Of a DNA stretch of 64,000 nucleotides, positions 1 through 64,000 are shown piece after piece. Below the pieces are notes generated by a model. That model made no database searches. It was not told where the DNA came from and saw only the letters and a program-made list of their open reading frames with translations. Numbering within the stretch: the stretch's first letter is position 1; every line of letters starts with the position of its first letter. Source of the DNA: Convolutriloba macropyga. Its lineage: Eukaryota. The stretch lies in contig NC_134468.1 of assembly GCF_964194025.1 (NCBI RefSeq), positions 1,488,001 through 1,552,000 on the forward strand, in the 5' to 3' direction. Position numbers and translations under genes: made by a program.

Positions 1-2370
1 GATAAAAGTCACGACTATATCGCAACGTATTCCGATGCGCCATTAAAGTTCATGGTCAGCTCAGCAAGCAAACGCAAAAGGTCTGCGCCAGTCACTCCCA
101 AGCCAAATAGGAAGAAGAAAAGTAGTGAGAATGTAGATGAGGACCAGGACTCACAGCTAAACTCGCAAACGAGTGCTCACAGAACGCCATTTGGGAATCT
201 TCTGTACAGTAAGTAATAATAATAGTGAGGTCAGACCTCGTTGCTATGTATATATACGGTATCGATTCTGACTTTATTTTCAGCTGACCCAATCCGAGAA
301 GCATCCGACTTAGACGAATTGGAACAATTCGACAGTCCGAGAGTTCACCAAGTAAAGCACAAGTCGAGGTGCTACATCTGTGGACGGAAACTTGCAGATA
401 TGGCCCAGCATTACTACAAAAGTCACAAGGCAATGACAAAGAGCGTACGCCTTTATCTTCTCGATTGTAGACGGCACTTTAACAGGAGCGGATCGTGCAA
501 AGATCCAGTCTATGACTGCAGTCTCTGCCTCCGACGTTTCGTCAACCCGACCGACCATAGGACAAAAGGGGGACAGGAAGAACCGCCAAGTTAGTGTTGG
601 CCTCCGTGATCATTTTGACAACGATATCACTCGGATTAATGATCCCAAGGACCCTAATGAAATGCCTGAGTTCATAAGAGATGAATTATCGCAGCTACGG
701 GAGCCCAAGGTGAACGGTGGGATTCTATTGGAGTATTTTGTTAGAGATCAAGTAAAAAAGGCCTGCCGTAAGAATAACAGCACGGACGCAGTTCATAAGA
801 GGGTCACTAAGACATTCCAACATCATCTAAGTAGGCTTTGGGTTACAACAGGACAGTTCAGGAGACACGAAGACGCGTCCAAGCTCATCGAAGAAGTGAA
901 AAAGAACGGTGACTACAAAGCTAGCTCCATGGTCCTCTTCATTGTAGTCCTCAGGAAGTATCTTCGGTACATCAGAAGAAATCAGAAGCAGATGAAACTT
1001 CCGTACGATGTTCGGATGGACGTTTTGTCTGAGATATCAGGGGACTACAGGCATCAAATGAAAAAGGATCAGGTTCTTCTACAGAACAAAAAGAAAAGCG
1101 AAACTCCATCTCCTGAAGAATGCGCAACTATGTTGCAGTGTGTCACGGACCACTGGATTGCCCAACTATTATCAATTATTCTTATAACTTTTTAAAAGGA
1201 CTTGTCTTTTTTTACTTTCATGCACTATCAGGAACCCGGCCTGGGCCAATCCTGAACCTAACTTTCGACCAGTACGCCCCGTTGCGAAGAGGTGAGATCG
1301 TCTACTCAACTGAGCACAAGACCGGTGCTCAGTACGCAGTCAATTTCGAGCTAACTCTCAAACAAGTCCCATGGTTCGATCGAATGTACGAAGCTTTCAG
1401 AAAGGAAACAGGCACGGAGCCTGCTTATCTATTCCCAACTACATTGAATCAAAAAGAGAAGTCCATAGCTCGTTTTGTTATAGACTCGCTATCAGAGATA
1501 CCACCGAGGTCCTTGCTCAACAGGCAGTTTAAACCGACGGCAATGCGCAGAGTACTGTCTACATATATGTTCGGTCAGAAAGAGAGTAACCCCCACTTAT
1601 ACCAAGCCCATCCTATGCAAACGGCACACCAAGACCGGACCGAAACACGACACTATGTAATGGATCTTGTCAATTCAGGCAGTGTAATGCACGAGTACGG
1701 TAAACTCTTGCGACTTCCCACAGCGAAAATTAGGACCATCCCTGCTCATATAACTCCGCAGGAATTCAATGAAACGGCGAAGAGCACAATTTATCTCAAT
1801 ACCAGCAACGACGGGCCTTTATTTCCACACCTATATCCAGATCAGAACAAACCTCGACCAAGCTCATTCAATGTGAGAGAGGACCTGACTGCTAGTTTCC
1901 CCAAATTAGACGAAGAGTCTGACATGGACGAGGAGGACGTCACAGCGATATTTGAAGTTCAGGCTCATCAACAGCACATGGACGCTCTTGATGACGACAG
2001 TGATCTTGAGGCAGAAGAGATTGCACGCTATCTCGAGGACGCTGACGACGACCCTGATGACCCCGACGAAGTTTTCTCGGACTTGGACGAGAATGTCTCA
2101 ATTCGCTCTGCCTCTAGGAAATCCCAGAGCGTTGTTCCGGAACGGAGGAGAGGAGAGTTTATCGCAAGCCTCAACAAATTTTCCGGTAGAATTAACTGGA
2201 AGGCTGAGGAAAAAGGTCTGCTCCTCATATTTGCCCAGGCCAAGACCACTCCTAGTAAGACTGAAATCCAAGCTGCACTTCGGGACAAAACTGGAAAAAA
2301 CCCCCACAAGAACCTTATGAACAAGATATACGACAAACTGGAGGCACTTGTTAACCGCTTAGCTGAATGA
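1..2370 (+). pseudogene. Spliced zinc-finger + tyrosine recombinase (phage-integrase fold) gene, Crypton-like; two frameshifts; 5' end may lie outside window
   Basis: Frame 1 is open from base 1 (…SKRKRSAPVTPKPNRKKK, NLS-like). A GTAAGT(209)…TTTTCAG(283) intron removes the in-frame stop and joins 284-594, which has CYIC..HYYKSH and CSLC..H zinc fingers. Frameshifts near 560-590 and ~1170. YR catalytic set: R in SGTRPG (1237), K in HKTG (1318), TAMRR (R 1546), H (1627), Y (1654). Acidic tract and helical C-terminal domain follow. Confidence 0.75.
209..283 (+). other. 75-bp spliceosomal intron in the YR gene
   Basis: GTAAGT donor, CTGAC branch-like motif and TTTATTTTCAG acceptor; phase 1 on both sides keeps the frame (LLY-T-DPIR). 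Confidence 0.75.
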
Positions 2371-2378
2371 AACTTTGT

Positions 2379-3018
2379 TTAAACTTGAGTTCGAAAAATG
2401 GTGAGACCAGACCATACTGCTAGGTTGTCACAAACTTCCATAGTCTTTATCTTGTTGAGTCTTTGTTGTAGATAAGTTGCTTTATGCTCTTGTAGCTGAT
2501 TTGTCTGAGCTTTGTTAATGTTTTGTTTTGTTTTTGCTACTGTGTAGCTTATTTCTCTTACTTCGTTGATTATATTACCCAGATTGTTCATTTTCGATTT
2601 CTGCATTAGCAGTCGGGTCCGTGGCCCATTATTTACATTATAGAAGGCCCATTATGTATTGGAGATGTTAGAGAGGACGTTAATTCGAATGTTGGGGCCG
2701 GTGATTGTCTTCTATTGAGTTCAGAAAGAGAGATCAATATTTCAAATGTGGTAAATGTAAGTAGTGGGGGAGTAGTAGTAGTAGTGGGGTAGCAAGAGTC
2801 TCCGAGATAAATTTTTTGGTGAAATTTTTTGTCAAGTGTCATTGCTATTAGTCAGCACAGTTCTCTCTCCTAGCTTTGCAGAAACTTTTCTAAGTTCCTT
2901 TTTGCCTTCTTACAGTGCGATAATAGTTCGGAAAGGTGAAAAACTTGTTCGGAACGATCAACAGGCAAGATAATGAGAGGTGTTTGATCATCAATGTTAG
3001 CAGCGGGGTCCTCCCTAA
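2379..3018 (-). pseudogene. Decayed convergent partner ORF of unknown function (coiled-coil-like C-terminus)
   Basis: The minus-strand frame upstream of 2842 reads EDPAANIDDQ…FLQS*ERELC*LIAMTLDKK (two stops, each one C>T change from CAG/CGA). One frameshift links it to 2379-2606. Its stop lies 8 bp from the YR stop. TTGTACAG acceptor at 3019-3026. Confidence 0.45.
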
Positions 3019-3211
3019 CTGTACAACTAACGCTAGGTAGGTACCACAAATAATGAGTTTAGATTCCTAGTTCCTATACTAGGATGTCTTTCCAGGCCAA
3101 TACAATATTGGTGTAAAAAAAGTCATCCAAAATGTAAATTGGGAATCTCCTACACGTATAAGCACTAGCAGCCTGGTCTACTCACCAATCCACTACTCGA
3201 AAAGTAGCTCC

Positions 3212-3219
3212 TATTTATA
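3212..3219 (-). promoter_or_regulatory. Candidate TATA box (TATAAATA) for the minus-strand partner gene
   Basis: GGTATAAATAGGAGC on the minus strand, upstream of the decayed ORF. Confidence 0.35.
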
Positions 3220-3629
3220 CCTTGAAATTCAAAAATGCCGAATCAGATTAAGAAGAACTGTTAGTGAGCTTTCATTTGCACTTTGAATCACCTCCGGAAG
3301 CCTTTGGAAAGTGCAGAAATCAGCCTACAAAAAAGTTAGCAGAACTGTCCGATATAAAAACCGGTGTAGCAGAACTGGCTAATCACCCACGAAAAGCAGG
3401 CCCACTACCAAGCCGGTAGTGGGCCTTATTTCGTCGAAAAAGTTAAACGTTAGAGGCTTATTTGGTAGATCCGATGTCGAACTACCATCTCAGCCCGGTA
3501 CTCGCTGCCTTACACCCCTAGTCTGGGCTGTGCCTAGAGGACGTAGTTGATCATACCGATGAGCGGCGTCCCGGACGGACGCTGATAAGGACACCCGCTG
3601 CTCCATATAGCAGGAACGTCCTTTTCTGA

Positions 3630-3759
3630 TACTACTGCTACTACTGCTACTACTGCTACTGCTGCTACTACTGCTACTACTGCTAATACTGCTACTACTG
3701 CTACTACTGCTACTACTGCTACAACTGCCACTACTGCTACTACTGCTACTACTGCTACT
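3630..3759. repeat. (ACTACTGCT)n microsatellite, ~14 units
   Basis: Direct inspection; it explains the spurious poly-VVA ORF 3534-3962. Confidence 0.95.
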
Positions 3760-4267
3760 TTTACAACACCGATGAAGAAGATAGTAATACTGCTGTTATG
3801 TTTTTTTTCGGTCGTTTTTTTTAATATACCTGTGACACTCAAACGTACATCAAATAAGAGCCTGAGAAAGTTACGAAGTCGAAAATCTTGTCCAAATTGA
3901 TGTATTACTTGCCTCACTACTGACGGTAGGTGGAAAACCAGCTGGGGTAAGAGAGATGTCATTGAGGTTTTTCAGATAAAATTACCATACTGATGAAGAA
4001 GATAGCATTACAGCTGTTTGTTGTTGTGGTTTCACAGCACAGCTGCATTCCGTCCCCTTCCTTCGATCTAAAATACTGTCCACTTGTTATTGCACAGGCT
4101 GCATCTACAGAATAACTGACGTGCGCAGGCGTTGACTTCAGTAAGCTCGGTATTGACGCATTTCCACATCAAGTTGAGGAGCTTACTCTTTAACCCAGAC
4201 AAACTTGTGATGTCAACATATTTATCGAGTTTGAATCGGAATACATCCTTTGGGTGGCCAAAAGTTT

Positions 4268-4396
4268 GGGTCTTTCCCATTATAGCCCCCCCATGAAAAT
4301 ATAGCCCCCCCATTATGGTATATTTAACATGATTGGGGGGGCTACATGTTATCTGACCACTAAGCTGGGGGGGGGGGGCTATAATGGGAAAGACCC
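4268..4396. mobile_element. 129-bp MITE with ~25-bp TIRs and 8-bp TSD (hAT- or Merlin-type by TSD length)
   Basis: GGGTCTTTCCCATTATAGCCCCCCC … GGGGGGGCTATAATGGGAAAGACCC, flanked by AAAAGTTT at 4260-4267 and 4397-4404. Confidence 0.85.
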
Positions 4397-4483
4397 AAAA
4401 GTTTAACAACAAGTTCCTTTCAACCGTTTAAGATTGTATTCCTAAATCTGCTCTTAATTTTTTCGATTCAAAATTCCGTCTAA

Positions 4484-5471
4484 GCACCACACGGCTTTGC
4501 AGATGACTTTAAGGTGGTAATTACAAACCAACACGTCCTTGAGAAAAATCGAGACGGACTACAAAACTGGTGCTTGCAAAACAGAATGATACTGAAAGCA
4601 AAGAAAAGCTCACTGCTTTTGCTCAAAGGGGACATGAAAACTGATATATTCGGAGTTGAACTACCAATCGTAAAAGAGCAGAAAGATCTTGGTGTGTTAG
4701 TGAGCAGTGACTTAACATGGTCGAGCAACGTTGACTTAAGAACCAGCAAGGCCCTGAGAGCATTGTATCAAATCAAAAGAAATGTGAGCAAGAACGTCAC
4801 GCTACAAGCTAAGTTGAATGCTTACACCGGATACGTCCCGATTCTAGTATATGGTTCTCAGGTCTCTCATCTGACCACTATGTGCCTCCGAAAAGTGGAA
4901 AAAATTCAAAGACTAGCCACAAAGTGGTTCTTCGGAGTAAATGTTGACTGTAAAACTCGACTAATTAAATGTGGTCTACTACCCTTCTCAATGTACATTG
5001 AACTTCATGATGTTTTGTTTATGCGTGACCTGTTAAAAAACAAGTATGACTACACTACCACTAACGAAATGAATCTCAAAGAGAGTAAAAGAAGAAGACA
5101 AGATGCACGAAATGAACTCGAAATCCCTAAAGTGAACAGAAACAAGTGTAGTGAAAATTTCTTCCATCGAACTGCCAAGTTAGTCAACATCCTCTCGAGA
5201 AAATTGGGATCTTTGGAGGATTTAAACAATCCAAAATTGAGTTATTTGTACCGAAACTTCTTCCCCGAACAGTATAACGAGTTGAATACATGCAGCTGGA
5301 GGATTCTTTGCAGCTTTGGTAGCTGCAACCCTCATTCAAAACTCTGAAACTGTATATTTCTATTTCAAGGCAACGAACTGATGAACTGAAGGGTGAAAAC
5401 CCTTGGCTGTGCCCTAAAGTCTCGACTACACTACTTGGGCATAATCCAGAAGTCTCAACTACTACTACTAC
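4484..5471 (+). mobile_element. 5'-truncated CR1/L2-group LINE (RT C-terminal part, 3' UTR, (ACT)n tail)
   Basis: In-frame FADD at 4496-4507 ahead of ORF 4514-5347. Motifs KDLGVLVSSDLTW, PILVYGSQV, VEKIQRLATKW. 3' hairpin AAGGGT-GAAA-ACCCTT and ACTACTACT tail. Confidence 0.85.
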
Positions 5472-5840
5472 ACTCAATAAGGGTTCAGATGTATAAGTTC
5501 ATCACGGGCTGCTATTCATCGTTTTATCAACTGCAGAAAGCTGTTTAAGAGAATAAACATACCAATCCCTGAATTGGTTCCCATTTTTCTCGATGTTGTA
5601 GCAGATTTGGAGCTATAATCAAGCTTAATAATTTGATTTCCCGAGTCCAAAGAGCCTAAAAACATCATAATAGTGTCACTTAAAGGCAATCTGGCCGTAG
5701 TGGATAGTGATGTCTTTTTCTTTTATCCTGCCTCCTGCTTGATATAATTGGCTCTCTGGGTGCATCAGTAGATGTAAAACATAAGGATCTGATGTTTCAT
5801 AGAATGAGTGATTTTCAGTATATATGATCGAATAACTGCA

Positions 5841-6266
5841 ATGGAGAGTATTGACCACAGCTTCATCGAAAAAGTAAATTTAACATCGACCGCTGCTATT
5901 GATGTTTTGACCTACGATCGTACTTTTTCCAACTTCCTTTATGTTCTAATTTCGTTGCTGTGCATGGCTCTCATTGTAGCCTTGACGACCGGATATTTGA
6001 TTTTACATGTATGTTGCTGCCACGCTCCCGATGATGATCAATGCAAAGCTTGTGAGCAACAAGAGCGAAGCGTTGCGGAGTCAGCCTCAAACAGTGACGG
6101 ATTTCATGAACTTGCGAACAGTAACAATCCCAATTATGTGGGTTCTTCGAAACCTAACGCATCGTTTTCTGTCACCACAAAAATTGGCGTGACCACGGAT
6201 GTGGCTGATCCGTCTGTGAAAGGAGTGCCTAAGCGCATCAGACGAGGAAGCACATCGGATGTCTAA
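5841..6266 (+). CDS. Small single-pass membrane protein, 141 aa, unknown function
   Basis: ATG 5841. N-terminal NLT sequon, one hydrophobic helix (FLYVLISLLCMALIVALTTGYLIL), juxtamembrane CCC, polar tail. TTTTCAG acceptor ends at 5818; AATAAA near 6354. Confidence 0.55.
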   Translation: MESIDHSFIEKVNLTSTAAIDVLTYDRTFSNFLYVLISLLCMALIVALTTGYLILHVCCCHAPDDDQCKACEQQERSVAESASNSDGFHELANSNNPNYVGSSKPNASFSVTTKIGVTTDVADPSVKGVPKRIRRGSTSDV

Positions 6267-6428
6267 GTTAATCCTTTTTAATGCATACTGATAGATAAGT
6301 AGATATAGTGAATTATCTGATAAAACCTCTCATTTGTATAGTAAATAGTAAATAATAAAAGTAAATAGTAAATTGTAAAACATTTCAATACATTTTTATC
6401 GGATACATTTATTCAGGCTTTATCTAGA

Positions 6429-6637
6429 AACAGCTTTTGAAGACTTTTCCAGCGTGCCATGCAAGATTGGCAATTGTAACTCGTTACGACTCGAACTTTT
6501 TGCGTATTCTCAATAAGTACGTATTCTTCATGCAAGATTGGCAAGGTTCGAGTCAGATGAGAGACCTGAGTTCAAGTCGTAACGAGTTACAATTGCCAAT
6601 CTTGCATGGCACGCTGGACAAGTCTTCAAAAGCTGTT
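6429..6637. mobile_element. Foldback/MITE-like element with ~68-bp near-perfect terminal inverted repeats
   Basis: AACAGCTTTTGAAGAC…GTTACGACTCGAAC mirrored by GTTCAAGTCGTAAC…GTCTTCAAAAGCTGTT, with an internal partial arm copy at ~6529-6544. No TSD identified. Confidence 0.75.
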
Positions 6638-7368
6638 CAACTTATCTTTAATCTTTTTTCTTCATTTCTGGATTTGTGAGATGACTTTTTTTTCTGAAAA
6701 ATTAGTTTATGTGGCATTTTAATATTTTGACCATTTTTTGCAAATATTTTAATTTCTTGAATCCCTGTAATATTTTCTCACTTTTTTATTTAGACAGAAG
6801 GATAACAGTGTAATGTTTTTACGCCATGATCGCTAAATAAATATATGTACTTACTTTTTGATCGAAAATATGGAGTATATTTGAAACAGGATGTAAATAA
6901 ATGTCAATGCTTCATGTGAAAAATAAGGTCAAACGACTGAATGATTCGAGGAGCAGAGCGAAGAGTTTTCTCTTCGCTCTGCTCTGGTTTTCTCTTCCTT
7001 TGTATTGACAGAGAGCGAGAAATGTAGGTGTGAAAAAATCTTCGCGTATCACGTGCGGATATTTCAAATCAGTTTATTAGTTTTAATTCAAATTTTATCT
7101 ATCAGAAGTGCGTCTCAGAGTTAATTAAACTAGTTATAGTGTTTTTAGAAGCAGTTTTGACTATCGGAAGCAAATATTACACTACAATTCTATTTTTAGC
7201 TATTTTACCATTTGACCTTTTCTAGCATTTTTTTTGCATTCTGCTTCAACTTTTGATGGCAGTTGCGAAGTTGTGTGGTTGAAATTGGTTGTCTTAGCAG
7301 TTTTGCGGGTCTTTCATTTTGATTAATAGTTGATTTCAAATATTTGTTGAAGAAAATTGGCTAAATTT

Positions 7369-10300
7369 GACATGGCTTTTTAGCACTAATTTCAATTACA
7401 CATTTTTTTTTCAGTTTTTATTGTGGCAGTTTTCAATATTTGTTTGATGTTTCTCTCCTGCGTTTTGGTTGAGTGACCGATCTAGCAGAAGAAGCTATAA
7501 AAGTCGTTTGCTAATTAATTTTTGGTAAGAATCTCGAAATGTAAAGACGGCATTTTACACTTAAATAAATTAAACAATTTTCTTATTCTTCCAGGTTTTT
7601 TGTCTTTCATTTAATTGTTTAGTGCTTCTCTGTCAGTTATAGGTTGGGTGTCAAATATAGGTTAGGTTGGAACTTCTCTATTTTGACCGTCATCTCTTTT
7701 TCTCCGCGATTTCGTATTTATTAACCCATTTAAGAAGTTGTCTATCAGTTGTTATTTGTTTTCTAATCTATTTGTTTTGCAGGGTCGTTTACCAATTGTT
7801 TTACTGGAGTCTCAACTGAAATCATTTTTCCGATGGTGTTCACATGCGGCATTTTGACATTAATTTTCTTTTTCAATTTCTTCGATCTAATTTTTTTGGA
7901 AATGCTTTTCCCAATCCACTCTTAGTCCGCTCTAGGTCGTTTTTGTGTAGTCAATGGAACTTCTTTGAATTGTACCTCAGGACTTGTCATGCTATGTTTT
8001 TTTTAATTCGCTTTACCTTTTGATCACGTTTTCTTTCACGCTCCACTTCTGACTTACTTCACTTATTGTTTCAACTGAATGCACCTTAAATTCTTTCACG
8101 CATTGAATTACGTAATATAATGAATGCGGTTGATGTCAATAGAGCAAGATCTACATTGATAGAAATGGGATAAAGCCCGGTCATTAAGTCATAGTGCATC
8201 AGGTTGTCAAGGTTAATTAGAGCAATTGCTAGCTGATATTAGTTTTAGGTTTGACACCTTTCAGCTTAAAAGCTTAATTAGTTACAGGTTTAGAATCTAA
8301 CTCAAACTGCACATTGAATTAGAACAATTTTGAAACTTAGGAAAAAGTTTTGTCAATTTCGATTTTTTTTCTCTTTCTATCGTGATGTGAGTCTAGCGTG
8401 TCAACGGCGGATTTGTTCCGGTATTCTGCCGGCTTTTTTTAAACAGACAATATGTTTTGGTAGTAATGGTTGTTTTTGTTGTTGTTTGATCTTCGTCTTC
8501 TCTCGTAGTCTCATTGATGACTGGTCTCGTCATCCTCTTATGCGGCATCATTTAATTCGTTTTGAGGTTTAAGTTTAAAACTATTTTTTTCTGATCTAAA
8601 GCTTCTCGCTGTAGTTTTTCTCGGTTACTTCTTAGTTAAAAGTTATTCTATAGTTTTTGTTACTATGAGATGACACTTTGAATCTAGACATGGCTTTTTT
8701 GCACTAATTTCAATTACACAATTTTTTTTTCAGTTTTTATTGTGGCAGTTTTCAATATTTGTTTGTTGTTTCTCTCCTGCGTTTTGGTTGAGTGACCGAT
8801 CTAGCAGAAGAAGCTATAAAAGTCGTTTGCTAATTAATTTTTGGTAAGAATCTTGAAATGTAAAGACGGCATTTTACACTTAAATAAATTAAACAATTTT
8901 CTTTTTCTTCCAGGTTTTTTGTCTTTCATTTAATTGTTTAGTGCTTCTCTGTCAGTTATAGGTTTGGTGTCAAATATAGGTTAGGTTGGAACTTCTCTAT
9001 TTTGACCGTCATCTCCTTTTCTCCGCGATTTCGTATTTAATAACCCATTTAAGAAGTTGTCTATCAGTTGTTATTTGTTTTCTAATCTATTTGTTTTGCA
9101 GGGTCGTTTACCAATTGTTTTACTGGAGTCTCAACTGAAATCATTTTTTTCCCGATGGTTTATGTCAAGTCAGTTTTCTCATGATCTTTGTCCTGTTGTA
9201 GTATCAAAATGCTTAAAATAATTACCTAGATTGTGTATTACGACAGTGAGGATGGACGCTTTTCTATTTCGAGTCCTTTCCGTAATTCTTCGGCTATGTT
9301 TTGAGATCTGATTACACATTTTCATGATCTTGAAGTCAAATTTGAGTGGTGATTTTGGTCTCACTGAAACGGCAAGTGGAGCGAAAAAGCGAGTGGTTTT
9401 GCGGTGTGAATTTTTTCACTCTAATTTTTAAGTAGAGTGAAAAACGGTGTTTGAACAAAAAATCGCTTTCTGGCTAGTGGTTTTTTCACATGCGGCAATT
9501 TCTCATTGATTTTTACTGTTTTTTCTAATTTTTGGATGGGATTTTTTTCAATTGGTTTCCCCAATCCCTTCATAGTTCATTTCTTGCCTAGTTTTCGTTT
9601 TAACCAAATTTCTTTTTCTTGCTAGTAGTTTTCTTCACATGCGGCATTTTGACATTGATTATCATTTTTTTCCTTTATTTTTTTGGATATGCGTTTACCA
9701 ATTCGCTCATAGACCGTTCTAGGTTTAGTTTTTGTTGAGTCAAAATTCTTTGAATTGTACGTCAGGGCTTTTTCCTGTTTTTTTTTAAATTCGCTTTACC
9801 TTTTGATCACGTTTTTAGTTATACATAAGTCACGATTTTCACGCTTTATTTCTGACTTACTTCACTTATTGCTTCAACTGAATGGACCTTAAATTCTTTC
9901 ACGTTTTGATTTACGTAATATAATGACTGCGTTCGATGTCAAAAGAGCAAGATCAAAATTGAAAGAAACGGGATAAACCGATAAAGCCCGGTCATTAACT
10001 CATAGTGCATTAGGTTATCAAAGTTCATTAGAGCAATTGCTAGCTGATATTAGTTTTAAGCTCAACACCTTTCAGCTTAAAAGTTGATTTAATTATAGGT
10101 TTACAATCTAACTCAAACTCCAAATGAATTAGAACACTTTTTGAAATTTAGGAAAAAAAATTATGTCAGTTTTGATCTTTTTTTTCAGTTTTTTTTCTGT
10201 TTCAATCGCGATGTGCGTCTAGCTCGTCAACAGTGGCTCTTATCCGGTAATCCGCTGTTTATCTTTTTTACACATGGCACTTTACACTTAAATAAATTAA

Positions 10301-13300
10301 ACAATTTTCTTATTCGTCCATTTTTTATTTGATTTAATTTTTGTTTAGTGCTTCTCTGTCAATGATTGGGTAGGTGTCCGTTTGGTAATTCTCTGTTAAT
10401 TTTTGGGTGGTCATTTGATGTACGAGAGAACATAATAACTTTAACTTAGATTAATGGTTCAGACTTCGCATTTAGAATTGTTAGACATCTTTTTTTATAG
10501 AACTTCTCTATTTTTACCGTAATCTCCTTTCCCTTTCCTCAAGTTTCTCTTTACTAAACCCTTTAGGAAGTTGCCTGTCAGTTGTTATAATGCTTTTATA
10601 ATCTCTGAGTCTCAGTCGAAATCAAATTTTCTCAGATGGTATATCAGTTTCTGTCAGTTTTCTCCTATTTTTCCTGTGGTTGTTTCAAAATGCTTATAAT
10701 AATTACGTAGAATGTGCATTACGACAGTGAGGATGGACACTTTTCTATTTCGAGTTCTTTCCGGAATTCTTCGGCTATGTTTTAAGATCTGATTGTACAT
10801 TTTCATGATTTTTGAAGTCAAATTGGAGTGGTGATTTTGGTCACACCGAAACAGCAAATGGAGCAAAAACGCGAGTGGTTTTGCGGTGTGAATTTTTTCA
10901 CTCTAATTTTAAAGTAGAGTGAAAAAGAGTGTTTGAACAAAAAATTGCTTTCTGGCTAGTGGTTTTTTGTTCACATGCGGCAATTTCACATTGATTTTTA
11001 CTGTTTTTTCTATTTTTTGGTTGGAATTTTTTTCAACTGGTTTCCCCAATCCTTTCATAGGTCATTTTTCGCCTAGTTTTCGTTTTAACCAAATTTCTTT
11101 TTCTTGCTAGTAGTTTTCACATGCGGCATTTTGACATTGATTTTTTTCCTTTATTTTTTTGGATATGCGTTAACCAATTCACTCATAGTCCGTTCTAGGT
11201 TTAGTTTTTGTTGAGTCAAAATTCTTTGAATTGTACGTCAGGGTTTTTCCTGCTGTTTTTTTTTTAATTCGCTTTACCTTTTGATCACGTTTTTTGTTTT
11301 ACATAACTCACGATTTTCACGCTTGACTTCTGACTTACTTCACTTATTTTTTCAACTGAATGGACCCTAAATTCTTTCACGCATTGAATAACGTAATATA
11401 ATGAATGCGGTCGATGTCAAAAGAGCAAGATCTAAATTGATAGAAATGGGATAAACCGATAAAAGCCCGGTCATTAAGTCATAGTGCATTAGGTTATCAA
11501 AGTTCATTAGAGCAATTGCTATCTGATATTAGTTTTGAGCGCTCCACACCTTTCAGCTTAGAAGTTGAATTAATTATAGGTTTACAATCTAACTCAAACT
11601 CCAAATGAATTAGAACATTTTTTGAAACTTAGGAAAAAAAATTATGTCAGTTTTGATCTTTTTTCCAGCTTTCTGTTTCAATCGCGATGTGCGTCTAACT
11701 CGTCAACAGTGGTTCTTATCCGGTAATCCGCTGTTTATCTTTTTTAGACAGACAATGTGTTTTGGTTGTAATGTTTGTTTTTGTTGTTGTTTGATCTTGT
11801 TTGCTTTCAGGATTTTTTAAGGTTTTTTAGTGGCTGTTTCCAATTTTTGTTTGATGTTTCGCTCCTGCGTTTTGGATGAGAGACCGATCTAGCAGAGAAA
11901 ACTATAAATTTCTTTTGCTAATTAATTTTTGGAAAAATCTTGAAATGTAAAGATGGCACTTAACATTTAGGAAATTGCCTGTCAGTTGATATAATGCTTT
12001 TCTAATCTATGGGTCTCAGCTGAAATCAAATTTTATCAGATGGTATATCAGTTTCTGTTAGTTAGTTTTCTCCTATTTTTCCTTTGGTTGTTTCAAAATG
12101 CTTATAATAATTACGTAGAATGTGCATTACGACAGTGAGGATGGACACTTTTCTATTTCGAGTTCTTTCCGGAATTCTTCGGCCATGATTCAAGATCTGA
12201 TTGCACATTTTCATGATTTTTGAAGTTAAATTGGAGTGGTGATTTTGGTCACACCGAAACAGCAAATGGAGCGAAAACGCGAGTGGTTTTGCGGTGTGAA
12301 TTTTGTCACTCTAATTTTAAAGTAGTGAAAAGAGTGTTTGAACAAAAAATCGCTTTCTGGCTAGTGGTTTTTTGTTCACATGCGGCAATTTCACATTGAT
12401 TTTTACTGTTTTTTCTATTTTTTGGTTGGAATTTTTTTCAACTGGTTTCCCCAATCCTTTCATAGTTCATTTTTGACCTAGTTTTCGTTTTAACCAAATT
12501 TCTTTTTCTTGCTAGCAGTTTTCACATGCGGCATTTTGACATTGATTTTTTCCTTTATTTTTTTGGATATGCGTTAACCAATTCACTCATAGTCCGTTCT
12601 AGGTTTAGTTTTTGTTGAGTCAAAATTCTTTGAATTGTACGTCAGGGTTTTTCCTGCTGTTTTTTTTAATTCGCTTTACCTTTTGATCACGTTTTTAGTT
12701 TTACATGAGTCACGATTTTCACGCTTTCACTTATTGTTTCAACTGAATGGACCTTAAAGTCTTTCACGTTTTTTTACGTAATATAATGACTGCGTTCGAT
12801 GTCAAAAGAGCAAGATCAAAATTGAAAGAAACGGGATAAACCGATAAAGCCCGTTCATTAAGTCATAGTGCATTAGGTTATCAAAGTTCATTAGAGCAAT
12901 TGCTATCTGATATTAGTTTTGAGCGCTCCACACCTTTCAGCTTAGAAGTTGAATTAATTATAGGTTTACAATCTAACTCAAACTCCAAATGAATTAGAAC
13001 ATTTTTTGAAACTTAGGAAAAAAAATTATGTCAGTTTTGATCTTTTTTTCCAGCTTTCTGTTTCAATCGCGATGTGCGTCTAGCTCGTCGACAGTGGATC
13101 TTATCCGGTAATCCGCTGTTTATCTTTTTTAGACAGACAATGTGTTTTGGTTGTAATGTTTGTTTTTGTTGTTGTTTGATCTTGTTTGCTTTCAGGATTT
13201 TTTAAGGTTTTTTTGTGGCTGTTTCCAATTTTTGTTTGATGTTTCGCTCCTGCGTTTTGGATGATAGACCGATCTAGCAGAGAAAACTATAAATTTCTTT

Positions 13301-16300
13301 TGCTAATTAATTTTTGGAAAAATCTTGAAATGTAAAGATGGCACTTAACATTTAGGAAGTTGCCTGTCAGTTGATATAATGCTTTTCTAATCTATGGGTC
13401 TCAGCTGAAATCAAATTTTATCAGATGGTATATCAGTTTCTGTTAGTTAGTTTTCTCCTATTTTTCCTGTGGTTGTTTCAAAATGCTTATAATAATTACG
13501 TAGAATGTGCATTACGACAGTGAGGATGGACACTTTTCTATTTCCAGTTCTTTCCGGAATTCTTCGGCTATGTTTTAAGATCTGATTGCACATGTTCATG
13601 ATTTTTGAAGTCAAATTGGAGTGGTGATTTTGGTCACACCGAAACAGCAAATGGAGCGAAAACGCGAGTGGTTTTGCGGTGTGAATTTTTTCACTCTAAT
13701 TTTAAAGTAGAGTGAAAAAGAGTGTTTGATTAAAAAATCGCTTTCTGGCTAGTGGTTTTTTGTTCACATGCGGCAATTTCACATTGATTTTTACTGTTTT
13801 TTCTATTTCTTGGTTGGAATTTTTTTCAACTGGTTTCCCCAATCCTTTCATAGGTCATTTTTCGCCTAGTTTTCGTTTTAACCAAATTTCTTTTTCTTGC
13901 TAGTAGTTTTCACATGCGGCATTTTGACATTGATTTTTTTCCTTTATTTTTTTGGATATGCGTTAACCAATTCACTCATAGTCCGTTCTAGGTTTAGTTT
14001 TTGTTGAGTCAAAATTCTTTGAATTGTACGTCAGGGTTTTTTCTGCTGTTTTTTTTAATTCGCTTTACCTTTTGATCACGTTTTTAGTTTTACATGAGTC
14101 ACGATTTTCACGCTTTCACTTATTGTTTCAACTGAATGGACCTTAGTCTTTCACGTTTTTTACGTAATATAATGACTGCGTTCTATGTCAAAAGGGCAAG
14201 ATCAAAATTGAAAGAAACTGTTTCAATCGCGATGTGCGTCTAGCTCGTCAACAGTGGCTCTTATCCGGTTATCCGCTGTTTATCTTTTTTAGACAGACAA
14301 TGTGTTTTGGTTGTAATGTTTGTTTTTGTTGTTGTTTGATCTTGTTTGCTTTCAGGATTTTTTAAGGTTTTTTAGTGGCTGTTTCCAATTTTTGTTTGAT
14401 GTTTCGCTCCTGCGTTTTGGATGAGAGACCGATCTAGCAGAGAAAACTATAAATTTCTTTTGCTAATTAATTTTTGGAAAAATCTTGAAATGTAAAGATG
14501 GCACTTTTCATTCAGGAAGTTGCCTGTCAGTTGTTATAATGCTTTTCTAATCTATGAGTCTCAGCTTAAATCAAATTTTCTCAGATGGTATATCAGTTTC
14601 TGTCTGTTAGTTTTCTCCTATTTTTCCTGTGGTTGTTTCAAAATGCTTATAATAGTTACGTAGAATGTGCATTACGACAGTGAGGATAGCCACTTTTCTA
14701 TTTCGAGTCCTTTCCGGAATTCTTCTGCTATGTTTTAAGATCTGATTACATTTTCATGATTTTTGAAGTCAAAATGGAGTGGTGATTTTGGTCACACCGA
14801 AACAGCAAATGGAGCGAAAACGCGAGTGGTTTTGTGGCGTGAATTTTCGTACTCTAATTTTAAAGTAGAGTAAGAAAACGGTGTCTGAACCAAAAGTCGC
14901 TTTCTGGCTAGTGGCTTTTTGTTCACATGCGGCTATTTCCCTTCGATTTTTTACTGTTTTTTCAATTTTTCGGATTGGATTTTTTTCTTAACTATTTTTC
15001 CAATCCATTCATAGTTCATTCTACGCCTAGTTTATGTTTGAACCAAATTTCTTGTTCTCACTACTGGTTTTTTTTTGTTCACATGCGGCATTTTGACATT
15101 AATTTTCTTTTTAAATTTCTTCGATCTAATTTTTTTGGAAATGCTTTTCCCAATCCACTCTTAGTCCGTTCTAGGTCGTTTTTGTGTAGTCAATGGAACT
15201 TCTTTGAATTGTACCTCAGGACTTGTCATGCTATGTTTTTTTAATTCGCTTTAACTTTTGATCACGTTTTTCGTTTTACATAAGTCACGATTTTCACGCT
15301 CGACTTCTGACATACTTCACTTATTGTTTCAACTGAATGCACCTTAAATTCTTTCACGCATTGAATTACGTAATATAATGAATGCGGTTGATGTCAAGAG
15401 AGCAAGATCTACATTGATAGAAATGGGATAAACCGATAAAGCCCGGTCATTAAGTCATAGTGCATCAGGTTATCAAAGTTCATTAGAGCAATTGCTAGCT
15501 GATATTAGTTTTAGGTTTAACACCTTTCAGCTTAAAAGCTTAATTAGTTACAGGTTTAGAATCTAACTCAAACTGCACAGTGAATTAGAACAATTTTGAA
15601 ACTTAGGAAAAATTTTTGTCAATTTCGATTTTTTTTCTCTTTCAATCGCGATGTGAGTCTAGCGCGTCAACAGCGGATTTGTTCCGGTATTCTGCCGGCT
15701 TTTTTTAAACAGACAATAAGTTTTGGTAGTAATGGTTGTTTTTGTTGTTGTTTGATCTTCGTCTTCTCTCGTAGTCTCATTGATGACTGGTCTCATCATC
15801 CTCTTATGCGGCATTATTTAATTCGTTTTGAGGTTTAAGTTTAAAACTATTTTTTTCTGATCTAAAGCTTCTCGCTCTAGTTTTTCTCGGTTACTGCTTA
15901 GTTAAGAGTTGTTCTATAGTTTTTGTTACTATGAGATGCCACTTTGAATCTAGACATGGCTTTTTTGCACTAATTTCAATTACACAAATTTTTTTTTTGT
16001 TTTTATTGTGGCAGTTTTCAATATTTGTTTGATGTTTCTCTCCTGCGTTTTGGTTGAGTGACCGATCTAGCAAAAGAAGCTATAAAAGTCGTTTGCTAAT
16101 TAATTTTTGGTAAGAATCTCGAAATGTAAAGACGGCATTTTACACTTAAATAAATTAAACATTTTTCTTATTCTTCCAGGTTTTTTGTCTTTCATTTAAT
16201 TGTTGTTTAGTGCTTCTCGGTCAGTTATAGGTTTGGTGTCAAATATAGGTTAGGTTGGAACTTCTCTATTTTGACCGTCATCTCCTTTTCCTCTCCGCGA

Positions 16301-19300
16301 TTTCGTATTTACCAACCCATTTAAGAAGTTGTCTATCAGTTGTTATTTGTTTTCTAATCTATTTGTTTTGCAGGGTCGTCTACCAGTTTTGTTTGGAGTC
16401 TCAACTGAAATCATATTTTTTTTCTGATGTATGTCACTTAATTTTCTCATGATATTTTTCCTGTTGTATCAAAATGCTGAAAATAATTACGTAGAATGTG
16501 CGTTACGACAGTGAGGATGGTCACTTTTCTATTTCGAGTCCTTTCCGGAATTCTTTGGCTAAGTTTTGAGATCTGTTTACTTATTTTCATCATTTTGAAG
16601 TCAAATTTGAGTGGTGATTTTGGTCACACTGAAACAGCAAGTGGAGCGAAAAAGCGAGTGGTTTTGCGGCGTGAATTTTTTCAATCGAATTTTAAAGTAG
16701 AGTGAAAAACGGTGTTTGAACAAAAAATCGCTTTCTGGCTAGTGGTTTTTTGTTCACATGCGGCAATTTCACTTTGATTTTTACTGTTTTTTTTCGGATC
16801 GCATTTTTTCAATTGGTTTCCCCAATCCTTTCATAGTTCATTTTTGGCCTAGTTTTTGTTTTAATCAAATTTCTTTTTCTTGCTAGTAGTTTTCTTCACA
16901 TGCGGCATTTGACATTGATGTTCAATTTTTTCTTTGATTTTTTACGGATATGCGTTTACCAATTCACTATTGTCCGTTCTAGGATTAGTTTTTGTTGAGT
17001 CAAAATTCTTTGAATTATAAGTCAGGGCTTTTCCTGCTGTTTTTTTTAATTCGCTTTACCTTTACGTTTTTAGTTTTACATAAGTCACGATTTTCACGCT
17101 TTATTTCTGACTTAATTCACTTATTTTTTCAACTGAATGGACCTTAAATTCTTTCACGCTTTGATTTACGTAACATAATAATTGCGGTCGATGTCAAAAG
17201 AGCAAGATCAAAATTGAAAGAAACTGGATACACCGATAAAGCCCGGTCATTGTCAAAGTGCATTAGGTTATCAAAGTTCATTAGAGCAATTGCTAGCTTA
17301 TATTAGTTTTAAGCTCAACACCTTTCAGCTTAGAAATTGAATTAATTATAGGTTTAAAATCTAACTCCAAATGAGTTAGAACAATTTTTGAAACTTAGGA
17401 AAAAAAATTGTCAGTTTTGATCTTTTTTTTCAGTTTTTTTCTGTTTCAATCGCGATTCGCGTCTAGCTCGTCGACAGTGGCTCTTATACGGTAATCTGCT
17501 GGCTATGTTTTTTGAACAGACAATGTGTTTTGGTTGTAATGTTTGTTTTTGTTGTTGTTTGATCTTGTTTGGCTTTCAGGATTTTTTAAGGTTTTTTTTG
17601 TGGCAGTTTCCAATTTTCGTTTGATGTTTAGCTCCTGCATTTTGGATGAGGGAACGATCTAGCAGAAGAAACTATAATTTTATTTTGCTAATTATTTTTT
17701 GGAAAAATCTTGAAATGTAAAGATGGCACTTTACACTTAAATAAATTAAACAATTTTCTTATTCTTCCATTTTTTATTTGATTTAATTTTTGTTTAGTGC
17801 TTCTCTGTCAATGATTGGGTAGGTGTCCGTTTGGTAATTCTCGGTTAATTTTTGGGTGGTCATTTGATGTACGAGAGAACATAATAACTTTAACTTAGAT
17901 TAATGGTTCAGACTTCGCATTTAGAATTGTTAGACATCTTTTTTATAGAACTTCTCTGTTTTTACCGTAATCTCCTTTCCCTTTCCTCAAGTTTCTCTTT
18001 ACTAAACCCTTTAGGAAGTTGCCTGTCAGTTGTTATAATGCTTTTATAATCTCTGAGTCTCAGCTGAAATCAAATTTTATCAGATGGTATATCAGTTTCT
18101 GTCAGTTTTCTCCTATTTTTCCTGTGGTTGTTTCAAAATGCTTATAATAATTACGTATACTGTGCCTTACGACAGTGAAGATGGCCACTTTTCTATTTCG
18201 AGTCCTTTCCGGAATTCTTCTGCTATGTTTTAAGATCTGATTACATTTTCATGATTTTTGAAGTCAAAATGGAGTGGTGATTTTGGTCACACCGAAACAG
18301 CAAATGGAGCAAAAACGCGAGTGGTTTTGTGGCGTGAATTTTCTTACTCTAATTTTAAAGTAGAGTAAGAAAACGGTGTCTGAACCAAAAGTCGCTTTCT
18401 GGCTAGTGGCTTTTTGTTCACATGCGGCTATTTCCCTTCGATTTTTTACTGTTTTTTCAATTTTTCGGATTGGATTTTTTTCTTAACTATTTTTCCAATC
18501 CATTCATAGTTCATTCTACGCCTAGTTTTTGTTTGAACCAACTTTCTTGTTCTCGCTACTGGTTTTTTTGTTCACATGTGGCATTTTGACATTAATTTTC
18601 TCTTTCAATTTCTTCGATCTGACTTTTTTGGAAATGCTTTTCCCAATCCAATATTAGTCCGTTCTAGGTTGTTTTTGGGTAGTCAATGGAATTTCTTTGA
18701 ATTGTACCTCAGGACTTTTCATGCTTCGTTTTTTTAATTCGCTTTACCTTTTGATCACGTTTTTTGTTTTTCATAACTCACAATTTTCACGCTTGACTTC
18801 TGACTTACTTCACTTATTTTTTCAACTGAATGGACCCTAAATTCTTTCACGCATTGAATAACGTAATATAACGAATGCGGTCGATGTCAAAAGAGCAAGA
18901 TCTAAATTGATAGAAATGGGATAAACCGATAAAAGCCCGGTCATTAAGTCATAGTGCATTAGGTTATCAAAGTTCATTAGAGCCATTGCTAGCTTATATT
19001 AGTTTTAAGCTCAACACCTTTCAGCTTAGAAATTGAATTAATTATAGGTTTAAAATCTAACTCCAAATGAGTTAGAACAATTTTTGAAACTTAGGAACAA
19101 AAATAATGTCAGTTTTGATCTTTTTTTCAGTTTTTTTCTGTTTCAATCGCGATGTGCGTCTAGCTCATCGCCAGTGGCTCTTATCCGGTAATCTACTGGC
19201 TATGTTTTTTTTAAACAGACAATGTGTTTTGGTTGTAATGTTTGTTTTTGTTGTTTGATCTTGTTTGGCTTTCAGGATTTTTAAAGTTTTTTTTGTGGCA

Positions 19301-21400
19301 GTTTCCAATTTTCGTTTGATGTTTAGCTCCTGCGTTTTGGATGAGGGACCGATCTAGCAGAAGAAACTATAATTTTCTTTTGCTAAATAATCTTTGGAAA
19401 AATCTTGAAATGTAAAGATGGCACTTTACACTTAATCAAATTAAACAAACTCTTATTCTTCCAATTTTTATTTTTATTTAATTTTTGTTTGGTGCTTCTC
19501 TGTCAATAATTGGGTAGGTGTCCGTTTGGTACTTCTCTGTCAATTTTCGGGTGGTCATCTGATGTACGAGAGAAGATAATAACTTTAACTTAGATTAATG
19601 GTTCAGACTTCGCATTTAGAATTATTAGACATCTTTATAGAACTTCTCTATTTTGACCGTAATCTCCTTTCCCTTTCCTCAAGTTTCTCTTCACTAACCC
19701 CTTTAGGAAGTTGCCTGTCAGTTGTTATAATGCTTTTCTAATCTATGAGTCTCAGCTGAAATCAAATTTTATCAGATGGTATATCAGTTTCTGTCAGTTA
19801 GTTTTCTCATATTTTTCTTGTTGTTTCAATATGCTTATAATAATTACATAGAATGTGCATTACGACAGGGAGGATGGCCACTGTTCTATTTCGAGTCCTT
19901 TTCGGAATTCGTCGGCTATGTTTTAAGATCTGATTAAACATTTTCATGATTTTTGAAGTCAGATTAGAGTGGTGATTTTTTTCACACCGAAACAGCAAGT
20001 GGAGCGAAAACGCGAGTGGTTTTACGGCGTGAATTTTTTCACTCTAATTTTAAAGTAGAGTAAGAAAACGGTGTCTGAACCAAAAGTCGTTTTCTGGCTA
20101 GTGGCTTTTTGTTCACGTGCGACAATTTCACTTTGATTTTTACTGTTTTTTATTGTTTTCCCAATCCATCCATAGTTCATTCTACGCCTAGTTTTTGTTT
20201 AAACCAAATTTCTTGTTCTCGCTACTGGTTTTTTTGTTCACATGCGGCATTTCGACATTAATTTTCTTTTTCAATTTCTTCGATCTGATTTTTTTGGAAA
20301 TGCTTTTCCCAATCCACTCTTAGTCCGTTCTAGGTCCAGTTTTTTGTTTAGTGAGAGAAAATTCGAAAATTCTTTGAATTGTACGTCAGGACTTGTCCTG
20401 CTATGTTTTTACAATTCAAAGAATTTGAAATGTATAGGGGGCGCTGTCTTTTTTTTAAGATCAGTTCACACAGTTTCATGATTTTTGAAGTCAAATTGGA
20501 GTAGTGATTTTGGTCACACCGAAACAAGAAGTGGAGCGAAAAGCGATTGCTTTTGTGGCGTGAAATTTATTCGCTCTTATTTTAAAGTAGAGTGAGAAAA
20601 CGGTGTTTGAACAAAAATTCGCTTTCTCGCTAGTGGTGTTTTGTTCACATGCGGAAATTTCACTTTGATTTTTACTGTTTTCTCGATTTTTTGGGATCGG
20701 ATTTTTTTCTAAATGGTTTTCTCAATCCATGCATAGTCCGTTCAAGGTCTAGTTTTCTGTTTAGTCAGTGGAACTTCTTTGAATTGTACCTCAGGACTTG
20801 TCATGCTATGTTTTTTTTAATTGGCTTTACCTTTTGATCACGTTTTTCGTATTACATAAGTCACGATTTTCACGCTTGACTTTGACTTTCTTCACTTATT
20901 TTTTCAACTGAATGGACCTTAAATTCTTTCACGCATTGAATTACGTAATATAGTGAATGCGGTCGATGTCAAAAGAGCAAGATCTAAATTGATAGAAATG
21001 GGATAAACCGATAAAGCCCGGTCATTAAGTCATAGTGCATTAGGTTATCAAAGTTCATTAGAGCAATTGCTAGCTGATATTAGTTTTAGGCTTAACACCT
21101 TTCAGCTTAGAAGCTTAATTAGTTACATGTTTAGAATCTAACTCAAACTGCACAGTGAATTAGAACAATTTTGAAACTTAGGAAAAAGTTTTGTCAATTT
21201 CGATCTTTCTTGTCTGTTTCAATCGCGATGTGAGTCTAGCGCGTCAACGGCGGATATTTTCCGGTATTCTGCCGGTTTTATTTTTTAAACAGACAATAAG
21301 TTTTTGTAGTAATGTTTGTTTTTGTTGTTGTTTGATCTTCTTCGTCTTCTCTCGTAGTCTCATTGATGACTGGTCTCATCATCCTCTTATGCGGCATCAT
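7369..21400. repeat. Complex mosaic satellite, ~9-10 units of 1.2-2.1 kb, strongly T-skewed
   Basis: Marker AAAGCCCG(G/T)TCATT…TGCAT(T/C)AGGTT recurs near 8170, 9980, 11460, 12845, 15440, 17240, 18930 and 21010 (deleted in the unit near 14210). The recurrent short ORFs in the track are repeat artefacts. Confidence 0.9.
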
Positions 21401-21589
21401 TCAATTCATTTCAAATCATTCAATTCATTCAAATCATTCGATTCATTCGTAAATAAACTAATTTCATTCTATTGCAGCTTGATTACAAGCGTTTGTCTTC
21501 TTCATTCATTTATCCGAGTGTTAATAATGAGTTTTAGATTTTATGAAATGAATTGTTGCGTTATCTTAGCTTCACATCGCCAGAATGCA

Positions 21590-21887
21590 ATGCTTGTAAA
21601 GCGGTTTGCGAATCTTTATACACGAATGACGCAAGGAGGAAGACAAGCTGCAGGCTCTAATTTCACAATTTTGGAACCGGAACCTACTGTTGCTCCTGGA
21701 ATTGAAACCTCTAATCCTGTCTTGACTAGGGAAGATATCAGTGAACGGAGAGTAAAATTTGTTCCGCTGTATCGATTTAGACATTTAACCTCTGTGATTG
21801 CGTTTAATAAAATGAAAATAGCAATGACAGCTTTGAGTGTAGTTGGGCTGCCTCCTCTCTCCTATACAATGTACTCTGGCAACCTAT
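21590..21887 (+). CDS. TMEM186: TMEM186 (mitochondrial complex I assembly membrane protein), coding exon 1
   Basis: KFVPLYRFRHLTSVIAFNKMKIAMTALSVVGLPP matches the TMEM186 pattern (YRF…LK..QTALTVVALPP). Basic, acid-free N-terminus resembles a presequence. Start ATG uncertain (21527 and 21548 are also in frame). Confidence 0.8.
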
Positions 21888-22764
21888 GAAAGTTATCATT
21901 TTAAAGGACGTTTTCGTTTTATAAAAAGATTGAAGAGTTCTTATAAACGACGAGTAGACAAAACATACACAGACTGGACTTAATTTCATTCTACAAATAG
22001 TGTGATTTGTTTTGTGGGTCAAAATAGAGTTTCGTTGAACACGGGACTATTTTTTCAGTAACGGTCGGTCTTGTTTGGGACAGTTTTGCTCTGACAAGAT
22101 TATAAACAGGTTAGGTAAACTATTTGCCTAAAACTGATGAAGTTTTCCTTCTCAATAATTTTATTCACACTTTTCTTTCAGCTGACAATTGTAGCTAATC
22201 AAATGTTTGAGTTAATTGTACACGCTATTTCTTATGCAAATTTTTACTGGAAAACCGTTTTTATTGCTCTCGAACGAAGTTTGAAGCAATTATTGTAAAC
22301 GTTTTGGTCTTTTTTATGTGAAATTCTTGTTTAACCGTTACTTGTCAGTGACTTTCACGCCTTTGACTTTTTCATTTTGCGTGATCTAAATGTTTCTTAT
22401 TGACAAATGTCAGAAGCTGAACCCAAGTGGCGGTAGTTCACTACTAAAAATCAAGTAAAAAGAGCGCGGAAAGTGGCGTAATTTTTTTACTTAATTTTTT
22501 TTGTGGTTATAGAGGTATATGGTATCCTCGAATGACGTAATTTGAAGCCCCCTTAGTAGTGAATTCAGTTACCCACTCCCCCCCCCCCCCCCCCAATAAC
22601 CACTAAGCCGGGCGAGGGCTGTAATGGGAAAGTTGCCAAAGATTTACTCAGTGGTCGTTGGAGAAGAGCTAGATTGATTTAGAGGAATTGCAATCAATCC
22701 CAACTTTAAAGGTGTAAGGTACCGATGGTTGATTTTAAAATGATAACTTAGCAATGTACCACAG

Positions 22765-22924
22765 ACTCTTTGGATGATGTGGTGGTCGTTAACTCTTTGG
22801 CTCTATGTTCCTGTGCTCTCTTGTACGCCATGAGTTTATTCACGCGTGGTCTGATCGGATTCATTTACGTGTCTGAATGTGGCAACTGGACCCGCATTGC
22901 TCATCTCACTTTCTGGGGAAACAG
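22765..22924 (+). CDS. TMEM186: TMEM186 coding exon 2
   Basis: CCACAG acceptor. LYAMSLFTRGLIGFIYVSECGNWTRIAHLTFWGNR matches the TMEM186 signature (LVGILY…RVAHLNFWG). Phase-2 GTTTGT donor at 22925. Confidence 0.9.
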
Positions 22925-23797
22925 GTTTGTATTATTTCTAGATGACTATGATGTTTATTTTAGTAATGTTACAAAAGATAATAATAATAATAATAATCGA
23001 AGTTTCTGAATTGCAGACTAAAATACCTTTGTCCAAGTAGAGATTTGATATGCTGCCTAATATTTCAAACCTTGAACTGTCCAAAACGGCTATTATTTAG
23101 GCTGTATCCTGCGAACCAACTTTTTCTGAGCGAGAGAAGCTTTTTGTTCATGCGCTGCATTTAGTGAATGACTTTTAAAAATCACTATAAAAATTCATTA
23201 CGTTTCTTCTGCGAACATCCCTGGGGGTGGAGTACACAATATTAAACTATGCTGGAGTACACAATATTAAACTATTTTGCCTTCGAATTTTGTTTGTTCT
23301 GTTTTGTCTTTTTCGTGATTTTTATCGAAACGATTCTTTTTGGCTGTTTTGTTTTAACGCGTTCATTGATAAGTAAAATGACGGCTAATGCTCAAAGTTT
23401 TCTATGTTTCCACTTGATTACTGTTTTTGTGATATAGAATATTGTTTTACTGAGAAAACTTCAGGAAAATTGATGAAATTTTAAAACTATTTTTGCAGTT
23501 TTTCAATTTTCCTTCGAAATTTTCTATTTGGAAAGTTTTAAGCACCTAAAATGGCTTGTCTTTTGCTTTGCGAGCAGTTTGACTTTCAATTGCATGAATT
23601 TTTTATTGTTAGGTTTACTTTTATTATATAAAGAGGTAATTGACTTTTTCAATTTTTTTAGTTCATCTGGTTTGATTGGTTATTTCTCATTTTTTGACTT
23701 TTATAAGTTTTCTCAGTCGTCTTAGTGGTTTTCACTTTATTCAAATGGTATTTTTTGACCGAGACGACTCTTCGCTTTGTTTCCGGATTTGTTCCGG

Positions 23798-24268
23798 CTG
23801 TTTTTAAATTCGCTTTACCTTTTGATCACGTGTTTCATTTTACGATTTTCACTCTTGACTTCTGACTTACTTCACTCACTGTTTCAACGGAATGAATTTT
23901 AAATTCTTTCACGTATTGTGTTACGTAATGTAGTGAATAATGTCAAAGTTAAAAGAGCAAAATCAAAAGGAATGAGATAAACATATAAAGCACCGTCAAT
24001 AAGTCATAATGCATTTGGTTATCAAAGTTCATTACAGGGATTGCTAGCTGGCATTTGTTTTATGCTTAAAAGCATTCAGTTTAGAAGCTGAATTTTAGTT
24101 TTATTTTAGAATCTAACCGAATATGCAGAATTTACAAACCAAGAACACTTTGACATTTAGAAAAATTTTGTCAATTTCTATCTCTTAAAATTTTTTTCTG
24201 TTTCAATCCCAATGTGCGTCAAGCGGGTCAGGGGCGGCTTTTTTTCCGGAAATTTACCGGCTATGTTT
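23798..24268 (+). repeat. Diverged solo copy of part of the satellite unit, inside TMEM186 intron 2
   Basis: TTCGCTTTACCTTTTGATCACG…GGTTATCAAAGTTCATTA…CTGTTTCAATC is collinear with the array unit. Confidence 0.8.
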
Positions 24269-24899
24269 AGAACTTTTGAACTTAAAAGTGAGACAGTAGT
24301 GCATGGTTTTCAATATAACTAATTTGAAGAGAAAGTACTGTTTTGGGACTGGAGTTCCACATTGACTTTTCCCGTTTCAATAGGAATTTACATTTTTGTT
24401 CATTAGAAATTGAGTTGCGAGGAAATAATTATGCGGTCAGATATAATTTTATTACTGATATAGGGTTAAAGCTGATGTTTTTTTGTTAAAAGCTCATGAA
24501 AAAAATGGATAAAAGCCTGATTGCTTTAAGCCGAGAAAATTTTGAGCATAATAATTTGCTGCAGAGGAGGATCACAATAGGTTTTGATAGACGCAAGAAA
24601 CTTCTGTGAAGTAAACTTTAACTAGGTAAAAATCGGGAAATGAATGCAACTGTGCTTCAGAAAATATTCTATACCCATATAACGTGAAATGTATAACTCA
24701 TAACTAATCAAAATAAATGAGATCACATGTAAGTCAACACCGAGCTTTTGAATAGTCACGCTGTGATGTTATCTCTTCGTTATGATTATGTAGAAACAGA
24801 ATAGAAAGTCAAATAAGAAAATCAAAATGTGAAGTTCGTTCCGTAGTTTCGAGAAGATTGCCATTTCTTGAATGTTTTCGTATTTTCAAGCCTAGTTGC

Positions 24900-26983
24900 A
24901 ACAATTGTACTAAATGTACAAAAATTTTGACGATAGGATTTTGTCACTTCAGATGTATATTTGATAGGATGTTTGTGTCGCCGCAGTGAGTTAACATAAA
25001 TGGAGCAGTTTGAAAATTGGATTCGCAGAAAGTAGAAATATCTTTCAGAATAGTTTTGACCATTCTGGTTCTTGCCATCGACCAGTGAAATATAGCTTAG
25101 AGGATAAACAAGATCTTTGATTTAGTTATATGACTTGATAATGCAGTAATTGTCGTTTAAATTGGATTAGGCAGTGGCTAGGTATACCAAATGTTTCTTT
25201 AACTTGTGCCATTTTTCATATAGTTGTATTTGTTAATTGATATCGATGTGTTTGTTATAGGTTTTTGGTAAGATATCTTTGGTATATTTTTGATGGTTAA
25301 TAATAATAGCGTAATTGTCGAGTGAATTGAATCAGGTAATTTTTAAGCTTGTAAAATCCCTAAATTATTTTGTCTTCTTTTTATTTTGAGTGTGAGTAGA
25401 TGGTATTTGGGTCTAACGATTAAAATAGGTCATAGGGTGAGGAATTGATTGTATTGCGTTGATAATTTCAAGTTTTCCCTGTCCTTTTTCTTGAAAACTG
25501 AATTATTACTCTGTAACCTTCATGTCTTTGTCTATAGAGACCAAGCAATGAGTGGCAAAAATGATTCGCAGAGCTCCTGTTTTGGAAACACTAGAATTGA
25601 TGATCAACATCAATATTTTCAGCTTTGGTTTCCATATTAGTACCTTTTTCATTATGCCTTTACTCTGCTTTTATTGACTAGGCCATCACATATAGAACTT
25701 TTTTCTTATTGTTACATGCTTGGCGAGAGAGTTGGCTCTTACTAACTTTCACCTAGCAAATTAGGTCTTTGATTCTGCTGGCCACATCATAGGCACAATC
25801 ACTTTTGTACAGCAGGTCATAGTCACGTTTCTGGCTTTCTTAAATAAAAACTGAAAAATAAAAGCTCCGATTTCTATTTTGCTGCCTAATCAATAAGTTG
25901 TTAATCAAAGACTGGGTTTTCTCTAAAACAAACGAGACTTACATAGTCGTCAATAAACAAAATTTTGGGAAGAATGGATGTGTCAATTAATGTGCTTTCG
26001 CCCTCAGAGATCTGGCTGTGGTTGTGTTGCTTTTCAAGCTAAGATCGTTTATAAATTCGAGTGATCGTGGGAGTGGGCGTATTGAAGTACCTGGTTGAGG
26101 CAGTTGTTAAAAAGATGTATTTTTCGTCATTGAACTCACGGCTATTGTTGTCACAAAAATTCTAATTTAGTTCGAAATGTTTTAGGAGACCTAGTTGTTA
26201 TAAATAATTCGGCGTAAACAGAAATAACTTCTTCAGCGTGCGCAAAAGATTCGTTGAAGTCAAAACCATGAATCGAGGACAATTTTCATTTTCGCGTAAT
26301 AAAGGGTCTAAATCGGGAACTGGAAGAACTTTTCTGACTCAGCGATTAATGGAAAGATTGCGATGATTGTTGACTTCAATTTAGGATACATTAGACTGAT
26401 ACATGACTTGAATGGCCTTTATAGTTGTTTCAACAATGTCAAGACCTCGTTGAGATAGTTTCTATCAATTTAGTCATAGGCTTAGAGAAATCAATACAGA
26501 AAAGTTATCGAATGAGTCAGGAGGAGTGAATATTTCGTCCACAATAGTAAGCAAATTGAGAGGGGCTAGTGAACTTTTTACAAAACTTTTTCGCGAAAAG
26601 AAAGAACAATTTTCTTGGTCAGAAACCTTTTAATGCAGTTTGATTGCTTCTACTTATTTCGACTTTGGTGATATATTATAACTAGTTAATTGATCAATTT
26701 CGAGTGCTTAGTTGAAAATGAAAGATAAAAGGTCTAGATGCATAATACGATCAATTTTGGGAGTCAGTCACTCAGCACCAAGGCGATCTCCCAGAATATC
26801 AATGGCGCCTCCGTATAACACTGGTTCAAGAAAAGTTGAATTTCTTTTGCATTTAGTTCTGTGTATTATTTTTTTGAAATTGATCAATACCCTCTTCTCA
26901 ATTAGACTTCTTAGCTCCTCTATTCTGTTTGCATATATGTTTTCTTAGATTTTGCGAACCTCAGATTGAAAATCGATGGAGTT
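24900..26983 (-). mobile_element. Old, decayed L1/Tx1-like element (family A), ORF2 RT and C-terminal remnant
   Basis: Minus-strand fragments IDFSK-(A)YD*IDRNYLNEVL (~26440-26490), ARSLRAKA/LIDTSILPKILF (~25950-26030) and KDLVYPLSY…FCESNFQT (~24990-25120) are collinear with family C ORF2. Confidence 0.7.
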
Positions 26984-27348
26984 AGTAGTAATAGGGTGAG
27001 CAAGGCTCCGGGGAGATGTAGACCCCATGTATTAAAATAGGGTATAGGAGTATTTTTGATAACGGGTCTACTCTAATGTATTAAGATAGGGAATAAATCT
27101 AGGGGCGCCTACATATATTCCAGGGGATGAGTCGAAAGGAAGGAGCAGATCAGGGTGTTTTTCCGGAGCCACTTGGCACGTGATTTTAGAGGTAATTTGC
27201 GCAGGGGAATTGTACAAGCAGCGCGCAGAGGAATCGTGCAGGCAGCGCGAACAGGAAATGTACAGGCAGGGGAATTATACAGGCACCGGGAATTAACGGA
27301 CAATTCCCCTCGCAGTAAATTTCAACATTTTTTGGGTATAACCACTGC

Positions 27349-28040
27349 AATGTAATAAGATTAGGTATAGCCGCGGCAATGTATTAAGATTAGATATAGC
27401 CAACGCAATGTATTAAGATTAGGTACAGCCGCCGCAATGTATTAAGATTAGGTATAGCCGCCGCAATGTATTAAGATTAGGTAAAGCTGCCGCAATATAT
27501 TAAGATTAGGTATAGCCGCCGCAATGAATTAAGAGTAGGTATAGCCGCCGCAATGTATTAAGATTAGGTATAGCCGCCGCAATGTATTAAGATTAGGTAA
27601 AGCTGCCGCAATATATTAAGATTAGGTATAGCCGCCGCAATGAATTAAGAGTAGGTATAGCCGCCGCAATGTATTAAGATTAGGTATAGCCGCCGCAATG
27701 TGTTAAGATTAGGTATAGCCGCCGCAATGTATAAGATTAGGTATAGCCGCCGCAATGTATTAAGATTAGGTAAAGCTGCCGCAATATATTAAGATTAGGT
27801 ATAGCCGCCGCAATGAATTAAGAGTAGGTATAGCCGCCGCAATGTATTAAGATTAGGTATAGCCGCCGCAATGTGTTAAGATTAGGTATAGCCGCCGCAA
27901 TATATTAAGATTAGGTATAGCCGCCGCAATGAATTAAGAGTAGGTATAGCCGCCGCAATGTATTAAGATTAGGTATAGCCGCCGCAATGTGTTAAGATTA
28001 GGTATAGCCGCCGCAATGTATTAAGATTAGGTATAGCCGC
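27349..28040. repeat. 29-bp minisatellite (AATGTATTAAGATTAGGTATAGCCGCCGC), ~24 units, in the Polinton terminal region
   Basis: Head-to-tail units with no spacers and recurring variants; preceded by ~20-bp GCGCAGGGGAAT-type repeats at ~27199-27295. Confidence 0.95.
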
Positions 28041-28185
28041 TAAAAATTGAGAAAATTAAAATTTTTTAAATTATTAAGGTACAAAAAGAGACACAGTATA
28101 AATCAAGTACATTATAAGTAATTTTTAACACAACAAAGCGATCACAATATAAAAAGCTATAAGTTCAGGGGTACAGCATGAATTC

Positions 28186-31100
28186 CATCAGTTAACAATT
28201 TTCGTTTAGGATAAAAATGTGAAAGTCCTTTTTTGTTTGTTCATAGGTAGCGACGCAGTGGCTGATTGTCCGAGATCGCCTATTTTTACATGTTTAATTG
28301 ATATTTCCCTCCATCACTCGCCGATACTTTCCAATGGTCCATCTCCGGTCTCTTCCAATGTTCTTTTAATTAGTCCTTTGCTGCTGAATTTGGCATCGTA
28401 GCAACAATAAGTTTTGCTTGAAAGACAAATCATTTCAGTACATCTAAATTCTTCCTTGAACAGACTTGGTTCACGCTTATCGTGCTTTTTATGTTTATCA
28501 CAACAAGTTCTAGGGAAAAAATTTTGTACAGCATCAGCTTCGAAAGAATCATCACAATCGTGTTCCCTCGGAGTTTCCCACTCTGCTTTTTTAGATGGAC
28601 GAATGCAATCGTGCAAATTATCGTGCCAGGGTCCATTTCAACTTTTCGAATGAGTCCACGTCGCAAAATTTATCAAAAAAGTTTATCAAAATTTATCAAA
28701 AAACTATTATCGGTTCGCGGTGCTCAATTTCTGATTTTACAAGTTCATCTTCGTATAGTTCGTTCGACACATTGTTAAATCTCTTAAACAACTTCCCGTT
28801 GATAGATTTGTGAGTCTTTTCATCGTTCAGGTATTTTGTGTGTCTGCTTCTGTCCATGATTTGATAACCATAGGAACTGTTCCCTAACAATTTCATTGTC
28901 TCAACGCTTGATTCAGGATTTTAATCTCCAGCTCTTCTTTTATCTATTACTGACTGGACAAAACTGTTGAAGCATTTTTTTGGGTGTCTACTGAACGAAG
29001 CGATAAATTTTTCTGCATTTCAGCCCAATACTAAGGTAAAAGTTGAGTAAAGGTATTATGACTGTTCCATTCTCCAACTTGAAGCTTGAAATCAACATGC
29101 GTTGCGGTTGCTTGAGTAAATCGTTATCAATTGCATAGTCCCTCAAATAATCACCAATATCTGCTCGACTAACATTGAAGTTCTCAAAGATTGGTGGAAA
29201 GTTCGAGAACTTTTATTTCAACCCATCTGATAATTCGAGATCACACCGAACGTAACCAAACAATTTCTCTTATCTTATCCTAGCAAGCAGAGATTCTTGC
29301 GTCAGAGGCAGTTTGAACCGGAAATTGTTTCTCACGTGAATTTTTATTGATTCATCATCTTTGAGGGTTTCAGACCAGTTACATTCCCATATCTTCACAA
29401 CCTTATATCCTTTGTTCCGCAAATAGTCTCGTCTCAGTTCGTCATATTCCCGTTTTTTGAGTCCTCTCTGGGTCTCTTCCTCTGACATACTTACTCTTGC
29501 TTCCTGACATGCACAAAAGTGAAAGTAAAAACCCGTTGCTTCAAATATAATTTTGCAGTGAGCACAAAATCCGTCTACCTTAAAACAATCAATGTTTTTC
29601 TGAGTTCCAGTTGTGTAGTAACTTTCAATAGTGCAGTTAGGACGCTGAGATTGTAGGTACAACACAACCATGTTCTCAATTTTCTTCGATTTAGTTTGCG
29701 TAGCTTTAAACTTCTGAGAGTCTGAATCAAATTCCCATCTAGTTTAAAGCCGTGGGCATTTCATGACACATTGAGAAGGGGTAAAGTTGACTGGCGTCTA
29801 CACTCACATTTGGTTTGCAAATATATTCTGAGTTTCAAATATATGTTTGATCCACGACCGCTTTTCTAGTAAAGACACTAGAGAGAGCACCGGTATTTTA
29901 TCATGCAAATCTTTGTCTGCTTCAACGAAAGGATAGAATTGGTTATTAGTTGATTTGTGTAGACAAATATATGCCAAATTAGGTAGTGTGCAGCCACGTT
30001 TTAACGTATGAATCCCTTTGTTATGATAGAATTTTATCCTTTTCTGCATCGCTTCTAAATGTCGGGACAACATCCTTGTTGTTATAACACCTAACAAAGG
30101 CTTGAAAAATTGTAATTTGTTCCTGCTCCCACACTTTTCAAGTAATTGTAGTTGTCAACTCCCGAATGGGGCACTTCCTTCAACCTAAGTTTTTTCAAAG
30201 CCTCCTGTTGGGAAAGTCAACTATTCAACAATTTTGTGAAATCCGTAAATTCTATCTCCAATGGATTTTGATCTCTCAACTTACTAAAGAAACATTCTTA
30301 AGGGGGAAGGAATGTTGCATCCAATTTGTTTGGTGAGTCGAACTATTCATAGGGGAAAATTCCTTTGGTCTCGTCTGTCTGATAAGCTTTGAGGAACGAA
30401 TCTAGTGATGTTGCTCCACCAAGAAAGTTTAGAATATCGAGAAACTACATCACCAAATTTAAAGGATACAATGATTCGCTTTTTTAATAACGGTTGGCTG
30501 AATATCGCGCTCGTGAATGAGGTAGGGTAGTAATTTAGACTTGATAAGATTCATATCATATTTCTTGCTGTTGAATCGAAATACAGGTAGTGTTAACATA
30601 ACGTTGTTGTAGTTCGAGAAGTTGATTTTTCTGAATTTGGAGGAATTGAGTTGACATGTCAATTTCTTCTTCCTCAGTATATTGAAATTCAAATAACGGA
30701 GTACTCTGATTTTTCCGTTAATTTAGCTTCTCATAAATAGAATTCACTCTGGTTTTAATTGCATATTCAATGGAGGAAATTTTTTCCAACATTTCTGCTT
30801 AACTTTTGCTAGCTAGTTCTTCTCGTGCTTCAACAAAGGATACTATCAGTTCCCTGGGGTCTTTGTTGCACAGGAAAATGGGTTCTTGTAATAATTTAGA
30901 TGAAAATTACACATATTGGTTCATGTTTTCCTATCCAAGTAGTTGTATTGGTATCTTTTAGCTCATTAGATGGAACGCAGATTGATTCGAAATCAAATAT
31001 AGCCAAATTTTTGAACAGTTATTGATATTACTCATATTCAATTCCAAATCCCTCGAGTTTATTGGACAACGTTTCTCTTAAAGTGTAAACACTTCGGATA

Positions 31101-32031
31101 AATGTGCTGTATCCTATCTTTGCAAGATTTCACGTGACGGTGGAAATTTCACGTCACGCTTAATAAAAGTATCACAGCTAGGACAGCGGAATCGTTTGAA
31201 AAATTTGTTGATATCATCAACATAGCAAATGTGGTTGTGTAGCGCAGTAGATTAATGCTGTTCTCGTATTTCTCAATACTTCTCCTTGCAATTTCACCTA
31301 CAAAATCATTGTCCTCAATATCAATGTCATAAATGAAAATGTGTTTTATAGTGTTTTCAACAAACATAAGGTGATCAGCCGACTCTTAAAGTTAATTGCG
31401 TCATGAACAGACTCGTTGAGAAAGTCACTGAGGAACTTAGCTGCGTTTGTTTCCTGCTCAGTTGATCCATACAAGTGAACAGCCGCGGCTTTAAACAAAC
31501 AAAGGTAGTCTTTGCAGGTTTCTCCGTATCCATTCGTAGACAGTTTACATCTGGTCTTCTCAACAACTGTTCAGGTATAACCACATCTAAACATCCCATT
31601 GGTATATTGTTGAGAAAAGCACAGAAAATTGTCAAATTATTAGTGCATATGCCATTTTGTATTTGCTCTTTCTTGAGCACAGGTGTCAACCAAATCCATT
31701 TTCTCTATTCTATCCTGAAGTGAGACTTAGTCCCCTTTAAAACAAAGTAAATGAGACTTCTCAAAGAAGGTGTTGTTCTCATGAGCATAAAAATATCGGT
31801 ATTTATTTGTGTCCACATTTCGTAAAATGAATCCAAGAGCTAAATTTAATTTTGCAGCGCAGTTAAGCATTTCAAACACTTCCTTCAGATTTTTTCATTG
31901 ATTTCGCTGGAATCAAGTTTCGCTATTGAAATTGAATACTGTATGTCTCCCATTCTCCATCTCAGTATTGTCAAGGAAGTGTTGACAGGCGCTAACTTCT
32001 TGCTGTACCTGATCGTTGTTCTTATCCAATC
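28186..32031 (-). pseudogene. Protein-primed family B DNA polymerase (pPolB), copy 1; fragmented, N-terminus missing
   Basis: Exonuclease motifs IFDFES and FNSKKYD; VDASQLYPFSMC (motif A); KLLGNSSYG (motif B); LFKEEFRCTEMICLSSKTY; inserted VDGFC…IWEC nuclease-like domain. Confidence 0.9.
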
Positions 32032-33159
32032 GTTAATTATCCATTCTTATCTTAGCAAAAGATTCGTTGAAGTCAAAACCATGAATCGAGGAATAAAGGG
32101 TCATTTTCGCGTAATAAAGGGTCTAAATCGGGAACTGGAAGAACTTTTCTGACTCAGCGATTAATGGAAAGATTGCGATGATTGTTGACTTCAATTTAGG
32201 ATACATTAGACTGATACATGACTTGAATGGCCTTTATAGTTGTTTCAACAATGTCAAGACCTCGTTGAGATAGTTTCTATCAATTTAGTCATAGGCTTAG
32301 AGAAATCAATACAGAAAAGTTATCGAATGAGTCAGGAGGAGTGAATATTTCGTCCACAATAGTAAGCAAATTGAGAGGGGCTAGTGAACTTTTTACAAAA
32401 CTTTTTCGCGAAAAGAAAGAACAATTTTCTTGGTCAGAAACCTTTTAATGCAGTTTGATTGCTTCTACTTATTTCGACTTTGGTGATATATTATAACTAG
32501 TTAATTGATCAATTTCGAGTGCTTAGTTGAAAATGAAAGATAAAAGGTCTAGATGCATAATACGATCAATTTTGGGAGTCAGTCACTCAGCACCAAGGCG
32601 ATCTCCCAGAATATCAATGGCGCCTCCGTATAACACTGGTTCAAGAAAAGTTGAATTTCTTTTGCATTTAGTTCTGTGTATTATTTGAAATTGATCAATA
32701 CCCTCTTCTCAATTAGACTTCTTAGCTCCTCTATTCTGTTTGCATATATGTTTTCTTAGATTTTGCAAACCTCAGATTGAAAATCGATGGAGTTAGTAGT
32801 AATAGGGTGAGCAAGGCTCAGGGGAGATGTAGACCCCATGTATTAAAATAGGGTATAGGAGTATTTTTGATAACGGGTCTACTCTAATGTATTAAGATAG
32901 GGAATAAATCTAGGGGCGCCTACATATGTTCCAGGGGATGAGTCGAAAGGAAGGAGCAGATCAGGGTGTTTTTCCGGAGCCACTTGGCACGTGATTTTAG
33001 AGGTAATTTGCGTAGGGGAATTGTACAAGCAGCGCGCAGGGGAATCGTGCAGGCAGCGCGAACAGGAAATGTACAGGCAGGGGAATTATACAGGCACCGG
33101 GAATTAACGGACAATTCCCCTCGCAGTAAATTTCAACATTTTTTGGGTATAACCACTGC

Positions 33160-33475
33160 AATGTAATAAGATTAGGTATAGCCGCGGCAATGTATTAAGA
33201 TTAGGTATAGCCAACGCAATGTATTAAGATTAGGTATAGCCGCCGCAATGTATTAAGATTAGGTATAGCCGCCGCAATGTATTAAGATTAGGTAAAGCTG
33301 CCGCAATATATTTAGATTAGGTATAGCCGCCGCAATGAATTAAGAGTAGGTATAGCCGCCGCAATGTATTAAGATTAGGTATAGCCGCCGCAATGTGTTA
33401 AGATTAGGTATAGCCGCCGCAATGTATTAAGATTAGGTATAGCCGCCGCAATGTATTAAGATTAGGTATAGCCGC
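33160..33475. repeat. 29-bp minisatellite, 11 units (duplicate copy)
   Basis: Same unit as 27349-28040. Confidence 0.95.
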
Positions 33476-33618
33476 TAAAAATTGAGAAAATTAAAATTTT
33501 TAAAATTATTAAGGTACAAAAAGAGACAGTATAAATCAAGTACATTATAAGTAATTTTTAACACAACAAAGCGATCACAATATAAAAAGCTATAAGTTCA
33601 GGGTTACAGCATGAATTC

Positions 33619-36600
33619 CATCAGTTAACAATTTTCGTTTAGGATAAAAATGTGAAAGTCCTTTTTTGTTTGTTCATAGGTAGCGACGCAGTGGCTGATT
33701 GTCCGAAATCGCCTATTTTTACATGTTTAATTGATATTTCCCTCCATCACTCGCCGATACTTTCCAATGGTCCATCTCCGGTCTCTTCCAATGTTCTTTT
33801 AATTAGTACTTTGCTGCTGAATTTGGCATCGTAGCAACAATAAGTTTTGCTTGAAAGACAAATCATTTCAGTACATCTAAATTCTTCCTTGAACAGACTT
33901 GGTTCACGCTTATCGTGCTTTTTATGTTTATCACAACAAGTTCTAGGGAAAAAATTTTGTACAGCATCAGCTTCGAAAGAATCATCACAATCGTGTTCCC
34001 TCGGAGTTTCCCACTCTGGTTTTTTAGATGGACGAATGCAATCGTGCAAATTATCGTGCCAGGGTCCATTTCAACTTTTCGAATGAGTTCACGTCGCAAA
34101 ATTTATCAAAAAAGTTTATCAAAATTTATCAAAATACTATTATCGGTTCGCGGTGCTCAATTTCTGATTTTACAAGTTCATCTTCGTATAGTTCGTTCGA
34201 CACATTGTTAAATCTCTTAAACAACTTCCCGTTGATAGATTTGTGAGTCTTTTCATCGTTCAGGTATTTTGTGTGTCTGCTTCTGACCATGATTTGATAA
34301 CCATAGGAACTGTTCCCTAACAATTTCATTGTCTCAACGCTTGATTCAGGATTTTAATCTCCAGCTCTTCTTTTATCTATTACTGACTGGACAAAACTGT
34401 TGAAGCATTTTTTTGGGTGTCTACTGAACGAAGCGATAAATTTTTCTGCATTTCAGCCCAAGACTAAGGTAAAAGTTGAGTAAAGGTATTATGACTGTTC
34501 CATTCTCCAACTTGAAGCTTGAAATCAACATGCGTTGCGGTTGCTTGAGTAAATCGTTATCAATTGCATAGTCCCTCAAATAATCACCAATATCTGCTCG
34601 ACTAACATTGAAGTTCTCAAAGATTGGTGGAAAGTTCGAGAACTTTTATTTCAACCCATCTGATAATTCGAGATCACACTGAACGTAACCAAACAATTTC
34701 TCTTATCTTATCCTAGCAAGCAGAGATTCTTGCGTCAGAGGCAGTTTGAACCGGAAATTGTTTCTCACGTGAATTTTTATTGATTCATCATCTTTGAGGG
34801 TTTCAGACCAGTTACATTCCCATATCTTCACAACCTTATATCCTTTGTTCCGCAAATAGTCTCGTCTCAGTTCGTCATATTCCCGTTTTTTGAGTCCTCT
34901 CTGGGTCTCTTCCTCTGACATACTTACTCTTGCTTCCTGACATGCACAAAAGTGAAAGTAAAAACCCGTTGCTTCAAATATAATTTTGCAGTGAGCACAA
35001 AATCCGTCTACCTTAAAACAATCAATGTTTTTCTGAGTTCCAGTTGTGTAGTAACTTTCAATAGTGCAGTTAGGACGCTGAGATTGTAGGTACAACACAA
35101 CCATGTTCTCAATTTTCTTCGATTTAGTTTGCGTAGCTTTAAACTTCTGAGAGTCTGAATCAAATTCCCATCTAGTTTAAAGCCGTGGGCATTTCATGAC
35201 ACATTGAGAAGGGGTAAAGTTGACTGGCGTCTACACTCACATTTGGTTTGCAAATATATTCTGAGTTTCAAATATATGTTTGATCCACGACCGCTTTTCT
35301 AGTAAAGACACTAGAGAGAGCACCGGTATTTTATCATGCAAATCTTTGTCTGCTTCAACGAAAGGATAGAATTGGTTATTAGTTGATTTGTGTAGACAAA
35401 TATATGCCAAATTAGGTAGTGTGCAGCCACGTTTTAACGTATGAATCCCTTTGTTATGGTAGAATTTTATCCTTTTCTGCATCGCTTCTAAATGTCGGGA
35501 CAACATCCTTGTTGTTATAACACCTAACAAAGGCTTGAAAAATTGTAATTAGTTCCTGCTCCCACACTTTTCAAGTAATTGTAGTTGTCAACTCCCGAAT
35601 GGGGCACTTCCTTCAACCTAAGTTTTTTCAAAGCCTCCTGTTGGGAAAGTCCACTATTCAACAATTTTGTGAAATCCGTAAATTCTATCTCCAATGGATT
35701 TTGATCTCTCAACTTACTAAAGAAACATTCTTAAGGGGGAAGGAATGTTGCATCCAATTTGTTTGGTGAGTCGAACTATTCATAGGGGAAAATTCCTTTG
35801 GTCTCGTCTGTCTGATAAGCTTTGAGGAACGAATCTAGTGATGTTGCTCCACCAAGAAAGTTTAGAATATCGAGAAACTACATCACCAAATTTAAAGGAT
35901 ACAATGATTCGCTTTTTTAATAACGGTTGGCTGAATATCGCGCTCGTGAATGAGGTAGGGTAGTAATTTAGACTTGATAAGATTCATATCATATTTCTCG
36001 CTGTTGAATCGAAATACAGGTAGTGTTAACATAACGTTGTTGTAGTTCGAGAAGTTGATTTTTCTGAATTTGGAGGAATTGAGTTGACATGTCAATTTCT
36101 TCTTCCTCAGTATATTGAAATTCAAATAACGGAGTACTCTGATTTTTCCGTTAATTTAGCTTCTCATAAATAGAATTCACTCTGGTTTTAATTGCATATT
36201 CAATGGAGGAAATTTTTTCCAACATTTCTGCTTAACTTTTGCTAGCTAGTTCTTCTCGTGCTTCAACAAAGGATACTATCAGTTCCCTGGGGTCTTTGTT
36301 GCACAGGAAAATGGGTTCTTGTAATAAATTAGATGAAAATTACACATATTGCTTCATGTTTTCCTATCCAAGTAGTTGTTTTGGTATCTTTTAGCTCATT
36401 AGATGGAACGCAGATTGATTCGAAATCAAATATAGCCAAATTTTTGAACAGTTATTGATATTACTCATATTCAATTCCAAATCCCTCGAGTTTATTGGAC
36501 AACGTTTCTCTTAAAGTGTAAACACTTCGGATAAACGTGCTGTATCCTATCTTAGCAAGATTTTACGTGACGGTGGAAATTTCACGTCACGCTTAATAAA

Positions 36601-37465
36601 AGTATCACAGCTAGGACAGCGGAATCGTTTGAAAAATTTGTTGATATCATCAACATAGCAAATGTGGTTGTGTAGCGCAGTAGATTAATGCTGTTCTCGT
36701 ATTTCTCAATACTTCTCCTTGCAATTTCACCTACAAAATCATTGTCCTCAATATCAATGTCATAAATGAAAATGTGTTTTATAGCGTTTTCAACAAACAT
36801 AACGTGATCAGCCGACTCTTAAAGTTAATTGCGTCATGAACCGACTCGTTGAGAAAGTCACTGAGGAACTTAGCTGCGTTTGTTTCCTGCTCAGCTGATC
36901 CATACAAGTGAACAGCCGCGGCTCTAAACAAACAAAGGTAGTCTTTGCAGGTTTCTCCGTATCCATTCGTAGACAGTTTACATCTGGTCTTCTCAACAAC
37001 TGTTCAGGTATAACCACATCTAAACATCCCATTGGTATATTGTTGAGAAAAGCACAGAAAATTGTCAAATTATTTAGTGCATATGCCATTTTGTATTTGC
37101 TCTTTCTTGAGCACAGGTATCAACCAAATCCATTTTCTCTATTCTATCCTGAAGTGAGACTTAGTCCCCTTTAAAACAAAGTAAATCAGACTTCTCAAAG
37201 AAGGTGTTGTTCTCATGAGCATAAAAATATCGGTATTTATTTGTGTCCACATTTCGTAAAATGAATCCAAGAGCTAAATTTAATTTTGCAGCGCAGTTAA
37301 GCATTTCAAACACTTCCTTCAGATTTTTTAATTGATTTCCCTGGAATCAAGTTTCGCTATTGAAATTGAATACTGTATGTCTCCCATTCTCCATCTCAGT
37401 ATTGTCAAGGAAGTGTTGACAGGCGCTAACTTCTTGCTGTACCTGATCGTTGTTCTTATCCAATC
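33619..37465 (-). pseudogene. pPolB copy 2, fragmented
   Basis: Near-identical to copy 1 at offset ~5433; shares nearly all disablements. Confidence 0.9.
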
Positions 37466-37482
37466 TTAACCAATCTTATCAA

Positions 37483-38130
37483 TGATTGGTTAATTGTTGG
37501 AACTTTTCAACCCGATTTTGATATTTATTATTGTTATCAACATTAGCAATCACTTTACGGACTAATGTCCAAAAACATTAAGAACTTTCAATTTATTCAA
37601 GGAGTTGAATTTGAATTCATTCAGAGTCTACCCAATAACGGTACAAAGTTTTTGCTGATTTTTGATGATTCTTGTAAGGAAATCTCAAGCTCGAACGATT
37701 TTGTCAAAATTGCAACTGCTGGAAGGCACAAAGGACTTACTGCTATATGTATAGAGCATATTTTTTTTCATCAGATAAGGTTGGGAAGAGATATTGAGTT
37801 GCAAAATACTCATATAGAATTTATTTAAGTCTCCTAGAGATGTTCTCCAGAAAAACACTTAGTCAACAGCTCAGGATAGGATCACAATTAAAAGATTGGT
37901 ATACAAAAGCTACTTCAATCCCGTATGGTCATTAACTCATTGATCTGACTCTGAAAACAGATTTGACTCTTAGATTTTGCATGAACAGTGGTTCGATTCC
38001 CACTATTTTTTGTCTTCCTAAAACGAAACAAGAGATTACGTTTTTGAACGATAAACACACAAACATCTCTCTACACTGATAACGTTCCGAACGTATTCCC
38101 AGAACTTCAAGAAAATTTATCCTAGGAAAT
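37483..38130 (+). pseudogene. Polinton packaging ATPase (A32/FtsK-like); Walker A region deleted
   Basis: Walker B FLLIFDDS, then TAGRHKGL…QNTHI, KSPRD and PYGH.LIDL. Confidence 0.85.
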
Positions 38131-38313
38131 TGTCCAAAAGATTTCATTCAGTTTCTAAACGAATCCAAAGTAAAGCTTCTCAGAGGACTACAGGAAATAC
38201 AAAAACAAGACGTAATAAAGTACAGAGACGAAATTCTGCAATTTGAATTTCAAGAAAAGGAATAGAGCTCGTATCAATTTTGACACCATCTATCATTAAT
38301 CGATTGTCTTGAA

Positions 38314-38690
38314 ATGGAACAGTTTGTTCTGAATCCTCGGCACCTTTACGAACAAAAATGTAATTTGGACACTTTTGGGCAGAAACCAGTTTCTGTCCCA
38401 ACACATTTCAACCCTAATTACAAAGAAATCAACGCCAGAACAAGAGTATCTAAGAACGAATCAATTGTAGATCAAATTTTGAGTTCGCCGCGAGTCAAGC
38501 TATCTCTAACTGACACCATATTATTGGATGGAAGAGATGCAGAAGTAGCTTTCGCAGACTTTATTTATGCATTAAAAAGAAAGAACGACATATATTACAC
38601 AATACTTGATGCTACCGGAATTAATTCACAAAAGGCAATAAACAAGATGCCAAAGGAAAGACAGAGGAAGCTGGATTCCTTTCGAAATCT
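38314..38690 (+). pseudogene. Polinton hypothetical protein (frameshifted into the integrase region)
   Basis: ORF 38314-38811 lies between ATPase and integrase; no recognisable motif. Confidence 0.5.
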
Positions 38691-39423
38691 GAAGAAGTCA
38701 AGCTACAAAGATTGTACAGAGATGGAAAAGCCGCATATAGGTCAATTAACAAAATCTACAAAAGCCAAGAAGGTTATCCAAAAAGAAAGTTGCCTACTTT
38801 CTGCAGAGTAAGGATTCTTATACAAAGTATCTTCATGCAACACGACATTTGCTAAGCGAATCAATGAGATCTGGTGTCTCGATCTGGCTTTTATGGATGA
38901 ATTATCAGACTCTAATAATGGAGTGAAGTATTTTTCGGCATGTGTTGATGTCTTCTATCACTTTGTTCGTGTGTAGCCAATGAAGTCAAAGTATTCTACA
39001 AATGCATTTGTAGCTTTCAAAAAAGTATTGCGTAAAAATAGTATGCCAGCGAAAGCCTGGGTTGATCAGGGAACAGAGTTTAGTGGTTAGTTTTGAAAAT
39101 TTTGTACGGACAGGAAAATCAATATTTACTCTGCTAGAAGTGAAACAAAAGCTGCTGTAGCAGAACGAGCTATAAAATCTCTGAAAAACATTATTTATCG
39201 CTATATGGAAGAAAATGGTGACGAGAAAAATGGATTCATTTCTCGAAACTGTGAACACAAGAGTTAATCGCTCAACAGGTAAAGCTCCAAAAAATGTAAC
39301 AATGACATGTTAAACCACCAATCGCTACTCATAAACCACCAATCTACAACCTTCGCGGAGAACAAGGTGATGAAAATTCTAGGTAAATTTTATGAACAAG
39401 AGCTTTTAAAGTGCATCATTTAA
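38670..39423 (+). pseudogene. Retrovirus-like (rve, DDE) integrase, fragmented
   Basis: INEIWCLDLAFMD…VDVF, WVDQGTEF, KAAVAERAIKSLKNIIYRY; C-terminal GKFYEQEL. Confidence 0.9.
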
Positions 39424-39425
39424 AG

Positions 39426-40225
39426 ATGAGTTCTTTCACTGTTGAGTTGGTTTCCAACGCATCGTTTGATTGTTACCCAAACAATACATTAAGTTCATTC
39501 ACGAATGTCCTTAACCAATTAATCTTGATGGAGAATGGGAGGTAGCGGTAACAGAACTGTCGTATCCTTCCTTGTACCAAAACATAACAGAGGGTAAATT
39601 CTTCTATCTAGATGAAGCGACACCAGATACAAAACCTTCGGATTATTACACACTTGATCCAGGTCTATAACCCTCGATCTCTGATATTGTAAATGAAATG
39701 ACAGAAAAATTCAGGAGCATGAAATGTATGAAAAAATGCCAACCAAGTTAATTGTTAACAAAATTACACAGCCAATTTCTTTGATTCCTCCTAATGAGAA
39801 CTCTTTACTTGTCATTTTTAGTGCGGATTTTTGTAGTGTTTTTAGATGCGAAGAATTTGTTTAAGGTATGGGTGTTTTCATGAGTGGTGCTGGTCCACAT
39901 TTTCCCTTATGACATTGCACGAATACATACCTTAATGATATATAGGGATATTGTTGAATACACTACTGAGGGTGATACAAAAGCTTCTCTTTTACGATGC
40001 ATTCCGTTTATATCAAAAGTTAAGAATGGAGACATCATCTCAACGGGACAATACATGAATTATCAAAATTTTCCAAACTTGCAATTTAAAAAATTCTAAA
40101 AAAACTCATTCCACAGCATAAAACCCGAGCTCCGGGACTCTTATGGTGAAAAAGTTTCTTTCAACTCTGTTGGTGTAACAAGAGCAGTACTAATGTTAAG
40201 AAAAACTGGTGAGCATCTTTTTTAG
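39426..40225 (+). pseudogene. Minor capsid protein (penton-like), fragmented
   Basis: FTVELVSNASFDCYPNNTLSSFTN, INLDGEWEVAVTELSYP, IYRDIVEY…GDTKASLLRCIP. Confidence 0.8.
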
Positions 40226-40242
40226 ATTTAATGTTGTAAAAA

Positions 40243-40590
40243 ATGCTTGTTTATAGTGATTTATCGTATTTTCGTGGTTATTCAAGACAGACGGGAAGAT
40301 GATTCGGAGTGTTGGCACAAACAATTGGAGGACAGCTATTCCATTCTTGAGGAGATATGTTGATATGTTATCCCAGCAGCAAAAACAGTTGGTGCAGATT
40401 AGCTTGATATAGCTGCACCAGAAATTGGAAATGTTCTAACTGGAAAGAAAAAATTCAAATCCGTGGCTGCAGATGTTGGAAAGTAAACATTACGTAAACA
40501 GCTTGGTGGTTGAAAAATTGGGAAACGTTTCAAAAGAATCCCCGTAAACCAGTCGACGTCGTCGAACTGTAAGAGATATTTTTCTAAGCT
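40243..40590 (+). pseudogene. Small basic/amphipathic Polinton core-like protein, decayed (duplicated at ~43190-43540)
   Basis: YFRGYSRQTGR.FG.LAQTIG…IPFLRRY…PAAKTVGA…LRKQLGG sits just upstream of the major capsid gene. Confidence 0.6.
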
Positions 40591-40592
40591 AA

Positions 40593-40840
40593 AATGATTA
40601 CTAGATCAACAAACCATAGCAACTTTCGTTATCGTCACTTTACAAACTCTTGCTTGGAGATTTTTGGCAAAATTCCTGTTTTGAACCAATTGAATCTTCT
40701 CGCGTTCAAGAAGCTTATCCCAGTATTTCATTAGATGAAAGCAGCATTGACTTTGAGTTTAAAACAGATAGAAGTATATATGTATTGATATGAGAGATAT
40801 CCACCTTCAAATGAAAGTTGGTTTACAACAGGGAAGATTT
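40593..40840 (+). pseudogene. Major capsid (hexon-like) 5' fragment, cut off by a LINE (duplicated at ~43541-43785)
   Basis: QEAYPSISLDESSIDFEFKTDRSIY-IDMRDIHLQMKV resembles Polinton MCP N-termini; the sequence then switches to minus-strand RT. Confidence 0.65.
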
Positions 40841-40844
40841 TCAT

Positions 40845-43012
40845 TGACTTTATGAATCGCTTTAAGGGTAATGTCATCCAAGTTGAGACCTTTAAGTATG
40901 TCAGATAAGTACTCTCTGTCAATTTTATCATAAGCTTTGGAGAAGTCAATATTCAGTACACAGCGAGAAGGATTAAGTAAATTGATTCGTTTTAGTATAG
41001 AGTGAAGCGCAGAGTGAATACTACGATTGGGTAGGTAGGCGAATTGAAAGGTGTTAATAATTTTGTTTAAAACTGTTTTCACACATTATGACAAGATATG
41101 CGACAGGATCTTAACATCAGTGTTAAGGAGATTTATAGGGCGAAAATCTTTCAGTCCAGAAATTTCTTAAGAAGTTTGATGATTGAAAGGTTTTGACTGG
41201 GAGGAGGTAATTTGTAATCAATAGCTGTGTTGTAAATTTTACTTGAGATAGGAGATCATTCCCGATTTAAAAGGCGATAAAAAGTAGGAGTTAGGCCATC
41301 AGCTCCTGAAGCACTTCTATTCAGTTTATTGATAGCTTTTTGGACTTCATCAGTAATATAACCACCAATTTCAATCTCTTTGCCAATCAAATGCTTTTCG
41401 CATATTTTCTGAATAAGAGGGCAACAGTTGCTCGGAGATTTTTTCTGATATATATCTTCAAAATAGGTAATCTAATACGTATTTATGGATTTCGAGATGA
41501 GAGCTATTATTGACCGAATTCTTGTGGTCTTTCCAGTTTTTGAGGAGTTTAGGGTTACCGTCGTTGCAGAGTCTCCAGTTACGTTTGAATATTATGTCAT
41601 TGTCAAGATGTTCTTTAGTCTCTATGGATACCAGTTCATTTTTAGTCTTTGAAATTCTTCAAATGAAGAGGAAGAGTTGTCTCCACATTCAATGTTCTGA
41701 GTTAAAAGTAGTAATCTGTTTGTAAGTTTTTGTTTATGCTCTTTCTCTACCGTGTTCTTGACAATGGACAAAGAACGAAAGAGATCTCGTATGAAGAGTT
41801 TTCTTTCTTCTTATTCTAAGGAGATGTCATCGGCAGAGTGGTCAAAAGCATTTATTTGGGTAGCAATAAGGTCTTTATTTGGTAATAGGATATTTTCATT
41901 GAGTTTCCAAGGAGTTGTTCCGCGATCTTGTTGTGCTGAAGGGGGTATTAATTGTAGCATAAAATGATCAGAAATTGTAGACTGATGAGTCTTAATTGAA
42001 GTAAAGCTACAATTGGCTGGTGTAAAGAAATAGTTCATGCGAGAGAAAGTTTTATGCTGTTTATCATAATGGGTAGAATGGATGTTGTCTGTCAGGACAG
42101 CAAAGAAAGTCATGCAAGTAATGTTGTCGGATGGGATCGGTGATTTTGAAGAACCGTTTGATTTGAATGTCGTAAGTGCGTAAGCTACGGGATGAGTTTA
42201 TAGGGTTTTTGTCAAAAGGATTAAAATCTCCTGCCAGAATAATTTCTGTGTTGTTAGAAAAAAAGTTAAGAGCTGAATTTACATTGTTGCAAGCCTGTTC
42301 AAATATTCTGCCGCTTAAATAAATGTTGCAAATTGAGATATTGTGGGAGCATAGGTAAAGTAATTGGCAGGATTCATTAATTTGTAACAAAAAGGTGGTG
42401 CCTAAATCTGAGTTCCAAGCAATATGGAGACCACCACATCTATCTGAAGCCGGAAGAAAGTGAAATTGTAGTTTGAATTTGTCAATTAGAGCTTTTTGAG
42501 CGACTTTAAGGACTGAACATTCGATTTCTTGCAGACAAAGTACAAAGTTTTCTGTAGTTTTATGTTTTAGGCAGAGATTAAGCATAGCTTTTAATTTGAT
42601 AGAGTTCGACATGCCACCAGCATTTAAAGAAATTATGTTGAGAGCCATATAAGAAAGTTATAGTGGAGCATCCCGGTCAATGTGATGGGAAAGAAGCATA
42701 TTAGATTCTTCTTCTGTTTCCTCTTCTGTCTGTCGCGTTGTTTCTTGCCTGCTTTATTAGTTTTCACTCGTTTGCCAAAGGTAGGCGAGAAAGAGGAAAA
42801 GATCGTAAGTTGTCTCCTATCAGAGAGAACTTGAAAGGCATCATCATCAAGAAGAAGATGTACGTCATTGAGGTTTGTGAGATCTTTATTTGATCCTTCT
42901 GGATCACATTCTGAAAGATTCGAGATGGAATTTCGATCCTCTATAAAAGAGAAAGACGATTGAAGATTGGGTAGTATAGGGTCATCACAGAGTGAGACAA
43001 TTGGAACTTGTT
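40845..43012 (-). mobile_element. L1/Tx1-like family B, partial duplicate (APE endonuclease to mid-RT)
   Basis: SLNAGG, LCLQE, ILAGDFN, ISDH, WKLN, IDFSKAYDKIDR; many frameshifts. Confidence 0.85.
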
Positions 43013-43787
43013 GAGACAATTGGAACTTGCAATTTAAAAAATTCTAAAAAACTCATTCCACAGCATAAAACCCGAGCTCCGGGACTCTTATGGTGAAAAA
43101 CTTTCTTTCAACTCTGTTGGTGTAACAAGAGCAGTACTAATGTTTAGAAAAACTGGGGAGCATCTTTTTTAGATTTAATGTTGTAAAAAATGCTTGTTTA
43201 TAGTGATTTATCGTATTTTCGTGGTTATTCAAGACAGACGGGAAGATGATTCGGAGTGTTGGCACAAACAATTGGAGGACAGCTATTCCATTCTTGAGGA
43301 GATATGTTGATATGTTATCCCAGCAGCAAAAACAGTTGGTGCAGATTAGCTTGATATAGCTGCACCAGAAATTGGAAATGTTCTAACTGGAAAGAAAAAA
43401 TTCAAATCCGTGGCTGCAGATGTTGGAAAGTAAACATTACGTAAACAGCTTGGTGGTTGAAAAATTGGGAAACGTTTCAAAAAAATCCCCGTAAACCAGT
43501 CGACGTCGTCGAACTGTAAGAGATATTTTTCTAAGCTGAAATGATTACTAGATCAACAAACCATAGCAACTTTCGTTATGGTCACTTTACAAACTCTTGC
43601 TTGGAGATTTTTGGCAAAATTCCTGTTTTGAACCAATTGAATCTTCTCGCGTTCAAGAAGCTTATCCCAGTATTTCATTAGATGAAAGCAGCACTTTGAG
43701 TTTAAAACAGATAGAAGTATATATGTATTGATATGAGAGATATCCACCTTCAAATGAAAGTTGGTTTACAAAAGGGAAGATTTTCAT

Positions 43788-46700
43788 TGACTTTATGAAT
43801 CGCTTTAAGGGTAATGTCATCCAAGTTGAGACCTTTAAGTATGTCAGATAAGTACTCTCTGTCAATTTTATCATAAGCTTTGGAGAAGTCAATATTCAGT
43901 ACACAGCGAGAAGGATTAAGTAAATTGATTCGTTTTAGTATAGAGTGAAGCGCAGAGTGAATACTACGATTGGGTAGGTAGGCGAATTGAAAGGTGTTAA
44001 TAATTTTGTTTAAAACTGTATTCACACATTATGACAAGATATGCCACAGGATCTTAACATCAGTGTTAAGGAGATTTATAGGGCGAAAATCTTTCAGTCC
44101 AGAAATTTCTTAAGAAGTTTGATGATTGAAAGGGTTTGACTGGGAGGAGGTAATTTGTAATCAATAGCTGTGTTGTAAATTTTACTTGATAGGAAATCAT
44201 TCCCGATTTAAAAGGCGATAAAAAGTAGGAGTTAGGCCATCAGCTCCTGAAGCACTTCTTCTATTCAGTTTATTGATAGCTTTTTGGACTTCATCATCAG
44301 TAATATAACCACCAATTTCAATCTCTTTGCCAATCAAATGCTTTTCGCATATTTTCTGAATAAGAGGGCAACAGTTGCTCGGAGATTTTTTCTGATATAT
44401 ATCTTCAAAATAGGTAATCTAATACGTATTTATGGATTTTGAGATGAGAGATATTATTGACCGAATTCTTGTGGTCTTTCCAGTTTTTGAGGAGTTTAGG
44501 GTTACCGTCGTTGCAGAGTCTCCAGTTACGTTTGAATATTATGTCATTGTCAAGATGTTCTTTAGTCTCTATGGATACCAGTTCATTTTTTAGTCTTTGA
44601 AATTCTTCAAATGAAGAGGAAGAGTTGTCTCCACATTCAATGTTCTGAGTTAAAAGTAGTAATCTGTTTGTAAGTTTTTGTTTATGCTCTTTCTCTACCG
44701 TGTTCTTGACAATGGACAAAGAACGTAAGAGATCTCGTATGAAGAGTTTTCTTTCTTCTTATTCTAAGGAGATGTCATCGGCAGAGTGGTCAAAAGCATT
44801 TATTTGGGTAGCAATAAGGTCTTTATTTGGTAATAGGATATTTTCATTGAGTTTCCAAGGACTTGTTCCGCGATCTTGTTGTGTTGAAGGGGGTATTAAT
44901 TGTAGCATAAAATGATCAGAAATTGTAGACTGATGAGTCTTAATTGAAGTAAAGCTACAATTGGCTGGTGTAAAGAAATAGTTCATGCGAGAGAAAGTTT
45001 TATGCTGTTTATCATAATGGGTAGAATGGATGTTGTCTGTCAGGACAGCAAAGAAAGTCATGCAAGTAATGTTGTCGGATGGGATCGGTGATTTTGAAGA
45101 ACCGTTTGATTTGAATGTCGTAAGTGCGTAAGCTACGGGATGAGTTTATAGGGTTTTTGTCAAAAGGATTAAAATCTCCTGCCAGAATAATTTCTGTGTT
45201 GTTAGAAAAAAAGTTAAGAGCTGAATTTACATTGTTGCAAGCCTGTTCAAATATTCTGCCGCTTAAATAAATGTTGCAAATTGAGATATTGTGGGAGCAT
45301 AGGTAAAGTAATTGGCAGGATTCATTAATTTGTAACAAAAAGGTGGTGCCTAAATCTGAGTTCCAAGCAATATGGAGACCACCACATCTATCTGAAGCCG
45401 GAAGAAAGTGAAATTGTAGTTTGAATTTGTCAATTAGAGCTTTTTGAGCGACTTTAAGGACTGAACATTCGATTTCTTGCAGACAAAGTACAAAGTTTTC
45501 TGTAGTTTTATGTTTTAGGCAGAGATTAAGCATAGCTTTTAATTTGATAGAGTTCGACATGCCACCAGCATTTAAAGAAATTATGTTGAGAGCCATATAA
45601 GAAAGTTATAGTGGAGCATCCCGGTCAATGTGATGGGAAAGAAGCATATTAGATTCTTCTTCTGTTTCCTCTTCTGTCTGTCGCGTTGTTTCTTGCCTGC
45701 TTTATTAGTTTTCACTCGTTTGCCAAAGGTAGGCGAGAAAGAGGAAAAGATCGTAAGTTGTCTCCTATCAGAGAGAACTTGAAAGGCATCATCATCAAGA
45801 AGGGGATGTACGTCATTGAGGTTTGTGAGATCTTTATTTGATCCTTCTGGATCACATTCTGAAAGATTCGAGATGGAATTTCGATCCTCTATAAAAGAGA
45901 AAGACGATTGAAGATTGGGTAGTATAGGGTCATCACAGAGTGAGACAATTGGAACTTGTTGTAAAGAGTTTTTTTCTTGTTACTTGTTAGTAGTAGTAGA
46001 CTAATTGTCTTGTATTGTAAGTATGTGTTATTGGAGCGAGAGTATTAGTTTTCTTTTCAATATCAGTAGTTTTAAGTGCCATAGTAGAAGTGACTTTGAT
46101 AGTTGCATCATTATTTGAGCTGCCAGTAGTTGAGTCCGTAGTAGATATAGAAGTAGCATTATTGGAAGCTTCTTTAGTGGATTGTTCTTTACTAGAAGTC
46201 TCTAGACGTTTCGCTCTTGTTTTTAGCAGCAAAAGAACACTAATCTGTGTGGTGTCCTCGGCTGAGTATATTTGATGCAGAGCAATGTTCACAGTGATGT
46301 AATGAAGGGAAGTGATAGTTGACTACAAAAGAGTTCTATAAAAAAATCACCACTTGTCCTTGCTTTGTATGACCACTCACATAGAGTAGTTTCTTGCTCA
46401 GAATTGGATATGGTGACATTCAATGTGGCCTTGCCATTATAACAAGAAACAGAACCAAGTGAATCCTGTTCTCCAACAAGGGCAAACTCGTGTTGAATTT
46501 CTGGAGGAAGCTCTATAAGTCTTTTGACAGTAATGTCAACGCAAATTTTAGGTAAATTGTTGAATTTTATTTTGACTTTTTTGGGGTAACATTGGATTGA
46601 GAGGTCGAGTTTAAATCTTCTAATAGGAAACACAGTTCTATTGCGTATTTGTAAACCTTGTGTTCCGATTCTTATATAAGTCGAAATGGTGTGAAGTCTT

Positions 46701-48124
46701 TTACCATCTTTAAAAAACGTTTTGGAAATAGTGAGCTTAGAGTGTAAATTTTCAGGAAATTGTTGTAGAATAGAACTTACACGTTCTTTTCATTTGAGTT
46801 GTAATTTGGAAGAATCTTTGAAATCATCCTTCGTAAACGGAGGAATAAATTGAATGTATTGTAAATCAATTTCAGATTGTAAAGTATTATTGGGTTTATT
46901 ATTTTATTATCATAAAATATTGGAATAAGACATCGTTGATGAGGGTAAAGCCATTATATTGAATATATGAATAAGAAATTCAATATAAAGTTTGAAGCAA
47001 TTGTTGTTTCAGGGATCAGAGTTTTGATCAGACTTGACGCTATTCGAATACCTGCTATAATTCAGCGACACAGTAATCACATCAGTTGGACAAACTGACT
47101 GGGAGTTATAAATCAAAGTAAACATCAAAATATACAGCAATAAAATGAAAGTGGAATTAACTGAATATGAATGCCAACAGGAAATAGTCTAAAGGTAAAA
47201 TAAACTACACAATCTAAATAATCTAAACAAATAAAGGATAACAAAATGAAAAGAGATAATTACAAATAAAAGGTAACAAAAGGAAAAGAAATAATTATAA
47301 ATCCAGGGAAACAAAAAGAAAGTAAAAATTACAAATAACAGTAACTCAAACATATAAATCTAAAACTATTGAACTAAAACAAAAGAACTGATGAACTGAA
47401 CTAATACTAATAGAGAATGGAAAAAAAGGCAAATGCAGTAAAGTAACAGGAATAAAAAAAAGTTATGAAGAGGGTGGAGGGGAGGGGGTTGGTTGGTTGA
47501 GAGGTGGGGGAAAAGGACGCAGGTAATGGAATAGTAAACTTAAAATTTGCAGAAATAGAGAATTTAAATTTGAAAATTAAAAGTATTAAAAATAAACAAG
47601 AAAATTACAGCATAAGAGTTTGCAATTACAAAGAAGATTTGAATAAATTCATTTATAATTTGTTGTAATAACGGGGCTGAAAAATGAATGGAATATATGA
47701 ATGGAATTCATCATATCAGGTAAGCAGTAAAGAAAGGGTAATCAGGTTATAGAAATCAAGGTGAAAATGATGATTTAGAAAAAAAGCAATAACCCTTAGA
47801 TTTTTATTGCTATAGCGGGGAATGAACCCCCGTCCTGTTTCCTACCAGAATAGTCCCGCAGATCAATTTGTAGGTATACGTGAATTACTACAGGGACTCT
47901 TATAAACTAATGTTAGAACAAGAATATAAGTAGATTTTGTAAGCGTAGATTTTATATGAGGGTATAGGTTATATATAAAGAATAGTGAAATGGACGAGAA
48001 AGAAGTATATTATGGGCGCAAAACTGTTCATATTTGTGCTGTCCGGAAGATACGAAAATCTACATTTCAAATCTGTGAGCAACCAAATCATATTAGCCGA
48101 CAAATAAAGCAATAATTAATAGAC
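43788..48124 (-). mobile_element. L1/Tx1-like family B, 3'-truncated: ~1.17-kb leader, ORF1 (ATG 46954) and ORF2 endonuclease to mid-RT; decayed
   Basis: ORF1 fragments are homologous to family C (YPKKVKIKFNNLP, knuckle CEHC…HHTD*C); ORF2 APE and RT motifs. Confidence 0.85.
47811..47905 (-). ncRNA. Putative conserved structured RNA in family B leader (copy at 54821-54915)
   Basis: Multi-helix fold with compensatory changes relative to the family C version. Confidence 0.55.
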
Positions 48125-48134
48125 ATTTGAACTT

Positions 48135-51100
48135 TATACCGTGCGGGAGGCACGATAATCATGTTTTTCAATCTACTGGAAACTAAAGCACAGTAGACTT
48201 CAACAGGTTCTGAATATTTAAAATAAAAAGGAGAAGTTACATTATGACAGCATTATACACAATCAGGCAAAAACAAATTTTTCAAACAGTTGTTCATTTA
48301 GTTTTCTACATTTTGAATGAAGTTTGAGAGAAAAGTTTTTGTGTCAACTGGGTTATCTAGCCATCCTGTCAATAGAACACTAGTAACAAACCGTAGTTTT
48401 GAATTCGATGCTGTAACAAAAACATCTTCCAAAGATGAGACATCGTATTGGGTGCGTAAATGCGTGAGATTGTTACAATTAAAAAGCAGATGCTCAGAAG
48501 TTTCAAACTCCTCTTGACAAAAACTGCAAAGTGGGGATTCAGCTTAATAGTGAAGCCATCGTACTTGTTTGTCAATCAAAGTATTATAACATAGTCGGAA
48601 AAGCAAATCCTTTTGATATGGTAACAGTTTATCCGCTTTCCAGAGTTTCCAAGGGAAGGGTTTAAGAGTTTCATAATCTATATTGAATCGGGCAGCAGAT
48701 TTCCGAAGTCGTTCACAGTTTGAATCTTTAAATTTGAACATTAACATGTTATACACTCTTTTGAACATCGGCGTAGGATGCAAACTTAGTGATGGGATAT
48801 CTTGGTCGGAGACAAGCTGCATGTCATCATTGATGACGAAGTGAAAATGCTGTAGTAGCTTTAAACCATCAGGATTGTAATTGATGGTATTGCGCGCAAA
48901 ATCAAGTACATGGGCAGCAACAAGTTTAGCAGGAACATGCGGAAGCCCAATTCCACCATTTGCCACATTGCCACATTTGCCATGCAGAATTTCAGCTTTT
49001 GCTTCCATTTTCTTTCCAATCTTCAATAAGGAATTCACTTCTGCTTGGCACTTTTTAACACCGTTAAGGTGGGATTTGCATGTCTCGCTTTGTAGAGGAA
49101 CTTCGGTAATACAAAAGTATCTATTGCGAGAGCCTTTGCTCTCATTGTTCTGCAGCGGGCAACGGTACATTTATTTTTATTGATTAACTGTTTCATCAGC
49201 GCTAATAGATCAGTTTTAGGGTCATCAAGGTTGAAAGAAATATCCAGAATCTTCGTTTCTTTCACAGAATTATACCCATTCAAATTACGCATGGATAATA
49301 TAACCGACTTGTCAATATTGATTTCCAATGAAGTTTGATCACAGAAGTCACTGATTACATCAAATAGCGTTTCCAGGGATTTTATTTTTATGCAACAGGT
49401 GATGTCATTAGCATAGGCAATTGTTTTTCTCCGAAAAGGTCTTTATTTGCCCACATTCTTCTATTTCCTTCAGAAGAGGCTCAACACCTAATATGAACAA
49501 CAAGGCTGATAATGGACATCCTTGTTTAACTCCACGGTTGATGCTGAGTGGGGTAGAAAGATGACCATTTATTTCAATGAGAGCTACATTCGAATTATAC
49601 ATTACTTTGATTGCGCGAATAGTCATTTCATCAAAATTAAATGCTGTGAGTAATTCATACAAGTAATTTCTGTCGATTTTATCAAAGGCTTTGGAAAAGT
49701 CAATAGACACTAGACGGCGACTACGGTTCAACTTTTTCACTTTTTTCTTTATTATATGAATTGCTGAATGAATGTTCCTCTGTGGCAGATAAAATTGGTG
49801 CGGATTTATTATTTTGTTCAAAGCATTCTTGATCCGTTCTGTTAGAATGTGAGACAGTATTTTAACATCTGTGTTCAGTAGATTGATAGGGCGAAAGTCT
49901 TTCAGATGATCAGAAATTTTCTTTTCAGGAAGCAATTTAATGACTGAGAGGCATTGACTTGGTGGTAAACATCCTTTAATGATAGCGTCATTGTAGACGA
50001 GACATAAAATAGGGCTTAGCTCCCTGATAAAAGTACGATGGTAATTAGAGGTGAGCCCATCAGCGCCAGGAGCACTCTTGCAATTTAATTTTCTGATAGC
50101 CTTCCTTACTTCACTGACCGTTATTTCACCACCCACTTCTATGTCACTCTACTTGATTAGAAACACAGAACTTTTCAATAAGTTTTGAGCTATCAGATCT
50201 AGGTTTTTGTTGATATATTTCTTCGAAGTATGACTTGAAGACTGACAAGATTTTAGTCGGGCAATTGATCGTATCACCATCCATTTTTAAATACGAGATA
50301 ATGTTCGAAGTGTTATTAGAATTCTTCCACTGTTTGGGGATTACCATCATTACATTGTCTCCAACTTTTTTTGAAGAAACTTTCATTTAGTTTTTGCTCT
50401 TTTGCTTCAACTGAATGCACTTCATCTAGGATTTCACGAAATTTGTTCCTTACATCAAAAATTTGATCACCATTTTCAATGACTTTTCGAAGCTCATATT
50501 CAGCGTCCTCGAGCCTCTTTGTACGACTGTTCAATGTTTCTTTTATTAATGGACAGCACACGCAACAGATCACGCATGAACAGATTTTGCTGTTCATAAT
50601 CAAGTATGATATCATCAGACTGAACGTCAAATGTTCTCAAATGTTGAGAAAGAAACTGGTAATTGGGCTTAATGATACTTTCATTGAGTTTCCAGTAACT
50701 TGTGCCTCTTTCAGGTCTATTCTTTGATGAACTGAGGTGTAATAAGTAATGGTCTCAGTAAGAATTTCTATGCACTTGCATGTAGTCAAATTTGGTTGAA
50801 CTTCTAGTAAAGAAGTAGTCAATTCTAGAGGGGAAAGCTGTCGTTTATCAAAATGTGTATATTGTAAATTACTGAAAAAAAAGAGCAAAGTCGAAGAGGC
50901 AATGTTTTTCCAGAACTTCAGAAAGCTTTTTAAAGCGAGATATACGAACGTCATTTTGCCGCAGGGCATTTGAAGTGTTTTCTTTCTGACAATCGAACGC
51001 ATTAAAATCCCCTGCTAGAATTATTGCACTGTTGTGTACAAAGTTGAGTGTATTCTGCAAATTAGTCCAAGCATCCACATACATACACCAACTCATGTAC

Positions 51101-53503
51101 ACATTGCATACAGTAATATCTAAGTCACAGAAATGTAACAATTGACAAGTTTCTTTGCTTGAAAATAAAGAAGTAGTACCCAAGTTTTTGCTCCATAAAA
51201 TGAGAAGCCCGCCGGATTTACCTGTTGCGGCATTAAAGTGATAGTCAAGTTTAAATTTATCTAATAGTGCTTTTTGAGCATTTTTCAGATACGAGCACTT
51301 CATTTCCTGTAGACAAATTATAAAGTTATTATTAGATTTCTGACGAGACAAGTGAAATTTCATCTTTTTGCAATCGCGGATCTTTTAACCAGGTTTATTC
51401 ACTTTTTGGCGCTTTTCATCTATTTCTGAAAGCGCTTTAGGACTATCATTAGAAGTTTTGAAGTGTCGTTTCTGTCTCACTAACTGAAACGGATATTCCG
51501 AATTAGGGTGATCAATATTTGACCAAAGCAGAAGTTTAGAAGATTTTTTTTCATCAGAAAGGTCAGCGATTTGAAGATCTGTACACAGACTTTCATCAGA
51601 GCTTGAATCAGAATTTTCAGAAAGCGGATAATATTTATTTTCAACGAATTGCTTCGTATTAACACTGCTGTTTTTGTCTAAAGCATTCGCGTCTTGAGAA
51701 GAGTCCTTATCTTTGTGCTCAATTGTCGTTCTTTCAATTTCTTTTGCTGGAGTTAGAGGCATAGTTGTAGCAACTGCGCTTTGATCGCTTACAAGCTCGT
51801 TATTTTGTTCAACCGTAATACAAGGAGTATTTTGTAGTTCAACAGTATCATGAGTAAGTGTTGTGTATTTATTTTCTAGTTGTATATTAGTGTCAGCAGA
51901 AGTAGCGTTGTTGGATATTGCGTTTTCATCAACGGTTTTCTGTTTTGCAGCAAGCAGACACCAGTCAACATGATGTCCCTGATAAAGTTTTTTGTGTTTT
52001 ACACAAAAGTCGCATTTGTGTAACGAGGGAACATGAAAGCGAATAGCTACATTATTCCACATCACACACTCCCATTCTTGCGTTATAGGACCAATCTCTG
52101 AGAAGAGTTTCTTGCTCAGAATCAGACACCGTTACACTAAGTGTAGCTTTCCCATTAAAAAAGGACTCATCATTACAGTTCTTTTCTTTTTTGATGGCAG
52201 TGTCATGAATAATGTTCGGTGGTAAGCATAATAAATGTTTTACAGCTACTTTATTGCAAATCACTGGTAAATTGTTGAATTTGATGTGAACTTTCTTGGG
52301 GTAAAAGGCCATTGAATAAGGGTTAAGTGGCATTTTGTCCATCGGGAAGACTGTTTTGCCAAGAATTTGCAGGCCTTGAGTACGAATTTTGATATAAGTG
52401 AGCTTTGCTTCTGGGGGAGATATGACAGTTATACTGTGAAGCAGCTTGTCTTTACTCTTTGTAAAAGTTTTTGAAATTTTAACTTTTTCTTTCAAGTCAC
52501 TGGGGAACTCGTCCAAGATAACTTTTGCACAATCACGAAAACATTGCTCAAGTTTATTGGGGTCTGTAACATCATTTTGGATAGTGGGGGAATAAATTGC
52601 ACTATTTGTAACTTTTGTCGTCAAAAGCAACATGTTTTTCAACGTGAGTTACACTCGCATAGCTAGAGGGAGAATCCATCTTTAATCAAATTAACAACAA
52701 ACTAACTGAATATGAAAGCATGAAAAAATCTTAAGATAAATTAAACTAAGAAAAAACAAAGGATCAACGCAAACATAAATAACACTAATGCACCAAAACG
52801 AAAGAAATGATGAAATGAACTAATGAAAAGTGGTAAAATAACAGGAATAAAGAGAAAACAGTGACTTAACAGGAAAGTAACGGGAGTGAAATAAAGTACG
52901 GAATGAAAAAAAGAGGGAAATAACAGTTATGAAGAGGATGGAGGGGGGGGTTGAGAGGTGACAGGGGAATGAAATAATAAATTTAAAAAATACAGAAATA
53001 AAGGATTTAAGTTTGAAAATTAAAAGTATTAAGAATGTAGAAGAATTTATTTACAGGATATAAAATTAAACAGGATAAGAAGAACCTTCATAATTTGTTA
53101 GAATAACGGAATTCTGGGAGAAAATGACAATTCTGACTTAAAAAAAGGAATAACCCTTAGATTTTTTGGGGTTAGGGCGGGGAATGAACCCCCGGCCTGT
53201 TTCCTACCAGACTAGTCCCGCAGATCAACTAGTAGGTATACGTGACTTTACTACTGGGACTCTTAACAGCTAATGTTAGAACAAGAATAAGAGTGGATTT
53301 TGTAAGCGTAGGTTTTACATGGGCGAATAGGATATAAATAAAGAACAGTAAAATGGACGAGAGTGAAGTAAAACATGGGCGCAAACAATTCATATTTGTA
53401 CTGTCCGGAACGTACGATAATCTACTTTTCAAATCTATGTGAAACCAAGTGATATAAGCCGACACCAGGTTAGTGTATTCCGCCATTTAGTTTTTAGGTT
53501 ACA
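48135..53503 (-). mobile_element. L1/Tx1-like family C, near full length, copy 1 (122-bp deletion removes the ORF2 start)
   Basis: 10-bp direct repeats ATTTGAACTT at 48125-48134 and 53504-53513. ORF1 from ATG 52679 (SYAS motif, zinc knuckle). ORF2 has APE, RT (APGADG, FRPINLLNTDVKI, DFSKAFD, GVKQGCPLS, YAND at 49404-49415) and C-terminal CSFC…EHLLFNC. Confidence 0.9.
53171..53268 (-). ncRNA. Putative conserved structured RNA in family C leader (copy at ~60304-60401)
   Basis: Same fold as in family B with covarying pairs. Confidence 0.55.
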
Positions 53504-53675
53504 ATTTGAACTTGCCTATCGTGTACTGGTTAAAATCTAAATCGGTTTTGTTTTAGCTGGTAATGATCACATTTTCTTAAGATTAGGAAGGAAGCTCGGT
53601 CCTTCTTTTTCTACGTTTCGTTGACACTTAGTAGCACTACTTTTCATTTTGATAATTTGATTACTGCGCGCTGTT

Positions 53676-55134
53676 CGATTCTTATATAAGTCGAAATGGT
53701 GTGAAGTCTTTTACCATCTTTAAAAAACGTTTTGGAAATAGTGAGCTTAGAGTGTAAATTTTCAGGAAATTGTTGTAGAATAGAACTTACACGTTCTTTT
53801 CATTTGAGTTGTAATTTGGAAGAATCTTTGAAATCATCCTTCGTAAACGGAGGAATAAATTGAATGTATTGTAAATCAATTTCAGATTGTAAAGTATTAT
53901 TGGGTTTATTATTTTATTATCATAAAATATTGGAATAAGACATCGTTGATGAGGGTAAAGCCATTATATTGAATATATGAATAAGAAATTCAATATAAAG
54001 TTTGAAGCAATTGTTGTTTCAGGGATCAGAGTTTTGATCAGACTTGACGCTATTCGAATACCTGCTATAATTCAGCGACACAGTAATCACATCAGTTGGA
54101 CAAACTGACTGGGAGTTATAAATCAAAGTAAACATCAAAATATACAGCAATAAAATGAAAGTGGAATTAACTGAATATGAATGCCAACAGGAAATAGTCT
54201 AAAGGTAAAATAAACTACACAATCTAAATAATCTAAACAAATAAAGGATAACAAAATGAAAAGAGATAATTACAAATAAAGGGTAACAAAAGGAAAAGAA
54301 ATAATTATAAATCCAGGGAAACAAAAAGAAAGTAAAAATTACAAATAACAGTAACTCAAACATATAAATCTAAAACTATTGAACTAAAACAAAAGAACTG
54401 ATGAACTGAACAAATACTAATAGAGAATGGAAAAAAAGGCAAATGAAGTAAAGTAACAGGAATAAAAAAAAGTTATGAAGAGGGTGGAGGGGAGGGGGTT
54501 GGTTGGTTGAGAGGTGGGGGAAAAGGACGCAGGTAATGGAATAGTAAACTTAAAATTTGCAGAAATAGAGAATTTAAATTTGAAAATTAAAAGTATTAAA
54601 AATAAACAAGAAAATTACAGCATAAGAGTTTGCAATTACAAAGAAGATTTGAATAAATTCATTTATAATTTGTTGTAATAACGGGGCTGAAAAATGAATG
54701 GAATATATGAATGGAATTCATCATATCAGGTAAGCAGTAAAGAAAGGGTAATCAGGTTATAGAAATCAAGGTGAAAATGATGATTTAGAAAAAAAGCAAT
54801 AACCCTTAGATTTTTATTGCTATAGCGGGGAATGAACCCCCGTCCTGTTTCCTACCAGAATAGTCCCGCAGATCAATTTGTAGGTATACGTGAATTACTA
54901 CAGGGACTCTTATAAACTAATGTTAGAACAAGAATATAAGTAGATTTTGTAAGCGTAGATTTTATATGAGGGTATAGGTTATATATAAAGAATAGTGAAA
55001 TGGACGAGAAAGAAGTATATTATGGGCGCAAAACTGTTCATATTTGTGCTGTCCGGAAGATACGAAAATCTACATTTCAAATCTGTGAGCAACCAAATCA
55101 TATTAGCCGACAAATAAAGCAATAATTAATAGAC
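53676..55134 (-). mobile_element. Duplicate of the family B 5' portion (leader and ORF1 start)
   Basis: Matches 46666-48124 at offset 7010. Confidence 0.9.
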
Positions 55135-55144
55135 ATTTGAACTT

Positions 55145-58100
55145 TATACCGTGCGGGAGGCACGATAATCATGTTTTTCAATCTACTGGAAACTAAAGCA
55201 CAGTAGACTTCAACAGGTTCTGAATATTTAAAATAAAAAGGAGAAGTTACATTATGACAGCATTATACACAATCAGGCAAAAACAAATTTTTCAAACAGT
55301 TGTTCATTTAGTTTTCTACATTTTGAATGAAGTTTTAGAGAAAAGTTTTTGTGTCAACTGGGTTATCTAGCCATCCTGTCAATAGAACACTAGTAACAAA
55401 CCGTAGTTTTGAATTCGATGCTGTAACAAAAAAATCTTCCAAAGATGAGACATCGTATTAGGTGCGTAAATGCGTGAGATTGTTACAATTAAAAAGCAGA
55501 TGCTCAGAAGTTTCAAACTCCTCTTGACAAAAACTGCAAAGTGGGGATTCAGCTTAATAGTGAAGCCATCGTACTTGTTTGTCAATCAAAGTATTATAAC
55601 ATAGTCGGAAAAGCAAATCCTTTTGATATGGTAACAGTTTATCCGCTTTCCAGAGTTTCCAAGGGAAGGGTTTAAGAGTTTCATAATCTATATTGAATCG
55701 GGCAGCAGATTTCCGAAGTCGTTCACAGTTTGAATCTTTAAATTTGAACATTAACATGTTATACACTCTTTTGAACATCGGCGTAGGATGCAAACTTAGT
55801 GATGGGATATCTTGGTCGGAGACAAGCTGCATGTCATCATTGATGACGAAGTGAAAATGCTGTAGTAGCTTTAAACCATCAGGATTGTAATTGATGGTAT
55901 TGCGCGCAAAATCAAGTACATGGGCAGCAACAAGTTTAGCAGGAACATGCGGAAGCCTAATTCCACCATTTGCCACATTGCCACATTTGCCATGCAGAAT
56001 TTCAGCTTTTGCTTCCATTTTCTTTCCAATCTTCAATAAGGAATTCACTTCTGCTTGGCACTTTTTAACACCGTTAAGGTGGGATTTGCATGTCTCGCTT
56101 TGCAGAGGAACTTCGGTAACACAAAAGTATCTATTGCGAGAGCCTTTGCTCTCATTGTTCTGCAGCGGGCAACGGTACATTTATTTTTATTGATTAACTG
56201 TTTCATCAGCGCTAATAGATCAGTTTTAGGGTCATCAAGGTTGAAAGAAATATCCAGAATCTTCGTTTCTTTCACAGAATTATACCCATTCAAATTACGC
56301 ATGGATAATATAACCGACTTGTCAATATTGATTTCCAATGAAGTTTGATCACAGAAGTCACTGATTACATCAAATAGCGTTTCCAGGGATTTTATTTTTA
56401 TGCAACAGGTGATGTCATTAGCATAGGCAATTGTTTTTCTCCGAAAAGGTCTTTATTTGCCCACATTCTTCTATTTCCTTCAGAAGAGGCTCAACACCTA
56501 ATATGAACAACAAGGCTGATAATGGACATCCTTGTTTAACTCCACGGTTGATGCTGAGTGGGGTAGAAAGATGACCATTTATTTCAATGAGAGCTACATT
56601 CGAATTATACATTACTTTGATTGCGCGAATAGTCATTTCATCAAAATTAAATGCTGTGAGTAATTCATACAAGTAATTTCTGTCGATTTTATCAAAGGCT
56701 TTGGAAAAGTCAATAGACACTAGACGGCGACTACGGTTCAACTTTTTCACTTTTTTCTTTATTATATGAATTGCTGAATGAATGTTCCTCTGTGGCAGAT
56801 AAAATTGGTGTGGATTTATTATTTTGTTCAAAGCATTCTTGATCCGTTCTGTTAGAATGTGAGACAGTATTTTAACATCTGTGTTCAGTAGATTGATAGG
56901 GCGAAAGTCTTTCAGATGATCAGAAATTTTCTTTTCAGGAAGCAATTTAATGACTGAGAGGCATTGACTTGGTGGTAAACATCCTTTAATGATAGCGTCA
57001 TTGTAGACGAGACATAAAATAGGGCTTAGCTCCCTGATAAAAGTACGATGGTAATTAGAGGTGAGCCCATCAGCGCCAGGAGCACTCTTGCAATTTAATT
57101 TTCTGATAGCCTTCCTTACTTCACTGACCGTTATTTCACCACCCACTTCTATGTCACTCTACTTGATTAGAAACACAGAACTTTTCAATAAGTTTTGAGC
57201 TATCAGATCTAGGTTTTTGTTGATATATTTCTTCGAAGTATGACTTGAAGACTGACAAGATTTTAGTCGGGCAATTGATCGTATCACCATTCATTTTTAA
57301 ATACGAGATAATGTTCGAAGTGTTATTAGAATTCTTCCACTGTTTGGGGAGTACCATCATTACATTGTCTCCAACTTTTTTGAAGAAACTTTCATTTAGT
57401 TTTTGCTCTTTTGCTTCAACTGAATGCACTTCATCTAGGATTTCACGAAATTTGTTCCTTACATCAAAAATTTGATCACCATTTTCAATGACTTTTCGAA
57501 GCTCATATTCAGCGTCCTCGAGCCTCTTTGTACGACTGTTCAATGTTTCTTTTATTAATGGACAGCACACGCAACAGATCACGCATGAAGAGATTTTGCT
57601 GTTCATAATCAAGTATGATATCATCAGACTGAACGTCAAATGTTCTCAAATGTTGAGAAAGAAACTGGTAATTGGGCTTAATGATACTTTCATTGAGTTT
57701 CCAGTAACTTGTGCCTCTTTCAGGGCTATTCTTTGATGAACTGAGGTGTAATAAGTAATGGTCTCAGTAAGAATTTCTATGCACTTGCATGTAGTCAAAT
57801 TTGGTTGAACTTCTAGTAAAGAAGTAGTCAATTCTAGAGGGGAAAGCTGTCGTTTATCAAAATGTGTATATTGTAAATTACTGAAAAAAAGAGCAAAGTC
57901 GAAGAGGCAATGTTTTTCCAGAACTTCAGAAAGCTTTTTAAAGCGAGATATACGAACGTCATTTTGCCGCAGGGCATTTGAAGTGTTTTCTTTCTGACAA
58001 TCGAACGCATTAAAATCCCCTGCTAGAATTATTGCACTGTTGTGTACAAAGTTGAGTGTATTCTGCAAATTAGTCCAAGCATCCACATACATACACCAAC

Positions 58101-60636
58101 TCATGTACACATTGCATACAGTAATATCTAAGTCACAGAAATGTAACAATTGACAAGTTTCTTTGCTTGAAAATAAAGAAGTAGTACCCAAGTTTTTGCT
58201 CCATAAAATGAGAAGCCCGCCGGATTTACCTGTTGCGGCATTAAAGTGATAGTCAAGTTTAAATTTATCTAATAGTGCTTTTTGAGCATTTTTCAGATAC
58301 GAGCACTTCATTTCCTGTAGACAAATTATAAAGTTATTATTAGATTTCTGACGAGTGCATTGATTTAAAACGGCCAACAATATATTAGCTTTACCGAGAC
58401 CAGCGGCATTGAGAGAGAATAGGTCAAAATTCATCTTGTCCATTAGTACTGAGGAGCGTCTCGGTCATTATGACGAGACAAGTGAAATTTCATCTTTTTG
58501 CAATCGCGGATCTTTTAACCAGGTTTATTCACTTTTTGGCGCTTTTCATCTATTTCTGAAAGCGCCTTAGGACTATCATTAGAAGTTTTGAAGTGTCGTT
58601 TCTGTCTCACTAACTGAAACGGATATTCCGAATTAGGGTGATCAATATTTGACCAAAGCAGAAGTTTAGAAGATTTTTTTTCATCAGAAAGGTCAGCGAT
58701 TTGAAGATCTGTACACAGACTTTCATCAGAGCTTGAATCAGAATTTTCAGAAAGCGGATAATATTTATTTTCAACGAATTGCTTCGTATTAACACTGCTG
58801 TTTTTGTCTAAAGCATTCGCGTCTTGAGAAGAGTCCTTATCTTTGTGCTCAATTGTCGTTCTTTCAATTTCTTTTGCTGGAGTTAGAGGCATAGTTGTAG
58901 CAACTGCGCTTTGATCGCTTACAAGCTCGTTAATTTGTTCAACCGTAATACAAGGAGTATTTTGTAGTTCAACAGTATCATGAGTAAGTGTTGTGTATTT
59001 ATTTTCTAGTTGTATATTAGTGTCAGCAGAAGTAGCGTTGTTGGATATTGCGTTTTCATCAACGGTTTTCTGTTTTGCAGCAAGCAGACACCAGTCAACA
59101 TGATGTCCCTGATAAAGTTTTTTGTGTTTTACACAAAAGTCGCATTTGTGTAACGAGGGAACATGAAAGCGAATAGCTACATTATTCCACATCACACACT
59201 CCCATTCTTGCGTTATAGGACCAATCTCTGAGAAGAGTTTCTTGCTCAGAATCAGACACCGTTACACTAAGTGTAGCTTTCCCATTAAAAAAGGACTCAT
59301 CATTACAGTTCTTTTCTTTTTTGATGGCAGTGTCATGAATAATGTTCGGTGGTAAGCATAATAAATGTTTTACAGCTACTTTATTGCAAATCACTGGTAA
59401 ATTGTTGAATTTGATGTGAACTTTCTTGGGGTAAAAGGCCATTGAATAAGGGTTAAGTGGCATTTTGTCCATCGGGAAGACTGTTTTGCCAAGAATTTGC
59501 AGGCCTTGAGTACGAATTTTGATATAAGTGAGCTTTGCTTCTGGGGGAGATATGACAGTTATACTGTGAAGCAGCTTGTCTTTACTCTTTGTAAAAGTTT
59601 TTGAAATTTTAACTTTTTCTTTCAAGTCACTGGGGAACTCGTCCAAGATAACTTTTGCACAATCACGAAAACATTGCTCAAGTTTATTGGGGTCTGTAAC
59701 ATCATTTTGGATAGTGGGGGAATAAATTGCACTATTTGTAACTTTTGTCGTCAAAAGCAACATGTTTTTCAACGTGAGTTACACTCGCATAGCTAGAGGG
59801 AGAATCCATCTTTAATCAAATTAACAACAAACTAACTGAATATGAAAGCATGAAAAAATCTTAAGATAAATTAAACTAAGAAAAAACAAAGGATCAACGC
59901 AAACATAAATAACACTAATGCACCAAAACGAAAGAAATGATGAAATGAACTAATGAAAAGTGGTAAAATAACAGGAATAAAGAGAAAACAGTGAATTAAC
60001 AGGAAAGTAACGGGAGTGAAATAAAGTACGGAATGAAAAAAAGAGGGAAATAACAGTTATGAAGAGGATGGAGGGGGGGGGGTTGAGAGGTGACAGGGGA
60101 ATGAAATAATAAATTTAAAAAATACAGAAATAAAGGATTTAAGTTTGAAAATTAAAAGTATTAAGAATGTAGAAGAATTTATTTACAGGATATGAAATTA
60201 AACAGGATAAGAAGAACCTTCATAATTTGTTAGAATAACGGAATTCTGGGAGAAAATGACAATTCTGACTTAAAAAAAAGGAATAACCCTTAGATTTTTT
60301 GGGGTTAGGGCGGGGAATGAACCCCCGGCCTGTTTCCTACCAGACTAGTCCCGCAGATCAACTAGTAGGTATACGTGACTTTACTACTGGGACTCTTAAC
60401 AGCTAATGTTAGAACAAGAATAAGAGTGGATTTTGTAAGCGTAGGTTTTACATGGGCGAATAGGATATAAATAAAGAACAGTAAAATGGACGAGAGTGAA
60501 GTAAAACATGGGCGCAAACAATTCATATTTGTACTGTCCGGAACGTACGATAATCTACTTTTCAAATCTATGTGAAACCAAGTGATATAAGCCGACACCA
60601 GGTTAGTGTATTCCGCCATTTAGTTTTTAGGTTACA
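55145..60636 (-). mobile_element. L1/Tx1-like family C, full length (~5.49 kb), copy 2, inactivated
   Basis: TSD ATTTGAACTT at 55135-55144 and 60637-60646; ORF1 ATG 59809; ORF2 ATG 58443; shares most frameshifts and the YAND motif with copy 1. Confidence 0.9.
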
Positions 60637-61212
60637 ATTTGAACTTGCCTATCGTGTACTGGTTAAAATCTAAATCGGTTTTGTTTTAGCTGGTAATGAT
60701 CACATTTTCTTAAGATTAGGAAGGAAGCTCGGTCCTTCTTTTTCTACGTTTCATTGACACTTAGTAGCACTACTTTTCATTTTGATAATTTGATTACTGC
60801 GCACTGTTCGATAGAAAGTTTTGAGCTACAAACTACGTTATCTGCAAAAGAAATTGATGCCCATCATTATTTTCACCGTTAAAAACCAATTATGTTTGAG
60901 AGCCTTTTGGAAGATGAAGTCACACAACGTCTCATGGGATGTGAAAAATATCTTTGAATCTAATATGTTTGAAATGTAATCAAATGCTTATTTTTGTCCT
61001 TATTAGTTCTCGTTTATTTAACGATAAGAAAGTGTTCAGTCAACGATGAAGTAATTTGAATATTCCATTACTTCTCGCAAAAAGGCTTAGCAAGGCAGTA
61101 TAAATAGATTTCATAAATATTCCAGTTATGTAGTCTGTGAAGTAGAGTTGCTGTTGTATTAGAAAATAGAAGTCAATGAGGAATTGTCGTAAAGTATCAT
61201 TGATTTGTTTAG

Positions 61213-61408
61213 ACACGATACAATATTCGAATCGCATCGCATAGTGCCAATGCAGTCTACAAACAGGCCAGGATCCAAAGTGAAGAGACTGGAGGTTGAA
61301 GGCCTGACCAAGTCCCGTTTCAAGTACATGTACAATAGGTCAATGCGTATCATTTACGACTTCGACACTTTTCACCACTTTTTTGGTTATGACAGATCGC
61401 TGAAGTAG
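61213..61408 (+). CDS. TMEM186: TMEM186 coding exon 3 (terminal)
   Basis: TTTGTTTAG acceptor; phase 2 completes Arg (AG|A). HDTIFESHRIVPMQSTNRP…IIYDFDTFHHFFG resembles the TMEM186 C-terminus (QDT…VIPL.ET.DRP…ILDRERFTQVFG). Joined CDS is 654 nt, 217 aa. Confidence 0.8.
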
Positions 61409-61778
61409 TTTGTTCAGTTAAAAATCTATTTCAACTGATTGAATTGCGTTATTATTTTATGAGATGGTATAATATTGAAATTTTGTATCTATACTTTCTT
61501 GCGCTCTTAGGCTGTATAATTCTCATGTCCACTTTACTAATAGAAATACTAAATTTACAGTAGACAGATACTAAAAGATCTTAAAATTCTTAGCAGTTTT
61601 TAGATCCTAAAGATTTTAAACAATTTTCCAACGATTTGCGGTAAGAAATTCTAAATTTACCGTAGACCATACTAAAGGATCTAAAATTTTTTTTTAATTT
61701 TTTAATTGTTAGGATCTTAAAAATTTTTAACAAATTTTAAAAATGGACGCAACGTATGTTATCCTTCAGATAGTGTAG

Positions 61779-63596
61779 ATGTCTTGTGCTTCGTTGCAAT
61801 GTCAGAATGAAAAGATCCAAGCCAGGAAGCTTCTTGACAAACAAAAGAGAAGTGCGTTGAACAGTGTCGCCTTTGAAAGCATATTCGAGCGCCAGTTTCG
61901 TGAATATGTAGGGGAGGTCAGACGCCACAAAAGGATCACGTTGGCTGTGATGGAGTCAAAATTCCAGCAGCATTGCTTGAATAATGAAGAAGATCCTGAC
62001 GTAACGGAGAGCATGCAGGCTCAGGAAGTTGAGCAGTATCTGGCTTTGAAATCAAGAGTTTTGTCTCTGTTTAATGATATTCTAAGAACGTGCTCGAATG
62101 TCGCCAACTCCACATCAGCCTCTCTGCCTCTGGGCGAGATTGGACCCGAAGAGGATCTAATGCCGGTTGATTTTGATGCTGATCAAGACAATGAGCAATG
62201 CATGTTCTGTTTGAATAAAGAGTTGATAGCCGAAAGAGAAATGGCTAACCATGTCAATTATTTGAAAGAAGTCAAAACTCAACGGTCCGCGTCATTGACT
62301 CAAAACGACGGCCGTAGCTCCTCCACACAGTTCGAACTTCCCACAGTTTCGTCAGATATGTTCCAAACAAATATCATCGAAGACGCTGTGAAAAGCTTGC
62401 AAAGCTCTTCGACATCATCAGCGCTCGGTTTGGATACTACGAGCGTTTCCAGCGCATTTTCCCAGAATCCCTTTGCAAGTTTTCCGCCTAATTCAGATGC
62501 CGCTACAGCGGCTCTGTTGTCATTCCCAATGATCGCGGAAACGCTAGCTGCATCTCTACTGGAAATGGGTCTTGTACAACAGCAACAGCAGCAACAACAA
62601 CAGCAATTAGATGCGAGGAACCCGTACAACGACTTATCGATGATGTTCCCCTTTTACTCAATGCCTGGATTCTCAGAGTTACCAAAAAACTTGTCAAAGA
62701 ATATGGTAACTCAGTTCTTTGACGCCGCTCTTGGAGCTCAAAACGGTAACTCGCAATCGTCAGTTAGTGCATCGGAAACAATTTCTAGCTCTATTCAAGA
62801 AGAAAAGATGGAAGTCAATGAGACCGAATCTGTTGCTGTGAATGAATCAAGTGCGACCGCTGAATCTGCTATGAATAGTGAAGCGAACAGAAATGATAGC
62901 GAGGACGAGAAACTGACCGGAACTTCATCGACTATAGAGGACGCCTCGAACGCCATTAAGCGGACGTACTCGTCAACCGAGTTGCATCAGGCTTTGAGAG
63001 ACGTATGTGATGGCAAAATGGGAACCAGGCGGGCGTCTTTAACATACGGGGTTCCTAGATCGACAATCAGGAATCATCTGAACAAGATTAAAAACTATGG
63101 CAAAGATGTCGCTTTCCGAATGATTGATTCCGAAACTGGGTGCAGTGACTCGATCGGGGACCTTCTTACACTACGAGGGAAACAAATGATTTCGGAGCTG
63201 AGGTACGTCGAACAAGACGTCAAACCAGCTCCTAAGGGCTCTGACCCTGTGACCGCGTTCCCTTTGGTTGACAAGAATCAAAACCTATCTGACAGATTTG
63301 TAAAGCATTCGCTTGCAGGTCACCTTGAAGACTACCTTGCCCGACAAAGTCTGCAAAGCGAGCTCATTGGCCAGCAGCCAAACAGCAACAGTGACCTATC
63401 AGCACTCCCGTTGCTCCCTGAAAGAGTGGAAAATGTATACCTGAGCGAGTCTGATGTGCAATATTACAATAACCTGAAGTGTGCGTTGACTGCTGTTCAT
63501 TCCTATGGCATGAGTGTATCGAAAGCAAGTGCAATATTTAACATACACACTTCCAATATTCGAGACGCATTGACTATGTTCTTGCTGGCAAGCTGA
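61779..63596 (+). CDS. E93/Mblk-1/LCoR-family transcription factor with two pipsqueak-type HTH domains, 605 aa
   Basis: RTYSSTELHQALRDVCDGKMGTRRASLTYGVPRSTIRN matches E93/Mblk-1 HTH1. ALTAVHSYGMSVSKASAIFNI is a degenerate HTH2 with the LCoR-like MSVSKA motif. PolyQ tract; intact ORF; in-frame TAG directly before the ATG. Confidence 0.85.
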   Translation: MSCASLQCQNEKIQARKLLDKQKRSALNSVAFESIFERQFREYVGEVRRHKRITLAVMESKFQQHCLNNEEDPDVTESMQAQEVEQYLALKSRVLSLFNDILRTCSNVANSTSASLPLGEIGPEEDLMPVDFDADQDNEQCMFCLNKELIAEREMANHVNYLKEVKTQRSASLTQNDGRSSSTQFELPTVSSDMFQTNIIEDAVKSLQSSSTSSALGLDTTSVSSAFSQNPFASFPPNSDAATAALLSFPMIAETLAASLLEMGLVQQQQQQQQQQLDARNPYNDLSMMFPFYSMPGFSELPKNLSKNMVTQFFDAALGAQNGNSQSSVSASETISSSIQEEKMEVNETESVAVNESSATAESAMNSEANRNDSEDEKLTGTSSTIEDASNAIKRTYSSTELHQALRDVCDGKMGTRRASLTYGVPRSTIRNHLNKIKNYGKDVAFRMIDSETGCSDSIGDLLTLRGKQMISELRYVEQDVKPAPKGSDPVTAFPLVDKNQNLSDRFVKHSLAGHLEDYLARQSLQSELIGQQPNSNSDLSALPLLPERVENVYLSESDVQYYNNLKCALTAVHSYGMSVSKASAIFNIHTSNIRDALTMFLLAS

Positions 63597-64000
63597 AATG
63601 TCAGATATGACGCATACAAAGTTAAACCCAAGTAAAATTGATGTTGTTGAGATAAATCCTTAATGTTGTAGCCGAGCCAGTCCATTTCGTATCCCTAATT
63701 TATGTTTCAGTAGTTTAATAAGCTTTTTGAAATTGAGGAAATCGAGTAATATTTGTGCTTCTTTTAATATGTACATAAAATTGATGTTCTATCTTACCGA
63801 GTTAATTTGTCTATCTCACCGTTTTGTATTGCTTGATTTATCTTGATGTTTCTCTTCCTGCATATTTATCATATCGCTAAATTAATCATTCTATGTTAGT
63901 TTTTGCAATCAGTCTGTGCCACGAGGAGATAAATGATTAATTATTATGACTTCCAGATCTACTGAATAAGCGTTGAGATGCTGTTAAAAGTTTCCCTTTG

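What the first reader, a model, noticed from the sequence alone, without database searches (positions are those of the whole stretch)
1..3629. Spliced zinc-finger tyrosine-recombinase element with a convergent partner gene
Seen: an intron-containing gene with NLS, two zinc fingers, the R-K-(T)xxR-H-Y catalytic set and an acidic/helical tail. It is tail-to-tail (8-bp gap) with a second decayed ORF that has a candidate TATA box. No RT/RNase H is visible, so it is not DIRS-like within this window. Known: Cryptons are intron-bearing YR DNA transposons, and YRs also occur in some endogenous large DNA viruses. Inference: this compact two-gene layout could be an undescribed YR transposon, or one end of a larger virus-like element.
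Basis: partly seen in the sequence, partly recalled or inferred. Interest (0 to 1): 0.7.

Follow-up and report, generated by a model that had tools for sequence, protein, structure and literature searches.

The report
Microsatellite-targeting tyrosine recombinase transposon
This is a broken copy of a 4.2-kb repeated element that sits inside (CTA)n repeats at many places in an animal-sized genome and carries one recombinase gene, not two; it likely jumps as a DNA circle into such repeats, a known but barely described kind of transposon.

Summary
The recombinase gene is real; the 'partner gene' is not. Window 1-3629 is the right 3.6 kb of a 4,185-bp multicopy element whose left end lies 556 bp upstream. 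All 20 full-length copies examined sit in (CTA)n arrays in one orientation. The protein has two zinc fingers, a core-binding domain, R-K-(T)xxR-H-Y and a XerH/lambda-Int fold (Z 14.5). This copy has two frameshifts. The intron position is kept in three families, but no RNA run was available. The convergent 90-codon ORF is open in only 2 of 20 copies, and that region shows no codon signal (p 0.85). There is no RT and no viral gene inside the ends. A 14-bp motif occurs 10-12 times per element (0.1 expected), with its core inverted at both ends, likely a recombinase binding site. Distant relatives in the same genome target (TAG)n or (AAT)n and often carry a SET domain. Non-autonomous derivatives exist. 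It works like CryptonV (microsatellite-specific YR transposons); membership could not be tested by sequence. This scan noted such elements before in other genomes.

The parts
1..3629 (+). Right 3,629 bp of a 4,185-bp tyrosine-recombinase transposon (family A). The left end (TTAGAGG..) is at G000:C1:1487445, 556 bp upstream of the window
1..208 (+). 3' part of exon 1 (ATG 54 bp upstream of position 1). Peptide motifs are kept in families A, B and C; codon-phase signal is not significant (p 0.11) but there are no indels
70..120 (+). Bipartite NLS-like basic stretch (label by recalled pattern)
209..283 (+). Predicted 75-nt GT-AG intron; same position in families A, B and C; tolerates (AT)n expansion in two copies
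   Evidence: no RNA test possible
284..2370 (+). Exon 2 of the recombinase gene, broken here by frameshifts at ~568 and ~1153; uninterrupted (713-codon frame) in copy L014
   Evidence: strong codon-phase signal A vs B, e.g. 124:38:25 in the catalytic part
370..426 (+). C2H2 zinc finger 1
517..558 (+). Second zinc finger (CxxC..H; fourth ligand not identified)
701..1066 (+). Core-binding (SAM-like) domain, approximate limits
   Evidence: AF2 model aligns to isolated integrase core-binding domains, e.g. 3nrw Z 9.4, rmsd 2.9, 100 aligned
1085..1677 (+). YR catalytic domain: R at 1237, K at 1318, T-x-x-R at 1537-1548, H at 1627, Y at 1654
1909..2091 (+). Acidic linker
2146..2367 (+). Conserved C-terminal helical domain (HTH/Myb-like is only a lead)
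   Evidence: codon signal 49:12:9; pLDDT 55-75; Atlas feature hit to a cluster with Myb on 40% of members, homologue P0057
2379..2651 (-).
2607..3621 (+). Dispersed motif TAGCA-N5-(G/C)TC(C/T) at 2607, 2790, 2998, 3166, 3337, 3608 (+) and 246, 1894, 2422 (-), plus one upstream of the window; candidate recombinase (arm-type) binding sites
   Evidence: 10-12 per A/B element, 4-6 in C, 7-8 in non-autonomous D, vs 0.07-0.16 expected (max 2 in 200 simulations); 2 in the other 60 kb of the window
3020..3190 (.). Unusually conserved non-coding block (93% A vs B, against ~70% elsewhere), with an invariant 16-mer (3037-3052) and a CTAGT-N6-ACTAG palindrome (3067-3082) also kept in family C; role unexplained
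   Evidence: no Rfam match; no shared RNA fold
3212..3219 (-). TATA-like octamer; weaker in family B, absent at the aligned place in family C
3608..3629 (+). Right end: TAGCAG 22-17 nt from the end, mirrored by CTGCTA 17-22 nt from the left end; terminal TCTGA against TTAGA at the left end
3630..3759 (+). (CTA)n target array with a locus-specific 9-bp variant unit, also present left of the element

Best explanation
It is a decayed copy of a multicopy, single-gene DNA element inserted in (CTA)n microsatellites, and it likely moves by tyrosine-recombinase excision as a circle and re-integration into another (CTA)n array. Shown: fixed ends, multicopy status, one orientation relative to the repeat, the YR fold and active-site residues, purifying selection on the gene between families, non-autonomous derivatives that keep only the two ends, and a dispersed element-specific motif. 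Inferred: (1) the recombinase binds the dispersed TAGCA-N5-STCY sites through its zinc fingers, as lambda Int binds arm sites, and brings the two ends together; (2) strand exchange occurs within the TAC units at each junction, giving a circle whose joint would read TCTGA-(TAC)n-TTAGA (a perfect inverted pair TCTAA/TTAGA in family C; n=2 would give the usual 6-bp spacer); (3) integration needs identity only in that TAC overlap, which would explain the target, the fixed phase and orientation, and the lack of TIRs or a visible target duplication; (4) landing in microsatellites avoids genes. The window copy cannot make the full protein (two frameshifts) and would move only in trans.
For: 52 DNA matches in G000 with 40 of 118 candidates scored. 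20 of 20 full-length copies in (CTA)n on both sides. Across fetched loci, 49 of 49 left ends and 45 of 49 right ends passed a CTA-array test; the other 4 begin with shorter or degenerate TAC units. Genome-wide, 30 of 31 left ends found without asking for the repeat have CTACTACT directly upstream; the 31st has CTACTATT in an array (L089). The pattern left out ends beginning TAGAC. The window copy has 9 and 8 copies of a 9-bp variant unit in the 120 nt left and right of it, against 0-1 in the other 19 copies, so it split a pre-existing array. AF2 model from a 69-row alignment: pLDDT 86. Best matches are XerH (Z 14.5, rmsd 4.8, 293 aligned), XerA, lambda Int and Cre. Codon-phase test p<1e-5 throughout exon 2. 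Non-autonomous families: 43 matches to their internal cassette. Copies within families are 95-97% (A) and 97-99.6% (B) identical. Related families in the genome show the same pattern with other repeats and other end motifs. A circle model for Cryptons and a 6-8 bp spacer for YR sites are stated in PMC3212892 (passages).
Against: No circle, empty site or transposition was observed. No go-back joint appeared among the contigs of 4 runs (contigs drop rare forms), and no short-spacer head-to-tail junction was found in the genome (1 hit, 1 control hit). The terminal inverted pair is poor in family B (GCCCA/GCTCA against TTAGA). The canonical His of H-x-x-R is T/N in the whole clade, so activity is inferred from the other residues. 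Zinc-finger binding to the motif is untested. How copy number rises under excision-integration is not explained.
Confidence: 0.8

Rival explanations
1. Two-gene element: the recombinase plus a convergent, decayed partner gene driven by the TATA at 3219.
For: A 90-codon frame 8 bp from the YR stop and a TATAAATA exist in this copy. The block just downstream of the TATA is 93% conserved between families A and B.
Against: The frame is open in 2 of 20 copies; 7 other A copies stop after 54 codons; no counterpart in 9 B copies. Substitutions by codon phase are 108:110:102 (p 0.85) with 14 frame-breaking indels. No Pfam match. Chance rate 17%.
Confidence: 0.04
2. One end of a larger endogenous DNA virus, like the repeat-targeting nimaviruses whose YR has a C2H2 finger and a SAM-like domain.
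For: Similar YR architecture and repeat targeting are described in PMC10871703 (passages).
Against: Both ends are defined; the element is 4.1-4.3 kb in 20 of 20 copies with one gene. The upstream 6 kb is LINE fragments and arrays. No match in viral contigs (close relatives only).
Confidence: 0.03
3. The element does not target arrays: it carries or seeds its own (CTA)n flanks, or spreads passively by ectopic recombination or conversion between arrays.
For: No empty allele was found (the flank search found only this locus). Elements cluster in tandem within arrays (L019, L084, L087).
Against: The locus-specific variant unit lies on both sides of the window copy only. Array lengths vary from 26 to ~2,900 bp. 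Base-precise ends are shared by three families and by non-autonomous derivatives. The recombinase is under selection.
Confidence: 0.1
4. DIRS/Ngaro-like YR retrotransposon or a domesticated single-copy gene.
For: An RT lies 1-5 kb upstream and another at window 4484-5347.
Against: Those RTs are outside the element's ends and belong to LINEs (endonuclease plus RT; 96% match over 1,093 bp). The element has an intron and many dispersed copies.
Confidence: 0.02

Closest known systems
CryptonV DNA transposons (Kapitonov and Jurka 2012, Repbase Reports; not seen, known only from one sentence and the reference title in PMC8869645)
   Same: YR-encoding DNA transposon of animals; some families insert specifically in microsatellites.
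   Different: No sequence, domain layout or end structure of CryptonV was available, so identity or difference could not be tested. The (CTA)n target, dispersed end motif and SET-bearing relatives are not described in what I could read.
CryptonA/CryptonI, CryptonF, CryptonS (PMC3212892; abstract, sections 5 and 8, passages)
   Same: YR as the only enzyme; no TIRs or long direct repeats; non-autonomous derivatives keeping both ends; proposed circular intermediate.
   Different: Animal CryptonA/I have no C-terminal domain, whereas this protein has zinc fingers and a conserved C-terminal domain. No DUF3504 match in 69 aligned rows and no GCR1_C match. Strict microsatellite targeting.
Telomere-targeting YRs of endogenous nimaviruses (PMC10871703; passages)
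   Same: C2H2 finger plus SAM-like domain plus YR; integration into a simple repeat.
   Different: Those are 278-401 kb viruses in (TAACC)n; this is a 4.2-kb one-gene element. The sequence relationship is untested.
Lambda integrase / XerH / Tn1549 integrase (structures)
   Same: Core-binding plus catalytic fold (Z 11.6-14.5); an extra N-terminal DNA-binding module and dispersed binding sites would parallel lambda arm sites (recalled).
   Different: 10-14% identity; zinc fingers instead of the lambda arm domain; T/N in place of the first catalytic His; eukaryotic intron and NLS.

Membership tests
Crypton (superfamily) | Encodes a YR with catalytic residues and no RT | tested here: met
   one gene inside the ends. 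The first His is replaced by T/N.
Crypton (superfamily) | No TIRs or long direct repeats; short direct repeats at the termini | tested here: met
   Only a 5-bp imperfect inverted pair and a mirrored 6-mer; the TAC units serve as the direct repeat
Crypton (superfamily) | Moves through a circular DNA intermediate (proposed in the literature) | not testable with these tools
   Only contigs were available
CryptonV | Target-specific insertion in microsatellites | tested here: met
CryptonV | YR groups with Repbase CryptonV sequences | not testable with these tools
   No named CryptonV sequence was returned by any search; the tree has no named rows
CryptonA/CryptonI | YR without a C-terminal domain | tested here: not met
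   Conserved C-terminal domain under selection
CryptonA | YR of the DUF3504 type | tested here: not met
   0 of 69 rows match DUF3504 at E 0.01
CryptonF | C-terminal GCR1_C domain | tested here: not met
   No match for the whole exon-2 protein or the tail
DIRS/Ngaro | RT/RNase H and terminal repeats within the element | tested here: not met
Endogenous nimavirus | Large genome with viral core genes | tested here: not met
   4.1-4.3 kb, one gene, 20 of 20 copies
Nimaviral telomere-type YR family | Phylogenetic grouping of the YR | not testable with these tools
   No such sequence was returned; the paper's three held supplements gave no sequences

The most novel reading that the evidence does not exclude
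This clade is an animal counterpart of lambda-type integrative elements. Its zinc fingers read a family-specific motif scattered through the element (arm sites), while the core domain picks the microsatellite, and the two specificities change together from family to family: (CTA)n, its opposite strand, and (AAT)n within one genome. The conserved 3' block and the 1.27-kb cassette, which is shared by non-autonomous elements with different family ends, are functional accessory parts. That would make it a compact, retargetable safe-harbour integrase system whose architecture is not in the literature I could read, whether or not Repbase files it under CryptonV.
Probability: 0.3. Interest if true: 0.68.

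Novelty: new member of a known kind. Interest (0 to 1): 0.42.

Why it matters
Eukaryotic tyrosine-recombinase DNA transposons have almost no mechanistic data, and CryptonV appears by that spelling in only 3 papers of the library. This genome holds young, near-identical copies, uninterrupted reading frames, defined ends, non-autonomous derivatives and sister families with different repeat targets and end motifs. That makes the circle model and the basis of microsatellite targeting directly testable. The protein is invisible to Pfam, so such elements are probably under-annotated.

Tried and rejected
Partner gene: rejected. Virus end, DIRS, domesticated gene: rejected. Pfam and PDB sequence searches of the protein and of the alignment gave nothing significant for the query; only 4 of 69 rows hit Phage_integrase weakly (best E 4e-5). 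The first structure model from 7 rows was unusable (pLDDT 38) and its fold search uninformative. RNA test of the 208/284 junction: no RNA holder listed; the four runs laid were contigs of unknown or DNA type and showed no joint at the intron. Structured RNA in the conserved 3' block: no Rfam match; the window copy folds at z -3.7 on the minus strand, but eight other copies range from -2.3 to +1.2, and 1-3 pairs covary, so not supported. HDV-like ribozyme inside the element (lead from e1-9550440): a recalled descriptor gave 2 scattered hits in 41 elements, at the null rate. Coding signal in the non-autonomous cassette: none (all p>0.06; Pfam). Empty allele of this locus: not found. Short-spacer head-to-tail junction: none above control. 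Relatives with flanks in viral or metagenome contigs: none. The tree used 48 of 69 rows (21 with under 230 core residues dropped), is the quick version, and has no named reference, so it cannot place the clade. Literature searches: searches found no description of CryptonV structure, or of a SET-YR transposon; the Kojima 2020 review was not held. Repbase Reports and subscription journals are outside the library, so absence in print is not shown. PMC5240408 and PMC13465017 (passages) added nothing beyond the label Crypton-V in Hydra.
Full report
1. What is in the sequence. Window 1-208 is the end of an open exon with a basic NLS-like stretch. It is followed by a 75-nt GT..AG intron (209-283) that keeps the frame, then three overlapping frames (229-594, 437-1195, 1117-2370). 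Comparison with other copies shows these are one exon broken by a 1-nt insertion at ~568 and a 1-nt deletion at ~1153. In copy L014 the exon is an uninterrupted 713-codon frame. The start codon is 54 bp upstream of the window.

2. It is a multicopy element with sharp ends. The window is G000:C1:1488001-1552000 in a 1.18-Gb assembly. A DNA search gave 52 matches, with 40 of 118 candidates scored. I fetched 20 full-length copies. All align over ~4.18 kb, from 556 bp upstream of the window to 3629, and are 4,101-4,306 bp long. They form family A (95-97% pairwise; two older copies at ~91%) and family B (97-99.6% pairwise, 70% to A). Family C (~50-55% aa) came from a protein search that returned 150 matches of 183 candidates.

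3. Target. All 20 copies lie between (CTA)n arrays in the same orientation and phase: (TAC)n-TTAGA... on the left and ...TCTGA-(TAC)n on the right. Over all fetched loci, 49 of 49 left ends and 45 of 49 right ends pass an array test; the four failures start with short or degenerate TAC units. Of 31 left ends found genome-wide without asking for the repeat, 30 have CTACTACT directly upstream and the last has one mismatch within an array (the pattern omitted ends starting TAGAC). Only the window copy has a 9-bp variant unit on both sides (9 and 8 copies, against 0-1 in 19 others), which is what insertion into a pre-existing array leaves. No empty allele was found.

4. The protein. Pfam and PDB sequence searches do not recognise it. 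A profile search of 1.84 billion representatives gave 74 proteins at E 0.001 or better, unnamed where looked up. A 69-row alignment conserves a C2H2 finger, a second CxxC..H finger, R319, HKT(345-347), R422, H449 and Y458; the His of H-x-x-R is T or N throughout. Four rows hit Phage_integrase weakly. The AF2 model of residues 22-480 has pLDDT 86. It matches XerH (Z 14.5, rmsd 4.8, 293 aligned), XerA (13.6), lambda Int (12.4), integron integrase and Cre. Foldseek agrees in PDB and among viral models, where phage integrases and VLF-1 lead at 8-18% identity. Between families A and B, substitutions in every part of exon 2 concentrate on one codon position (p<1e-5); exon 1 has no indels but p 0.11. 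Atlas neighbours of a homologue are unnamed eukaryotic clusters, mostly chordate where known (lead only).

5. No partner gene. The minus-strand frame 2379-2651 is open in 2 of 20 copies; 7 other A copies stop after 54 codons and B has no counterpart. The whole 3' region shows phases 108:110:102 (p 0.85) with 14 indels, none a multiple of 3, and a stretch this long arises in 17% of shuffles. The TATA-like octamer is not kept in family C. What the region does hold is (a) a dispersed motif, TAGCA-N5-(G/C)TC(C/T), present 10-12 times per A/B element against ~0.1 expected, and twice in the other 60 kb of the window. The motif was defined from these same elements, so the count is post hoc, but it recurs in C and D. 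Its core points inward at matching distances from both ends. (b) A block at ~3020-3190 that is 93% identical between A and B, with a 16-mer and a short palindrome also kept in C; the 16-mer has 75 genome hits and 0 control hits. It has no Rfam match and no shared fold. Recent exchange between A and B could explain the 93%, but not the retention in C. It remains unexplained.

6. Non-autonomous derivatives and relatives. Elements of ~2.67 kb keep the left ~490 bp and right ~900 bp of family A and replace the gene by an unrelated 1.27-kb cassette. The same cassette occurs with B-type and older ends at 74-90% identity (43 matches) and shows no coding signal. Distant families in this genome (24-31% aa over the core) lie in (TAG)n, i.e. 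the opposite orientation in the same repeat, or in (AAT)n, and have their own end motifs. Most of those examined carry a SET domain ahead of the fingers (Pfam E 1e-8 to 1e-15; one continuous 973-codon SET-finger-YR frame); the labels SUV4-20-like and PR-Set7-like are recalled. In a quick tree of 48 of 69 rows, A+B+C form one clade (100), and SET-bearing rows fall in three separate places. The RTs near the element belong to LINEs outside its ends.

7. Mechanism. Shown: ends, target, orientation, fold, residues, selection, derivatives, motif. Inferred: binding of the dispersed sites by the fingers, synapsis of the ends, and strand exchange in the TAC overlap to release a circle with joint TCTGA-(TAC)n-TTAGA (perfectly inverted in C, poor in B), followed by the reverse reaction at another array. 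No circle or junction was seen. Confidence 0.8 for the overall model and lower (~0.5) for the arm-site role.

8. Comparison. PMC8869645 states in one sentence that some CryptonV families, a YR DNA-transposon lineage, insert specifically in microsatellites, citing a Repbase Report on cnidarian elements (passages). PMC5753468 and PMC4455052 only list the name (passages). PMC3212892 (abstract, sections 5 and 8, passages) describes CryptonA/I without a C-terminal domain, CryptonF with GCR1_C, and the circle model; this element fails the A/I/F features. PMC10871703 (passages; three supplements searched) describes nimaviral YRs with C2H2 and SAM-like domains that target telomere repeats. It therefore works like CryptonV, and sequence membership is untested.

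9. Earlier notes of this scan. My reading was recorded before the first look-up. Later look-ups showed the same kind of element noted in other genomes: a SET-finger-YR element in (CTA)n, a YR element in (TCTG)n, and the same finger-YR-acidic-helical layout in telomere repeats. These are unchecked AI notes and are not counted as evidence.

10. Verdict. A real, well-defined microsatellite-targeting YR transposon with one gene; a new member of a known, thinly described kind. Interest 0.42.

Noticed in passing
L083-L095, L103, L109-L115 (e.g. G000:C6:26539258-26541934): Non-autonomous elements with family A, B or older ends share one 1.27-kb internal cassette unrelated to the recombinase gene; in A-type copies it starts at the gene's ATG position. 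No coding signal was found; its retention across families is unexplained.
   Followed up: partly
L066-L073, L075, L076 and L077-L082: Distant YR families carry SET domains and lie in (TAG)n or (AAT)n arrays. One family has dozens of near-identical copies with a 559-codon exon; L070-L073 are ~9.2 kb with about 4 kb of unexamined 3' sequence.
   Followed up: partly
L074 (G000:C15:21301900-21311800): A 3.2-kb SET-less YR element in (AAT)n, distant from family A.
   Followed up: partly
window 3020-3190: Conserved non-coding block; its minus strand contains ATTTGTGGTA, which resembles the U1 snRNA Sm site (recalled, not from a call); no RNA family or shared fold found.
   Followed up: yes
L013:1-4600 (upstream of the window), L075, L063:7562-7610: Endonuclease+RT LINEs abut the same (CTA)n/(TAG)n arrays at their ends; one 5' end has a weak drz-agam-1 ribozyme match (E 0.14, below the gathering score). 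The arrays host several kinds of mobile element.
   Followed up: partly
L013:5063-5195 and L013:2482-2614: A ~130-bp repeat beginning GTTTGAACAC lies between CTA arrays and follows the arrays of several other copies.
   Followed up: no
window 4484-5347: 3' part of a LINE-type RT frame (weak RVT_1, E 0.006), outside the element.
   Followed up: no
window 27335-28040 and 33146-33475: Two arrays of the same 29-bp tandem unit with shared flanking short repeats.
   Followed up: no
window 7000-21000 and 47000-60000: A long T-skewed, low-GC stretch, and an apparent ~7-kb duplication (matching 35-bp arrays at 47227 and 54237 and repeated composition profile).
   Followed up: no
L078-L080: Left arrays of some (AAT)n-family copies switch from AAT to ATT just before the element end.
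   Followed up: no

What the first reader, a model, noticed from the sequence alone, without database searches (positions are those of the whole stretch)
47789..47930. Covarying multi-helix RNA shared by leaders of two divergent L1/Tx1 families
Seen (minus strand). B: UAUA-AG-AGUCCC-UGUAG-loop-CUACA-..-GGGACU-A-UUCUG-GUAGGAAA-CAGGA-CGGGG-GUUCAUU-CCCCG-C-UAUA. C (53171-53268): GUUA-AG-AGUCCC-AGUAG-loop-CUACU-..-GGGACU-A-GUCUG-GUAGGAAA-CAGGC-CGGGG-GUUCAUU-CCCCG-CCC-UAAC. Compensatory changes occur in three helices (U-A>A-U, U-A>G-C, UAUA/UAUA>GUUA/UAAC). The invariant loop GUAGG can alternatively pair with CCUAC (pseudoknot/switch), and the last hairpin is T-arm-like. The core is far more conserved than the endonucleases, which are under about half identical by eye. 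Known: several non-LTR clades carry 5' HDV-like or hammerhead ribozymes, but I could not fit this motif to HDV, hammerhead, twister or pistol. Inference: an undescribed ribozyme, IRES-like or tRNA-mimic processing element. Only two independent sequences support the covariation.
Basis: partly seen in the sequence, partly recalled or inferred. Interest (0 to 1): 0.85.

Follow-up and report, generated by a model that had tools for sequence, protein, structure and literature searches.

The report
tRNA-derived folded RNA in LINE leaders
A sharply bounded, roughly 120-base RNA fold descended from a tRNA-Asp gene sits in the leader of many diverged LINE jumping-gene families of this animal genome and keeps its base pairing through compensating mutations, so the elements probably need it, although what it does is still unknown.

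Summary
Both copies are at the stated places. Each is doubled by a 7-kb tandem duplication, so the window holds four copies but only two independent ones.

A covariance model found about 40 copies in this genome, in at least five diverged groups. All copies with enough flanking sequence to check lie 0.3-1.1 kb upstream of a LINE ORF1 on the same strand. Between groups, the module is the only nucleotide similarity within 1.5 kb on either side. It runs from the first helix to a T-run.

- **Supported pairings:** three helices (H1, H3, H4) and a loop-loop pairing (CCUAC with GUAGG) keep pairing through compensating changes.
- **Not conserved:** The pairing it listed as an "alternative" is the conserved one.
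- **Origin:** the last hairpin and the bases before it match this genome's own tRNA-Asp(GTC) T arm. tRNA-style box A and box B motifs are present. There is no cloverleaf, and no Rfam, tRNA or known-ribozyme match.
- **Position:** the module starts about 200 nt inside the element, not at its 5' end.

My best reading is a cis-acting, tRNA-derived, pseudoknotted 5'UTR domain. A Pol III transcription unit is the main rival. No RNA data were available.

The parts
47779..47898 (-). Module copy B (H1 5' strand to T-run), in the leader of the 'B' LINE
   Evidence: CM R1 scores 149 bits.
53140..53261 (-). Module copy C, in the leader of the 'C' LINE
   Evidence: CM R1 scores 166 bits.
54789..54908 (-). 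Module copy B', a near-identical duplicate of B made by the 7,011-bp tandem duplication
60273..60394 (-). Module copy C', a near-identical duplicate of C made by the same duplication
47852..47898 (-). B: helix H1 (47893-47898 pairs with 47852-47857). Its roughly 35-nt apical region holds the box-A-like UAGUAAUUCAC (47880-47890) and the pseudoknot strand CCUAC (47870-47874).
47833..47850 (-). B: hairpin H3 (47846-47850 pairs with 47833-47837). Its loop GUAGG (47841-47845) pairs with CCUAC.
47816..47832 (-). B: hairpin H4, T-arm and box-B-like (CGGGG, loop GUUCAUU, CCCCG)
47779..47805 (-). B: tail, made of an A-run, the conserved CUAAGGGUUAUUGC and a T7 run
53214..53261 (-). C: helix H1 (53256-53261 pairs with 53214-53219), with box-A-like 53242-53253 and pseudoknot strand 53232-53236
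53178..53212 (-). C: H3 (53208-53212 pairs with 53195-53199; loop GUAGG at 53203-53207), directly followed by H4 (53190-53194 pairs with 53178-53182)
53140..53167 (-). C: tail, made of an A-run, CUAAGGGUUAUUCC and a T7 run
47899..48102 (-). B: upstream leader block shared with C at 83%. It is specific to group G-I and is not conserved in other groups.
53262..53464 (-). C: upstream leader block shared with B. It begins with AACCUGGUGUCGGCU.
48201..52642 (-). Body of LINE 'C': ORF1 pieces 51385-52642, endonuclease 50869-51363, reverse transcriptase 49408-50136, C-terminal region 48544-49170, a zf-RVT-like knuckle after an in-frame stop, and a 3' end reading ...CAGAACCUGUUG near 48201
40807..46633 (-). 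Body of LINE 'B': ORF1 piece 46289-46633, endonuclease 45012-45596, an internal 2.9-kb duplication, and a truncated reverse transcriptase

Best explanation
The feature is a discrete module of about 120 nt. It belongs to the 5'UTR of a broad set of L1/Tx1-like LINE lineages in this genome, and it starts about 200 nt inside the element and 0.3-1.1 kb upstream of ORF1.

Origin: it descends from a tRNA-Asp-like gene. It keeps the T arm, the bases of the variable loop and anticodon-stem 3' strand, and D-arm/box-A-like sequence. It lacks the anticodon arm and the cloverleaf.

Fold: it now has its own structure.
- H1 is a 6-8-bp stem with a roughly 30-nt apical region.
- H3 is a 5-bp hairpin.
- H4 is the T-arm hairpin and abuts H3 directly.
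- A 5-bp loop-loop pairing joins the H3 loop to the H1 apical region.
- A conserved tail follows (A-run, CUAAGGGUUAUUGC, U-run).

Proposed mechanism: it acts in cis as a folded domain of the element's own sense transcript. The most likely role is a docking platform for the element's proteins or for a host factor that binds tRNA-like shapes, helping RNP assembly, stability or translation.

Shown here: the module belongs to the elements, its limits are sharp, it has tRNA-Asp ancestry, and pairing is kept through compensating changes. Inferred: that it acts in cis, and what binds it.
For: 1. About 40 copies fall into at least five groups. All copies with enough flanking sequence to check have an ORF1 homologue downstream on the same strand. 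ORF1 identity to the window's elements falls to 23-38%.
2. Between groups, the module is the only nucleotide similarity within 1.5 kb either side, and its ends are sharp. C against L028 aligns from +10 to -2, and L041 against L045 from +9 to -6.
3. Pairing on alignment A7: 88.7% of cells pair against 80.7% in shuffles (0/500). The covariation score is 0.300 against 0.166 (0/500). Thirteen pairs change on both sides against 7.6 expected (1/500). Slid controls reach 53% or less.
4. Changes on both sides that are fixed in whole groups occur in H1 (UA/CG, CG/UA, CG/UA), in H3 (UA/AU; GC/UA in B) and in the pseudoknot (CG/UG/AU and UA/UG/CG).
5. The pseudoknot was not part of the search model, yet it pairs in 90% of cells.
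6. tRNA-Asp ancestry: the T arm and the preceding bases match with 0/500 shuffles for L009, L028 and L041.
7. Selection on structure in each lineage fits a cis-acting element better than a shared trans product. This point is inference.
8. Copies of one family on different chromosomes share 180-230 nt upstream of the module, so the copied RNA carries the module internally and uncut.
Against: - No RNA data exist for this organism in the served runs, so transcription and folding are untested.
- Predicted stability is ordinary. Z-scores run from -0.5 to -2.6, and the minimum-energy folds of three groups do not show H1/H3.
- On a structure-blind MAFFT alignment, the tree-robust counts for H1 plus the pseudoknot are not significant: 6 against 5.0 pairs (146/500).
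- The compensating changes are about seven events fixed in whole groups, not many independent ones.
- All sequences come from one genome. Two metagenome pattern scans gave nothing real.
- The H3 loop can also pair with a C-rich stretch after H4 in some groups, so the tertiary fold is not settled.
- The binding partner is pure inference.
Confidence: 0.45

Rival explanations
1. It is a Pol III (type 2) transcription unit embedded in the LINE leader. Box A and box B recruit TFIIIC, and the T-run terminates transcription. The unit yields a roughly 120-nt tRNA-derived small RNA, or it acts through TFIIIC binding as a chromatin opener or insulator for the element's own promoter.
For: - Conservation begins 8-10 nt before the box-A-like motif and ends at a run of four or more T.
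- Box A matches the tRNA form TRGCNNAGTNGG at 12/12 in groups G-III and G-IV. Box B GGTTCGANNCC is exact in G-II and one mismatch off in G-III and G-IV.
- In 446 kb scanned, exact matches number only 16 (box B) and 9 (box A), roughly the number of module copies.
- The T arm is identical to that of functional tRNA-Asp genes.
- There is a precedent for Pol III promoters inside retroelements: the Cassandra, Helenus and Ajax LTRs (PMC10886601).
Against: - Box B loses the invariant A58 in G-I and G-IV and gains a base in G-III. Box A is degenerate in G-I and G-II.
- A promoter that works only at the DNA level does not explain compensating changes in H1, H3 and the pseudoknot.
- A trans-acting product would be weakly selected in each lineage (inference).
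- T4 runs are common in a genome of 35% GC.
- No stand-alone or retroposed copies of the small RNA appear among the hits that could be checked.
Confidence: 0.25
2. It is a tRNA mimic cut by RNase P and/or RNase Z. The cut would trim read-through or tandem-array co-transcripts, as mascRNA does for MALAT1, or as HDV-like ribozymes do at the 5' ends of other LINEs.
For: - tRNA-Asp-derived T arm.
- H1, 'UA', H3 and H4 follow the order acceptor strand, U8-A9, D arm, T arm.
- The elements often lie head to tail.
- In some groups the H3 loop can pair with the strand after H4, like an acceptor stem stacked on the T arm.
Against: - Inherited copies keep about 200 nt upstream of the module, the module itself and everything downstream. 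The template RNA is therefore not cut on either side.
- There is no closing acceptor stem with free ends. H0 pairs in only 26% of cells.
- ARAGORN and the Rfam tRNA model do not recognise it.
- The spacing of the acceptor-like pairing varies by 1-4 nt.
Confidence: 0.1
3. It is a self-cleaving ribozyme of an undescribed class.
For: - It is a pseudoknotted multi-helix fold in a LINE leader, which is where HDV-like ribozymes occur in other clades (PMC3185411).
- Loop and junction bases are conserved.
Against: - No ribozyme family appears even at E up to 10.
- There is no P3/L3/P1.1 between the crossing strands, so it does not have the HDV topology. There is no CUGANGA...GAAA core conserved across groups.
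- The module is internal and is inherited intact with its upstream 200 nt.
Confidence: 0.03
4. It is a passive relic: a tRNA-derived SINE or tRNA fragment that once landed in an ancestral leader and has been spread by leader swapping, with no function.
For: - B and C share a uniform 340-nt block.
- Leaders are mosaic. L005 and L007 combine a B-type body with a C-like leader, and L039 carries a G-I module on a G-III-like body.
- The tree-robust covariation counts are not significant on the MAFFT alignment.
Against: - Everything around the module, including ORF1 at the nucleotide level, has diverged beyond detection, yet the module stays 70-80% identical with sharp edges.
- Group-fixed double changes keep pairing.
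Confidence: 0.07
5. It is not part of the LINEs at all. It is a multicopy host small-RNA gene beside which these site-specific elements insert.
For: - The elements look site-specific. The 3' end ...AACCUGGUG recurs next to UCGGCU....
- Module types and element bodies are mosaic.
- About 200 nt upstream is shared within families, as a gene promoter would be.
Against: - No empty copy was found. Every hit with enough flank has ORF1 downstream at a family-specific distance.
- Module variants track the LINE families.
- The element 3' ends abut the leader start, not the module.
Confidence: 0.04

Closest known systems
tRNA-Asp(GTC) genes of the same genome (for example L061:1493-1564, minus strand)
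   Same: - The T arm is identical or nearly so (CGGGG, UUCGAUU, CCCCG in G-II).
- The preceding variable-loop and anticodon-stem 3' bases match.
- The D-arm/box-A-like UAG..AGU motif is present.

   Different: - No anticodon arm, no cloverleaf and no free acceptor end.
- The acceptor-like stem H1 is closed by a 30-nt loop and lies 5' of the T arm.
- ARAGORN and Rfam do not call it a tRNA.
tRNA-derived SINE heads, and Pol III promoters inside retroelement LTRs (Cassandra, Helenus, Ajax; PMC10886601)
   Same: - A small-RNA-gene-derived piece with box A and box B, carried inside a retroelement.
- A T-run lies downstream.
   Different: - Here it sits in the 5'UTR of autonomous LINEs, not in a non-autonomous element.
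- Its RNA pairing is maintained by compensating changes.
- No independent SINE-like copies were seen.
Conserved internal 5'UTR domains shared by diverse RTE LINEs and SINE bodies (Ceph domain; PMC5786205)
   Same: A short conserved island in the middle of otherwise divergent LINE 5'UTRs, not at the 5' end, with unknown function.
   Different: - A different LINE superfamily (L1/Tx1-like architecture).
- A different sequence.
- Here a specific fold with a pseudoknot and tRNA ancestry is documented.
HDV-like ribozymes at LINE 5' ends (R2, L1Tc Pr77; PMC3185411, PMC3383444)
   Same: A structured, pseudoknotted RNA in the leader of non-LTR elements.
   Different: - No P3/L3/P1.1 core and no Rfam match.
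- The module is about 200 nt internal, and its upstream sequence is inherited.
R2 5' RNA pseudoknot that binds the element's protein (from my own knowledge: Kierzek et al. 2009; Christensen, Ye and Eickbush 2006)
   Same: A conserved pseudoknot in the 5' region of a site-specific LINE. I propose the same kind of job, docking of the element's protein.
   Different: No sequence or fold similarity was tested or seen, and binding is untested here. This is a functional analogy only.
MALAT1 mascRNA and viral 3' tRNA-like structures
   Same: tRNA-like features embedded in a long Pol II or viral RNA.
   Different: Those are full cloverleaf or acceptor mimics that are cleaved or aminoacylated at a defined end. 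This module has no free acceptor end and is not at an RNA terminus.

Membership tests
tRNA (Rfam RF00005 / ARAGORN cloverleaf) | Four-arm cloverleaf with an anticodon arm, detectable by tRNA models | tested here: not met
   ARAGORN finds no tRNA in the window or in 10 loci with modules. There is no RF00005 hit at E up to 10. The same tool does call the genome's real tRNA-Asp.
tRNA-derived sequence (ancestry only) | Significant sequence similarity to a tRNA gene of the same genome | tested here: met
   Local alignment of the module to tRNA-Asp covers 21-26 nt (T arm plus preceding bases). It was reached by 0/500 shuffles for L009, L028, L041 and C, by 1/500 for B and by 3/500 for L045. L038 was not significant.
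Pol III type 2 transcription unit | Box A (TRGCNNAGT(N)GG) about 10 nt after the start | tested here: inconclusive
   12/12 in G-III and G-IV at position 19 of the 133-136-nt segment. Only about 8/11 in G-I and G-II.
Pol III type 2 transcription unit | Box B (GGTTCGANNCC) | tested here: inconclusive
   Exact in G-II, and one mismatch in G-III and G-IV. There is a one-base deletion with loss of A58 in G-I, which includes both window copies.
Pol III type 2 transcription unit | A run of four or more T as terminator just after the conserved RNA | tested here: met
   Present at the 3' edge in 25 of the 29 aligned copies; four show no T4 run within the aligned segment. T4 runs are frequent by chance at 35% GC.
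Pol III type 2 transcription unit | A discrete small RNA made by Pol III | not testable with these tools
   No RNA runs are served for this organism.
HDV-like ribozyme | Nested double pseudoknot P1/P1.1/P2/P3/P4, with cleavage at its own 5' end | tested here: not met
   No Rfam HDV-family hit. Only 3-8 unpaired bases lie where P3/L3 should be. The upstream 200 nt are inherited.
Hammerhead, twister, pistol, hatchet and hairpin ribozymes | Family covariance model or conserved catalytic core | tested here: not met
   No hit at E up to 10 on G-I, G-III, G-IV or G-V copies.
tRNA-derived SINE | Short dispersed copies with a LINE-derived tail, independent of LINE bodies | tested here: not met
   Every hit with enough flank is followed by ORF1. 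No stand-alone copies were found among the roughly 40 best hits. The scan scored only the 150 best candidates.
L1/Tx1-type LINE (the host element) | APE endonuclease, reverse transcriptase and a C-terminal zinc knuckle, with a separate ORF1 | tested here: met
   Exo_endo_phos and RVT_1 are found. There is a weak zf-RVT hit at E 0.0037, below the cutoff. ORF1 has no Pfam family. Assignment to the Tx1 clade itself was not tested.
Conserved structured RNA (general) | Base pairs kept through changes on both sides, above controls | tested here: met
   (A7, fitted to H1/H3/H4): 13 pairs against 7.6 expected (1/500), with slid controls far lower; the pseudoknot pairs at 90%. Caveat: on MAFFT alignment A8 the pair-count measure is not significant.

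The most novel reading that the evidence does not exclude
The module is a new class of retrotransposon RNA device: a rearranged tRNA-Asp mimic without an anticodon arm, locked by a loop-loop pseudoknot, that L1/Tx1-like LINEs need for their life cycle. It might be a substrate or decoy for tRNA-handling enzymes, a shield against 5'-to-3' decay, or the docking site that couples the element's proteins to their own RNA. That would make it a host-factor-dependent counterpart of the HDV-like ribozymes and 5' pseudoknots of other LINE clades.
Probability: 0.2. Interest if true: 0.85.

Novelty: new variant of a known kind. Interest (0 to 1): 0.62.

Why it matters
LINE leaders are usually the fastest-changing and least understood part of these elements. 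Here, a 120-nt fold of tRNA origin stays recognisable and keeps its pairing across LINE families. The proteins of those families are only 23-50% identical, and the rest of their leaders is unalignable.

If the module is functional, it gives a concrete and testable handle on how L1/Tx1-type elements control their own RNA, through assembly, stability, translation or Pol III/TFIIIC recruitment. It would also add a case of a tRNA gene being rebuilt into a new RNA fold. In addition, it would be a new RNA family for annotation, and a marker for full-length elements of this group.

Tried and rejected
- **Rfam:** the whole window at gathering scores gave nothing. Local scans at E up to 10 on G-I, G-III, G-IV and G-V copies gave only noise: SAM-V, a psbA 3'UTR, snoRNA and miRNA models.
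- **ARAGORN:** no tRNA or tmRNA in the window or in the module loci.
both rejected as conserved helices.
- **HDV-like fit by hand:** the crossing strands H3 and loop:trailing could stand for P1 and P2, but there is no room for P3/L3. Rejected.
- **H3 loop pairing with the C-rich strand after H4 (an acceptor-like stem):** present in L005, L007, L008, L028, L036 and L037, but absent in B, L003, G-III and G-IV, and with variable spacing. I keep it only as a possible alternative conformation.
- **Thermodynamic stability as evidence:** weak.
- **Cross-species homologues:** two metagenome pattern scans gave no hit and then two chance hits that the model rejects. No eukaryote collection was available.
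- **Expression:** two run searches found only DNA assemblies. Laying them on the window showed DNA unitigs with flat depth, no joints and no ends.
- **Spliced leader:** earlier notes say LINEs of this genome often start with the spliced leader. The published Symsagittifera roscoffensis leader (PMC9911081) is not in the window or in any fetched locus, so it does not explain these leaders.
- **Literature:** full-text searches found no description of a tRNA-like or pseudoknotted module in L1/Tx1 leaders.
Full report
**What is at the coordinates**

The window contains a 7,011-bp tandem duplication: 46661-53679 is repeated at 53672-60812 at 99.6% identity. Two more copies, B' (54789-54908) and C' (60273-60394), are therefore near-identical duplicates and not independent evidence.

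B and C each lie upstream of a LINE on the same strand.
- C lies upstream of ORF1 51385-52642, endonuclease 50869-51363, reverse transcriptase 49408-50136 and a zinc-knuckle remnant after an in-frame stop.
- B lies upstream of an ORF1 piece at 46289-46633 and an endonuclease at 45012-45596.

B and C share a block of about 340 nt at nearly uniform identity: 83.3% over the 204 nt upstream and 87.6% in the module. The flanks drop to 36-45%. The B/C pair alone therefore does not show a core that is more conserved than its leader. It looks like a leader recently shared between two families.

**Wider sampling in the same genome**

The window is part of a 1.18-Gb animal assembly. Earlier notes of this scan call it an acoel. 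A DNA search found five further copies. Covariance models built from them (R1, R2) found about 40 copies.

The copies fall into at least five groups:

| Group | Members |
|---|---|
| G-I | B, C, L003, L005, L007, L008, L039 |
| G-II | L009, L028-L034, L035-L038 |
| G-III | L040-L043, L047, L053 |
| G-IV | L045, L046, L049-L052, L054 |
| G-V (decayed) | L055-L057 |

All copies with enough flank have an ORF1 homologue 0.3-1.1 kb downstream on the same strand. ORF1 identity to the window's elements falls to 23-38%.

Between groups, the module is the only detectable nucleotide similarity within 1.5 kb either side, and its limits are sharp. C against L028 aligns from 10 nt after my segment start (the first base of H1) to 2 nt before its end in the T-run. 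L041 against L045 aligns from +9 to -6, and L009 against L028 from +7 to -2.

Within a family, copies on different chromosomes share sequence from about 180-230 nt upstream of the module. The module is therefore internal to the element, about 200 nt from its 5' end.

Leaders are mosaic. L005 and L007 combine a B-type body with a C-like leader, and L039 combines a G-I module with a G-III-like body.

**The fold**

Three nested helices hold in all groups:
- H1: AGUCCC/GGGACU in the window, extended to 8 bp in G-III and G-IV.
- H3: a 5-bp hairpin with a loop of 8-13 nt.
- H4: CGGGG/CCCCG with a loop of 7-8 nt, starting directly after H3.

The H3 loop (GUAGG in the window) pairs with CCUAC in the apical region of H1.

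On the model-fitted alignment A7 (34 rows), 88.7% of cells pair against 80.7% in shuffles (0/500). Thirteen of 21 pairs show changes on both sides against 7.6 expected (1/500). The covariation score is 0.300 against 0.166 (0/500). Sliding the partners by 1-3 columns drops pairing to 31-53%.

Changes on both sides that are fixed in whole groups are:
- H1: UA/CG, CG/UA and CG/UA at three positions.
- H3: UA/AU, and GC/UA in B.
- Pseudoknot: CG, UG and AU at its first pair, and UA, UG and CG at its third.

The pseudoknot was not in the search model. With a one-base register correction for G-II, it pairs in 90.3% of 145 cells.

Four caveats apply.
- On a structure-blind MAFFT alignment, H1 plus the pseudoknot still pair in 83.4% of cells against 73.9% (0/500). 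The tree-robust counts, however, are not significant: 6 against 5.0 pairs (146/500).
- The support rests on about seven group-level events in one genome.
- Minimum-energy folding is unremarkable, with z-scores from -0.5 to -2.6, and it does not recover H1/H3 in three groups.
- In some groups the H3 loop can also pair with a C-rich stretch after H4. An alternative conformation is therefore possible.

**Origin**

The genome has at least 83 matches to a tRNA-Asp(GTC) pattern, and ARAGORN confirms one as a gene. The T arm of that tRNA and the bases before it are identical or nearly so to H4 and the 3' strand of H3. For example, 23 of 26 positions match in L009, and the score was reached by 0/500 shuffles for L009, L028, L041 and C.

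The H3 5' strand and loop resemble tRNA-Asp positions 8-21. A second box-A-like motif follows the H1 5' strand.

- The tRNA form of box A is matched 12/12 in G-III and G-IV.
- Box B is exact in G-II and one mismatch off in G-III and G-IV.
- In G-I, which includes both window copies, box B has lost a base.

The order H1 3' strand, UA, H3, H4 mirrors the tRNA order acceptor strand, U8-A9, D arm, T arm. The anticodon arm is missing, and the acceptor-like stem is closed by a loop instead of having free ends. This comparison is my reading of the alignments, not a tested fold.

No Rfam family, tRNA model or known ribozyme model matches.

**How it most likely works**

The elements copy the module together with about 200 nt upstream of it. 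The template RNA is therefore not cut at the module. That argues against a ribozyme or an RNase P/Z site that defines the RNA end.

ORF1 starts hundreds of bases downstream, so an IRES that places the start codon is unlikely.

Compensating changes in H1, H3 and the pseudoknot point to selection on the RNA, not only on DNA promoter boxes. Selection maintained separately in each lineage fits a cis-acting part of the element's own transcript better than a shared trans product. This last point is inference.

I therefore favour a cis-acting folded domain that docks the element's proteins or a host factor recognising tRNA-like shapes (confidence 0.45).

The main rival, at 0.25, is a working Pol III unit, giving either a small RNA or a TFIIIC-bound boundary. 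It explains the coincidence of the conserved edges with box A and the T-run. It does not explain the decay of box B in three groups or the covariation.

The remaining rivals are processing (0.10), a neutral relic spread by leader swapping (0.07), a host gene used as an insertion target (0.04) and a new ribozyme (0.03).

**What is known**

I found no description of such a module in full-text searches. The nearest precedents are:
- tRNA- or 5S-derived Pol III promoters inside LTRs of non-autonomous elements (PMC10886601);
- unexplained conserved islands inside RTE 5'UTRs that are shared with SINE bodies (PMC5786205);
- HDV-like ribozymes at LINE 5' ends (PMC3185411);
- from my own knowledge, the protein-binding 5' pseudoknot of R2.

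This is a new variant of those kinds: a tRNA-Asp-derived, pseudoknotted module in the leaders of autonomous L1/Tx1-like LINEs.

**Limits**

- No RNA data exist in the served runs.
- No other eukaryote genomes could be searched, and the metagenome scans gave nothing real.
- The in-genome scans scored only the 150 best candidates each.

Noticed in passing
window 46661-53679 and 53672-60812: A 7,011-bp tandem duplication at 99.6% identity. It doubles the C element and the first 1.1 kb of the B leader. It could be a recent segmental duplication or an uncollapsed assembly feature.
   Followed up: partly
window 40076-43013 and 43024-45961: A 2.9-kb tandem duplication (98.9%) inside the B element doubles its endonuclease and part of its reverse transcriptase.
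   Followed up: no
window 48201-48209, 53463-53471, 60596-60604; L016:3486-3494; L012:3179-3187; L018:2469-2477: Element 3' ends read ...AUAUUCA(G/A)AACCUGGUG with no A-tail. The same AACCUGGUG followed by UCGGCU opens the G-I leaders and also a 1.5-kb repeat ('X') that precedes the module in two neighbouring elements. This suggests insertion into the 5' region of sister elements, or a 9-15-nt terminal redundancy.
   Followed up: partly
G000:C1:4036400-4045476 (L016-L018): Two C-type LINEs that are only 72-75% identical in body each carry a 97%-identical 1.5-kb repeat X upstream of their module. One of them has an extra 160-nt X-start fragment between the module and ORF1.
   Followed up: partly
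L040-L043, L047: 0-60 nt after the module: In G-III, the tail motif GG(U)UAUUGCUUA is repeated two or three times just downstream of the module. This looks like a reiterated binding site.
   Followed up: no
G000:C9:34260123-34371632; also C10:2680598-2699316: Dense arrays of tRNA-Asp(GTC) genes: over 50 pattern matches within 110 kb, spaced 370-750 bp apart. Several have mutated anticodon loops.
   Followed up: no
G000:C7:54724694-54740325 and C16:6163698-6173890: Head-to-tail arrays of G-II and G-IV LINEs, with a period of about 5 kb (4.8-5.3 kb) between modules.
   Followed up: partly
window 48544-48546: A stop codon interrupts ORF2 of the C element just before its zinc-knuckle motif (CxxC...H...C). 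The frame continues for 81 more codons.
   Followed up: partly
window 61779-63596 (+): A 605-aa open frame with an HTH_psq domain, in a region of higher GC. It may be a pogo/Tigger-type transposase or a domesticated relative.
   Followed up: no
window 27332-28040 and 33143-33475; 7369-24300: A tandem array with a period of 29 nt or a multiple of it, inside a 5.4-kb duplicated unit. Separately, a long array of roughly 1.4-1.7-kb repeats with strong T-over-A skew.
   Followed up: no
window 47840-47884: In runs X5 and X7, both from sample S2, the contig covering copy B differs at five positions plus one insertion inside the module. Runs X1 and X2 show none; X2 is also listed as sample S2. This is an allele or a close paralogue.
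   Followed up: no
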